64,000 bases of DNA from Selaginella moellendorffii (GCF_000143415.4 NW_003314280.1:1843549-1907548); one strand, 5' to 3'. Shown: positions 1-64,000, numbered from the stretch's first letter. Made by a program: numbers and translations. The notes: generated by a model not told the origin, from the sequence alone.

Positions 1-14
1 TTATCTTAATATTA

Positions 15-425
15 ATGGTCATCCAACAAGCAAAATCATTTTCTGCACCATCATTCCAAGATTGTATTAACACTTTTACTATTGCAACTAATGTTGGAGA
101 TTATTGTAATTGTGCATCATTGGTTTGGCTCCAATTTTCTTTAAATGGTTTCCAACATGGTACTTATAGCTTCAGAATTGGTACTTTAGGCATCTTTTTA
201 ACAATTGGCTGGTTCCATGGAAGCACACGTGATGACTTTATAGAAGCTATAGAAGATTTATGGACAATATGTTTAGCTTATAATGAAGGTGGAGGAGTGG
301 TTCTACTTAGAGATGGATCTTTTATGTTACGGGTAGAACATGCTCGAGATGAGTTAAAAATATTTTCAGAAACTATCAAAGTAGATAATCCTGAGTTGCC
401 TACTAAATGCAAAGATTTATCTTGA
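15..425 (+). CDS. Small secreted Cys-containing protein of unknown family; 5' end (signal peptide) probably lies upstream of the window
   Basis: Intronless AT-rich ORF, clearly paralogous to 37650-38027 (QDCI.TF..AT..GDYCNCAS.VW.QF..NGFQ.GTY...GTLGIFLTI); that copy has a full signal peptide. Confidence 0.75.
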   Translation: MVIQQAKSFSAPSFQDCINTFTIATNVGDYCNCASLVWLQFSLNGFQHGTYSFRIGTLGIFLTIGWFHGSTRDDFIEAIEDLWTICLAYNEGGGVVLLRDGSFMLRVEHARDELKIFSETIKVDNPELPTKCKDLS

Positions 426-949
426 TTGTATATGCCTTTAAGCCTTTAATTTAAACATCACTTTAATTTTTATTTTTCTTTCCAAATGATTTCTTCTTTC
501 CTGAGAATTGAGAGAAACAACCTCCTATTGTATCAACTGCATTGGCAAGTGAGGCCCCTATGCTCTGCCACCCATCTCACTTGAAACTTGGATGCCACCA
601 TAGTCAAGCTTGGTCATTGTTTCAACCACAACATCCAGCTGCACATCCAGGAGGTTGTCTTAGTGTATGCTAGAGGGTTGGAAGTTTATACTTTGCATGG
701 CTTGATGACCAGACCATCTCGCTCAAGCTCTATCTAGAGTAGTCTTCACTTGAGGTGTCAGAGATGTCATCTCATTCATCACACTAAATCAAATTCATAT
801 TAAATTTATTATAAGTGAAAGGATAAAATTCTATCATATGAATAAATTTGATATATCTTCCTTTCACTAGTTTACAAATGTCAATTTTCGAGTCATGAAG
901 AATACACAATTTCAAAAATGCTGACAATTGGCTATAGATCTATTTTCAC

Positions 950-1800
950 GATCTCGGGAGCATGGAATCCAAATTTGATATGTCCAAACAGCAAGCATGG
1001 TAGTGTTGGAGTTGCCTAGGCAAAAGCTTGTCAACTGTGTCGAATTGGGTATGGTGATACCTTTCCATAAACACAGACATGTGAATAAACATACCAAAAG
1101 TACTAGTTTTGAAGTTGACATTTGGATATGAAAGATTGTTAAAGCTTTTGGACAAATTGTTCTTAACTAATGGGTCTAGAGTCACTAGGCTTCCATAAGG
1201 AACTCTAGCATCACACTATAGTTTCAGTGAAGAGGAAGACGCTTACCATGGGCGAAATGTCTATCCCTATGGAATGACCATTAATATTTCCAAATCCAAT
1301 CTCCACAAGTAAAGCTTTTTTAATCTAGCAAGGCCTTCTACAAAGTTGTAGAAGCTAATTTCAAGTTGTAGTTATTGTATCTTTTCCAAAATGGATTGTG
1401 TATACTTGAAAACAGATTAGTTTCATGATAGGAAGAAAAAAAAAAAGGGGGCATAAGGCTTAAAGATTTACTCATGCTTTAGTATTGCTTAACAACTTTT
1501 GTGTCATTTTCCTCATTCACAAACAACATTGCTTGAAGTGTGTGGTATGGCTTTAGTTTAAGTTGGTGAATAAATCCCACCACCTGAAATGCAAAATGAA
1601 TGGAGCTATAATTTGCTTTATAAGACAATAATTGATCACCTCCCAAGAAACAAATGCTCCACTAACATCATTCTTTGTGCCATATGCAATTTCCCAACTA
1701 TACATATGGCTTCCAAAGATGACCACCTCATCTGGCTTTTCTGCACTTTTGATCTCTATAATCAAGGTTTTGGAAGTTGTAAGTTTCATCAAACAAAACT
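950..1800 (-). pseudogene. Degenerate M28 metallopeptidase (carboxypeptidase Q-like) remnant
   Basis: Minus-strand fragments in the expected order: IEIKSAEKPDEVVIFGSHMYSWEIAYGTKNDVSGAFVSWE (cf. GGHLDSWD..G..DDGGG), LKLKPYHTLQAMLFVNEEN (cf. RPKRTLR..LW..EE), GIDISP, YHHTQFDTVDKL; metal ligands mutated and frames broken. Confidence 0.7.
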
Positions 1801-2004
1801 ATTAGAATTGGTATTACAAAGGCTTGTTGAGCCTGCAACAACATATTATATTTGTTAGCATAATACTAGGGTAAAAGTGAACATGAGAAACTAGGGCAAA
1901 GCAAAAGCTTGTACCACCGAGAAAGGGGGAATAATCAAACTTGCCTTGATTGACCTATGACACTAGCAAATATTCCACCACATGGCATATTGCATGGCAA
2001 ACTC

Positions 2005-3432
2005 TTTTAAAAATATGGAAGCACAAAGTTAGTGGGAGTACTAGTGATCCAAACAAATCTCTAAGGACCTAATATGTTCCTTAGTCCAACACATATGCAA
2101 TTTTCAATTAATCTCCTCATAATAGAATTCCTTGCTCACTAGAAAATTTTCCCAGCCAAGAAAAGGTGGCACTTTGTTCTTAGCTCCCAAGATCTAAATA
2201 GGTTTGCAACTATCCTTTGTCCGCTTACATCTAGCAGATTGCTTAGATCTACCAGAATTGAGGCCAAGAGGTGCTATTTTATGTAGATTCCACTACATTG
2301 TGCCTAGATGAGAATCTAGTGAGCTTCAAGAGAAATAAATAATGAAATTGCTCAAGGACACCCTATTGCTAGTGGTTAATTGTGAGTTACAAATAAAACT
2401 CTCTAAAACACTCTAAAAATCATGAGAAATAGAATGCAATCTCAATTTTCCTCACTACTTATTAATATCATACTTTTAAACACTGTTAAACACTTCAGAA
2501 AGGGGGTGAGCCCAACCTAACCCATCACCCTTCTTTTTACAGCTAGTTCTCCACTGATTTATTCTAAATCTTTGCAATCTTTTAGTGTAAATTTTCCTCC
2601 CACAACTCCTAGGGAATATCTATGCATCTTTATGTCATACCTTAGATACCATGTCAATCAAACATGACTTCTTCTTCTCCTCTAACTTCTTTTAGCACTA
2701 TCTAAACCTTGGAAATAGTCGAAATCATATTTAATTGACATGATGTGTAGTGGAGATGCATGAATATTCTTTAGGAGTCATGGGAAGAGAATCTACACTA
2801 AAGGACAATAGAGATTTAGAGCAAATCAACAAAAGAGCCAATTATAAAAAGGACGGTGATAATAAGGAAGGGTTAAGTTAGGCCTCACCTCCTTTATAAA
2901 GTGTTTAATAGTGTTTAAAGGTGTTTAAAAGTGTTTAAAAGTGTTCTTAGAATGATTTTAGTAACTAGTGAGGAGAATTGTGAATGTTAGTGAGATTACA
3001 CTTTGTTTTCATGAGATTTAGAGTGTTTTAGAAAGTTTTGCTTGTAGCTTATGGTCGGCTACTACTAACAAAGCATCCTTGAGCAATTTTGTCAAACAAT
3101 CCTTTATTTATTTCTCTTGCAACTTGTTAGATTCTCATTTGGGCATAGTGTAGTGGAATTTATGTAGTATAATGCCTCTTAACTTCAATTCTAGTAGAGA
3201 CCTTGTTAGATCTAAATAGCTAAAGGATAGTTGCAAACTTATTTAAATCTTGGGAGTTACGAATAAAGCACCACATTTTCTTGGCTGGGAAAAGTCTTAA
3301 GTGAGCAAGATTTCCTAAATCTTGTTATAGGGATGGGAATTGTGTGTGCATCAAATTAAAGGGCCCATGTGGTCCTTAGATATTTTTCTGGATCACTAAT
3401 ACTTTAATTGACTTTGTGCTTTTGCATTTTTG
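2005..3432. repeat. Large diverged inverted repeat (arms ~2005-2670 and ~2720-3432); further partial copies at ~3445-3600 and ~3950-4160
   Basis: e.g. gcacaaagttagtgggagtactagtgatcc (~2021) vs ggatcactaatactttaattgactttgtgc (~3390); catgtcaatcaaacatgacttc (~2650) vs gaaatcatatttaattgacatg (~2721). Confidence 0.8.
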
Positions 3433-4494
3433 AAGGAATTATGAGTGTTAGTGAGATTTCACTTGGTTTTTCATGATCTTTAGAATGTTTTGGAAAGTTT
3501 TGTTTGTAGCTCACGATTGGCCACTAGCAATAAGGCATCCCTAAGCAATTTCATTAAGTAATCATTTGTTTATTTCTCTTGTAGCTTGCTAGATTCTTAT
3601 AAAAAAGTATATAGACTTTAAGAGTAAAGAGATATGGGGAGCCAAAGGTGGTAGTGAACAAGCAAGAAGTTGAAAAGAAATGAGATGAAAAAATGGTTGT
3701 ATAGAAATAATTTCCTTAGATACAAAGATTCTCAAAATGCAAGGTGAGAAGGAATTTGCAAGGCTAGCAAAAGAGAATAGCTAAAGGAAGCCAAGTGAAG
3801 CTAAAATGGCTAATAAAGAACTTATGGAGAATGTTATAATAATAAAAGAAGTAACATGTACCACCTGAGGAAGGGGGAATAGTAAAACTCACCCTAATTG
3901 GCCACGTCACTAATAGATATTTTTCCATATAGCCAATTGCACAGAGAATTTCTTCACTAACTTTAACACTTTTAAATGCCTTTAAACACTTTAGAAAGGT
4001 TAGTTTAACCCTTCTCACCCTCTTTTTTATATCCAACTTTCCCACCAATTTATTTTAAATCTTTGCTATCTTTTAGTGTAGATTCTCCTCCCAGAACTCT
4101 TAGGGAATATTTGTGCATCTCCACATTACATATTAAATACCATGTCAATTGAACATGATTTCCACTCTTACCAAAGTTTAGTTGAAACAAATTTTTGGAT
4201 GCTAGATTTGGTGGGGTGGTAGGGATTGCTACTATAGTTGTGGCAAATGGTAGATGGAGGAAAGTTAGTGTTACAGAGGGAATCCACATGATTTTTCCTC
4301 CAATGTGCTCATTGAGGAGGTTCATAGAGTCCTTAGCAGCGACATGAGGACTACAATATCTTTGAAGGGGGAGCCAGCGAACAAACTTAGTATATTAAAC
4401 ACAAGATTAAGCTAATTGAATTTCTGATAGAATAGGCCAGTATATTCACACATATTCCAAATATACCCAACAAAGGAGTTTTTTCTTGGCTCTA

Positions 4495-5129
4495 CTAGAA
4501 AATTCTCGGCCACTTTGAAGAGGAGCTCTTGCTGCGGCTGTTGCTGCTGCTCGTTCCACACTCACTCCCTGTCCTGATCGACAGAGCTTGCAAAAACCTG
4601 GAAGCCAAGTCACCGCCACCACCACCATTCCTTCCGGCAACACTGGAGCTCATAGCTTGGCATGCGTGATCCGCCGGGAACCTGTGCTTCATGCAGGTGT
4701 TCTTGCTACAGACCTTGCAATGGAACTTGTTGGAGAAGGTGAGAACCTCTTTGCATCCTCGCACGGAGCACTTTGGTTTCTTCATCACGCGGTCGTAGTT
4801 GCTTGGGTCGCAAGACGTTTGGAGGTGTCTCTCGATTGTGGAATTGGGATCCTCGCCCGCCACCGTCTTGACGCCCGAGGCACAAAAGGGGCAAACGATC
4901 ACTGTCGAGTCCTTGGCGCCCGCCTTGGGGCATTCGTGAGCTGTGTAGGATCGATGATCCAAGCAAAACACCTAGAAGAAGAGAATTTGTTTGGAATCCC
5001 CTGATCTAGGAAGCAAGAGAATTTTACCTGTGAGCAGGCATCGCATTTGAAGGGCAGGAAATCGAGCTGCCCACACGAGGAATGGCTGCAGTGCTTGCCG
5101 AGATTTGGAAACGCCTCCGTGCCCCCCAT
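4495..5129 (-). CDS. Double AN1 zinc-finger stress-associated protein (SAP / ZFAND2-like); exons 5129-5028 and 4971-4495
   Basis: FPNLGKHC...[24 protein letters not shown] and a second AN1 finger (C.VRGCKE.LTFSN...C..C....C.KHRFP.DH.C); 56-bp GT-AG intron. Confidence 0.93.
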
Positions 5130-5311
5130 AGAAATGATGCAAATGAAGAACCCTAAATCGCGACAGTACTTTTGTAAGTATACCTTTCACGCGGTTAAGC
5201 TCGGCTTCTTGGAAGCATCGCAAAAACCATTTCTTTGAAACTTTCTCTACTCGAACATACGAGGAGCGTCTAGAAAAATCGCTAGATTTGCACGTAATCG
5301 AGTTTATGCTC

Positions 5312-7620
5312 TCACATTGTTCTCTTTGCCTCTGAGCTTGTCTGGAAAAAAAAAAACAAAGAAAACAGAGTTAGCTGATCGAACCGGAGAGATTCATCCA
5401 CATACCAGACTGGGCGAGAACCGCGGACCATCCCTGAAGCTTGTACCTCGGAGGCTTTTTGTTCTGGAAATCCACCTGCGACTCGGCAAGCTGGGCTTTG
5501 TTCATCGATGGCTGCATCGTTGCCTTCTTCCTCACCACCGGGATCACCACTCTGCGCTCTTCCAAGTTTGGCTTCCTCGTTGGTATGCATATAGTGGCTT
5601 TCTTCCCATCCTCGGCAGCTCTCTCGTCGGCTTTGATCATCGTCGCTTGAGGAGCATGTCTTCCTTTCCACTTTGGTGACAAACTTTGCTCCACCACTGC
5701 TGCGCGTCGGCTTCCCTTCCATGGTGGCGACGAAGTTTGCTCGTGAGTGATTGCTGCCTGTTGAGCGTGAAAAGCCCGTTCTCTTCCTGTTGGCGACGAT
5801 GGTTGCCCGCACCCTGCTGTTGCTGTGGCGAGCTGAGCGAGTCGGCCTTTCCCTGTTGGCGATGAAGATTGGTCGCAAGCTTGGATGTGTCGTTCTCTCC
5901 AAGTTGGCGACGGAGGTTTCTCTAGTGGAATGTTGTGTCGCCCCTTCCACGCTGGCGAAGAAGGCTGCTCGGCTGCTGCGGCGAGCAGAGCGTGTCGTCC
6001 TCCTCTCCATGTCGGGGATGAGGATTGCTCGTGAAGCCTGGATTTCTTGAAGGGGCCCCGGGAGACGGCTCTTTTCCCTTGCATTTCCGACTCAAAGAGT
6101 GGATTCTCTCTCCTGTCGAACTCGTCACCCGTTACCTCGCCTTCTCTAGTCGGCTCCTCCGTTGGTCTTTGATATGTGGATGGAAGCCTTCGTTTGTTTT
6201 CGGTGGCTTTTGCGGCCTGCGTCGTGTCAAGATGTTTACTGTCAGGAGGAGGTTTAGCTTGGTTGGGACCTTGCAGCTGGAGAGGCCTTGCGGCAGAGAC
6301 TTTCTTTGATATGGTGCAAGCTCGTCGCTTCAGAAACGTAGGAACTTCCCGAGGCTGCAAAAAGATGGTTGTAATTGTTTGTTTTCATGGAAATGTCAAA
6401 TGTTTCTTGCCTTAGGCGGGGTACCATTATGGTGACTCGGTCGATCTTCGATCTGTCGAGTCGATCCCCCATCGGCAGGCTCAATGTTGTCCGTAAGAGC
6501 GGGAGGAGGCTTTGCTGAAAGCAGCGTATTGTTAGAAAAAAAGAACAAATTATTAAAAAAAAACATTTTTTCACCTTCAATAACAAGCTTTTTACTTTCA
6601 TCGTCGCTCGCAGGTAGACTCACAATCGGAGCTTTGCATTCTTGGATTGAGAGCAGCTTTTGGACAAGAACCTGCGCACACAAGTTCGAAAATGAAAAAG
6701 TCAGGCTACTCAAGTCATACGTACCACGAGGTTTGTAAGTTCTCTTGTTGCAGAGATTCGAAACTCGTTGAGCTCGTGGATAACGTTTTGCTGGTACTGT
6801 ACATGCTTTTGCAACTCCTGAAAGAGATGGAAAAATATACAAGAATTCTCGGGCGGCAAAAAGTTCAAAGTACCTGGACAAAAGTTTGATTCGTAGCAAG
6901 AGCGGTTGACTTTTGGCTTGCGAGAACCATGTTGAGCAACTTGACATCGTCCTTCTCTGGCTTCTTCTTGTTCTTCTGTCCAAGCTGCAATTTCATCCTC
7001 TTTTTAACTTTCTTACGCTTGCGCTGCTGCTTTTCTTTTGCCAAGGCCATCTCGGACCACGCCTTTTGCATTTCAGTCTCCAGGTATTGCAAAAGATTGG
7101 GGCTCCCCCTCAGAAACTGCATATCACAAGCCAGGTCTGGCTTGTTTTTCATGGTAGGAGGTGTCGACGTCGTCTTCTGCGAAAGCTGCTGCGTTTGAAG
7201 TGACTCTAACCGGCGGATGTCCTCGTCGAAATTGTTATCCCCGTCGTCACCATCGTCATCGTCATCGCCACTGCTTGAGGTCGAACAGTTGCTTAAGATA
7301 TGGCTCTTCTTCAACGCCAAAAAGTCTGCATTGCAACGATCGAAGCATGTCAAAACCACGAAGAAAATACAAAGAAAAGATCGAATGCCAAAAAAAGGAG
7401 AAAATGCGCACTACCTCTACGAACTTTGATCCTGTGCATTGCTAACTTGGCAGCTACATCGCCATCTTCACTCCCGAAAGCTTCTTCTACCTCCACACTC
7501 CGACCTGTAGAACCCGTGTAAAGAAAAAATCATGAGAACCGCTAGGATGAATTACCAGAAGAAGTTTTTGTTGGCCGAGACCAGTCTTTAGATTTAAACG
7601 CCTTAGATCTTGCTTCCTAA
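5312..7620 (-). CDS. Multi-exon basic/low-complexity protein of unknown function with SP-containing repeats; boundaries approximate
   Basis: Coding-like minus-strand segments separated by short T-rich GT-AG introns; acidic run GDDDDDGDDGD, basic KRKKVKKR, ORF 5371-6360 with repeated (E/D/G)Q.SSP(T/A/P)(W/G)(K/R)GR-type units. Confidence 0.5.
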
Positions 7621-7787
7621 GAGAAGAATTCTTATTCAGGTGAAAGACGAGAGAAAGAAACGAACCAGTTCCGCAGCTGTGAGCTTGAGCGTCTTGAGAT
7701 CGCGCACAGTGTTCTAGGTAGAACAAAAGAGCAGGATTTTCAAAGCGAAACAAAGATTTTCAAGCTACTTACGTCCCAATCCGGCCG

Positions 7788-10670
7788 GTGCTTGCGCGGC
7801 ACAGAAGATCGCACATAGATCCCACCCGCGGCGCCTCGAATCACCATAATGCCACATCGGCCGAGAGCCCTAGTTCTTGTTCTTCCATTCCCTGCGCCAA
7901 GAGCGCCAAGAACACTCTTAACGGTGAAAATATTTCCAACTCAAACTATACTTTTAGGGCTCTTCAAATGCCTGGGGAAATCGAGCGATGGCGCGGCTCC
8001 AATGCGCTGCCAATAGCCGTGGATTCCTCTTCCAAGGCAAGTGTGAGCTCCATTCTGGCGGATTTGAAGGCCTCCAGGAGATTGCGCGATCTCGAGCGGG
8101 GCAAGTCGGTTGCGGCCGATGCGTTCCGGCAAGGGATGGATTCCAATCTCTATGTTGCGAGCAGCCTCATCGGCTTGTACGCCAAGTGTGGAAGGATGAT
8201 CGAGGCGCAGCGCGTGTTTGACGCCATGGAGCATCGCGATCTCGTGGCCTGGAATGCGCTCATCCTGGGGTACGCTTGCAATGGGGAGTGTGAGACCTCG
8301 CTCGAGCTCTTCTCGCGCCTGTGTAGCAGCACAGAGGTAAATAGCTGCGTCCCGGATTCTTGGAGCTTCCTTGCCGCGCTTAAAGCTTGTGTGCTCTTGA
8401 CAGGACGCATGGAAGAACACGATGGAAAGCTTGGAGTTTTGGAGAAGTCCATGGCCTTGCATTGCCGGATTGCGAGCAACGGCTGCGAGGAGATCATCGT
8501 GGCCAACACCTTGATCGATTTGTATGCCAAGTGTGGAAGCATGCCAGATGCTCGAAGAGTCTTCGATGGATTGGAGCATCGAGACGTTGTCTCGTGGACA
8601 GCCTTGCTGCTCGGGTACGTCGAAAACGGGCAAGGCAATGCTGCTCTTGAGTTGCTACCGATGATGGAATCTCACGAGTGTTTTCCAGATGCCCGGCTCT
8701 TCGTCGCCGCGATCAAAGCTTGCAGCAGCCTTGCGGCGAGCGAACAAGGGAGGCAAGTCGACGGCATGGTCGTGAGCATGGCGGCCCTGGAGAAAGGCAT
8801 GGCTGTCCACTCCAGGAGCAAGCTCCACGAGTCGAGCAACATCTACGTTGGAAGCAGCCTTGTGGACATGTACGCGAAGTGTGGCAGCATGGCGGATGCC
8901 TCTCGTGTGTTTGGACGGATGAAGCAGCGAGACGTGATCTCCTGGAACGCTTTGATTCTCGGGTACGCGGAGAACGGCGAAGCCGAGAGAGCTCTGGAGC
9001 TCTTCGTGGCGATGCAAGCCGGTGGCTGCCCTCCAGATTCCCGGACGTTCGTCGCCGCTCTGAAAGCTTGCTCCAGGCTCGCAGTGACGGCCGACTTTGG
9101 CGACCAGAGGCACGGCAAGATGGAAGTGTTGGAGAAGAGCATGGCGTTGCACTCTCAGGCTCGGAAAGCTGGCGGCTGCGATTCGAGTCTATACGTCGGA
9201 AGCAGCTTGGTGGACGTGTACTCCAAGTGTGCCAGCATGGGAGACGCTTCGTCCGTGTTTGAGAAGATGGCGCAGCGGAATGTGGTCGCGTGGACAGCTC
9301 TGATACTCGGCTATGCCGATAACGGGCAGGAGAGGCTGGCGCTGGAAACGTTTCGGTGCCTGCGGGGCGGAGGCGTGGTGCCGAATGCCTTGACGTACGT
9401 CGCTTGTCTCAAGGCTTGCAGCGGCCTTGCGAGCGACGAGGAGACCAGAGAACTTGACGGGAAGCTCGTGAAGATGGTGTCCTTGGAGAATGCTCTGGCC
9501 GTTCACTCGCAAGCTGCGAGAGACAACTGCGACAGGGATATGTTGGTGGCGAGCAGATTGATCGATGCTTACGCCGAGAGCCAGAGCATGGATGACGCTG
9601 CGAGGGTGTTTGCCGGGATGCCGGACCGGGACGCGGTGGCCTGGAACGAGCTTATGCTGGGGTACGTTGAGAACGGTGACGGGGAGCTGGCTCTGGAGGC
9701 GTTCACGGGCATGAGACGAGACGGCTGTGTTCCAAACGCTGGGACCTTTGTCGCTGCTCTGAAAGCTTGCATCAGGATCTCGGCGAAAGAAGAGTGGCAG
9801 AAAGTTGACGGGTCGGGCGTGAAGCTGCGAAGTCTCGAGACGGGCATGGCGATACACTCTCACGCCGCGGCTCAAAGTCTCGACTCGGACGTGTACGTCG
9901 CGAACACCTTGCTCGACATGTACGCCAACTGCGGTGGAATGCTGGAAGCCGAGAGAGTCTTCGGCGACATGCCACGCCCCGGGGTGGTCTCCTGGACGGC
10001 TCTGATATCCGGATACACCGAGAACGGGCAAGGCAGGGTGGCGCTGGAGCTTCTCTCTCGGATGGAGACCCAAGGCTGCCAACCGGACGCTCGGACGCTT
10101 GCGATCGCGTTGAAGGCCTGCGGCAGTGTCGGGGCTCTGGAAGCTGGCATGGCGATCCACGGCGACGTCTGCAAGCGGGGGCTCGAGAGCGATACAGTGG
10201 TGGTGACTTGCTTGATAGATTTCTACGCCAAGTGTGGGAGCATGGCTTCCTCCCAGCAGGTGTTTGATGCGCTTGCTTCCAGAGACGCAGTGGCCTGGAC
10301 TGCATTGCTCGCCGGGTACAGCCGCGGAGGGGACGCCGCTCTGGTGTTCGAGACCTTCCACGAGATGGTCGACGAAGGTGTCAAAGTCTGCGGCATGGGA
10401 TTTCAATGCCTTCTGGCCGTGTGCAGTCATTCCGGCCTGGTCGACACTGGGAGGCTCTGCTTCGACGCGATGCAGTCCAAGTACAAGGTGAGGCCCGGCC
10501 GCGAGCACTACCACTGCGTCATCGATCTTCTCAGCCGGGCCAACCAGCTCGAGGAAGCTCTGGATATGGTGGAAGCTATGCCTTTCGAGCCAACGTTTGT
10601 TACGTGGACGACGGTGCTGAGTGCTTGGACTCGGATCCAAGTTAACATTCTAAAGTTCTCTCCTGGCTGA
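7788..10670 (+). CDS. PLS-class pentatricopeptide repeat protein ending in a truncated E domain, no DYW; first in-frame ATG ~7968
   Basis: Intronless 960-aa ORF with repeated L(I/V)DMYAKCGS...A..VF..M..RDVV.W.ALI.GY..NG triplets and terminal HYHCVIDLLSRA...MPFEP..VTWTTVLSA. Confidence 0.95.
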   Translation: MLARHRRSHIDPTRGASNHHNATSAESPSSCSSIPCAKSAKNTLNGENISNSNYTFRALQMPGEIERWRGSNALPIAVDSSSKASVSSILADLKASRRLRDLERGKSVAADAFRQGMDSNLYVASSLIGLYAKCGRMIEAQRVFDAMEHRDLVAWNALILGYACNGECETSLELFSRLCSSTEVNSCVPDSWSFLAALKACVLLTGRMEEHDGKLGVLEKSMALHCRIASNGCEEIIVANTLIDLYAKCGSMPDARRVFDGLEHRDVVSWTALLLGYVENGQGNAALELLPMMESHECFPDARLFVAAIKACSSLAASEQGRQVDGMVVSMAALEKGMAVHSRSKLHESSNIYVGSSLVDMYAKCGSMADASRVFGRMKQRDVISWNALILGYAENGEAERALELFVAMQAGGCPPDSRTFVAALKACSRLAVTADFGDQRHGKMEVLEKSMALHSQARKAGGCDSSLYVGSSLVDVYSKCASMGDASSVFEKMAQRNVVAWTALILGYADNGQERLALETFRCLRGGGVVPNALTYVACLKACSGLASDEETRELDGKLVKMVSLENALAVHSQAARDNCDRDMLVASRLIDAYAESQSMDDAARVFAGMPDRDAVAWNELMLGYVENGDGELALEAFTGMRRDGCVPNAGTFVAALKACIRISAKEEWQKVDGSGVKLRSLETGMAIHSHAAAQSLDSDVYVANTLLDMYANCGGMLEAERVFGDMPRPGVVSWTALISGYTENGQGRVALELLSRMETQGCQPDARTLAIALKACGSVGALEAGMAIHGDVCKRGLESDTVVVTCLIDFYAKCGSMASSQQVFDALASRDAVAWTALLAGYSRGGDAALVFETFHEMVDEGVKVCGMGFQCLLAVCSHSGLVDTGRLCFDAMQSKYKVRPGREHYHCVIDLLSRANQLEEALDMVEAMPFEPTFVTWTTVLSAWTRIQVNILKFSPG

Positions 10671-10723
10671 AGGAACAAGAACTCGATCTTACAAGCTAGA
10701 AAACATAGGATAAGGCTACTACA

Positions 10724-12756
10724 TCACCTCTTTCGACGCTTCTTCACCTCGGCGACAAGCTTGTTCACGTACATAATGTATCCATCCACATTGAACTTAC
10801 GCTTGCAGCCTTCGTAGTTCATGTAACGTATCTTGCCAAATATTGGCCTCTCTTTCCAGCCCTGAAAAACAAGCCTGTGAGAAAGAGCCTGTGTATTTTG
10901 CTCGCACACCTGGTCATGAATGCCACATATGGACCACATACAACCAACGTAGCCATTTGGATCTCTTCCATCCAATTGATACTGCAACAAAGGCTTTCTC
11001 TATGAAGAACACAAAGAGAGGGGGTAAACAATACCTTGTCGTTGAAGTAAATCGCAATGGCCAAAGCGTCCTCGGGACTTTCCGTCCACTCCAGTATCTT
11101 CTTCGCCCAGTACATACTGCCAAAAAACAGTGCAAAAGGAGTCATAAATCGAGAACTACTTTGGAACATACCGCATAAAACCGTGCATTTTCCCACGATG
11201 AACCATCTCTAGCTGGGAAGCGTTCCATAGCTGTTCAGAAAAAAAATCAAAGAAAGAAACTAGTAGCCTGTTCATTGAATTCAAGTCCCTTACTTTATCT
11301 TTTGTCTTCCCATCTTCAAGCTGCTGCCTCCTGGAAAAAAGAAGCACCAAATCTGTCTAAGCTGCAAGCTTTTGAAACGACCCTAGAGACAGCTTACGTG
11401 TAGATATGTTCTCTTTTATCATTCGCATGCTCAAGCAAGGAGTTCCGGGCCCATTCCCACGCTCCCTGGATGTTGTCATAATTCGGTTGATAGTAGCAAA
11501 AATTGTCAGACAGCTCCCGCCTGATTATTAGTTCCTCCAGAAACGAATCCACAGACTGGGAAAAAAGGAAGAAGGAATCAAGACAACGAAGCCATCAAAA
11601 GATTTTGAACGAACCTGCATATGTAGCTTACGAGCTTTTCGAACCTCAAATGCGCAGCGTTGAGGAGAAAGCTGGCCGTAGTGAAAGTAAGGGGAGAGGT
11701 CTGATAAACGTTCAAGTTTGGACGGGTCATTTCTCTCAGCGCTGTAACGTTGAAGTCTAGAGGACAAAAAAACCGCTAACCGTTCAAGAGCTATATCTTC
11801 GCCTGGTTCACACCAGTCGACTTCAGGAACTTCGTCACCAGCTCTGTTACATCGCAGAGAAAATGTCAGCGAGACCTTTTCTTGACGTCGTTACCTTAGA
11901 ACTTCATCTATAAGAGAATCCCAATCGATCTTCTCTTGTGCCACCCCAGGCCAAGGCTTTGAGAAAGGCTCGAGCGTTGGAAAGTCCACCAAAAACTCTG
12001 GAAGCTGCCTCTGGATTTTCAATCTGATAGTACGAGCAGCGTATTCCAGTTTGTCCGAGGCAATCCAAACGGGAACAACATTATGAGCATCTACCTCGTG
12101 GACGGCGGTGGTAGTGTCTGCCCCGAGTCTGCTTACAACACCAGTTCTCCAGGTTCGACCAATCCTCAGAGAAGAAAAATCAAGTACGAGGATGGACGCG
12201 TTGCATGCCTCGACAAATGAGGGAATCGTGTCTTCTGGTCGACCCTGCAGAGTTAAAACCATGGAAACGTGAAAACAAAGAGAGAGAGATCTAAAGCACC
12301 ATTCCAGGCATGGAAACAAGAAAGTTCTCAAGAAAAACAAAGGATTACCCGTAGCAAGAAAAAAGCGATGCCAAGCTTGTCGAGGTTCTTCTCCACAACG
12401 CGCAGGCCCCGAAGAAGAAATCCAAAATGCCGGGCTTTGGCTTCCAGAAAGCTCTCCACCAAATTAAACACCACGGCCACTGGGGTATCTCTCTTCCTGG
12501 CCTGCTCGGCCGCGTAGAGCAAAGCCCAGTTATCCCTGGATCGCTGATCCCTCGACATCCAATACACCACAGGACCGCTGTGAGATTCATCCCCTTGCCT
12601 TAACACGCGCACTCTCCTGGGATTCACACCGATCGACGATCTCAATCCCTCGCCTAGGAATCCACCGCCATCGGCGTCCAATTTCGGCTTCTTGGCTCCG
12701 GCGGCAGCAGCATCCAAGGCGCCAGCGACCTCCTTCTTACCCGAGAGCTGTGACAT
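10724..12756 (-). CDS. PHR1: Class II CPD photolyase, multi-exon
   Basis: [102 protein letters not shown]. Confidence 0.96.
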
Positions 12757-12894
12757 TTTCTTCTTGCCGCCTACATTCCAGGAGCCAAGCGCATACCTTG
12801 AGAACTTAGGGCTCTTGCGGATGGACACACGTGGCAGGCTCTCAGCCCTTCGCGCCATGCTTAGCCTTTCATATTCGCGCCAAACATAAACCAC

Positions 12895-13338
12895 TACCTT
12901 AAAGGCTTTGCTTAACGAGTACGCTCCTGCAAAGTTTGGTTTTGATTCTGCTGCTGCTGCTGCTGCTGCTGCTGCCGTGAAGAATTTTGATTCTGCTGAG
13001 CCTGCCTCGCCAGGATTAACATGTTTTGGATCGCCAACTGGAGCGTCTCAGCGAAAGCAATGGTTCCTGACGTCATGTTCTCGAAGTTCTCGGCCGGAAA
13101 TCCTCGGACCATTCTAGGGACTTCTGGAACCAGTTTTCCGGCCCAGCACCGCCCTGTTGGATGCCTTGCATTTGTTGGTCTTGTGTATGTTCTTCCACTG
13201 GCCGCCTCAGTCAAATTTAAGAAAAAAAAAAAGATTCCGTTAGGCCACGACTAGCAAGAACAGTGCTTCCACGAAGCGCTTCAAAAAGCTCACTCTGACG
13301 CACGAAATCGACCATCTTAGTAACTTACCTGAAGGTTA
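12895..13338 (-). pseudogene. Deleted copy of the 3' end of the SGT-like gene at 28.3-29.0 kb
   Basis: MVRGFPAENF, FAETLQ.AIQN and QQQQQNQNQ shared with 28356-28811; intron sequence is also shared (aacttacctgaaggtta). Confidence 0.85.
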
Positions 13339-13340
13339 GT

Positions 13341-13423
13341 GCAGAGGTAAATCGCTGCATCCCGGACTCTTGGATCTTTCTAGGACGCATGGAGGACAAC
13401 GGATGGCAAGGTTGGAGTTTTGG
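13341..13423 (+). pseudogene. Short fragment of a PPR gene closely related to 8330-8442
   Basis: cagaggtaaatcgctgcatcccggactcttgg...ggacgcatggagga...ttggagttttgg aligns to 8332-8442 with an internal deletion. Confidence 0.75.
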
Positions 13424-13712
13424 TGCTAAAGCACCCGCTGGAATGGTTTGCATCGGAATCGAGCAACAAGACTCCCCGGAATGGACTCCAGCCTGCTCGA
13501 TGTGCTCCATGATCCCCCCTATAACCACGCCCTTGTTTCCATCCGCCAGGCAGTCCACATCGATCTCGGAGGAGTCTGTGAGATAGTTATACTTATACCA
13601 CCAGCCTGGGTCAACTTCGACCGCTGTCTCCAGGTACTTCTTGAGCTTGTCGTTGCTGTAAGCAATCTCCATGGCCTGTCCACCAAGAACATTGGAAGGA
13701 TGCATGGCTGGT
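13424..13712 (-). pseudogene. carB: Internal fragment of carbamoyl-phosphate synthase large subunit
   Basis: PSNVLGGQAMEI.YS..KLKKYLETAVEVDP...YLTDSSEIDVDCLAD....VVIGGIMEHIEQAGVHSGES; no flanking CarB sequence. Confidence 0.88.
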
Positions 13713-15704
13713 AAGACATGTATGTGATAAATTAATGAAGCTAACACTTTATCACAGCTATAGCATGATTTACTTGCATGCTCACCTCTGCACTAATCAA
13801 TTGCTATTTATATTAAGGTGTGCTCAAATAAGCTATAAGCAATGAGAGGCATTTATGAGAGCAATTTAAACACCATACTTACATTAAAGCACATTGCAAT
13901 CAAATACATCTCCAAGTTTTGAGAATACGGAAAAATGGAGTGCCACAAATGATCATAATAATAAAAATCTAAGCTAAATGACACAAGAATGAAAACAAAA
14001 ACTTCAAATCTATTATATAAAATAATATGGTATTAGTGTTTGTTGGCAAAGTGAGGTGTCATGCCCATGCATATATGGCATATCAAATATTATCCACACA
14101 ATCACATTTTGATTACTTATATAGCAATCTAAAAGCATAATATTTTTGCATTAAGTTAAAAAACAATTCCACCAAAGGTTTAAGAGAAAAACAAATTCAA
14201 TCTTTATAGCTTTTTTTTATCTAGGGCACTTTTGATTTAACAATATGTTACAGCCAGCTCTATCGACCTTGACTACAAGCATGACTGCTCATGTCTTGAT
14301 ATACAGCATGATCTCTAAGGCCCAGGACAAACAGTATTGAGGATGCTCAAGACCAGCTTGAGGGTAGCCTAGGGAAATGCTGCTTCTTGTTGTATATGCA
14401 TTGGGGCCACCAATTGATCCTCTGTGTTTGCCAAGATCCAGTGCACCTCATTTGAAATCACAAGATCAATCTAAATACATTCTAGCCATTAGATCATTTA
14501 ATTCTGTTAGAATATGCTTTGGCTGTTTAAGAAAATTATAACATATTTATAACTTAAACACAAAATAAATATAAATATATATTCAACTATTATACTATAT
14601 GAGGTCTAAATGTATAGCTATAATGCCGTATATTAATATTAGTGTATGGCTACAATGCTATATACTAATATTAGCATAGTGGGATTTTGATGGCCATCAG
14701 ACTGGTTTCAATCTAAACACTCCTATATATAAATTAAGGTTTTTGAGCTAATTGCATATTTTTATATTCCATTTTTATATTCTATGCAATCATATTGGTG
14801 GAAATGAAGGGCAACTTTGATTGTCCCTAAGGAGTGTTTGAATTTGAGATTTTGTTTTAGATCTAGCTTTTACATTGTCTAAATCTCCCTTTCCTTATAG
14901 CTTTTTCAATTTCTTCTTTTATTTTATTTTTTCCTTTTCATTTATTTATATGGCAGAGTAGTAGCCTCCTCCTCCTTTGACTCTAAAGCAATAATTAGTA
15001 CAATTGCTTAATAGTATGCAGTTGTAGTTGAATAATCAGATTTGGTTAATAACAACATTCATGGCGTGTAGTACAACTTCTTTTACTCTTGCTGCTAATC
15101 TTTGTGTTTAGCTGAAATTCTTTCATGGGAATCTTGGGGATGATGTGTATCATTGGTTCGATCATTTTATGGTGATTGCCACATATCATTCTTGGGATGA
15201 TACTTAACATTTATGTGAGTTTCCCATGTATTCTCAAGGGATAACATTGTAATAATACAATGGTTTGAGTGTAGCCACTTGTGAGGATTGGAACATTCTC
15301 CCAAATGATTTTAAATGCCTTTTGGACATGCTAACAATTGTGATGATGCTTTGTAATAATTGTATCATCTTCATTAAAGTCCATTTAAGTCAGTGATGCA
15401 ATTTGATATTTGTTTCTGAAGTCTTTTACTTCATGCAAAACTAAATATGTTTAAGCGGATCAAATTGGGAATGTTATGACTAGCATTTCGTCAAAATTTT
15501 GTAAGACTTATGCATGCACTTGTTCTATCCACCCTTGATGATGCTTTTCACTTGGCACAACATTATTGTAAGCAACCAAAGAAAACAAAAGAGAAGAGAG
15601 ATGATCCATAGGGTTTATTCATGTGAGACACAAAATCCCTAGGCCCCAAAGTGGAGCCGGAAAGGGTGCCATGTGGTAGTGGCCGAAGCAAAAGCCCAAA
15701 CGGG

Positions 15705-16341
15705 TGTAACACGTTTGGACTAAAAGCTCTAACTTGGAAGGTCAAGAGCGGGAGTGGAACTCCCAACAAAGTGCTCAAGGAGCGAGCACGAAGCGAGCAA
15801 TAAGCAAGGCTCCAAAAAGGGACCCAAAAAGAACCAACACATGACACGTGGAAGTGTCCGAGGTGGACCCCAGTTGGAGTCCGAGATGGACCCGAAGTGG
15901 AGTCTGATATGGAGTCCGAAGTGGAGTCCGAGATGGAGTCCGATATGGAGTCCGAGATGGACCCGAAGTGGAGTCCGAGATGGAGTCCGATATGGAGTCC
16001 GAGATGGACCAGAAGTGGAGTCCGAGGTGGACCGAGACGGAGTTCGAGATGGACCCGAGATGGAGTCCGAGATGGAGTCCGAGATGGACCCGAAATGGAG
16101 TCCGAGATGGAGTCCGAGGTGGACCGAGACGGAGTCCAAGATGGACCCGAGATGGAGTCCGAGATGGACCAAGACGGAGTCCGAGATGGAGTCCAAGATG
16201 GAGTCCGAGATGGAGTCCGAGATGGACCGAGACGGAGTCCGAGATGGAGTCCGAGATGGACCGAGACGGAGTCCGAGATGGAGTCCGAGATGGAGTCCGA
16301 GAAGGACCCGAGATGGAGTCCGAGGTCGAGACCAAGACCGG

Positions 16342-16376
<35 letters not shown>

Positions 16377-17500
16377 GGACCGAGACCGAGACCGAGGCCA
16401 AGGCTGAGACTGAGCCCAAGCCCGAGCCCGAGTCCGAGTCCGAGTCCGAGTCCGAGTCTGAGTCCGAGTCCGAGTCCGAGTCCGAGTCCGAGTCCGAGTC
16501 TGAGAGGGTGAAAGCCCAAAGCGTTCATCTCCCAGACCCTGGGGGGTTTGGTGAGCTCCAAAAGTATAGTAAGGGGGAGGACTGCAGTGGAGCCAGTTTG
16601 GCCAGGAAAGGCCAGTTTGGCCTAGGAAGGCCAGACCCAGTGTTGGGTGATGAACTGACCACTGGGAAGTCCAAGACTAGAGTGAATACAGACCGACAAG
16701 TGGGGTAGCGTGGTGAAGTGTTCAAGAGCCGGCTCTAGTTCCCCCGGGAGATCGACTGGCTGATGCTCCCAGTCCAAGTGTGGGTGGCACTACCTACTTG
16801 GATACTAGGCGTGGCTCAACGGAACCTCGCTCTAAGCCCATGGCTAGAGCACCTAAAGGTGGAAGGCGGGGAGAGTACCCACGGGGCTCGCGTAGGCCCA
16901 CGGTGTTTCAAAATGTTGTCCCGGAGTCCCAAATGGAGAAAGGAGGAAAAGCAATCCTCTAGTGTGGTGACTAAGGATACAGTCACATGGTGAGGAAGTC
17001 CCAGAGGACCGTGGGACTTAGTGGTCGGGCCTGTGGGCCTCGATCCAGTGGCAGTGTTGGCAAACACGGCCAAGGGCAGAAAGGGACTTAGTGGGGATTG
17101 ACAGAGGGATATTGGGGAAGGCTATTCCCCTTGTCGGTGGGCATCCTAAGGATGCTAAGGAGTGGATCTGAGATGACCACTCACGGATGGTTTGCCTAGT
17201 CTTGGAGAGCCAAGACTGTGATGCAAGTGGTAATGGACTACCAGTGTGGCAAAGGTGATTGGGCATGGCCTTAGCGTAACAAGCTGCCATGTCGGTGGTA
17301 CCTTTGAGTGTCGGTCATGGGATCGGACACGTGGAGCACTGGGACCAAGTGCAAATGTTGAGTGGCATGGATGCCATTCTCGGGGCTAGCAAGTCCCAAG
17401 TCCTGAATTGGACTTATGGAGGTTGTGAATGAGACTCCTCCAAGTGGTCGGAGGTGTGGTTAAGTGACTAAAGTAGAAATGGAAAATTCAGTCGCTTACA
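15705..17500. mobile_element. Probable solo/partial LTR (TGTAAC...CTTACA) containing a minisatellite
   Basis: TGT/ACA termini, GC-richer than the flanks, no credible protein; no 4-6 bp TSD found; bracketed by a ~70-bp direct duplication (15545-15615 / 17501-17570). Confidence 0.5.
15875..16500. repeat. Compound minisatellite: 12-bp GATGGAGTCCGA and 9-bp variants, grading into 6-bp GAGACC and GAGTCC arrays
   Basis: Directly visible; explains the stop-free MESE/WSPR/DGVR/SISD ORFs in all six frames. Confidence 0.95.
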
Positions 17501-17521
17501 TTTTACTTGGCACAACATTAT

Positions 17522-18124
17522 TGTAAACAACCAAAGAAAACAAAAGAGAAGAGAGATGATCCATAGGGTTCAAATATAAAAGGAAAGGGCCCATAAATAA
17601 GAGTGCACCCCATTTTTCAAATTGATTAAGGGTTTTGGGATACTTGTGGTTAAATGTCCTTAGGTTTGAATAGTACTAGGCTGGGCAACTTCCCGAGAAG
17701 TCCAAATTCAAAAGCTTACATTTGGTATTAAAGAGGTCTCAAGTCCGACTCTGTTTATTGGCTAAGAAAATCGCACTATATGTTAATTGACATCTGATAG
17801 GTTTAGTTTGCTCTAGTTGGGCTTGACTCGAGGGGTAGAGTGTCAAGAGAATGGGGCTCTCAAGAGAGTTGTGGCTTTCAACTTTTGTTCACGAGGGCAT
17901 AAACTTGTAGGGAAACATGGTGGATTGTAAGCAACCAAAAAGAATAAAAGAGAACAACTTGAAAGAAGATCCATAAAGTTCAAATATAGAAGGAAAGGTA
18001 AATAAGAGTGCACCCCTTTTTTTTAATTGGTTAAGGGTTTTGAAATACTTGTGGTTAAGTTTCCTTGGGTTTGAATAGTACTAGGCTGGTGACATCCCAA
18101 GAAGTCCAAATTCAAAAGTTTACA
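17522..18124 (+). mobile_element. TRIM (terminal-repeat retrotransposon in miniature), 603 bp
   Basis: Two ~199-bp LTRs, TGTAA...TTACA (17522-17720, 17926-18124); PBS-like TTTGGTATTAAAGAG after LTR1; purine-rich tract before LTR2; 5-bp TSD ATTAT on both sides; ~205-bp non-coding interior. Confidence 0.9.
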
Positions 18125-18619
18125 ATTATCAAATATCACCTCTTCCACTTCTTATTACATGTCATTCAACTCCACTTTCTATAAGAGATGATCTTGTTCC
18201 AATAGAGGTTGATACTACTACTATTTGAGTTCAAAAACAAGGGCAAGCATGTGGTTATGGCCATGATATCCATTGTTGAATATGTGATAAAGTTAGTCAC
18301 ACTTATCAGCATTGTTGGTGTTTTCCAAATTAGTAACTTTTATTTCTTGAGTGAAGACCTTAGCATCAACAACATTTTATTAGTATTGCTATAGTGGAAG
18401 GTTTGGACACCAAGATGCCTTTAGGAAATGAGAAGTCATATAAGTAACAAAGGGTCTTTGCATAAATAAGTCAATAACCTTTTTATCTTTCTTTCGGGAA
18501 TATCATCAAGGGGTTCATTTGGCACTAGTTCATCCAGTGTTTACTTTCTAAGCTCGTTTTTATAACAAAAGCTTCTCTTTGTGGCAGTTGATATAGGCTC
18601 CTTGGTTTTACCTTGGAAA

Positions 18620-18960
18620 AATCCTTGTATTAGATCTTGAGTGTTTGTCAAGTTCTTCTCCGGTTCCCATGTTGTTTTGTAGAGTGGAAATCCTTTATAC
18701 TTTACATGGAATTTATTCACCTCACATTGTTGTCACTTGTTCTTGCACACATTAAGGATGGCCTCGACTTCATATTTCTCGTCCCCTTGGATAACCTTAG
18801 GTAAAGATTTCATTTAGTCTTTGCGAAGTGGGTCTTCAAAGTATAATTTAAGTAAGTTCACGCGGAATACAAAGTTCATCTTCCCCATCTCTTAAGGAAG
18901 TCAAAGGTGGTAAACCACCTTACCAATTCGAGCTTCAATCTCATAGGGCCCCATAAACCT
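18620..18960 (-). mobile_element. Ty3/gypsy chromovirus remnant (integrase C-terminus + chromodomain)
   Basis: Minus strand RFMGPYEIEARIGKVVYHL*LP (GPY/F motif) followed by YEVEAILN...FHVKYKGFPLYKTTWEPEKNL; stops and frameshifts. Confidence 0.85.
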
Positions 18961-20857
18961 ACTTAAAGAACTCAAGATCAAATAATCTCTAAAAAGATAT
19001 TTTTTTACCTTTGGGTCAATTTCTAACTAAACACACTTGGTAACTTTATACACTATCCTCATATCCCCAAATTAAAATCAAGTTATAAATCAACAATAAT
19101 ATATTGGATATTAACTCTACCATTGGCACTACCCTTCTACCATTGAAAGTCTATTGAGCCATTGAAAGTCTTGTAGAACTTGGCATGGTTAAGTATTATG
19201 GAAAGTTATCCACAATAAAAGCATTTATGGTGAAAAAACTCAATATTTGGAATTTGGTAAGGGATTCCTTGAAACAGGCTCAATAAATGCAAACTAAATA
19301 TGCAAACTAAAAGTGCCAAGACATAGAGTTTCAACTTGGGATGAAGGTGTGGCTAAATACCAAGAACTTATAAAGTGTCAATAGACATTTGATAGGTTTA
19401 ATATCACTCCTTGTAGATCTCACCATCTAAAGTTTGACTACCATTATATTCTATAACACTAGAGAAGAACTAAAGAATATGGAATGGAGGAGGTGTCAAT
19501 TGTTACATAAATATATCTAATGCCAAAGGTTAAGAAGGTTATTTTTTATGAGTTAATTTCTCATATCAATTGCACAATTCAAAGAATTAGTGCCAAAAAC
19601 AATGGATGTTGCTCTAGAATGATTAGGAGTTGAGCTTAACATCTCACATTTATGTGCTTAGACTTGAATTCTTCAGCAATGCTATGTTTGTGGGGTTGTT
19701 GAGGTTATTATATGAGGTTGTCTAGGTTATTATATGGGGTTGTCAAAGTTGTTGTGTGGGGTTTGCTAGTCAAGCTAAATTTACTATTGTGGGGTTAATA
19801 TTACTCATATAAGCTAGATCTATAGCTTAATTATCTTGAACCCAGATTCCATGTCAGAAGAGTGGCTAGTTGAGTAAAGTTATAGAGATTGAAAGTTTAA
19901 AAAGAGTAAATTTCATTCCTCAAATGTTGTTGTTGATACTACTATACCACCAATATCAATATTAAACTAACATACATAACTAGTTAGAAATGAGAAAGTT
20001 GTACAATATAGGTCTTTTATTTTGAAGGGTGTGCAAAATAAAATCAAGTTAGCAAAGGAGTTGAAGTGCATAATCATAAGGATAAATTATATTAATGTGA
20101 TGGCTGAAAAGTTTGTTGTCGTGATTGAGTTATCAAATAATGCTAAATATACTATCTAAATCTATGAAAATCCATCATGTATCTGCCTAGATTTCACACA
20201 AAGAGAGAATAGGGGAAAGGTATATTTAACTTGCAAACACATTTATTACATTTTTATGCAAGATTTAAACCAAGATTCAGCTTCAAAAGTGTTTTTAGAT
20301 TCCTTTTAGTGTTTAGATCTATATTTATATTTGTATTTTATTAGTTAAATTTATTTGAAAAAATAGATTAAATCAAAATTTGAAAGATGAAAAACTTTTA
20401 CTTCCAAACAAACCAATGTTTTTCCAGTGTTTTAGAACTCAAAACATAATTGTGCTTGATTGATCCTAGAAGAGGAAAAAAAGTTACAAGCTCATCCCAC
20501 TTGAAAACCACACACTAAGCTCACTACCTTCCCACAAGCTATATTGCTCACCCCATGCTGCTACCACCACCGCACAATCAACAATTGCACTTAGAAGTCA
20601 AATTCCTAAAAACTTGCTGCCACTTTGTTGGTTTTCACTGTTAGACTTGGTAAGATCAAGCTTTGAGATTCTTTCTATTATATGGAAATTTTATGGTCTC
20701 ACTTGAAGCTTGCAAGAGAGTAGCTCACAGGCTCAATCGACACTCACCGATATGCTGATACAAACGAAGGTGGTTTTATTTCTCTTGAGTGAATTTGTAA
20801 CCCAGCATGAAAGGCAAAGCTTTGCAAGCTTCAGGATGGAATTTTAGTTACCATGCT

Positions 20858-20915
20858 CAGGATGACTTGGATAGACAGCTGCTTCGTTTGAAGAGATTAT
20901 CAAGTCTCTGGTGGT
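20858..20915 (+). pseudogene. Isolated exon remnant homologous to the 3-hydroxyisobutyryl-CoA hydrolase fragment at 45417-45477
   Basis: caggatgacttggatagacagctgcttc..ttgaagagattatcaagtctctggtg vs caggatgacttggataaacaactgcttctc...ttgaagagataatcgagtctctggtg. Confidence 0.6.
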
Positions 20916-21155
20916 GGTGACTCCAGGCCTTTGGCTCAACTCCGTTCTTGCTAAATCCCCCCGTACCAAGCATGAATGGTGTGAAGAAACTGCTTGATCA
21001 CTGAGAAGCAATTAGAATCTTGCATCATGCAGATCGTTTACACTGACTGTGAAGTGTGAGCACAAGAAATTCTTGGAAAAAGTCACAGCCTCTAAAGATG
21101 AGAATTCTTTTAGGGTTTAATGCAGTAGGCTCAGACACACAAGTGCAAGCGGAGA

Positions 21156-22819
21156 ATGTTCGGGCCGCTGATTCGCGCGTGTAGGAGCATCTACCCAGCA
21201 AGCAGGAGCATCCACACAGCAAGCGCGAGTTGTAGGAGCATCTACCCAAGCATCCTCACAGCTGGCAGACCACAGACGGACGAGGCCTACAGAGAGTATG
21301 GAGACTTTATGTGGCTGGTGATGCTCCGCCTAGACAACCGAGTCCTCGGCCAAGTTTATCGGGCGCTAGGCGAAAGTGATGGCGCCACGGGCTGCTTCCA
21401 GGCGAATCTCCTAGACCAGACTCTCAAGTACACCGAAATCGTCAGCGGCGAATTCCCCCCTGTTAAGAAACCACTCGGGTTTGACGACATAGGCGACTAC
21501 CCCATCCCATATACACACATGATCAAGCTCGTGGACGACGCCACGAAGAATGCAATCCGCTGCTGCCGTGGAGAGCCACCCATCCATCACCGCACACAGG
21601 AAGAAACTCGCCTCGTGTACGACTTTTGCCGGAATGTTGCCTGCCGAGCCGAGAAGGAAGTCTTCTCCGGTGAGCCAAACGTGCACGAGTTGCAGGAGCA
21701 GGCGCGTGCGTTTGCCGCCGAGTGCTATGCCGGCATCTTTGGTCTGCAGTCCACAAACCTCACCTCTCTTGTCGATGTGCGCTCTCGATCATTTGCTACA
21801 CCTGTCGTTCCACGCACTTTCTTCTCCAGCGATCCCTTGGGGAAGTGTCTCAGGAGCCTCGAGTTGGCGCAGGAGGTGGCTGATGCCGGGGGACTGCCGG
21901 AGTTCCCTCATCATGGAGGTCTCGTCGCTCTCTACAACTTTGAAAAGAAACACGCTTACAAGCTGCTGCTAAACTGCCACAAGTACAAGAAAGGTATGGC
22001 TTCGATCCTGCCTGGAGTGTTTTACTTGTTTTCTTTCTGTGGCATGCAGGATATGACGAGCGCAAGCTCTTGTGGTCGTCTTTCGAGAACCAGCAGTTCT
22101 ACACTGTGGATGTGCAAGTGCCCGGTAATTCATTTGCAGTTGTTGTTATCTTAATTTTTTTCTTGCGTACTGCTGTACAGGTCTCACGTCGCTGGATCAA
22201 GTGAGTGTTGTAAAAGATGGACAGGGCATGCGTGTTTCCACGGAGAAGGACGTGTTCCGCCCAGAGAGGCTTCCAGTTCCTCCTTACGCCGACGTCGACG
22301 GTGCAATACATAATCTCCAGGATGAGATTCTCACCATTCGCCTTCCCAAAGGGGCCTCTGCGCTCAAATGGACAGCTTCAACTGTGCCAATTGACGACCT
22401 CGACGAGACTGAGCTGAACAAGAGTATCGATCTTATGTTTTTCTTTTTTTGTTCTTTTTACCTCTACTAATTTCCTGTTTTTCTCTTCTTCTCTGCTGTA
22501 GCCAAGAGGCGATCCATCAGGGCAACTACAGCAGATGACGAGCATCACCACATTCTTCGTGTCGAAGTTCCAGGTATGTCTCTGAAAACTCTCGTGTTTT
22601 CTCAAGAGCTTCTGGCTTGTTGACCGTGCAGGCTTGTCGCGAGAGGAAGTGATTGTGGACTGTGCAGGGCCGGAACTCATCGTTAAGACCAGCGGCAACG
22701 TCTTCAAGCAAAAGAAGCTTAAGCTTCCCTCTAGTGCTGACTTGAAGCAGGCTAGAGCGTCTTTCCGGAACGGCTTGCTTACCATTCGCGTTCCCAAGAG
22801 TACAGAGCTACAGAGCTAG
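21156..22819 (+). CDS. Unknown N-terminal domain + two tandem alpha-crystallin/HSP20-like domains, putative mitochondrial presequence; exons 21156-21993, 22050-22124, 22181-22423, 22502-22573, 22632-22819
   Basis: GT-AG introns restore a single frame; ACD1 FYTVDVQVPGL...VPPYADVD....LQDEILTIRLPK; ACD2 ILRVEVPGLSREEV...LPSSADLKQARASFRNGLLTIRVPK; R/S-rich N-terminus without acidic residues. Confidence 0.8.
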
Positions 22820-23199
22820 CTTTTTAGTAGTGCCTACTATTTATGTCTGTTCTCTTGTCACTTATAACAGAATGGTATTGTTATATAAAGAGTTTAATTT
22901 CTCCAGTAGTACTTTGATCACTTAAACAAATAGAATCTGGCCTTTTTACAAAAGTCAGAGTATCGAGCAGCAGGAATTTTCTATGTTAGAGAAAACAGCA
23001 AGGATTGATTTCTATTGGTACCATATGCCTTGCTCAAGTCAATTGAAGCCAAAAATCAAAACTTAGTAACTTGATCAATTAACAATGTTAGCATTTTTCT
23101 TCTCCTAAATGGCTTGCTAATGCAACAAATTTCCTTTTGTAGCCAACAGAGTATTCACAAAATAATAAGCATTATTTATATAAAATATATAATCTATAT

Positions 23200-23423
23200 A
23201 AATAGGGTATGTTAATTAGGGTTTAAACCATTACTTATATACAAAAATGGAAAGACTAGATTCAGTCCAAAATTGACAGTCCATATTATTATAATACTAT
23301 AATTAACATATTACCATATATAGACACACACACACATCCTTTTAGATAAGAGGATGGTGTAATGTTTGTAAATAGATATACATAGATATACATATACATA
23401 TACATACATATATATATACATAC

Positions 23424-23455
<32 letters not shown>

Positions 23456-24180
23456 GTATATCTATTTACAAACATTACACCATCCTCTTATCTAAAAGAT
23501 GAAAAAGTTGATGATGATAAGTCAAATGGAACATCTAAAACTTCTACTAAACAATTATAAATTTTCACAAGAACATGAGTCAATTACAAAATTTAAATGA
23601 ACCAATTGCAACTCCATATATAATTGCCAAATATTTGAACCAACCTTGAAATTATAATTATGAATTAAAACAAGCCACTATAGTTTATAAAGCACCATTG
23701 GAGTAAACAATACCTCTCATCTTTAAGTTTGCCTACTGACAATCCTCCAAAACCATTATTAACTCAAACTTATGACCATAAGTAGAACTGCTTTTACATC
23801 TTCCCTTTGATCAACATTTAAAACCTATGTTAATTCGGACTCATGACTTTTGTTTTCATTCAACACCACATATACGAAGTCAAATTCACTATGTTCATCC
23901 TCAAAATCTTTTTTATCCCCTTGAAGGAAAAAAAGTTTTGAAACACTGGCTTCATTTGAACTTATCATGTTCATCTTCATTCCACCACCTATGTTCAGCT
24001 TCACTTCACTATCACATTTGTTTAGCCTCATTATGTTGAGGTTAGATGTTCCATTTGAATTTACTATATTCATCCTCACTCCATAATTCATATAATTTAT
24101 CTTTATTCCACTATTGTATCCACTCATCTTCACTTTATTATTATCCATCCATCCCCCCCTCCTTCGAAGGTTTTTTTTTT
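23200..24180. repeat. Dispersed AT-rich repeat (probable decayed TE) with an AT/AC microsatellite; homologous in opposite orientation to ~41300-42280
   Basis: Conceptual translations align (NGTSNLNIMRLNKCDSEVKLNI vs NGTFNFDIMKLNGCNSEVKLNI); shared gatgttccatttgacttat and microsatellite position. Confidence 0.75.
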
Positions 24181-24399
24181 TTAAAACATCAAAGTAAAGA
24201 GGAGAAAATAAAAAAAAATTGAGGAAGAAGAAAAAAGTGAGCTTGATTCAAAGGTGATTGATTTAGCCACTGAAGTTTATGAGATTTTGGTGGTATATAA
24301 ATGAAATTTGTAAATATCTCAAGATAAAATGGAGAAGTTTGCAAATAAGTATTGTTAATTTCAAGAATATAAAGTGGGAGATTTTGTTTTCGTGTGAGC

Positions 24400-25577
24400 A
24401 ACTTGTCCATTAAGTGAATGGTTTGTGCTTTTATGAAGTGGGAAAAGTGATAAAATTTCTTATAGATAAACTAGTCTATATGAAGTGTTAGAGTGCATTG
24501 GTAAGGTGGTTTATTGAATGCAATTACCAATTGGGATGAAAATTCATTTGGTATTTTTATATTAGCCAATTAAAAAGTGTACTACCTCGGAATGAAGGGT
24601 TTAATGCTTCTTTAATATATACAGTTATGGAGGATGGACTAAGAGTTTAAGTAAAGTTCCCCAAAAAGGGTGATCATTAGTACAACTTATCCTTGGACAA
24701 GGACATTGTTAGGGTGGAAGAATTGTTAGGTACTAACTTTGACTGTATAGTCAATATAGGTTAAAGGGAAGTTTAAGGGTATAATGTAAGGAACTAAATC
24801 TACTTTTAAAGCTTGTGTTTATAAGCCATAAATTTTTCCTTTCCAATTTACTAGTTTATCTTGTCTATCTGACCACTACGGCTTTAGCCTTAGTTAAATT
24901 CCCTTGTTAAGGTTTCTACTTATTGTATTAGCTCCTACTTGGTCCTACATGGTTTTAACAATACACTGCATGAACAACAAAGTGTTAACCATCCATCCAT
25001 AGATTGGTATCGAAGTTATTTTTCAATTTGACTCTTATTGGTAGTTAAATATATTACCACTTGATGTTATCATCGAAAGGTCCTAAGAGTGGGTCTTCTT
25101 CAAAGATTAGCATCTCAAGAGGGAATGACTTTTCACCTTAGTTCATATATGAACATGTTAACAATGTGGTGAATAGAAAGGGGCTAATAAGGGAATGACT
25201 TTGGGATTTTAAAAATAGTATAAAGTTTTCTTTAGAGAGTTAAGGTGTACTTCATAAAAGCATTTAACTTAATAAATTAGATATTATGGTTATAGTAAAC
25301 AACTATAGTTAGGATCACGTCCTAGACAATAAAGGATTCATAAGATTATCCTTATATAATTAAGGATGGTGTTTAAGAATTTGAAATTGGAGTTAATAAT
25401 TGTAGGAGGTCAAATGTGGATAAGGACAAAGGTCTTTGAAATGGTAGTTTATTTTCTTAATAGATGCCTGAGGATGATCTTTATTTTATAGGGATGGATC
25501 TTAATGATCATTTATAGTTGGTGGTGTTTTCAATTTTTATTCCATACTTTCTCCATACCTACCATGATTTTTGTATT
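24400..25577 (-). mobile_element. Highly decayed LINE-like reverse transcriptase remnant
   Basis: Minus strand *PPTIINSNFKFLNTILN resembles RPI.LLN.DYKIL.KIL; downstream EEDPLLGPF resembles QGDPLSP; many stops. Confidence 0.35.
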
Positions 25578-26098
25578 NNNNNNNNNNNNNNNNNNNNNNN
25601 NNNNNNNNNNNNNNNNNNNNNNNNNNNNNNNNNNNNNNNNNNNNNNNNNNNNNNNNNNNNNNNNNNNNNNNNNNNNNNNNNNNNNNNNNNNNNNNNNNNN
25701 NNNNNNNNNNNNNNNNNNNNNNNNNNNNNNNNNNNNNNNNNNNNNNNNNNNNNNNNNNNNNNNNNNNNNNNNNNNNNNNNNNNNNNNNNNNNNNNNNNNN
25801 NNNNNNNNNNNNNNNNNNNNNNNNNNNNNNNNNNNNNNNNNNNNNNNNNNNNNNNNNNNNNNNNNNNNNNNNNNNNNNNNNNNNNNNNNNNNNNNNNNNN
25901 NNNNNNNNNNNNNNNNNNNNNNNNNNNNNNNNNNNNNNNNNNNNNNNNNNNNNNNNNNNNNNNNNNNNNNNNNNNNNNNNNNNNNNNNNNNNNNNNNNNN
26001 NNNNNNNNNNNNNNNNNNNNNNNNNNNNNNNNNNNNNNNNNNNNNNNNNNNNNNNNNNNNNNNNNNNNNNNNNNNNNNNNNNNNNNNNNNNNNNNNNN
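25578..26098. other. Assembly gap (N run)
   Basis: Run of n characters. Confidence 1.
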
Positions 26099-26291
26099 GT
26101 AAATGGTCTGCATATAAGAGATGTAAAGAAATAGAGTGAGGAAATACTAATCCCAAATTTTAAACCTGCAAACAACTTTTACCCAATCATAACGGCCGCC
26201 ATTGGCCAGATCCGGGGGCAAGAAGATAAATAGATACTTAACTGCACATATAATATTTTCCAATTCATTTATCTTGACAAGAGAGGGCAAT

Positions 26292-28197
26292 TTACACTAC
26301 GGCCGTTGTACTCTTGGGAACACGAATGGTAAGCAAGCCGTTCCAGAAAGACGCTCTAGCCTGCTTCATGTCAGCACGCGAGGGAAACTTAAACTTCCTT
26401 TGCTGGAAGACGTTGTCGCTGGTCTTAATGATGAGTTCCGGACCTATATTATCCACAATAACTTCCTCTCGCGACATGCCTGCACAGTCGCAAAGCCAAA
26501 AGCTATTGAGAAAGCGTGAAAGTTTTCATACCTGGAATTTCGACACGAAGGATGTGGTGATGCTCATCATCTACCGAAGTTGCCTTTATGGGTTTGTTCT
26601 TGGCTACAGCAGAAAAGTAAAACAGGAAATGAGTAGAGGCAACAAAAAAAAAAGAAAAAAAAAAGAGAGAAAAACACGATACTCTTGTCCAACTTGGTCT
26701 CGTCAAGGTCCTCAATTGGTAATGTCAGAGCTGTCCCTTCGAGCTCACCGTCCCCCTGAGGCTTAACGCTGGCTGAGTCCACAATCACTTCCTCTCGCAA
26801 CAGGGCTGCACGGTCGCAAAGCCAAGAACTATTAAGAAAGTGTGAAAGTTTTCAGGGACATACCTGGAACTTCGTGGTGATGCTCGTCATCTACTTTATT
26901 CTTGGCTACAGAAGAAAAGAAACAGGAAATTAGAGGCAAAAAGAACAAAAAAAGATCCATACTCTTGTCTAGCTTGGTCTCGTCAAAGTCCTCAACTGGC
27001 AATGCCGGCACTGTCCCTTCGAGTACAGCGTCCCCCTTGGGAAGGCGAATGGTGAGAATCTCATCCTGGAGATTAACTATTGCACCGTCGACATTAGCGT
27101 AAGGAGGAACGGCAAGCCTCTCGGGGCGGAACACGTCCTTCTCCGTGGTAACAAGCACACCCGGTCCATCTTTTGCAACATTCACTTGCACTTGATTCAG
27201 CGACGTGAGACCTGCGCAAGAAAAAAAAGAGATGACAACGTCTCCATCCAAATGACTTACCAGGTACTTGCACATCGACAGTATAGAACTGCTGGTTCTC
27301 AAACGACGACCACAATAGCTTCCGCTCGTCATATCCTGCCAGACACAGAAAAAAGAATAAAAAACTCCGGGCAGGATCAACCATACCTTTATCAATGCTC
27401 TTGAGGCAGTTTAGCAGCAGCTGGTAAGCGTGTTTCTTCTCAAAGTTGTAGAGAGCGACGAGACCCCCGTGACGAGGGAACTCCGGCAGTCCCCCGGCAT
27501 CAGCCACCTCCTGCGCCAACTCGAGGCTCCTGGCACACCTCGTCAAGTACTCCCTCCAGAAGATCTTTCTTGGAACAACCGGTGTAGCATATGATTCAGA
27601 GTGCTCCTGGATCAGAACGGAGAGGTTCGTGGACTGCAGACCAAAGAACTTGGGATAACACTCAGCGCCAAACAGACGCGCCTGCTCCTGCAGCTCGTGC
27701 ACGTTTGGCTCCCCAGAGAAGACTTCCTTCTCGGCTCGGCAGGCAACAGTCCGGCAAAAGTCATGCACGAGGCGAGTTTCTTCCTTTGTGCGTTGATGGA
27801 TGGGGGGCTCTCCATGCAAGCGGCACCTTGCATCCTCCGAGGCATTTTTCACAAGCTTGATCATGTGTGTATATGGGATGGGGTAGTCGCCTATGTCGTC
27901 AAGCCCGAGTGGTTTTTCAGCGGGTGGGGGGAATTCGCCGCTCACAATTTCGGTGTACTTGAGCATGTGGTCCAGGAGATGGCCCTCGAAGCAGACGGTG
28001 GTACTATCACAGTCGCCCACCGCCTTAAAGACTTGGCCGAGGACACGGTTGTTTAGGCGGAGCATCACCATCCACAGAAACTCTCCAAACTCTCTGTAGG
28101 CATCCTCCGTCAGTGGTTTGCTCACCTGAGAGAGCGTCTTTGCGCTTGCCGTGCGGATGCCGCTCCTACTACTCGCGCTTATCAACCGCCTGAACAT
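26292..28197 (-). CDS. Inverted paralogue of 21156-22819 (unknown domain + tandem ACD/HSP20 domains) with an internal partial duplication at ~26570-26900
   Basis: MFRRLISASSRSGIRTASA presequence-like start; shared KYTEIVSGEFPP, GDYPIPYTHMIKLV, GGLPEFP.HGGLVALYNFEKKHAY; same intron positions; ends NGLLTIRVPKSTTAVV. Confidence 0.78.
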
Positions 28198-28355
28198 TCT
28201 CTAGGGCCCTAGGGTTTTCTACAAGGATCTCTCAGAGCTGTATCCACAACTGGCTTTCCTTCTTGTGCATGGCAGCACAAACCTCTAAATATACCGCTTA
28301 ATTCTTCTCTTAAGGCCTTGCCTACAAAACGAGCACGAATGGCGGAAAACTTTCT

Positions 28356-30230
28356 TCACTCCTGCGAACTTTGGTTTTGATTTTGCTGCTGCTGTTGCTG
28401 CGAAGAGTTTTGATTCCGCTGGGCCTGACTCGCTGGGATTCCCAGGTTTTGGATCGCCGACTGGAGCGTCTCAGCGAAATCGAACGTAGCAGTGGCCCCT
28501 GACGCAAAGTTCTCGGCTGGAAATCCTCGGACCATGTTTGCAACTTCTGGAACCAAGTTCTCCAGTCCGGCACCGCCCTGCTGGATGCCTTGCATTACGC
28601 ACTGTAGCAAGCCCGAGAGACCGTCCGGTTGGAACTCGGGAGGATTTGTCCTGGCCTCATTGCTGCCGTCTCTCCGGGCCTCTCCTTCGTGATCTTGTGG
28701 ATGTTGTTCTTGTGTCTGTTCTTCGGCCGTGGCGCCACTGGCCGCCTGTGCGTCCGAGTTTCTTGCTGGCGACGAGTTTTCGCTATCACTTGTCTCGAAT
28801 TGTGCAGTCACATTTACAACACATGCACCGGGCTGAAGAAGAAAAAATACGATTTGTTAGGCCACGATTAACAAGAACAGAGGTTCTCTCCCTTACCTCT
28901 TGATATTGGCTGCTTCCACGAAGCGCTTCAACAAGCTTTTGTCGCGCACTCTGAGATCAAATAATTTACACGAGATTGACCATCGTAGCAACTTACCTGA
29001 AGGTTATCACTGGCAGACGTGTTTGAGGGATCCACTTCTAAAGCTGGAGGGAACGAAAAACAAGTTAGCACGACATGTAATCGGTTCTGTCGAGCTACCT
29101 TTAGTGAACCACTCAACTGCGTCAAGGTATCGTCCTTGAGAGTAATGGACAAGACCCAAGCGACTGTAAGCCTTGCTATATCGAGGATTTATCTCTATGG
29201 CCTTGTGGCAATCCGTAATAGCAGCGCCATGGTTTCCAGCTTGCGTGTGAGCAGCTGCTCTATAAAAACGAATAGAAAGGCTACACAAAAGTTGATCACG
29301 AACTTGATACCTGTTCGCAAAAAATATCGCATTGTTGCTGGATAGTGAAATCGCTAGAGTATACAGTTCAATAGCCTCAACATAACGATGACTGGCCATT
29401 GATCCGTTGCCTGTATCATGAGCAAAACTCAGTTGTTCGGTCACACGTAAGTTATTTCTTTACCTTGAGCTTTGAAAGCTTCAGCAAGCAGCTCAGACTC
29501 ATCCTTGCCCTTGTATGCCTGCAAAGAAACAAACAAGAACTTTCGAATTATCACCTCACACAGAAAAAGAAAAAGCATAGATACATTTATAGACTTTGAG
29601 ATGGAAAGAAAAGCAACAAGAACCGCGGCAAACCTTGACAATAAATATTAGAGGTGCATGCCTTTAAAGTCTCTTGGAATGTAGATTCAGCTTGAGGTAC
29701 ACGGTTCTCGCTGGTGCCAGAGGAAAAAAATCCGGCACTCTCAAGACCTTCGACAAATTGCCGGTACACATTTTGAGAATCAAGCTCTGCATTATAGTAG
29801 AAAAGAAAAAAAAGAGATAAATGAAGATCGAAAGTTTGCACTCACCAGGAGTACTCGATTTCTTCAAGTCCGATTTCTGCCAAAGAGAGAGACTTTCAGC
29901 AACAAAAATGGAAAAAAAAACTAGTAGCTTACTTCATGAGAGTGTGTCGACTGCGTAATAACGTCAACAAGCGAGACCTTCGATAATTTCTCACTGCCGC
30001 TGCGCAGGTCGAAAATCTCCGTCAAGCACTGCGCAGCAACCTCCAGCCCTTCGGAATCCACGCCATCCACAACTTCCACTGCAAGAGCCAAGAATTTCGA
30101 ACAGATCGATCGATCGCGCTTGATCACAGCTCCCTCGCCGCTCACCTGAGCGCAAGAAATCGAGGAAGGATGCCACAATCCGCCTGGCTGCGACCGAATC
30201 ACTCCGGAGACGCACCTGATCCTCCGCCAT
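28356..30230 (-). CDS. Small glutamine-rich TPR co-chaperone (SGTA/Sgt2-like), multi-exon
   Basis: N-terminal dimerisation motif RRIVASFLDFLRS...EGLEVAAQCLTEIF; TPRs AEAFKAQGN..M....Y.EAIELYT.AI, AAITDC.KAIEINPRYSKAYSRLG; Q-rich tail. Confidence 0.88.
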
Positions 30231-30408
30231 AACCCACAAACCTAAACGACAATGAGCGGGATCGACGGCGAGGATACTGCCAGGTGGGCGCCATCGCACC
30301 GTCGGAATCGTAGTGCCAAAGGTTTAGGGCCCGGACACTTTGCTTATCGAATGGATCATTGTGGAGGAATTTCCCTGGGAAAATGTGCGTCGCATTAATC
30401 CCTAATCC
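30231..30408. promoter_or_regulatory. Compact bidirectional promoter region between the SGT-like gene and the Pol IV/V subunit gene
   Basis: Divergent start codons are only ~180 bp apart; telo-box/site II-like ggtttagggccc at ~30321. Confidence 0.5.
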
Positions 30409-33400
30409 ATGGCTTCCAGCAAGAGGAGGAGCAGCCATCGCGATCGCGCATTGGAAGAGGCGACGGGTACGCTCATCGCTCTCGACTTCCGGCCGCTCAC
30501 ATCGGAGGAGATTGTAAGTTTGATGGATTGATGGATCGATTAGTCGTAGCAGAACAGCCTTCACTGCATAGGACCCGATCGACGAGCTGGAAATATTTCT
30601 TCCGGTCGCTAACGGCGACCGCGGTCGCTTTCGTTTCTTGATGTGTGTGCGCAGATCCGCGCCTCGGTGTACGAGGTCAAGACGGTCCGAGCCTTGCAAA
30701 ACAATCGATTCGGGCTTCCAAACTTGAGCGATTGCTGTACTTCTTGCGGTGCCAAGCGAACGGATGCGTCCAATAGCGCTTGCCCCGGTAAGAACTCCAT
30801 CTCAGGGGAGTGAATGTGGATTGTTGTTTGAAACTTTTGCAGGCCATTCTGGTCACATTGAGCTGCCGGTGCTTGTTTATCACTGGGATCGCATCTCCGC
30901 TCTGGAAGCGATTTTAAATCGGGTTTGCCTCCATTGCTACAGCTTCAAGCACAAGGGCCGCAAAAAGGTGGCAAGAGAAAGCTCTTTTTTTCGTATGCTT
31001 GTAAAGTGCCACTGATGGTTTTGCAGGAGCTTAGGACTTTAAGCAGCTTAGAGCAAGTGGCTTCTGGTGTTGATGCGCATCAAGCAGACATTGGAGCGGT
31101 CCCAAATGGCGCTCGGGTACGTTTTGTTTTTGTCTAGTTTTCTTACGAGGTCGCTTTCTATGCTGTTGCAGGCTCCTGAGGCCGAGGAAGATCCTGAAAA
31201 ATGCGCCGTATGCAGTGTGCGTGCTTTAGTGTTTTCTAATGCTCTTACTTTGTGAGTCACTCATGTTGCTTTGCCAGGGGCCAGCAGCGGCCGTGAAGAA
31301 AATTTTCAAGAAAGTGGGGACTGCTAATGTCCCAGCCCTCTTGCTGGAAATAGACGGCAAAGTTCGCCGCGAGGACATTCCTCCGGGCTTTCAAAGTCTG
31401 ATACTGAAAGACGAGATGACACCACAATGGAGGTCAAAGATGCTCGACCCGAATCAGGTAATCATTTACAAAAAATCAGCTTCAACGTAGCTAATGACTG
31501 ATTGATAGGTCCTAAGAATTTTGAAATGCCTACCACGAGAGACCACTGACAAACTTCGAGATGAAAAGTTACCTTCGATACCAGCAGAAGATTATTTTAT
31601 AAAATCCTTGCCCGTGCCTCCAAACTGGATGCGCTACAGTACGAATGAGTTCTATTTCCAGGTAACTCTTCTTATGAATTTAAAATGACTGATTCTGATA
31701 TTTCCGTGCAGGACAAGACAACGAAAAACCTGAAGCACCTGCTTACGAAAATCAAGTCCATTGTGTACACCCGTGATGAGGACAAAATATCTCTATTAAC
31801 TGAACAAAAAGTCATGGAGATTCAAGCTGCTGCAACACAGTGCATTCGTGCAAATCCAGTAAGCTTCTCTTTTCTCCGAAGCTAATCTTACCTTTTCTGC
31901 ATGAATTAGCTGTACGGCAACGTTTCAGACGAGGATCCTCGGTATGGCAACGTGTCAGATGAAAGCAAGCCTTTGTCCGGGTTGCAGTTTCTTCGAAGTC
32001 TAACAGGCAAATACTGTGGGTCTTCTGCTCGAGCCGTGGTGATTGGTGATCCTGCTCTTAAGCTCGAGGAAATTGGAATTTCTGCTAGAATTGCCGCTGG
32101 TTTGGTTGTTCTGGAGACGGTCACAAGTTCCAACATAATCTCCCTGCAAAGCTACGCTTACAACAATCCCGGCCTTAAAGTAGTCAGAGGTGGTGAAGTA
32201 TGCACAGGTAGAAGCTGCAAAAAGTTACGGGTAGGAGACGTTATACACAGGAGCTTGAAAGACGGGGATCAAGTTTTTGTTAACAGGCCACCGACGTTTC
32301 ACAAGCATGCTTTGATAGGCCTCAAGTCGAAAGTCATCCGCAACAATGTTTTTGCTGTGAACCCGCTCATCTGTTCTCCACTGTTTGCCGACTTCGATGG
32401 AGATACGTTGGCTTTATACTTGCCACAATCACTCCAAGTGAGAGCGGAGGTCGCAGAGTTGGTGGCACTTCCAAAACAATTGGTTTCGTCTCAAGGTGGG
32501 CAATCTATTATCGGGCTGACACAGGATGCACTTCTAGGGGCACACCTTATGACACGCAAGAATGTCTTTTTAGATAAACTTGACATGGACCAGCTGCGGA
32601 TGTGGTGTCCATCAGCAAAAGTTCCTGTTCCGGCAATTGTTAAATCACCGAGAAAGAGTCCGTTGTGGACCGGCAAACAACTCTTTCAGATGACATTGCC
32701 AACGACTTTCGATTCGGAAAGCGACGATGGCAGGCTCATTATTCGACAGGGTGAGATTTTGAGAACGTCTGATAAGTCTTCAGCATGGCTTGGCAAGGAT
32801 GGCCTGATGACTACCATTTGCAGAAGATATGGCCCCGATAGAGCTTTGGAGCACCTAGATACGGCTCAGGGAATTGCCGTGGACTGGATATCGGAAAGAG
32901 GATTTAGTGTTGGTTTATGTGACTTCTACATGGCTGCTGACGCGGTATCTAGAAGGAAGCTCGAGGAAGAAACTTTGTGTGCCGTGGAGGAAGCAAAGAT
33001 CTCGTCTTTGGCACATCAGATTGTCTCCGACTCGCGCTTTCAAGTTAACAGTGTCAGCAGACCACGGTGCAGCAGCTGGAACGAGCGCGTGCAGCCAGTT
33101 ACGTCCGCCAACGAAGCGACACAGCAAGCTGCGATCTCTGCTTTCCAGTCCACCATGAAAGCTTTTGAGAGGACTATAGAGGAGCATGTCCGCGAGAACA
33201 GCAGGGAGAATTCGCTGCTCAGGATGGTCGAAGCAAAGAGCAAGGGTTCTTTGTCGAAAATGATGCAACAAGGTGGTTGCCTGGGGCTGCAGCTACGTCA
33301 AGGCGAGTTTGTATACCACCGTGTCAAGTCACTATTCCCTCGAGCTGTTGAGAACGAGTCAAGGGGCTACCTCACTTCCTCCGAGCTGTGGAAATCAATG

Positions 33401-35866
33401 GGCCTGGTGGAAAGCTCCTTTCTGGACGGCCTGGACCCGCGCGAGTTTTTCATCCATTCTCTTTCTTCGAGGAAAGGAAACGATGGCAGCCAGCAGCGGT
33501 GCGCGTCGTTCTTCAGATTTCTTATGAGCTATATGAAGGACATTCGCGTCGAGTATGACAACACTATCAGGTCCACGCACGGGGGTCATATTTTTCAGTT
33601 TTCTTATGGAGCTACTGCTGAACCAGGAGAACCAGTGGGACTTTTAGCTGGGACTGCGGTCATAGAACCTGTTTACGATCAGGTGATGAGTTCGTCACCA
33701 CAGGCTTCTACGATGCTGAAAACGCTGCAGGTTAGCTTCTTTTGCTTTTTTTCCTTGGTGTATGCGTGACTTTTATTTTCCAAACTTTCCAGAACATACT
33801 GTTCTCAAATTCGTTCAAAGACATCGATAGGTGTGTCACTCTTAAACTTCAGAAGCTTCCGGTTCAGCCGGAGTGGATAGCATTGCAAGTGCAAGATTTT
33901 CTAAAGCCGGTCACTATTGGGATGCTGGCTTCCAAGATTTGGATTGAGTAAGCTAGCTTCTGTGAACTATTGTTCTTACTGTCACGCTTTTTGCAGATAC
34001 AGTCCCTGCAGTGAAGTTGGCGGGCAGAAGAAAAGAGTGCCGTGGATTGGGTGCTTCGAGTTGCGAGCGGTTAATTTCCTCATATCTATTATTCTTTTCC
34101 TTAACAATGTGTTACATTTTCAGGAAGCAATGGAAAGATGCAGTTTGAACATTGACACAATTGTGTGTCACCTTCGCAAGCAACTCCCAACTAGCTTAGA
34201 TGATCCGGATGCTTTTATTCAAGGGCTACATTTCTTTTCGAGGTAAGGATTTTCTTACGAGATATAGTTTACTTATAAGTAAGTTTAGGGATGTTGAAGT
34301 GTTATGCTTCTTCCCAATCACTTCTTCTGTGAGCAACTATGATAGCAAGCAGATACACAAGCACATGATAGGAACAATGTTTCGAAATTTGCTTCAAGTT
34401 GTCGTGAAAGGTAGATTAGTCTTATAACGTCTGCTAAGTTGAGATGGTATTGGTTTCAGGATGTCCACGAGGAATAGAGTTTGTAAATGTAAAATGGGAA
34501 GACGAGCTATGCATCGAAGTTGCTTTCTTGTCAAGAACCCGAGGCGTTCCATGGACTCATGCATTAGAGGCGTGCGGTTCGATTTCACATTTGGTGGACT
34601 GGCAAAAGTCTACCCCACTCAGCATACAAGAAGTGCACGTCGCTTTTGGAATTGAGGCAGCATACCAGTACTTATTGGAGGTAATGAGCTCAAAAGTTTG
34701 GACATAGCATTGATTATTTTGGCTTTGTGCAGAAACTAAAAGAATTTACGAAAGGTTGTGAGCGGATTATAAACATAGAGCATCTGATGCTCATAGCAGA
34801 TGTCGCTTGCCATTCAGGTTCTGTGAATGGTTTTATAGCTGGTGTGCTAAGAAAACCGTGGAAGAATATCGATGCTAATGAAAGCGGATATGAGGCATTT
34901 GTAAAGAATTTGTCCGGCTGTTCACCCTTGGCCTTTGCAATGGGAAAAGTAAGTATTTCTCCTGAAAAGAGTTTTCTTATGTCTTGTTACAAAAACCTTT
35001 CTTGATCTAGTCCCCAGGAGGTGTGTTTGAAGCTGCTGCGATGAATCGAGAGGTGGATTATTTGGCTGGTGCAAATGAATTGGCATTCTGTGGCAAGAGT
35101 CCCAGTCTTGGAACAGGAGCCAACATTGAGCTTTTCTTCAAAGAGGTGACTGGCATTGACAAAATCTCATTATTAACATGCATTTACAGGATAAGGGACC
35201 TGTTTCACGGTTTCCGGACTTCGAATCACTAGTTTTTTCGAGAAGAGTTGTTGACGACACTGTGTCGGCCACGCTCAGCGCAAAGGACAGAGAAATTGTC
35301 TGGGCAAGGATAGATCAACGCTCTCAAAAGCTGCATGACATATTAAGAAAAAGGTGTGTGGTTGTGCTTTGGACTAACGAGACGATGACTAGAATGCATG
35401 TGCTTTTAGTTTGACAGGAACTCCGGTTTCAGCAGCAAATGAAGCTGTAATCTTAGATACTTTGAAGTATCACCCAATGATGGACAGTAAAGTGGGGTGT
35501 GGTGTCAGGCATATAAGAGTAAGTTCTCGAAGTTTCCTTTTTATTTATTGGTTTTCTTGCCAGGTTGATAATCATCACAGCTTTGGCGGTCGATGCTTTC
35601 ATATTGTTCGACTGGATGGAAGTGTAGAGGACTTTTCTTATCACAGGTGCCTGCTAGAAAGAATCAAGGGCAATACGGTCTTGGTTCAAAGGTACAAGAA
35701 GAAGTATATGAAAGGAAAGAATGGACGAGCTTGTTGCGAGGAGGTTGTTCCAGTCGAGATTTTCTCACAAAACAACGACACAGGCCTCAAGTCATTTTTA
35801 CAACCAAAAGTGAATGAGGGTTTTATGGATGTTATTGGCAAGCTCTGTTCTTTAAAAATATCTTGA
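30409..35866 (+). CDS. RNA polymerase IV/V largest subunit (NRPD1/NRPE1 family), multi-exon, compact
   Basis: Clamp Zn motif CTSC...CPGHSGHIELP; NRPPTFHKH; metal-A site CSPLFADFDGD; GEPVGLLA; GTG.NIEL; C-terminal DeCL-like domain LKYHP...KVGCGV..I.V...FGGRCFHIVRLDGSVEDFSYHRCL. Confidence 0.93.
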
Positions 35867-37649
35867 AGGTAGAACATATCATAAGAAAACGCCTGGGTTT
35901 TTACTGGTAAGTCTAGTTTACATACTTTATGTATGCCCTAGAATACTTCCGACTAGTGTGGAAATTGTGATTTATGCAAGTATTTCCTCTAAATTTCTTG
36001 CATTGTGACACTTCTTTTGAATGTGTGATGCCAAAGCTACTGAAGCTGCCATATGGCATCTGAGTGCCAAACCTGCCAGTCTTGCTAAAAGGTTATTGCA
36101 AACTCCACATGTCTTAACACTGGGGTATAGTTTGTTAACTTTATCTTTTGCACAGCATCATATCAATAGGGAAGCTTAACTAAGCTCTCTTCTCTAAGCC
36201 ATGCAGTGAGTCATGCTTGGTGGCTACTACACCTGCCTGGAGCACATGTTTGGGAGTAACAGATCGTCCACAATGTGCAAGGAAGATGCTGGAGGGAGAT
36301 GGTGCATGTATAATGGCTCTGGGAGATGATTGACAAGATAAAGATGAAGGCATCTTACCTAATGCCATTACTTACAACATGCTCCTTCACCTCCATGAAG
36401 CACTTTTACTGCTCCAATATTCCGTCAATAACAAATGACCCTTTCTCCATCAGAGAAACACTTGAGATCGTCCCTTGGTGGAGATCAGGCTAAACAGAGT
36501 CTCCAAAACGCTTACAAGAAACTCCAGATTTCCAAGTTCTAGATGTAAGGAAGAACATAAGCTTGACCACTCTTTTTCTCAGTTCCTTACCCTAAGTTTA
36601 TGTTACCTTTTACTCACGTTGACCACGTGGTCAAAGTTAAGTTAAGCTTAAGAAAGTATAAAACACAGACGAAAGACAGGACTCCCATGCACCCAGATAT
36701 CTACTAAATATCCCACCTTCCTCCAAGAAATGTAGAAGTGGCTACAATAAGAGAGCCCAGGCAAATCCAAAGCTACCCAACTTGCTTGTTGGTTGGAAAG
36801 GTCAATTGATTAAGTTGAGAGCCCCATTCCTTCTTGTGCTACACAAAAGAAATCCCACACAAAAGGTGATAATGACGTGTGTTTAGAGGGGAGGGGACGA
36901 CTTGGGGCCACCATGTTTCCATTGGCTGGCCATAAGCCAACCTAGAACTGGCAAAATGGGGGCTCCAAAGTGCCAGGCAAGGCAGAATTGTGCCTGATTG
37001 TCCAACCCTCACACAGATAGGAAAGAGACCAAAAACACTCCTTTATTAATTAGATTTGGTCAGGTTGTTGTCATTAGGTTGTGAGCCACTCTCTTTTGCT
37101 TTAGAATTTTCCCTCAAACCCTCCCAATCTTCTTAAGAGAATAGTATGTAACTCCTCAAAAACACTTTTAAATTTAAGATCATTATCCCAAGGTCATTGT
37201 GTTGCCATTAGCTGGCTGTAAGATGCTCACACACAGGCTCCAAGGCCACTATATTGCCATTAACAAGCCCTCTAGAAAACACTTTCCATTCTAAATTTTA
37301 TGAGATCATTATTAAATGCTATTAAACAAGCCCAGCAACTTAGAGCATGTCACATTTAAGTTTCTATAAGCTTTTCCCAACTAGAAACATAAATTATACT
37401 AAATTAATAATAGTATTTTATTTAAATCATATTTGGACAATTGACCATAGAATATTAAATCTAACAGACCTCATTGTTCAATAGTCCACTCAAAATGTTC
37501 TTTAACAAATTATTAAGTTTAAAATTCAACATCAATTATGAAATATACAACTAATAAGGCCAAGAGAAGTTCTCAAGGTTACATAGGAAGGAGGTTTTAT
37601 AGCATTTGCCCTTTATATATAAACTCAAAAAAAATCAAAATTAAAAATC

Positions 37650-38027
37650 ATGAAACTAAAGGCAATTTTATATTATTCTATCATGTTGATATCAATTTTC
37701 ATCCAAGAAGTTAAAGCCTATTCAGCATCAACAATCCAAGACTGCATTGATACCTTTAGTGTAGCAACTGATGCTGGAGATTATTGTAATTGTGCATCAG
37801 TAGTTTGGATTCAATTTGCTCAGAATGGTTTCCAACCTGGAACTTATACTGCTATTGTTGGTACTTTAGGTATCTTTTTAACAATTAACCATTTCCATGA
37901 GGGCACACATGATGACTTTATGAAAGCAATAGAAGATATATGGGAAATATGTTTATCTTACCATGATGTTGGAGGAGTGCTCATTCTTAGGAATGGATCT
38001 TTAATGATAAGGGTGATGCATGCTTGA
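37650..38027 (+). CDS. Small secreted Cys-containing protein, paralogue of 15-425; C-terminally shortened by a CGA>TGA change
   Basis: Signal peptide MKLKAILYYSIMLISIFIQEVKA; TATA-like tatatataaa ~35 bp upstream; homology to the paralogue continues past the stop to ~38110 (DELE...NLPNKCK). Confidence 0.75.
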   Translation: MKLKAILYYSIMLISIFIQEVKAYSASTIQDCIDTFSVATDAGDYCNCASVVWIQFAQNGFQPGTYTAIVGTLGIFLTINHFHEGTHDDFMKAIEDIWEICLSYHDVGGVLILRNGSLMIRVMHA

Positions 38028-38987
38028 GATGAGTTAGAAGAACTAAAAACTACTAAAGTAGAAGATACATTAATAAAGAATTTGCCTAATAAATGCAAGT
38101 ATATGTTATGAATATAAATATATATATAAATAAATAATTCTTCTATAAAATTTATGTGCATTTAAAATAATCCATCATTATAAATTTTAGATTTTTCTTT
38201 ATAATCTTTATATTGATCTTAAATACAATTATGGTAAGAAATCATTCATATAAAAAGAATATAGAAAAGTTTTTCAAAAATATAGAATTAATTTCATAAA
38301 ATTTATTTTAAGAAAATTCAGTAAATTTATATTAATATTTATTTGTATTATATATATATGATAATATTAGTATAAATATCTTATGTTCCTGGTATTTATA
38401 GCACATAAAAGATATATTTTATTTTATTTGTTATTTATATTAAATATATTTATATAATTATTTTTATACATAAAAGAAACTATATAATCAAGTTACAATA
38501 AATTAAAAATTATTATCAGCTTATCCTATCTAAGTTATTTTTGTATAGGTCAAATGTGAAAGACAAAAGAACTACTTCAATTTATATTTTTTGTGCTTAA
38601 TTATTAAACCAGACTCACCTTGATCCTAATAAGTATATTTTCAAAACAGGAAACATCAAATAAATCAAAGATAAAAATTCCTTTTATTTTTTAAACCTCT
38701 ATAATTTTCCAAAGTATAAATTATACCTTTTGTGTACTATCACAAGATTTCGAAAATAAGATTATTAATAAAAATAAAATGAAATATCATGAATTAAACT
38801 ACTTAAAAGGGGGAAATTATAATTTTGTTTATAGTAGAAAAAACTTGGTACAATTTAAATGCGAGTTAATAGATAAATTAAGATAATTAAATATGGGAGC
38901 GCCCCTGTTACGCATGAAATTCTCATTCATAGCTAGAAATGTAGGAGAGATCCAGTCTGCTGACTGAAAGAAAAGAAAGCCGTGTGA

Positions 38988-40645
38988 ATGATCCGGCGAA
39001 GGCTAGCAGCGAGAGCTCGCACGGCGCCACACGATGACAGCGATTTGATGCGCCTGGATCACCCGGGCCTCGTTTCTTTCCTGCAGTCCTGCGGTGCCAA
39101 ACGAGACTTGGAAGAGGGAAGGCGAGCTCACGCGTTCTTGGAGAGGAGCAATCGCGAGCCCAAGTTCATGAATCTCCTCGTCAAAATGTATGGTCGGTGT
39201 GGTAGAGTCGAGGAAGCCAGGTGCGTCTTTGCCAAGATCCCGGCGCCAAATCTTTACTCGTGGACCATGATTGTCACAGCATATGCCCAAAATGGGCATC
39301 CACACGAGGCGCTAGGGCTCTTGAGGAGAATGGATCTAAATGGGACGCCGCCGGACAAGGTCGTGCTCAGCATCGCGGTCACTGCCTGCGCCAGCATTTG
39401 CGCGCTCTCCCTCGGCAAGCAGATCCACCATCGCGTGGCGACCCTGGGCGTGATCGACGATTTCTTGCGCTCTTCCCTCATCAATCTCTATGGCACCTGT
39501 GGCGAGATCTCTCTGGCCAAGAGTGTGTTTGATTCCATGGCGGCAGGGGCCACAAATCTCGTGTGCTGGGCCACGATGATCAAGGCATTCGTTCGCTGCG
39601 GGCCATTCCTGGCAGGGATCGAGCTCTTCTGGGAGTGGTTTCCAGAGGGGTAAAATCCGACGCGGTGACACTCGTGAGCGCGGTGGATTGCTGCGCGGGA
39701 TTGGGCGATCTGCAGCAATCCCAGGCATTCCACGCGCGCGTCCTCGCGGTGGCGGGGATGGAATCCAACGAGTTCCTGGGCAGCGCGCTGCTGACTATGT
39801 TCGTCCGGTGCAAGGCCCTGGATAGAGCGCGCGCTACCTTCGAGGCCATGGAGGCCAAGAGCGTGGTGCCATGGACGGCCATGATCGCCGCCTACGCGCA
39901 GATCGCACGGCCCAGGGAGGCCTTCCGGTTGTTCCAGAGGATGGCCATGGAGGGCGTTCGTCCCAACGCGGTGACATTCCTTGGGATCCTCGAGGGATTC
40001 GCGACGCGCGCATCGTTCCACCACGGGCGATTGATCCACGCCTGCTTCGACGATGGCAGCGCGCCCATGGCCTTGGAATTCGCTCCACCATCCAGGATCA
40101 AGGTGAGCAACGCGATCCTCGACATGTACGCGCGATGCGGCAGCGTGGACGACGCCAGGGCCGTGTTTGATCGCATGGCATCCAGGACGAACATCTCGTG
40201 GACGTCGATGGTGGCGGCGTATGCCCAGAACGGGCATCCCAGCTTGGCGTTGGAGATCTCCCGGGAGATGGACCAGGTGGGTATGAGCAAGAACGCCATC
40301 ACCTTCATCACAATTCTCTCGGCGTGCAACCACGGGGGATTGCTGGAGGAGGGGATTCGCTTCCTTGCGGGCATGAGGCGCGATCACGGCGTGTTGCCCA
40401 GCAACGCTCACTACAGCTGCGTGATCGATCTGCTGGGCAAGGCTGGGAGACTGGAAGAGGCCGAGAGCATGATCACTGGGCTGGTTGAGAGGCCAGATGC
40501 TGGTTTGTGGAGGTCACTCCTTGGGAGTTGCAGGATTCATGGAGACGAAGAGAGAGCCGGACGAGCTGGGGAGGAGCTCAAGAAGCTGGAGCCATCCGAT
40601 GCTGCCCCATACGTTGTGAAAAAACTGTTTCTTCTTGAGACATAG
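38988..40645 (+). pseudogene. PLS-E class PPR gene split by a 1-bp frameshift near 39635
   Basis: ORFs 38988-39653 and 39563-40645 are consecutive PPR arrays; one added A (gag[A]tggtttccaga) restores ELFWEMVSRGVKSDAVT; E motif WRSLLGSCRIHGD. Confidence 0.85.
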
Positions 40646-41064
40646 TAACCCAATTTCTTTTTCATTTCCAGTTACCGAGTTTAAGAGATGCGAGGAGCCC
40701 GCCCTTCAAATGCGTCTCATTCAGCAGTGTCACATCCAGAATAAACCTTTTGAGAGCTCAGCTTCTTGTTTCCACATCATTGAATATTTCAGGGGATCCC
40801 AAACGCAGTAAAGGAGGAACATAGGGATACTTAGGGATACTGTGTTTTAACGTTTTTACTTCAAAGTGGAAAGTTTGACCAACCAAGACTTTTGTTATTA
40901 TGATGTGTTAATTTAGTTCGGTTCCATTAGCTATTTATGAAAACTTCCAGCATTTAAATTCATAATCTAGCAATATTTCATATTTAATAAATTTTCATGA
41001 TTGTCCCAAAGATTAATTTATAAGACTAAAAACTGGATAAAAAAGCCCTTCAATTGTACACATT

Positions 41065-41205
41065 TGCTGGGATGTCTATTTTAGACATATATCACCACCA
41101 TCAATGTCTAAGACATCTTTGTCTTGGATGGCATGCAATTTGGCCTTGGTGTTGTCTATGCTACTGCATTGCATGTACATGTTGAGGATCACATTGTTCA
41201 CATTG
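41065..41205 (-). pseudogene. CpG-depleted inverted copy of part of the adjacent PPR gene (40100-40243)
   Basis: Reverse complement gtgaacaatgtgatcctcaacatgtacatgcaatgcagtagc vs gtgagcaacgcgatcctcgacatgtacgcgcgatgcggcagc. Confidence 0.85.
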
Positions 41206-41299
41206 ATTGTCAACTACTCCACATTCCTTTCCTAATGTTTCTTTATTTATTTTTTCTTTTTTCACAATTGATTTTTCTTAATTTTTCTCATTTTCTTTT

Positions 41300-42280
41300 T
41301 CTTGCTTTGACATTTCAAACTTTTTTTTTTCTTTAGAGGAGGGGGTTAAGGGGACAAATGGGAGTTTAGCTATGATGATGGAGTAAAGATGAGCAAATAT
41401 AGTATTGGAATGAGGATAAATGACATGGATTATAAAGTGATGATGAGCATAACAAGTCTAAATGGAACATTTAACTTCGACATAATGAAGTTAAATGGAT
41501 GCAATAGTGAAGTAAAGCTAAATATAGATGGCAAAGTAAGGATAAGCATAAGGAATTTGAATAAAGTTAGTGCTTCAAAACTTTTTATCTTTTGAGAAGG
41601 GGATAAAAAGGAGTGAAAAAAAAATGGAGTGAGTTCAATTTCTTATATGCAATGTTAGATAAAGACAAAGAGGCAAGCTCTACTTATGGTCATGAGTCTA
41701 AGTTAACAACGATTTCAAAGAATTATCGGCAGACAAATTTAAACATAGGATGTATGATTTCATGGACTACATTAATTCTCAAAGTTCCTTATTTTGGTTC
41801 AAAATTATGATTTCGAGGTTGGTTTAAGCATTTAGCAACTACACATATAGTTACAATCGGTTTATCAGAATTTTACAGTCAATTATGCCATAGTATTGGG
41901 TTTTGTTTCAGTCATGGTTTTTATCAATTTTATTGATGGTTTTGTGGGAACTTTGGATTCTTATAGTAGTTTATAATTGCCAAGCAAAAGCTCTAGATGT
42001 TCCATTTGACTTATTGCCATCATCTTTTTCATCTTTCGGAAAGAAAGATGGTGTAAAGTTTGTATATATATGTATGTATATGTATGTGTATGTATATATA
42101 TGTATATATGTATATGTATGTATATATGTATATATGTATATATATGTGTATATATATATATTACCTTGGCTAAATAATACATTAATTATAGTACTATAGC
42201 ATATGGACTATCTATTTGAGATTGAATTTGGTCCATTCATTCTTGTATACAAGTAGGGTTAAAACCATAAAATATACCTA
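41300..42280. repeat. Dispersed AT-rich repeat, second member (see 23200-24180), with a (TA/TG)n microsatellite at 42061-42160
   Basis: Reverse-complement homology to 23200-24180. Confidence 0.75.
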
Positions 42281-42584
42281 TTTCTATATCTTGAGCATTC
42301 ACATATCTTAATAAATAAAAAATTAGTGTTGCTAAAAGAAAAATCATACTTTATACACTAAAGATGTTTAGAATTTATAGATTTGAAATGATCTCTAATT
42401 ATATTTATATGTTTTTATTTCTTTTATAATATATTAATAATAAAATATAATATTGAATTTATTTATGATGTTTATTCTATTATATGTACAAATGTCACAG
42501 ATTAATAGAAACACTATTTCTAATTATTTATTAAAATATAAAACTAGCTTTATACATTTGTAGTTTTTCTTCTCAATATTGAGT

Positions 42585-43472
42585 ATGAATTTATTTATGT
42601 TTCTAATTTTTTTATGCATTAAAACTAACAAAATTTTAAGCACTTATCAGTATTATGGCCAAAATGCTATGGAAATTGAAAGTGTTGATTTAGTTTTATA
42701 TGCAATGCAGTTAATGATTAATAATATATCTTATGAACCCTTACCTAAAGGTCAAGGTATGCGATTTGAATATCATATACAAGATAATACTCATGGTTCA
42801 CTATCTATTGCAAATCAATTATGGGTTTATGATAGTAAAGGAAAACAATATGATACATGTGCTGCAAACCCAAGTAATTATGAACAAGACCATGGAAAAA
42901 ATGTTCAAAATCGATTAAATTTTATATTAAATTTATATCGTTATGATATAAAAAGATTACGTGCAAATTATTTTCGAGCTGTTGTTGGTTATTATTGTGT
43001 TGAATATCTTGTAAAGAACTTTCGACAAGATTTACTCTTTCAAGATGTCTATAAAATAAATAATTTAATTGATTGTGATATAAAAATAACCACATTAATT
43101 AGTAATATGCCAGCTAACTCTCTTAAACCATCCCAATTTTTAACATCACCAAATAAAAAAGCTTTATTATACTTACATTTAAATTGTATTTTATCATTAT
43201 ATATACATAATGATTTAAAATGGTACAAAGGATTTCAGGGTTATCAAAATTGTTTATTTATTATAGAAGAAGATGGGCATATAGTATTATATTCTGAAAA
43301 TAAAAATATAATTTGGTCCCCAAAAATTAATTTTGATAGATCACATAATTATTTTATAAGATTTATTTCACTTCAGGATGATTGTAATTTAGTTCTTTAT
43401 GAATCTCACCAGAAATTTTTTTCAAAAAATCCAATAGTTGAACCAAAATGGGCTTCACAAACATATTGCTAA
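42585..43472 (+). CDS. Secreted protein: unknown ~155-aa domain + C-terminal bulb-type (GNA/B-) lectin domain, copy 1
   Basis: Hydrophobic N-terminus; NSLKPSQFLTSPN, IIEEDGHIVLY, SLQDDCNLVLY (QxDxNxVxY), PKWASQT; intronless, extremely AT-rich. Confidence 0.85.
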   Translation: MNLFMFLIFLCIKTNKILSTYQYYGQNAMEIESVDLVLYAMQLMINNISYEPLPKGQGMRFEYHIQDNTHGSLSIANQLWVYDSKGKQYDTCAANPSNYEQDHGKNVQNRLNFILNLYRYDIKRLRANYFRAVVGYYCVEYLVKNFRQDLLFQDVYKINNLIDCDIKITTLISNMPANSLKPSQFLTSPNKKALLYLHLNCILSLYIHNDLKWYKGFQGYQNCLFIIEEDGHIVLYSENKNIIWSPKINFDRSHNYFIRFISLQDDCNLVLYESHQKFFSKNPIVEPKWASQTYC

Positions 43473-44514
43473 TATACACTACTTTATATTATTACACATA
43501 TATATTAAATTAATAAATTTACAATAATGTCTATTATGTTCTAACTATATATACTGAATTCATGCCATAACTCAGGTTGTGGCATGCTAGCTACCACCTC
43601 TTGGCATGAAGGAATGATATGCTAGGCCATGGGCTATGCAAATGTGTTGGTAAACTAGGCTATTACTTTAATAATTGAATAATAATAATAATAAATCACT
43701 TAGTTTTGTCCATTAAAGTGTTGATCTAATTTTTGTGGGGACTCGGATCGTGGAACCTTGTTAATCCCCAGGTAGGCTGTTTCGACCAAAAGCCAGCTGA
43801 TCAGCTGATCAACCTGGCTATGATCGTCTAGCTGCAGTGGATCTTGCAGTTCTGTAGAAGAACCTGGCTTAAGAAGCTACTCTGCCAGCTTTCTCATCTC
43901 ATGCTGAAGCAATCAAGAATTAGTCCATCAACTCTGCTACCACCATCTCCACTTTCCACACTGAACTGTAAGGGACGAGCAACCAAAACCATTATGCCAC
44001 ACTAGTGAGAGAACATGATCATCGTCCCATCTGGATGTCTGTCTGCAAACGATGTATCCCAGGTAAGCGGGGTTGTCGGGCATATAAAGTCCAGCGGATC
44101 GAACTGCGCTCTCTTTTTTACACTGCCAGTGCCCAAGTCCAATCTTTGTGGCATAGTTAGCTCGTACTTGATCTACAGCGATAACCCTAATAGTAAAGAT
44201 TGATTAGTTCGTGCGTGTAGCAGACTTGTTCTTCACTTGTTTTTGTTTGCGTCATCAAGTTGAACTTGTTATAATCTCGTTTCCTCTCTCTTTCTCTCCC
44301 CTCACAGGATCTTAAGATCGATCAAATTTCTCTCCTAGGTATCCCTTTTCTCTTTTGTTGTATATCTTTGATCGTTTTGCTCACATTCCTAAAATCTGCT
44401 ATAGAGTGATGTGTCTTTGAAAATTGCCCCCGAGAACACATGACGCGAGCGCCGTCCCCTAGGCATTGTTCCTCCACAATTCATTGCGATCGGGAAGAGA
44501 AGGAACAGAAAGAG

Positions 44515-44971
44515 ATGGATCATCGACCGGTGCTCGCGCGCGTGTTGATGGTGGCGATGGTGACCATCGCAGCGGCGCCGCCTCTGATCCGCAGGATCGG
44601 CTCTCGAGCGATTTCTACTCCGCCAGCTGCCCCAACGTGGAATCCATCGTCACCACCACCATGAACAGGCTCTCGTCGGAAAACAACGTCGTCCCCATCG
44701 GGATGCTCCGATTGCTTCGTGGAGGTGACTCCCGATCGATCAATACAAATTCGAACTTTTCTTTGATCGAGCTCTTCTCTTTTGCGCAGGGATGCGACGC
44801 CTCGATCCTTCTCACAGGCCCGTCAACGGAGAGAGCTGCGATGGACAACCTGGATTTCCCCCAGAATCCTTCGACGCCATGGACGAGCTCAAGAAAACAA
44901 TGGAGGAATCGTGCCCGAGAGTCGTCTCGTGTGCCGACATCCTCGAGATGGGCACCCGCGACGCGGTCACC
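44515..44971 (+). pseudogene. Truncated class III peroxidase pseudogene
   Basis: Copy of exons 1-2 of 55942-57475 with small deletions/frameshifts; the distal RLFAHDC motif is deleted (atgctccgattgcttc). Confidence 0.9.
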
Positions 44972-45004
44972 AATGTCTCCCAATTTCCACGATTTGCACG
45001 ATTG

Positions 45005-46130
45005 TAGTGCCTCGTATTTCCTGGACATCTGGGTAAAAATCACTCTTTTGAGATTTCTTACTCTGTGGTGAAACTCCATGATCTCAGACTTAAGTTTTGC
45101 AGGAGAATACCTTGCACTCACAGGCTCGAAACTGGACAGCGCTGATATGCTAGCTTGTGGCATCGCTACGCATTTTGTCCCTTCAAAGGTGGTTTTCCGT
45201 TTTCTAATCTCTTCTTACATTTCAATCAAAAACTATTGCAGGATGTTCCGGAGCTTGAGAAGACTTTGCTGAATTTACAACCGGAAAGCTCAATACAGGA
45301 GGCTATCCAGGGATTTGCTAAGATGCCTGAAGCTGAAGCGAGCAGTGTCATGAAAAGGCAAAACTTTCCACGATGGAATTTTACGTATGAACTAACAAGC
45401 TTCCATGCTTTTCCAGGATGACTTGGATAAACAACTGCTTCTCGAAAGACCGAGTTGAAGAGATAATCGAGTCTCTGGTGAGTACCTGAGGCGTTTGCGT
45501 TGATTTCGTTCTTGATAAATCCCGCTTGTCAACCGTTTCACTAGGCCAGTACCAATGACGAATGGTGTAAAGAAACTGCGCGGTCACTGAGGCGCCTCTT
45601 GCCAATTGCACTCAAGCAAGCCTTAGCATCGGTTAGAAGAAAACTCTATCTCTCTCGCGCGTGCGCAACTTTTTTGCTGATTGTGTTTGGAATTGTCAAC
45701 ACAGATCCGCCAAGGCAGGACTCAGAGCTTGAAGAAATGCTTGGAAAGAGAGCAGCGGATTACTCTAAATTGCTTAAGGAGCCTAGTCTCGGATGATCTC
45801 TACGAAGTAAGGTCTTCGGTTTCCTGGTTCCATAAAAGTTCTTTCTGCTTCTTTCCGATTATGACTAGGGGATTAGAGCTGTGGTTGTGGATAAAGATCG
45901 CGCTCCAAAGGTTGGTTGTAACTTGGCTCTCAAACGTTAAGGTTAATTGGTGAAACTTTTGCAGTGGAATCCATCGACTCTTGCAGAAGTCACGGATGAC
46001 ATGGTAGAGATGATCTTGAACACCTACACTGCCAGGGAGCAAATTCAATTGCCTCTGGAAGACGAGGAAAGGTAAAGTAACTAAAATCTTTTGTCATCCC
46101 TTCAAACCCTTCATTTCAAGATGGAGTGGC
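45005..46130 (+). pseudogene. 5'-truncated, intron-containing 3-hydroxyisobutyryl-CoA hydrolase (HIBCH-like) fragment
   Basis: PGHLGEYLALTGSKLDSADMLACGIATHFVPS, WINNCFSKDRVEEII.SL, Q.LEEMLGKR / DDLYEG.RAV.VDKD..PKWNPSTLAEVT. Confidence 0.85.
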
Positions 46131-46658
46131 AAGTACTCGGCCTCAAACTCCCGCCATTTTCTTGTTTGAATTCAAAATAATCGCGAATATTCATGAGGCT
46201 TAGAGGCTTGGGGAAGAAACTCTCGAGGACGCACGGAACCAGAACCACTTCGATGGGAGATCAGCATGCATCTCGGCAGTGATCTCCGAGTGGTGGCGGA
46301 TGTCACTAGCGGCAATTCGTCTTCAGAGTTTGGATGGGTGGTGATCTTCCTCCTAAGAGCAGAACATGAGTATGACTCGAAGCAGGGTAGAGTTTTTTTC
46401 TCTCTTACCATTTGCATTCCAAAGAGCGCGATTCAGTAGCGTATTTATTATACTTATCCTGATCGACTTTTAGAGCTCTGCTGCTTGTGCTCCACAAATT
46501 AGTCCGTCACGCTCATCATCTGGATTGTTCCGAACATGCCATTGAGGTAGAGCGTAATCCTGGTGGAAGGAAGAACTTTAGACAAGCTAGAAAGATTAAC
46601 GAGAAAGAGTTGATTTGATGAACACTGAAATGATTCGAACATTGACAGACGGAAGGGT

Positions 46659-47825
46659 CTGGAATTCGCTCCACCATCCAGGATCAAGGTGAGCAACGCG
46701 ATCCTCGACATGTACGCGCGATGCGGCAGCGTGGACGACGCCAGGGCCGTGTTTGATCGCATGGCATCCAGGACGAACATCTCGTGGACGTCGATGGTGG
46801 CGGCGTATGCCCAGAACGGGCATCCCAGCTTGGCGTTGGAGATCTCCCGGGAGATGGACCAGGTGGGTATGAGCAAGAACGCCATCACCTTCATCACAAT
46901 TCTCTCGGCGTGCAACCACGGGGGATTGCTGGAGGAGGGGATTCGCTTCCTTGCGGGCATGAGGCGCGATCACGGCGTGTTGCCCAGGAACGCTCACTAC
47001 AGCTGCGTGATCGATCTGCTGGGCAAGGCTGGGAGACTGGAAGAGGCCGAGAGCATGATCGCTGGGCTGGTTGAGAGGCCAGATGCTGGTTTGTGGAGGT
47101 CACTCCTTGGGAGTTGCAGGATTCATGGAGATGAAGTGAGAGCCGGGCGAGCTGGGGAGGAGCTCAAGAAGCTGGAGCCATCTGATGCTGCCCCATACGT
47201 TGTGAAAAAACTGTTTCGTCTTGAGACATAGTAACCCAATTTCTTTTTCCTTTGCAGTTACCGAGTTTAAGAGATGCGAGGAGCCCACCCTTCAAATGCG
47301 TCTCATTCAGCAGTGTCAGATCCAGAATAAACCTTTTGAGAGCTCAGCTTCTTGTTTCCACATCATTAAATATTTCAAGGGATCCCAAACGCAGTAAAGG
47401 TGGGGATACTGTGTTTTAACATTTTACTTAAAAGGAAAACTAATAATACATTTGTGAATGGGATATGCAACATTTTGGAGAGTTTGACCAACCTTAGTCC
47501 ACCAAGACTTTTGTTATTATGATGTGTTAATTTAGTTCGGTTCCATTAGCTATTTATGAAAAGTTCCTGCATTTAAATTTACAATCTAGCAATATTTTAT
47601 ATTTAATAAATTCTCATGATTGTCCCAAAGATTAACTTATAAGACTGAAAACTGGATAAAAAAGCCCTTCAATTGTACACATTTGCTGGGATGTCTGTTT
47701 TAAACATATACCACCACCATCAATGTCTAAGAGATCTTTATCTTGGATGGCATGCAATTTGGCCTTGGTGTTGTCCATGCTACTGCATTGCATGTACATG
47801 TTGAGGATCACATTGTTCACATTGA
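46659..47825 (+). repeat. Segmental duplication of 40073-41205 (3' PPR fragment 46689-47231 + downstream flank)
   Basis: Near-identical from ggaattcgctccaccatccagg onward; lacks the PPR 5' part. Confidence 0.92.
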
Positions 47826-48005
47826 TCCTGGATGATGGAGCAAATTGGGTGTGCTACCATCATTGAAGTAGGCGTGCATCAATCACCCATGGTGGAATGA
47901 TACACATGTTACGAATCACCTCATTCCCCTGGAACTGCTGAAGGTATCCTAGGCCTTGTGATCTGTACATGGGTAGAGATCATGGTTTTCCATGGCACAC
48001 CGCTC
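47686..48005 (-). pseudogene. Longer CpG-depleted inverted PPR copy (matches ~39860-40243)
   Basis: Reverse complement gattcgtaacatgtgtatcattccaccatgggtgattgatgcac vs gattcgcgacgcgcgcatcgttccaccacgggcgattgatccac. Confidence 0.85.
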
Positions 48006-49777
48006 AACTACAACCTTGCCTTGAGTTGAGAGGCAACTCAATGGCATGAATTTCTCAAAAATAATATGTCAATTTATTGGTGACCAGCAATTGCTAGTCA
48101 AGGTTATCAAGGATTAGACAATAAAAGATTCCAAACGCTGGGCTCTTAGTGGCTTCAGGCCTCACACTACTCCTCATCACTGCAGCCCTTAGCAACAGGA
48201 TGACTCACTTCCCTTGGTTTGGGGATGTAAGTGCTCCAACACTAAAATTGGCTATATAGTTAGTCATATGGTTTGCAATTTGGTATATTGCATACTGTAA
48301 GTGGCAGAGTAGCCTTGTTGTTACGATCCGCTGAGGTTTATCCCTCTGTCCCACCGATTTGTCCCACCCACCGAAGGAATAGAGGTATTTAAGAAATTAT
48401 TTAAAGAGTTTTTACTACTGAATTATTCATGCATTATACCTTGGCTTTTGAAGAACAATTATGTAGTTTGCACTTGTCTTATTTAGCACAGTGTCTTGGC
48501 AATTAAATCGTTCAGCAGCTCATAATACCCATTACTGTCATATTGCAGGTAACATTAATTTAAGGTCTTCACCATCATAGGAAGTGGAATTGTCTTGATG
48601 TTGCACAGGAATTCGATGATCCCAAACAGACCCTCCTCCAAGCCAAAATTAAGTAAAAGCCATATAGCACCCCTCTATAATTTATTTTTTCAACTGTGGA
48701 ATTAAAGAGACAATGTGCCACGCCATGCCAAGCCACATTACCATATTCTGTGGCTGCCAAATTAGAGGTCCAATATTAATCTAAGAGGCAATAGACATTG
48801 ATTAAATCCAAATATCGATATATACCTAAAGGATTGAACCACTAGCTCTAAACTAGATTTATTTAGAGGACCCGGTATTAGCTAAAAGCTTTATTTCTAT
48901 TTTAATTGGTTTTATTTGGAAATTTTGTAGCATTAAAATATTAGCAAGGATATGTATGTGAATCCCATTTTGGTATAATTATTGTGTCTAGAAAATAGTT
49001 TTTGATGAGATTCATAAAGAACTAAATTACAATCATCTTGAAGTGAAATAATCTTATAAAATAGTTTTTTGAATTTTTATAATTAATTTTTGGGGACAAA
49101 ATTGTAACTGTTTTTCCAGAATACAAAATTATTTGTCCTATCTTCCTGTACTATGAACTCACAATTATGATAATTATGAAATCCTCTAAACCATTTTAGG
49201 ATATTATGCATATATAATGCTTGTCAAGGGTATAAATATATCCTTGATATTTAAAATTTTATCCATTATTAATTTAAATTTACTTTACCAATACAATTCT
49301 TTAGGTGCGTGCCAGCAATGCTCACTATAGTTGTGTGATCAATCTGCTAAGGGGTAAATTTGATGCAATGCTCCATACTAATTATTGTGTTATGTGATGT
49401 TTAGGACAAATGTGTCCTTTTCCCACTGGATAACAAAGGAAAAGCTCTTGGTTTTTCTTCCACAAAAAGGAAGCATGCTTCTTCCCCCCAAAATGACCAA
49501 ACTATTAATGCATCCACCCGTGGCAAATATACATGGGCCAAAACAAATAATGACAAAAAAAAGAGAAATGTTAAATAGGTATTTTAATCTTAAGCTTTAT
49601 GGGGACTGAAACAAAAGAAAAAAAAAAAAAAGAAAGCAGAGAGTAAAAAAAAAATACTAAGAAGCAGAGAGTATGATTGCTGGGCTGATTGAGAATGCTG
49701 GCTTGAGAATGTGGAGGTCACTCTTTTGGGAGCTGGAGGATTCATTGAGATGAAGAGAGATCTCGAGAAAAAGGTCT

Positions 49778-52700
49778 TCATGCTTTGGGAAACATACACT
49801 CCTCATACAAAGCCACGACTTCCTTCTTGGGCGTGTTGGAGCGCAGCTGCATCACCTTTGCGCCATACCCGGCCTCGGTCATCTCGTGTTTCATCTGCGC
49901 AACCGTGAGCTTGCGATAGTCACGCTGCTGGCTTTGTTGATTTTGGTTTTGCTGCTGCTGCTGCTGTTGCTCGGTGCTGGCATGATCGTCCATACTCTCC
50001 CCCGGAGTGAACCCCAGGCTACTACCATTGTCAAAGTTAAGGTCCAGGCGAGGCCTCTTGTTCCGCCCCAGGCTCTCGCTCGGCGGCGGCGTCATCTCCG
50101 GCTCCTTGTCATCCGACCCGCGCTTCCTCCTCCCCGACGACTCCGCCTGTGTTCGCAGCTTCGTCTCCAGCGCCGTCTCGTTCAGCCGGGACGTGGCCAG
50201 CTCGTGCTGGAACGAGTCGAGCTTCGCCTGGACGCCCTGGAGCTGGATTGACAGTGCCTCGGCCCTGCCGCTGGCTTCCGCGTGTGCTGCTCGCTCCGAC
50301 GTCAGTAGCCCCTCGAGGACGTGCGCTGTGCTGATCCTCTGCTCGTGAGCCTCCTGGAGCAGGACCTCCATCTCATGTTCCCGCTCTTCCAGGCGCCTCT
50401 CCAGGGACTGGCACTTGGTCGACGCATCCTGCTCCGCCACCTTTGCGGTTTCTAGCTCTTGCAACAAGCCCTCCTTCTCCCTGGCCAGGGCCTCGGCATG
50501 CCGCTCCGCCTTCTCTATGCCGGCCAGTCTCTCCATCGCCATCATTTGGTAGTGTTTCGACTCTTCGCGTAGAGCAACGAGCTCCTCTTCTTCCGCAAGC
50601 GCCTTGGCCTCGTGAGCCTGAAAGAACAGTTGCCGAGTTTAAGAAAAGTAAAAGAAACACGAAGAGCCCAACCTGCATGCGGGCCTTCAAATCAGTCACA
50701 AGGCGTTCGCTCTGCTCCAGCTTCGCGTTCGTCTCATTTAGTACAGTGTCCTGGCAGATGAAATTCAGAAAGATGGCAAAATACTCACATAGAAACAAAC
50801 CTTTTGCGACAACTTAGAGGCAAACTCGGTTCGCAGCGCATCTTCTCTCACTTGTTGTTGTTTGTTTCCACGTTCCCGAAGCGCATTGAACCGTTCAGCG
50901 GATGAGCGGGACTCATTGATCACAGAGTCATGTTTCCTCCGCCATTCGGCGGCCTCCTCCTTTGCCGAGTCGGCCTGCTCACGCGCAGCCGCCAGTCGTG
51001 CTTCCGCAGCACTACACCTGCTTTGAAGTGCCGAAAGCTCGGATCTTTGCCTCTCCTCCACTAGGCGTCGGTCCCCAGACGCATGCTCAAACTTTTTTTG
51101 CCACTCCAGGGCTTCCTTCAGCGCTACTTCCAGCTGCTGTGCAAGGCTAACCCGCTTCTCTTCTGACTTGCCAAGTTTACTCTGGAGACTTGCGTACTGG
51201 CCCGCCGAGAGCTCACTAGAAGATTTGTAGTCCGCTATGGCTGCTTCATACCTTCTCTTCCAGTCCATGGATTCTCTTTGCGCAGCTTCTATCTGTCGTC
51301 CGGTCAGTGCAAGCTTATCTTCCAGCGAACGGCATTTCAAATCGAGACTTGAAGCTTGTGATGCTGCTTGATGACTAATTTTCTTAAATAGATCGCTGAT
51401 TGATCCTTCCAAGCTGCAACAGACCAGAAGTTTTGTAAGGCCAAGTTCTAAGAAACATGTTACTCACCTCTGTTGAATAAATTTTACAAGTTTTTGCCAT
51501 TTGGCAGGTCCAAAAACCGATTTCTCGTATTGTACAATTAGCTCGTTTAATAACTGTAAAGCGCTTATAGTTATATTACAAAAAAAAAAGAAAAGAAAAA
51601 AAAAGAAAAAGAAAAAGTTACCTGCAATATCTGATCCAGGGAAGCATTTGGCGAGTGGCATGCCATTCTTAATTTATCATCCATGCCTTCAATCACTTTC
51701 ACGCATTTCAGCTCTGCTTCCATTGAAGACCTTTGCTTGTAGTCCTAAAAAGAAAGCTGATACGATGCATAAATGGAAAACAAATGTAAATACCTCGAAA
51801 TGCTTTCTTAGAGCCGTTTGCAGCTGTCTTTCATACTTTGACCTGATAGGACCCGCTCCGACAGCCTCAGCATTATACACAGAGAGAGAAGCTTGGAATG
51901 CTTTATCGTGTGCTTCTTGCAAAGCATTCTGTAAGACAAAATCGTAAACGATCTGACTTGAGTTCTAGTAATGGTTACCAGGTCTGGAGGTGTCGATTTA
52001 TCAAAGGACCTCATGTAAGTCTCCAACGCCACATCGTACGCACGGCGGCACTCATTCTCCTCAACATTCTGTACAGTAGAGAGAAAATAATCAAAGAGAA
52101 CAAAATGGGGCAAGCGTTACCTGCCATGATGTAGCAATTGTGGGGACAGCACCTGCGTTTATAGCGTCCAGAAAAGACTGTGTTAGACCTGCAAGCATGG
52201 GACCTGTCATCACAGTGGACCCAAGCTGTTTCGGCCTAGTTCTCTCGATAACGAATTTTGTGAGATGATCCAATCCAAGACGAAATTCAGATCGCATCTT
52301 CTCCATCTGTAGGCACTGTATGAGGAACGAACGACCGAAATAGCGACAACGTACTGGTAAAAGATCAAGTCTCTGGAGGTCATGCTCCTCATTCACGGGC
52401 CGCACAAGAGTGAAGCAATGCCTGTCTGGAAACAAAGCACGGATGGACTCTCGAATCTGGAAAAAGAAAATGGCACTAGCTTTGGACATAGTCAATCATA
52501 AGAAAACCTCGTTCTTGGCATAAATTGCTTTGCCACTTCCAGGCATTGGCTGCAGAGCGGACTCGAGGTATTCCCTGGGTGTAATCCTCCGTCCGTCTTC
52601 ATTAAGATCGAGATAGAAGTCCTACACATTACATATCAGAAGCTATAAGAAAATAACGTGAAACTCTCACCCTGAGCAACCAGAGAAAAACTGGAGAGAA

Positions 52701-53552
52701 CTGTCCAAGCTCGTCTGCAGTCGTAGTCTTTTGCGAAGCCCTGACGCGAATGTGCTTTGTCATTTCCGTTACCAGGGACAAACGATCCAAGGCAGCCTCG
52801 TCAATTCCTCCCATCTAGAAAGTCCATGGATAAGTTATCAGTAGTCGTTCTTTTTTCTTGGTTTCGTAAGAAGACGACACGTACTTGGTTGTAGACGAAC
52901 ATACTGGACAACAGCACCGCGAGTGAGAAGATCTGCGTGCTGTACGTTCCCTACATTGAAGAACAGAACGACGAGTTAAAAAAAAAAAGACCACAAGAAA
53001 AACCCAAAGAAACCAACATACCGTCTGATCATAAGAATCGATTCCTTCACTGTCGAGTAAGAGAAGATTATACTCCGTTCCATCCGGAGCAAACCTCTTG
53101 ATTGGAGCGCTCCACATCCAGAGTCCTTTGGTGCATGGTCGGTGAGTCGGACCCACTTGAAATCCGCTACTCCGGCCTAGCAGCTATGCGCTGGACGTAT
53201 TAAAAACAAGCACGATGGCAAAAGGAAAAGAAAACACTACACAGAGTTACACAAGCAAAAGTACCTGGTTTAAGATGAAGCTCTTCCCCTGCCGGGCTCG
53301 CCCACACACCGCCACCACGCCAATCGGCCCCTTGACCAGCTGCAATGCCGCCACGGCCTCAGCATCCATCCGAAATCTCCCCTTGTCATCGCAATAGACG
53401 AGCCGGATCGCCTTTGCCGGACCTGTGCCATTGGAAGCATTGGACGCTGGAGCCGCGGGCGGCGCTACCGCGGCGGTGGCCGGATCGAGCTCCACAATCC
53501 TCTTGGGTGTCCCTGGTGGAGCGCCGCCGCCGAAACCCAGCCTGCTAAACAT
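49778..53552 (-). CDS. GBPL3: Guanylate-binding protein-like GTPase (GBPL3-like) with long coiled coil, disordered region and C-terminal helical domain
   Basis: GRARQGKS P-loop, PCTKGLWMWS, LLDSEGID, FLWLLRDFYL; C-terminal DYRKLTVAQMKHEMT...KKEVVALYE. Confidence 0.9.
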
Positions 53553-54008
53553 CTCTAGCCCTGGAAACCTTCTAGGTCAGCTCAGCTGCCGGGATGCCCA
53601 GTCGCATTCTTTCTTGCCGGAAGCTTGTACCCGCGCGCCTTTGCTGCCCTAGAAACCACACCAATGGAAGGTTAAACGGATAAAAACGTTTTAGGGTGGA
53701 ATTTATACTCATCAGAAATGAATAAATTGTATCTTAACAAATAACAAATTAGTGTTGCTAAAAGAAAAATCATACTTTGTAACAAAGACGTTTAAAATTT
53801 ATAGATTTAAAATGATCTCTAATCATATTGATATGTTTTTATTTATTCTACAGTATGTGAATAATAAAATCCAATATTGAATTTATTTATATTATTTATT
53901 CTCTTATATGTACTAATGTCACAAATTGATAGAAACACTATTTCTAAGTATTTATTAAAATACTAAATTAGATTTATAAATTTTTAGTTTTTCTTCTCAA
54001 TATTGAGT

Positions 54009-54896
54009 ATGAATTTATTTATGTTTCTAATTTTTTTATACATCAACATTAATACAATTTTAAGCACTTATCAATATTATGGCCAAAATGTTATGGAAAT
54101 TGAAAGTGTTGATTTAATTTTATATGCAATGCAACTAATGATTAATAATATATCTTATGAACCCTTACCTAAAGGTCAAGGTATGCAATTTGAATATCAT
54201 ATACAAGATAATACTCATGGTTTATTAACAATTGTAAATCAATTATGGGTTTATGATAGTAAAGGAAAACAATATGATACATGTGCTGCAAACCCAAGTA
54301 ATTATGAACAAGACCATGGAAAAAATGTTCAAGATCGATTAAATTTTATATTAAATTTATATCGTTATGATATAAAAAGATTACGTGCAAATTATTTTCG
54401 AGCTGTTGTTGGTTATTATTGTGTTGAATATCTTGTAAAGAACTTTCGACAAGATTTACTATTTCAAGATGCCTATAAAATAAATAATTTAATTGATTGT
54501 GATATAAAAATAACCACATTCATTAGTAATATGCCAGCTAACTCTCTTAAACCATCCCAATTTTTAACATCACCAAATAAAAAAGCTTTATTATACTTAC
54601 ATTTAAATTGTATTTTATCATTATATATACATAATGATTTAAAATGGTACAAAGGATTTCAGGGTTATCAAAATTGTTTATTTATTATAGAAGAAGATGG
54701 GCATATAGTATTATATTCTGAAAATAAAAATATAATTTGGTCCCCAAAAATTAATTTTGATAGATCACATAATTATTTTATAAGATTTATTTCACTTCAG
54801 GATGATTGTAATTTAGTTCTTTATGAATCTCACCAGAAAGTTTTTTCAAAACATCCAATAGTTGAACCAAAATGGGCTTCACAAACATATTGCTAA
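54009..54896 (+). CDS. Secreted unknown-domain + bulb-type lectin protein, copy 2
   Basis: Same length as 42585-43472 with about 15 amino-acid differences; intact ORF. Confidence 0.85.
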   Translation: MNLFMFLIFLYININTILSTYQYYGQNVMEIESVDLILYAMQLMINNISYEPLPKGQGMQFEYHIQDNTHGLLTIVNQLWVYDSKGKQYDTCAANPSNYEQDHGKNVQDRLNFILNLYRYDIKRLRANYFRAVVGYYCVEYLVKNFRQDLLFQDAYKINNLIDCDIKITTFISNMPANSLKPSQFLTSPNKKALLYLHLNCILSLYIHNDLKWYKGFQGYQNCLFIIEEDGHIVLYSENKNIIWSPKINFDRSHNYFIRFISLQDDCNLVLYESHQKVFSKHPIVEPKWASQTYC

Positions 54897-55941
54897 TATA
54901 TACTACTTTATATTATTACATATATATATATATATATATATATTAAATTAATAAATTAACAATAATGTCTATTATGTTCTAACTATATCTACTAAATTCA
55001 TGCCATAACTCAGGTTATGGCATGCTAGGAATGATATGCTAGGCCATGAGCTATGCAAATGTTGGTAAACTAGGCTATTGCTTTAATAATTAAATAATAA
55101 TAATAATAAATCACTTAGTTTTGTCCATTAAAGCGTTGATCTAATTTTTGTGGGGACTCGACCTTGTTAATCCCCAGGTAGGCTGTTTCGACCAAAAGCC
55201 AGCTGATCAGCTGATCAAGCTGCAGTGGATCTTGCAGTTCTGTATGTGTTCCACACAAAAGCCCAGGCCTAGAAGAACCTAGCTTAAGAAGCATATACTC
55301 TGCCAGCTTTCTCATCTCATGCTAAAGCCATCAAGAATTACCTCTGCTACCACCATCTCCGCTTTCCACAATGAACTGTAAGGGACGAGCAACCAAAACC
55401 AATATGCCACACTAGTGATAGAACATGATCATCGTCCCCTCTACCAATCTGGATGTCGGGCATATAAAGTCCAGCGGATCGAACTGCGCTCTCTTTTTTA
55501 CACCAAGTCCAATCTTTGTGGCATAGTTAGCTCGTGCAGGGATGCGATCTTGATCTACATGACCTTGCTTGCGATAACCCTAATAGTAAAGATTGATTAG
55601 TTCGTGCGTGTAGCAGACTTGTTCCTCACTTGTTTTTGTTTGCGTCATCAAGTTGAACTTGTTATAATCTCCTTTCCTCTCTCTTTCTCTCAGGATCTTA
55701 AGATCGATCGAATTTCTCTCCTAGGTATCCCCTTTCTCTTTTGCTTTCCTCTCTTTCTTCGTTGTAAGTCGCTATCTTTGATCGTTTGGCTCACAGCTCG
55801 ATCCTTCTATTCCTAAAGTCTCTTATAGAGTGATGTGTCTTTGAAAGGATCCAACGAACCGCCCATTCACTCCAGGCATTGTTCCTCCACAATTCTCCGG
55901 AATTCTTTCATTGCGATCAAGAAGAGAAAGAACAGAAGGAG

Positions 55942-57475
55942 ATGGATCATCGGCCGGTGCTCGCGCGCGTGTTGATGGTGGCGATGGTGACCATCGCAGC
56001 GGCGCCGCCTCTGATCCACGCGCAGGATCGGCTCTCGAGAGATTTCTACTCCGCCAGCTGCCCCAACGTGGAATCCATCGTCACCACCACCATGAACAGG
56101 CTCTCGTCGGAAAACAACGTCGTCCCCATCGGGATGCTCCGCCTCTTCGCGCACGATTGCTTCGTGGAGGTGACTCCCGATCGATCAATACAAATTCGAA
56201 TTTTTCTTTGATCGAGCTCTCTTCTTTTGCGCAGGGATGCGACGCCTCGATCCTTCTCACAGGCGCGTCAACGGAGAGAGCTGCGACGGACAACCTGGAT
56301 TTCCCCCAGAATCCCTTCGACGCCATGGACGAGCTCAAGAAAACAGTGGAGGAATCGTGCCCGGGAGTCGTCTCGTGTGCCGACATCCTCGCGATGGCCA
56401 CCCGCGACGCGGTCACCTTTGTAAGTTTTCCACAATCTATCTCCATCCAATCCATATCCTTGCGAGGAGTTCTTCCACTCCTTTCTCTCCTATCTTCTCT
56501 CGGATCACCCCACACACATATGGATCACAAAAGCACACACGGATCGACTGCCATGCATCCTCTGTCTGTGCTGTCGGTTGCTCCCGGATTTGGCGAGTTC
56601 GTTGCGTTGTTCGACTGGCACTCACCCGGACTGACGCTCGCAAAACTTGTTCTTTTGTTTCTTTCTTCAGAGTGGCGGACCAAGCTGGACAGTCCTCAAG
56701 GGACGGCTCGACGGGACCATCTCACGCGAATCCCGCGTCGCCGGGCACTTGCCCGGCGCCGACTTCGACGTGGAGGAGCTCGAGTCCAATTTCGGCGCCC
56801 TGGGACTCTCTCTCGAGGACATGGTCGTCCTCTCAGGTACTTAAATAGAAACAAGCCCTCCCCCCTGTTTGCTCTCGATCCAATCCTCTCGTGGGCGATC
56901 GCAATTTCGCGAGAATTTTGCTCCTGCTGGAACCCAATACGATTCTCTAGCACCCCACATTCGCGATTTCTCGCCATCGCGCGGCCGAGACATATGCCCG
57001 AGCAGGGCATTCCCTGTTTTCTTCGTTGCAAATTCCCGCTGTTCTGGCATTGATCGTTTCTTTCTCGCGATCAGGGGCACACACGATTGGATTCTCTCAC
57101 TGCCACCAATTCACCAGTCGCCTCTACGGCTCCTCCGGCAGCGATCCCTCGCTCAGCCCCAGCTTCGTCAGCACCCTCCAGAAGCAATGCCCGCAATTCG
57201 GCGGCAATCCCACCACCGTCCAGGCGTTTGATATCAGCACCCCCTTCGCCTTCGACAACTTGTACTACAAGCACCTCCTCACGGACGAGGGCCTCTTGGT
57301 CTCCGACTCGACGCTCACCACCAGGAACGACACGCTCCGCCTCGTCAATCTCTTTGCCAACAGCCAGGAAGCGTTCTTCTCTGCGTTTGCGCGGTCGATG
57401 GTCCGGCTGGGATCCGTGGGTGTCAAGACGGGGTCGGGTGGCGAGATCAGGAGAGTTTGCTCCAGAGTCAACTGA
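55942..57475 (+). CDS. Class III secretory peroxidase, 4 exons
   Basis: Signal peptide; FYSASCPNVE, LRLFAHDCFVEGCDASILL, VSCADILAMATRD, LSGAHTIGFSHC, FDNLYY, GEIRRVCSRVN; classic three-intron pattern. Confidence 0.95.
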
Positions 57476-57700
57476 TTCCTCATCACCAGCTGAGCACCTC
57501 CATAGCTGTAAAGTCCAAATGGTTTTGTTTTCCTTCCTTTTTTTCTTCGTTTTTTTTTTCGATAAGCGGAACTAAGAGTTCCACCTGTATCAAAATGGTC
57601 AGAATAAACACGCAACAAGGGAGAAATAACTCGCTTTGCAAGCTACTTGTTCTTCGCTTGTCTCTTCTCTGGTGCCTTGAGTTGTTCTTCCTCGGCATAG

Positions 57701-60483
<2,783 letters not shown>

Positions 60484-62404
60484 AGAGGCCTGCTTCCTGA
60501 GAATTGGCGAAGACGAAGGTAGGCGGAGCAGAAGGAGAACTCTCGGCAGCAGTCAAAGAGCACATCTACGAGAAAAAGCTCATTTTATACCGCGCCTTAC
60601 ATCCTCATACCCCACGTATTTTGTGTACAGATTCCTGGCACTCCATTGGTACCCGCTCCTGATTACAGCAGAACAAAGGTTTTAGTAAGCGACTTTCCAA
60701 TAAAGACAGCAGCCAGTTTCATCATAATACATATCCACTGCACATCCCCAGCGAAAACACAACAACCAAAGTCCACGCAAGCTCACAGGCCAGTCAAAGC
60801 AAGATCTTAAACAAGCTTCTACTTGGCATCAAAACGCACCTGTACAGACATACGGCATGTAGTCGAAGCATTATTGCGCTTTCGCAGTATGGGGAAAAAG
60901 GCTTGTAGTTGGCTTGGTCTCAAAAAGACAAACAGGAAACGAGTGAGAAAGAACTCCGTCTGTACTCTTTCTCTCTCGGTCTGCAGCTTGTTTACCTCCA
61001 GATCACGCACACAAGCAAACATATAATGCAATGCAAGGGAAGAGCACGAGCAGGACAGGCAGAACGAAAGTAACGGGAGCTGATTACAATGCAAGTTCTG
61101 CGCACCAAGAAGGACACCAGTGCTTAAGCCCACCCCACATGAAACTTGAGGTAACTCACGCAGTGTACAAACAAAACTCGCCAGGAGGGGACGACGATGA
61201 CACTAAGACTAGAGTATCCTGCGAGACTAGCGCTTTCAATCACTCTTCTTAGGCTCGAGAGTTTGGGATCCAGCTGTAGCTTACGAACTAGATATTAAAT
61301 GGACTCACCAGGAAAAAAAAAGTACCTCTGGATCGAGAATGAAGCGAGACGATTGCATGGATCAGGTTCCATGGGAAAAGCTGAATTCTCCATCAGGCAA
61401 GCAGTGTGAGCGACGAGGATGGTGTCAGGGAGCGGCTTTAGCCGTAGCCAAAAAAAACAATTTCACCGAGAGGAAGGACGGCCCTGGTCAATCAAAGAAA
61501 ATCATGCGAAAGAATAAAGAGCTATAATTTAGTCACCTTGGTGAGAGGCAGTGGTGTGCAGAGGTGATTTCCTTTTTCCATCTTCGAGCACTCGTGAATG
61601 GCAAGAGTGGCCCAGCCTTGAACAGCTCCTCCAGCCCAGGAGAGCAGAGCCTTTGTTCATCCCGAGAAACTTTAGCTCTTGCAGCAGTGCTGCACAGGAA
61701 TAAAGCAGAGTAAAAACTACACTGGGAAGACAAAGGCACTCACTACTCAATTCACTCGCCACTGGAACCGAGAAAATGGATCGCCTCTCTTCTCCGCGAA
61801 TCTTATCGTACCTGGAAAAGAACGCGAAAAAGGGAGAAGGAAGGAAATGTAGGTACTTGCATCGATCGATTAAGCGCCACATCGCTCGCGCAAAGCCTCC
61901 TCCTCCGGTACTAAACCCTAAAATATCGCTTGCTCTGTTTTTTAGGGTTCTTGGAAGTCAAAGTAACTTTAAACTTTTTGGAGTGGAAGAATTGGGCAAG
62001 GGCGGGCGCGGGATCGTCCTTTGCTTTTGCAAACCTGGAGAATCCTAAGTGTGACCACGAACACTGTGTGCAACGGTATGCTAGTTCCTCTAGAATATAG
62101 TCCTTGATCAAGCGATGGGACATTCTGATCGATCAAATGGAAGAAGAAGATGTCAATGCGAGCCATGATTGTGGGAAATTGCGCTGCTAATCCAGCGCCG
62201 CGCTGTGCTTTGGTGCGTTGTTCTTCCTCTTCTTGGCTGGCGAATCATCGATTGAGCGACATGGATCGAGCAGAGTGGTGGGTTTTCGAGTTTTTGGCCT
62301 TTATCTCGCGCGCACAGTGTGTGTGTGTCAGATTAGTTTAGAAAGAAGATAGCGCGTGTTTGTTTGGTTGTGTTCTTGAGCCCAAAGCAAGAGTTTCTTT
62401 AGCT

Positions 62405-63019
62405 ATGGCCGAGAGATATTCGCTTCTTCCTCCAAGGATCTCCTATGGCCGCGGGGTTTGGGCTCCCGCGCCGCTGGAAGCCGCGCATACATTCCTCTCC
62501 AATCGCGCCAAATTGGATCCGGAAGACGATGCCTACTACAAGAAATTCATGTTCCGCAAGACAATGGTGGTGGTGGCGTGCCTCCTCGCGGCGGTGGTGG
62601 TGGTGGCGCACTGGAGCACGGCTGTGAGGTTCCTCCTCTTCCTGCTACGCAGATCCAGGAGATCCAGATCGTCAGCGAGGCGGGGAAGTGGCGGAGGGCA
62701 GGCGGCGGGGGAGGAGGAGGAGGAGGGCAATGAGGATCATGGAATGGTGGTGCTAGGGACATTCAAAGCGCAGCAAGAGGACGCGGATTCGCGGGCGCTC
62801 CGCCCGATCCAGATGGTCCAATTCGGCAACATGGGCAGCAGCCGCGGCGGGAGTAGCGGCGAGTGTATGATTTGCTTGAGCGAATTCCACAGCAGCGAGA
62901 AGATTGGGATGCTCCCGGATTGCGGCCATGGATTCCACCGCCCCTGCATTGAAATGTGGCTCTTCACGCACTCCAATTGCCCGATCTGCCGCCATAGCCT
63001 CGTGGAAGAGCAAGCCTGA
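62405..63019 (+). CDS. ATL-type RING-H2 E3 ubiquitin ligase, intronless
   Basis: Hydrophobic TM segment, basic patch, CMICLSEF......MLPDCGHGFHRPCIEMWL..HSNCPICR. Confidence 0.9.
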   Translation: MAERYSLLPPRISYGRGVWAPAPLEAAHTFLSNRAKLDPEDDAYYKKFMFRKTMVVVACLLAAVVVVAHWSTAVRFLLFLLRRSRRSRSSARRGSGGGQAAGEEEEEGNEDHGMVVLGTFKAQQEDADSRALRPIQMVQFGNMGSSRGGSSGECMICLSEFHSSEKIGMLPDCGHGFHRPCIEMWLFTHSNCPICRHSLVEEQA

Positions 63020-63232
63020 GAGAGAGAGAGAGAGAGAGATCACTCTTTGGGGAAACCAAAATCCCACGATTGCATCGAATTGATGGGCTCTTGGGCAGCT
63101 CCAATTTCTCGGTTTTCTCTTGGATCGATCGAGCGACCGAAATGTCGTAACTAGAATCTGGCCGGATCTGGTTTGTTTTTCCTGGCTGTGTGTCCAAGGG
63201 AATAAATGTATTGGAAAAAAGAGGGGGATGGT

Positions 63233-63266
63233 TTAGGGTTTAAGGGGCCTGGATTCTAGGGTTTTT
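63233..63266. promoter_or_regulatory. Telo-box elements upstream of RRP5
   Basis: TTAGGGTTT (63233-63241) and CTAGGGTTT (~63256) just upstream of the ATG; typical of plant ribosome-biogenesis genes. Confidence 0.6.
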
Positions 63267-63276
63267 AGAGAGCGCG

Positions 63277-64000
63277 ATGGCAGGAGGAGGGAAGCGCAAA
63301 TTGGAGCGCGCTGACGATGACGATGAGGAAGATTTCCCGCGAGGTGTGCCGGCTAGGGATTAGAATGGATTCTTTCTCCTCGATTAAACACTTCTATGCG
63401 CAGGAGGTAAGCAGGCATTGTCTGCCGCCGAAATCCAAGAGGCTAGAGCCGAGGCGGAGGCGGAGTTTAATCGAGAAAATGAGAATTTGGGGAAGAAAAC
63501 GAAGAAGAAGAAGAGGAAGGTGGAGGAGGATCCCGAGGAAGAAACTCTTTTGCTCTCTGGGAACGCTCGAAAATCAGTCGAGCTTTTGAAATTCAGGGTG
63601 AGAATCCATTTCTTCTTCTTTCTTCTAGCTAACTTCTCTTCTTCGTCAGAAATTATGTTCTGGAATGCGACTCTGGGGCGCTGTTTCTGGCATCAATAAG
63701 ACTGATCTTTCCATCAGCCTTCCAAATGGATTGCATGGATTTGTTAAAATAGATGAGGCATTTCCCGAGTATACTCCAGATTTGAGCGACGATAAGGTAT
63801 CTATTTTACACTCCCTTTTGATAGAGCTTGACATTTCTGTGCCAGGGAAAATGCCACCTTTTGTTGGAGGAACTATTCCATGTTGGACAGTACGTTTCCT
63901 GTACTCTCTTGAACCTGGAGGAGACGAAGGGTGATGGCGAGAAGAAGCAGCCCAGGAGAGCGGTTCTCTCGCTACTTCCTCGACATTTTAATGAAGGAAT
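63277..64000 (+). CDS. RRP5: rRNA biogenesis protein RRP5 (S1-repeat protein), 5' part, continues beyond the window
   Basis: EEDFPRGG...LS..E, then S1 domain GMRLWGAVSGINKTDLSISLPNGLHGFV. Confidence 0.85.

Follow-up and report, generated by a model that had tools for sequence, protein, structure and literature searches.

The 64,000-nt stretch of Selaginella moellendorffii DNA analysed here (the window) raises the question of why two long, intronless open reading frames (ORFs) lie in AT-rich DNA among GC-rich genes: whether they are genes at all, whether they are native to this genome, and what their product might do. As proposed in a first-pass annotation of the sequence, both frames run from ATG to stop and encode 295 aa each (Table 1), and the described contrast of A/T-ending codons with GC-rich neighbours was borne out. 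The GC content of the ORFs was 24% (36, 26, and 12% at the first, second, and third codon positions, respectively), and their third-position GC (GC3) of 12% compared to 74–79% in the neighbouring peroxidase, GBP-like, and PPR exons. At this AT content, ~9% of random codons are stops. The longest open frame spanned 302 codons vs. a maximum of 186 and a mean of 67 in 2,000 mononucleotide shuffles of the island; the 295-codon open frame is therefore not a chance product. The two products were identical at 280 of 295 residues (95%) in a gap-free alignment, and the ORFs differed at 23 of 888 nucleotides, with zero indels. Amino-acid differences, earlier put at about 15 with 13 ahead of the lectin, numbered exactly 15, of which 13 fell before residue 176 (four of them within the leader, residues 1–19) and two in the lectin part.

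Table 1. Positions of the lectin-fusion genes, their protein regions, and neighbouring features, counted from the first nucleotide of the window.
Feature	Position	Strand	Description
Duplicated block, first copy	42304–44971	+	Lectin gene, flanks, and truncated 5′ peroxidase part (two exons)
Lectin-fusion copy 1	42585–43472	+	295 codons plus stop, intronless; set in a mosaic of gene fragments
Leader (residues 1–19), copy 1	42585–42641	+	Hydrophobic; putative signal peptide
N-domain (residues 20–175), copy 1	42642–43109	+	Invariant Cys92 and Cys164
Lectin domain and Cys295-ending tail (residues 176–295), copy 1	43110–43469	+	
Degenerate third copy	48938–49219	-	3′ lectin part only, ~79% nucleotide identity, frameshifted
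AT-rich spacer	53553–54008	.	~450 bp, from GBP-like first exon (minus strand) to copy 2 start codon
Duplicated block, second copy	53730–56417	+	Lectin gene and 5′ part of the complete peroxidase gene
Lectin-fusion copy 2	54009–54896	+	295 codons plus stop, intronless; flanked by the GBP-like gene (minus strand, 5′ end facing copy 2) and by the intact class III peroxidase gene
Leader (residues 1–19), copy 2	54009–54065	+	Hydrophobic; putative signal peptide
N-domain (residues 20–175), copy 2	54066–54533	+	Invariant Cys92 and Cys164
Lectin domain and Cys295-ending tail (residues 176–295), copy 2	54534–54893	+	
Complete peroxidase gene (class III)	55879–57475		

An exact match to its PPR product placed the window on scaffold GL377584.1 (GCA_000143415.2). 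Intact paralogues of 297 aa (L001 and L002) were present on two other Selaginella scaffolds, collinear with the window copies and 35% identical to them over the full length (E = 6e-50). Intact copies at this divergence on two other scaffolds showed that the lectin-fusion genes are a real, old, and unannotated family. The window copies are absent from the annotation and the 297-aa paralogues are annotated only as 75-aa fragments. Six cysteines (92, 164, 201, 223, 267, and 295) and the motif QDDCNLVLY were invariant across the family. A literature search found no paper on the partial Selaginella models or on a fusion of the N-terminal domain (N-domain) with a GNA-type lectin. Word depth over the ORF reached ~110 in an independent DNA run, vs. 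14–18 over the peroxidase, and among contigs of another genotype (run X4) some copies carried 1-nt deletions. Among the sequencing runs listed, none was recorded as RNA. Contigs confined to the ORF, matching copy 1 (X1) or copy 2 (X3) and derived from small unclassified runs, were not taken as evidence of transcription because a DNA run gave the same ORF-only coverage.

The architecture described in the first-pass annotation, a leader followed by a ~155-aa unrecognised domain and a C-terminal GNA-type lectin, was supported, the leader being a hydrophobic stretch (Kyte-Doolittle mean 2.1–2.7 across the first 11-residue windows) that was designated a putative signal peptide by eye and from its N-terminal hydrophobicity. 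Judged by its sequence matches, the segment from residue ~176 to ~290 is a GNA/B-lectin domain. In phmmer searches of the PDB, it matched gastrodianin-4 (E = 4e-7) and GAFP-1 (E = 8e-7; the PDB entry of gastrodianin bears the name ‘antifungal protein GAFP-1’), and over 15 GNA-family chains scored below 1e-3, all on residues ~178–283; the garlic, daffodil, snowdrop, and Polygonatum lectins reached E < 1e-3. The search of representative proteins retrieved 509 matches at E ≤ 1e-3, and the best-scoring stretches of the 150 listed matches all lay on residues ~175–295, except for P0141 (residues 35–77). With the Pfam B_lectin profile (PF01453; gathering threshold 32.4 bits), the window copies scored 20.6 and 20.9 bits, vs. 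37.3 and 38.9 bits for L001 and L002, which exceed the threshold. The single canonical QxDxNxVxY site noted in the first pass was located at residues 264–272 of the window copies, together with two degenerate sugar sites at 198 and 228 (HLNCILSLY and EEDGHIVLY), vs. two canonical sites in the paralogues. The family-invariant Cys201 and Cys223 aligned with the two cysteines of gastrodianin, and the conserved intradomain disulfide between them is predicted to have been kept.

The N-domain was 26% identical to those of L001 and L002 and had no detectable sequence relative elsewhere, in agreement with its original description. It matched no Pfam, NCBIfam, or PHROGs profile, its sole row in a profile search of PDB sequences was a chance match (E = 0.29), and no relative was found among 1.84 billion representative proteins or, with the N-domain alignment, in scans of viral (IMG/VR), metagenome, and prokaryote-genome contigs. 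Word-based protein searches returned nothing for the whole product or for either of its domains (N-domain and lectin), as did exact-sequence look-ups of both products; in an ESM-Atlas feature search, the whole protein gave weak leads to B-lectins and rotifers, and the N-domain none. Structure prediction reached a pLDDT of ~40 (40–42) both from the single sequence and from a four-sequence family alignment, and because of this low confidence the fold-search results for both domain models were treated as leads only. For the lectin, examined for a β-prism II fold, the top Foldseek matches were bulb lectins, at only E ~0.02 and TM 0.1–0.3; the SPRY and galectin neighbours proposed by VIA-align from the single-sequence model were clearly wrong. 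For the N-domain, chains of Y3, KP4 (two), DUF26 (three), and LDL ranked 1–5, 11, and 14 among 48,161 chains. These folds are reported to be structurally related to each other (PMC6368629), and the model gives a weak lead that may tie the N-domain to the KP4/Y3/DUF26 α/β-sandwich class, whose compared members include the KP4 killer toxin, the Zt-KP4 effector, the fungal lectins Y3 and LDL, and plant DUF26 proteins (Gnk2, PDLP ectodomains). Assignment to DUF26/Gnk2 (PF01657) itself was rejected: there was no Pfam match at E ≤ 10, and only Cys92 and Cys164 are invariant in the N-domain, which lacks the C-X8-C-X2-C motif.

The gene duplication recognised in the first pass was confirmed, but the unit proved larger than the gene. 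Self-comparison with blastn aligned the two blocks at 87% identity over 2.79 kb, and the window pair would stem from a segmental duplication of 2.7 kb that includes the first two peroxidase exons. The flanks of copies 1 and 2 contained many gaps and 4–11% mismatches. The minus-strand lectin remnant between the two blocks is a pseudogene fragment, and the spacer upstream of copy 2 is a candidate promoter, which may be shared or bidirectional. Immediately next to copy 1 lies a repeat with a second occurrence at 23195–24134, and the copy is surrounded by captured-looking gene fragments.

Substitution patterns were compared in the two young pairs. The dN/dS was 0.42 in the window pair and 0.38 in the L001/L002 pair rather than the ~1 considered in the first-pass annotation, values that rest on 23 and 33 substitutions, respectively, and correspond to moderate constraint only. 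Zero indels were found in the L001/L002 ORFs, while their flanks carry indels. The dN/dS of ~0.4 in both pairs, combined with indel-free ORFs amid indel-rich flanks, indicated that selection is purifying, not diversifying. A diversifying N-domain, as had been suggested from the uneven distribution of differences, was contradicted by N-domain dN/dS values of 0.34 (window pair) and 0.54 (L001/L002 pair); the L001/L002 pair lacked the 5′/3′ asymmetry. Since the 13-vs.-2 asymmetry was equally present in synonymous changes (six before the lectin vs. zero in the lectin part), it suggests that the 3′ half underwent gene conversion or was recently homogenised; in the window pair this half would have been homogenised later, probably by gene conversion. 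Across ~65% protein divergence, purifying selection has held the frames, the cysteines, and the lectin motif.

The observed/expected CpG ratio was 0.17–0.45 in all four lectin-fusion ORFs, accompanied by TpG/CpA excess, and 0–0.29 in other AT islands, vs. 0.9–1.1 in neighbouring genes; non-coding flanks and unrelated islands of the window were equally AT-rich and CpG-depleted. This composition looks like what cytosine methylation and deamination produce over long periods, and it resembles that of the adjacent repeat DNA. Because the CpG depletion of the ORFs matches that of the surrounding islands, it speaks for decay through methylation and against a foreign origin, and this decay suggests silencing. 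The proposal that the genes are maintained inside heterochromatic islands was thus supported by the TE-like CpG depletion together with the evidence of selection, while its companion, horizontal acquisition, was not. A fairly recent transfer from an AT-rich bacterium, protist, fungus, or invertebrate, with the composition as donor signature, would accommodate the gap in GC3 from host genes (12% vs. ~75%), and the lectin-domain matches with the highest total scores were bacterial/metagenomic multi-lectin proteins and one foraminiferan protein rather than plant proteins, with rotifer clusters among the feature-based look-alikes. However, the bacterial totals were high because several repeats were summed. 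Lectin-domain identities were ~30–40% to all matches, the closest being mostly unnamed metagenome proteins without clear donor or plant affinity, and the N-domain was found in no other protein across the representative proteins and the viral, metagenome, and prokaryote contigs. As the paralogues are only 35% identical yet both AT-rich, long residence in this genome is indicated, and a recent transfer is highly improbable.

It is also unlikely that the copies are silenced relics whose frames are open only through recent duplication and which are now functionless. Such a state would be consistent with the missing full-length model in the annotation, the methylated-looking composition, the frameshifted local fragment and the 1-nt deletions of the other genotype, and a dN/dS that is not very low. 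Against it, paralogues that differ at ~65% of their amino acids all remain intact and keep the cysteines and the motif, two independent pairs combine synonymous excess and zero indels with indel-rich flanks, and at the above stop frequency a frame of 295 codons cannot stay open unless selection maintains it. Quite unlikely, too, is an ORF carried as cargo by a mobile element or by an old endogenous virus and conserved through selection on the element or repeated recent copying rather than through host function. The multi-copy, intronless ORF, its un-hostlike composition and repeat-like CpG depletion, and the repeat and gene-fragment mosaic beside copy 1 would fit this origin, and NCLDV-like genes have been reported in S. 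moellendorffii, although the paper does not mention lectins (PMC4083422). On the other hand, no terminal inverted or direct repeats were found around either copy, and no sequence was shared between the flanks of the window copies and the locus of the 35%-identical paralogues. The ±10 kb around L001 and the surroundings of copy 2, which stands alone between two host genes, contained no transposase or viral hallmark ORF, and no other family or hallmark ORFs occurred within ±10 kb at L004. The IMG/VR scan contained no relative of the N-domain, and it is not evident what a secreted lectin would contribute to transposition.

On balance, the window copies are probably young paralogues of a lineage-specific family of secreted two-domain chimerolectins of S. 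moellendorffii, which probably act in defence or recognition. The protein would be secreted and disulfide-stabilised, consisting of the leader, an α/β N-domain of ~155 aa with one conserved Cys pair, a GNA-type lectin that keeps one (window) or two (paralogues) mannose-site motifs, and the Cys-ending tail. Through its lectin domain, the protein would be guided to mannose-type glycans, whether of microbes, herbivores, or cell walls, and the N-domain would add a second binding or toxic activity, following the ‘AB’ logic of chimerolectins. The defence protein with effector and targeting domains envisaged in the first pass is a reasonable proposal.

GNA-related lectins (gastrodianin/GAFP-1, snowdrop and garlic agglutinins) align to the C-terminal ~110 residues (E = 4e-7 to 1e-3), with both disulfide cysteines aligned and one intact QxDxNxVxY site in common. 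They consist of single or tandem domains, whereas the Selaginella protein adds the 155-aa N-domain and the conserved Cys-ending tail, the window copies have degenerate motifs at two of three sugar sites, and the gene, which is AT-rich and without introns, is unannotated. Type-2 ribosome-inactivating proteins carry the lectin C-terminal to the effector domain, and the Selaginella lectin is likewise C-terminal. These proteins, hevein-chitinases, and fungal AB-toxin-like chimerolectins such as CCTX2 (PMC13324453) similarly fuse a carbohydrate-binding module to an unrelated one, but the likeness would be architectural only, as the Selaginella N-domain resembles no known effector domain. Of the lectin-like bacteriocins (putidacin L1/LlpA, pyocin L1; NF033557), one MMBL-type domain aligns (E = 1.2e-6). 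Membership of NF033557 was rejected at 28.2 bits vs. a cut-off of 275, with only profile positions 11–129 of 274 covered; bacteriocins have tandem MMBL domains, while here the first half is unrelated and the gene is eukaryotic and nuclear. A G-type lectin S-receptor kinase or S-locus glycoprotein was likewise rejected, as Pfam detected no S_locus_glycop, PAN, or kinase domains; in S-receptor kinases the B-lectin is followed by further domains, whereas the Selaginella lectin is C-terminal, with 20 residues after it.

In fungal ‘two-speed’ genomes, effector genes occupy AT-rich, repeat-rich compartments, e.g., the AT isochores of Leptosphaeria maculans. The lectin-fusion genes likewise are small genes for probably secreted proteins with AT-biased codons in decayed AT islands beside GC-rich housekeeping genes, but in Selaginella the decay is methylation-consistent CpG depletion rather than RIP, and selection is purifying, not clearly diversifying. 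A bolder and still doubtful proposal is that they form a hidden arsenal of secreted chimerolectin genes in methylated, AT-decayed islands, a plant counterpart of such effector compartments, expressed conditionally under stress, infection, or in a life stage with relaxed silencing, with the N-domain being a toxin or glycan-binding fold that is either new or a KP4/DUF26-like one diverged beyond recognition.

If the genes are expressed, a multi-copy family of secreted lectin fusions would have escaped both the Selaginella annotation, with its 75-aa fragments only, and lectin surveys based on gene models (e.g., PMC6362431); gene finders trained on one compositional class could then overlook whole families. 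The 155-aa domain, without relatives among the representative proteins searched, would be a candidate new binding or toxin module. Expression would also imply that selection can keep a frame open within apparently methylated DNA, even at a GC3 of 12% beside ~75%, which would bear on gene retention and regulation in plant heterochromatin.

The duplicated, AT-rich lectin-fusion gene described in the first-pass annotation is confirmed. Its two intact 295-codon reading frames (copy 1 and copy 2; positions in the table) differ at 23 of 888 nucleotides without a single indel. Their proteins align gap-free with 280 of 295 residues identical, and the replacements cluster as first noted, 13 of 15 before residue 176 and 2 of 15 after it. 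GC content was 24% (36, 26, and 12% at codon positions 1, 2, and 3), and GC3 in the neighbouring peroxidase, GBP-like, and PPR exons was 74–79%. Short islands of ~25% GC (41801-43701 and 53601-55201) enclose the two copies. A 295-codon frame is not expected in such AT-rich DNA: when the island was shuffled 2,000 times, the longest open frame had a mean of 67 codons and a maximum of 186. Exact product look-up found neither product on record as a called gene.

Features of the window and paralogous loci on other scaffolds (GCA_000143415.2)
Feature	Position	Remarks
Lectin-fusion ORF, copy 1	42585-43472 (+)	ATG-to-stop, 295 codons
Lectin-fusion ORF, copy 2	54009-54896 (+)	ATG-to-stop, 295 codons
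Duplicated block	42304-44971 and 53730-56417	87% identity, many gaps
Truncated peroxidase	44440-44971	Downstream of copy 1, ends at duplication boundary
Complete class III peroxidase	55879-57475	Downstream of copy 2
PPR fragment, two copies	40074-41207 and 46660-47826	~1.1 kb, 93% identical, 6.6 kb apart
Enoyl-CoA-hydratase-like fragment	~45078-45272	
Third lectin-half piece	48938-49219	Inverted; degenerate, frameshifted
AT-rich repeat	41382-42288 and 23195-24134 (inverted)	~0.9 kb, 70-76% identity; TA/TG microsatellite at 42061-42161 and 23372-23465
PPR protein, 900 aa	7968-10667	Exact annotated product of S. moellendorffii GCA_000143415.2, scaffold GL377584.1, on which the window begins near 1,843,549
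GC-rich tandem array	15856-16505	Period 12 (also read as 23, 80), GTCCGAGATGGA-like unit repeated ~40 times; strongly skewed in GC and AT
Inverted duplication	21255-22804 and 26307-28132	~1.5 kb, 80% identity; ORFs of 332 and 367 aa; flanks very AT-rich stretch with run of N (about 25560-26110)
Long exon	31952-33769	RNA polymerase Rpb1 domains 2-5, ADFDGD metal-binding motif
Dispersed repeat	3-412 and 37683-38098	~0.4 kb, 76% identity; copies 37 kb apart, each in an AT-rich island
Paralogue L001	GL377634.1, 3398-4291	Intact 297-codon intronless ORF
Paralogue L002	GL377953.1, 3398-4291	Intact 297-codon intronless ORF

When 1.84 billion representative proteins were searched exhaustively with phmmer, 509 matched at E<=1e-3, and the only plant sequences among those listed were two Selaginella gene models of 75 aa marked 'partial', EFJ13259 and EFJ04329. 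Both models, whose loci are L001 and L002, are fragments of intact 297-aa family ORFs, and the public gene models are therefore truncated. The two loci are 92% identical over 4.5 kb, and their ORFs match the window protein over its full length (35% identity, E=6e-50) and are likewise AT-rich (28% GC, GC3 13%). Identity between window protein and paralogues was 26% in the N-terminal domain (residues 20-175) and 45% in the lectin domain. In the four-sequence alignment, cysteines at 92, 164, 201, 223, 267, and 295 and the motif QDDCNLVLY are invariant, and the C-terminal tail is conserved and ends in Cys.

Residues 1-19 form a putative hydrophobic leader, as judged by hydropathy. The GNA-type assignment of residues ~176-290 was upheld by phmmer against PDB sequences (gastrodianin-4, E=4e-7; GAFP-1, E=8e-7; over 15 bulb lectins at E<1e-3), and the two cysteines expected for the GNA disulfide line up with those of solved lectins. 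Among the 150 matches listed of the 509, the best stretch fell on the lectin part in all but one (P0141, a short stretch at residues 35-77). The window copies score below the Pfam gathering threshold (20.6-20.9 vs. 32.4 bits) and carry, as proposed, one canonical QxDxNxVxY site (264-272), the other two being degenerate; the L001/L002 proteins exceed the B_lectin threshold and have two canonical sugar sites.

The N-terminal domain gave no match in Pfam at E<=10, in the PDB profile search, in the word-based protein search, in the exhaustive search of 1.84 billion representative proteins, among 162 retrieved proteins (local phmmer), in the ESM Atlas, or in the viral, metagenome, and prokaryote contigs that were scanned. 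AlphaFold2 models were poor from both the single sequence (pLDDT 41.8) and the four-sequence alignment (pLDDT 39.8). When the latter was compared with 48,161 chains, the top 14 structural matches included seven members of one class, a list that appeared notably coherent. DUF26, Y3, and LDL have been published as structurally related (PMC6368629). The domain might adopt a KP4/Y3/DUF26-like α/β sandwich, a lead only and more doubtful than probable; the DUF26 cysteine motif is absent from the four-sequence alignment.

Whole-ORF dN/dS was 0.42 (dN 0.021, dS 0.050) for the window pair and 0.38 (0.029, 0.075) for L001/L002. For the N-terminal domain it was 0.34 (0.024, 0.072) and 0.54 (0.038, 0.071), respectively, and for the L001/L002 lectin domain 0.27 (0.021, 0.077). 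These ratios indicate purifying selection of moderate strength on both pairs, including the N-terminal domain, previously suggested to be diversifying. The flanks of both pairs are 4–14% different and indel-rich; the ORFs are indel-free. In the window pair, six synonymous changes precede residue 176 and none occur in the 68 synonymous sites after it, and the final 375 nt hold only 2 of the 23 differences (P=5e-4). This asymmetry, not seen in L001/L002, likely arose by gene conversion or because the 3' halves share a younger common ancestor.

A silenced relic is not favoured as an account of this selectively maintained family. Word depth in an independent DNA run reached ~110 over the ORF vs. 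14-18 over the single-copy peroxidase, and some of that run's contigs carried 1-nt deletions, which fits several near-identical copies, some dead. The run search listed none recorded as RNA. In small runs of unrecorded type, a 617-nt contig matched copy 1 at 10 of the 11 copy-1-specific letters that it spans (the copies differ at 12), and a 451-nt contig matched copy 2 exactly. Since these contigs were confined to the ORF interior, a restriction also seen in a DNA run, they say nothing on transcription. Another DNA data set obtained independently and labelled with the same species, run X4, was compared with 53500-57600; over the peroxidase gene it differed from the window by ~1% and by small indels, among them an 11-nt insertion after 56855, which suggests another genotype or haplotype.

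The first-pass annotation had offered horizontal acquisition or upkeep inside heterochromatic islands as possibilities for this gene. Loss of CpG with an excess of TpG and CpA is the textbook signature of cytosine methylation followed by mutation to thymine. CpG observed/expected stood at 0.38-0.45 for the two window ORFs and at 0.17-0.22 for L001 and L002 (TpG+CpA excess 1.3-1.4), compared with 0-0.29 in other AT islands of the window and 0.9-1.1 in neighbouring genes. The ORFs thus appear to have been shaped by methylation decay, and their composition supports residence in decayed islands. Because this footprint is accompanied by equally AT-rich non-coding flanks and AT-rich, deeply diverged paralogues, an endogenous mutational origin is much likelier than a foreign one. 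Horizontal transfer is not supported, and a recent transfer is not favoured. Nor is transposon or viral cargo: no terminal inverted or direct repeats were found around either copy. The duplication extends beyond the gene, each block including, besides the ORF and its flanks, exons 1 and 2 of a class III peroxidase. The ~0.9-kb AT-rich repeat, probably a decayed transposon, adjoins copy 1 only. PPR fragments bracket copy 1, the truncated peroxidase, and the enoyl-CoA-hydratase-like fragment. As the peroxidase breaks off at the duplication end, copy 1 appears to sit in a patchwork of gene pieces that were captured or rearranged. For copy 2, the nearest neighbours are exon 1 of a GBP-like gene on the opposite strand, ~450 bp away, and the peroxidase, which starts ~1 kb downstream.

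Elsewhere in the window, the long exon likely belongs to the gene for a nuclear RNA polymerase's largest subunit, which may be of Pol IV/V type. Long ORFs enclose the tandem array on both strands, and neither these nor the 332- and 367-aa ORFs of the inverted duplication matched Pfam.

In evolutionary terms the lectin-fusion gene is genuine: it belongs to an old, selection-maintained, unannotated family. Its product is best described as a lineage-specific, putatively secreted chimerolectin joining an orphan, possibly α/β, domain to a GNA-type lectin, an architecture that would be consistent with a defence or 'AB' role.
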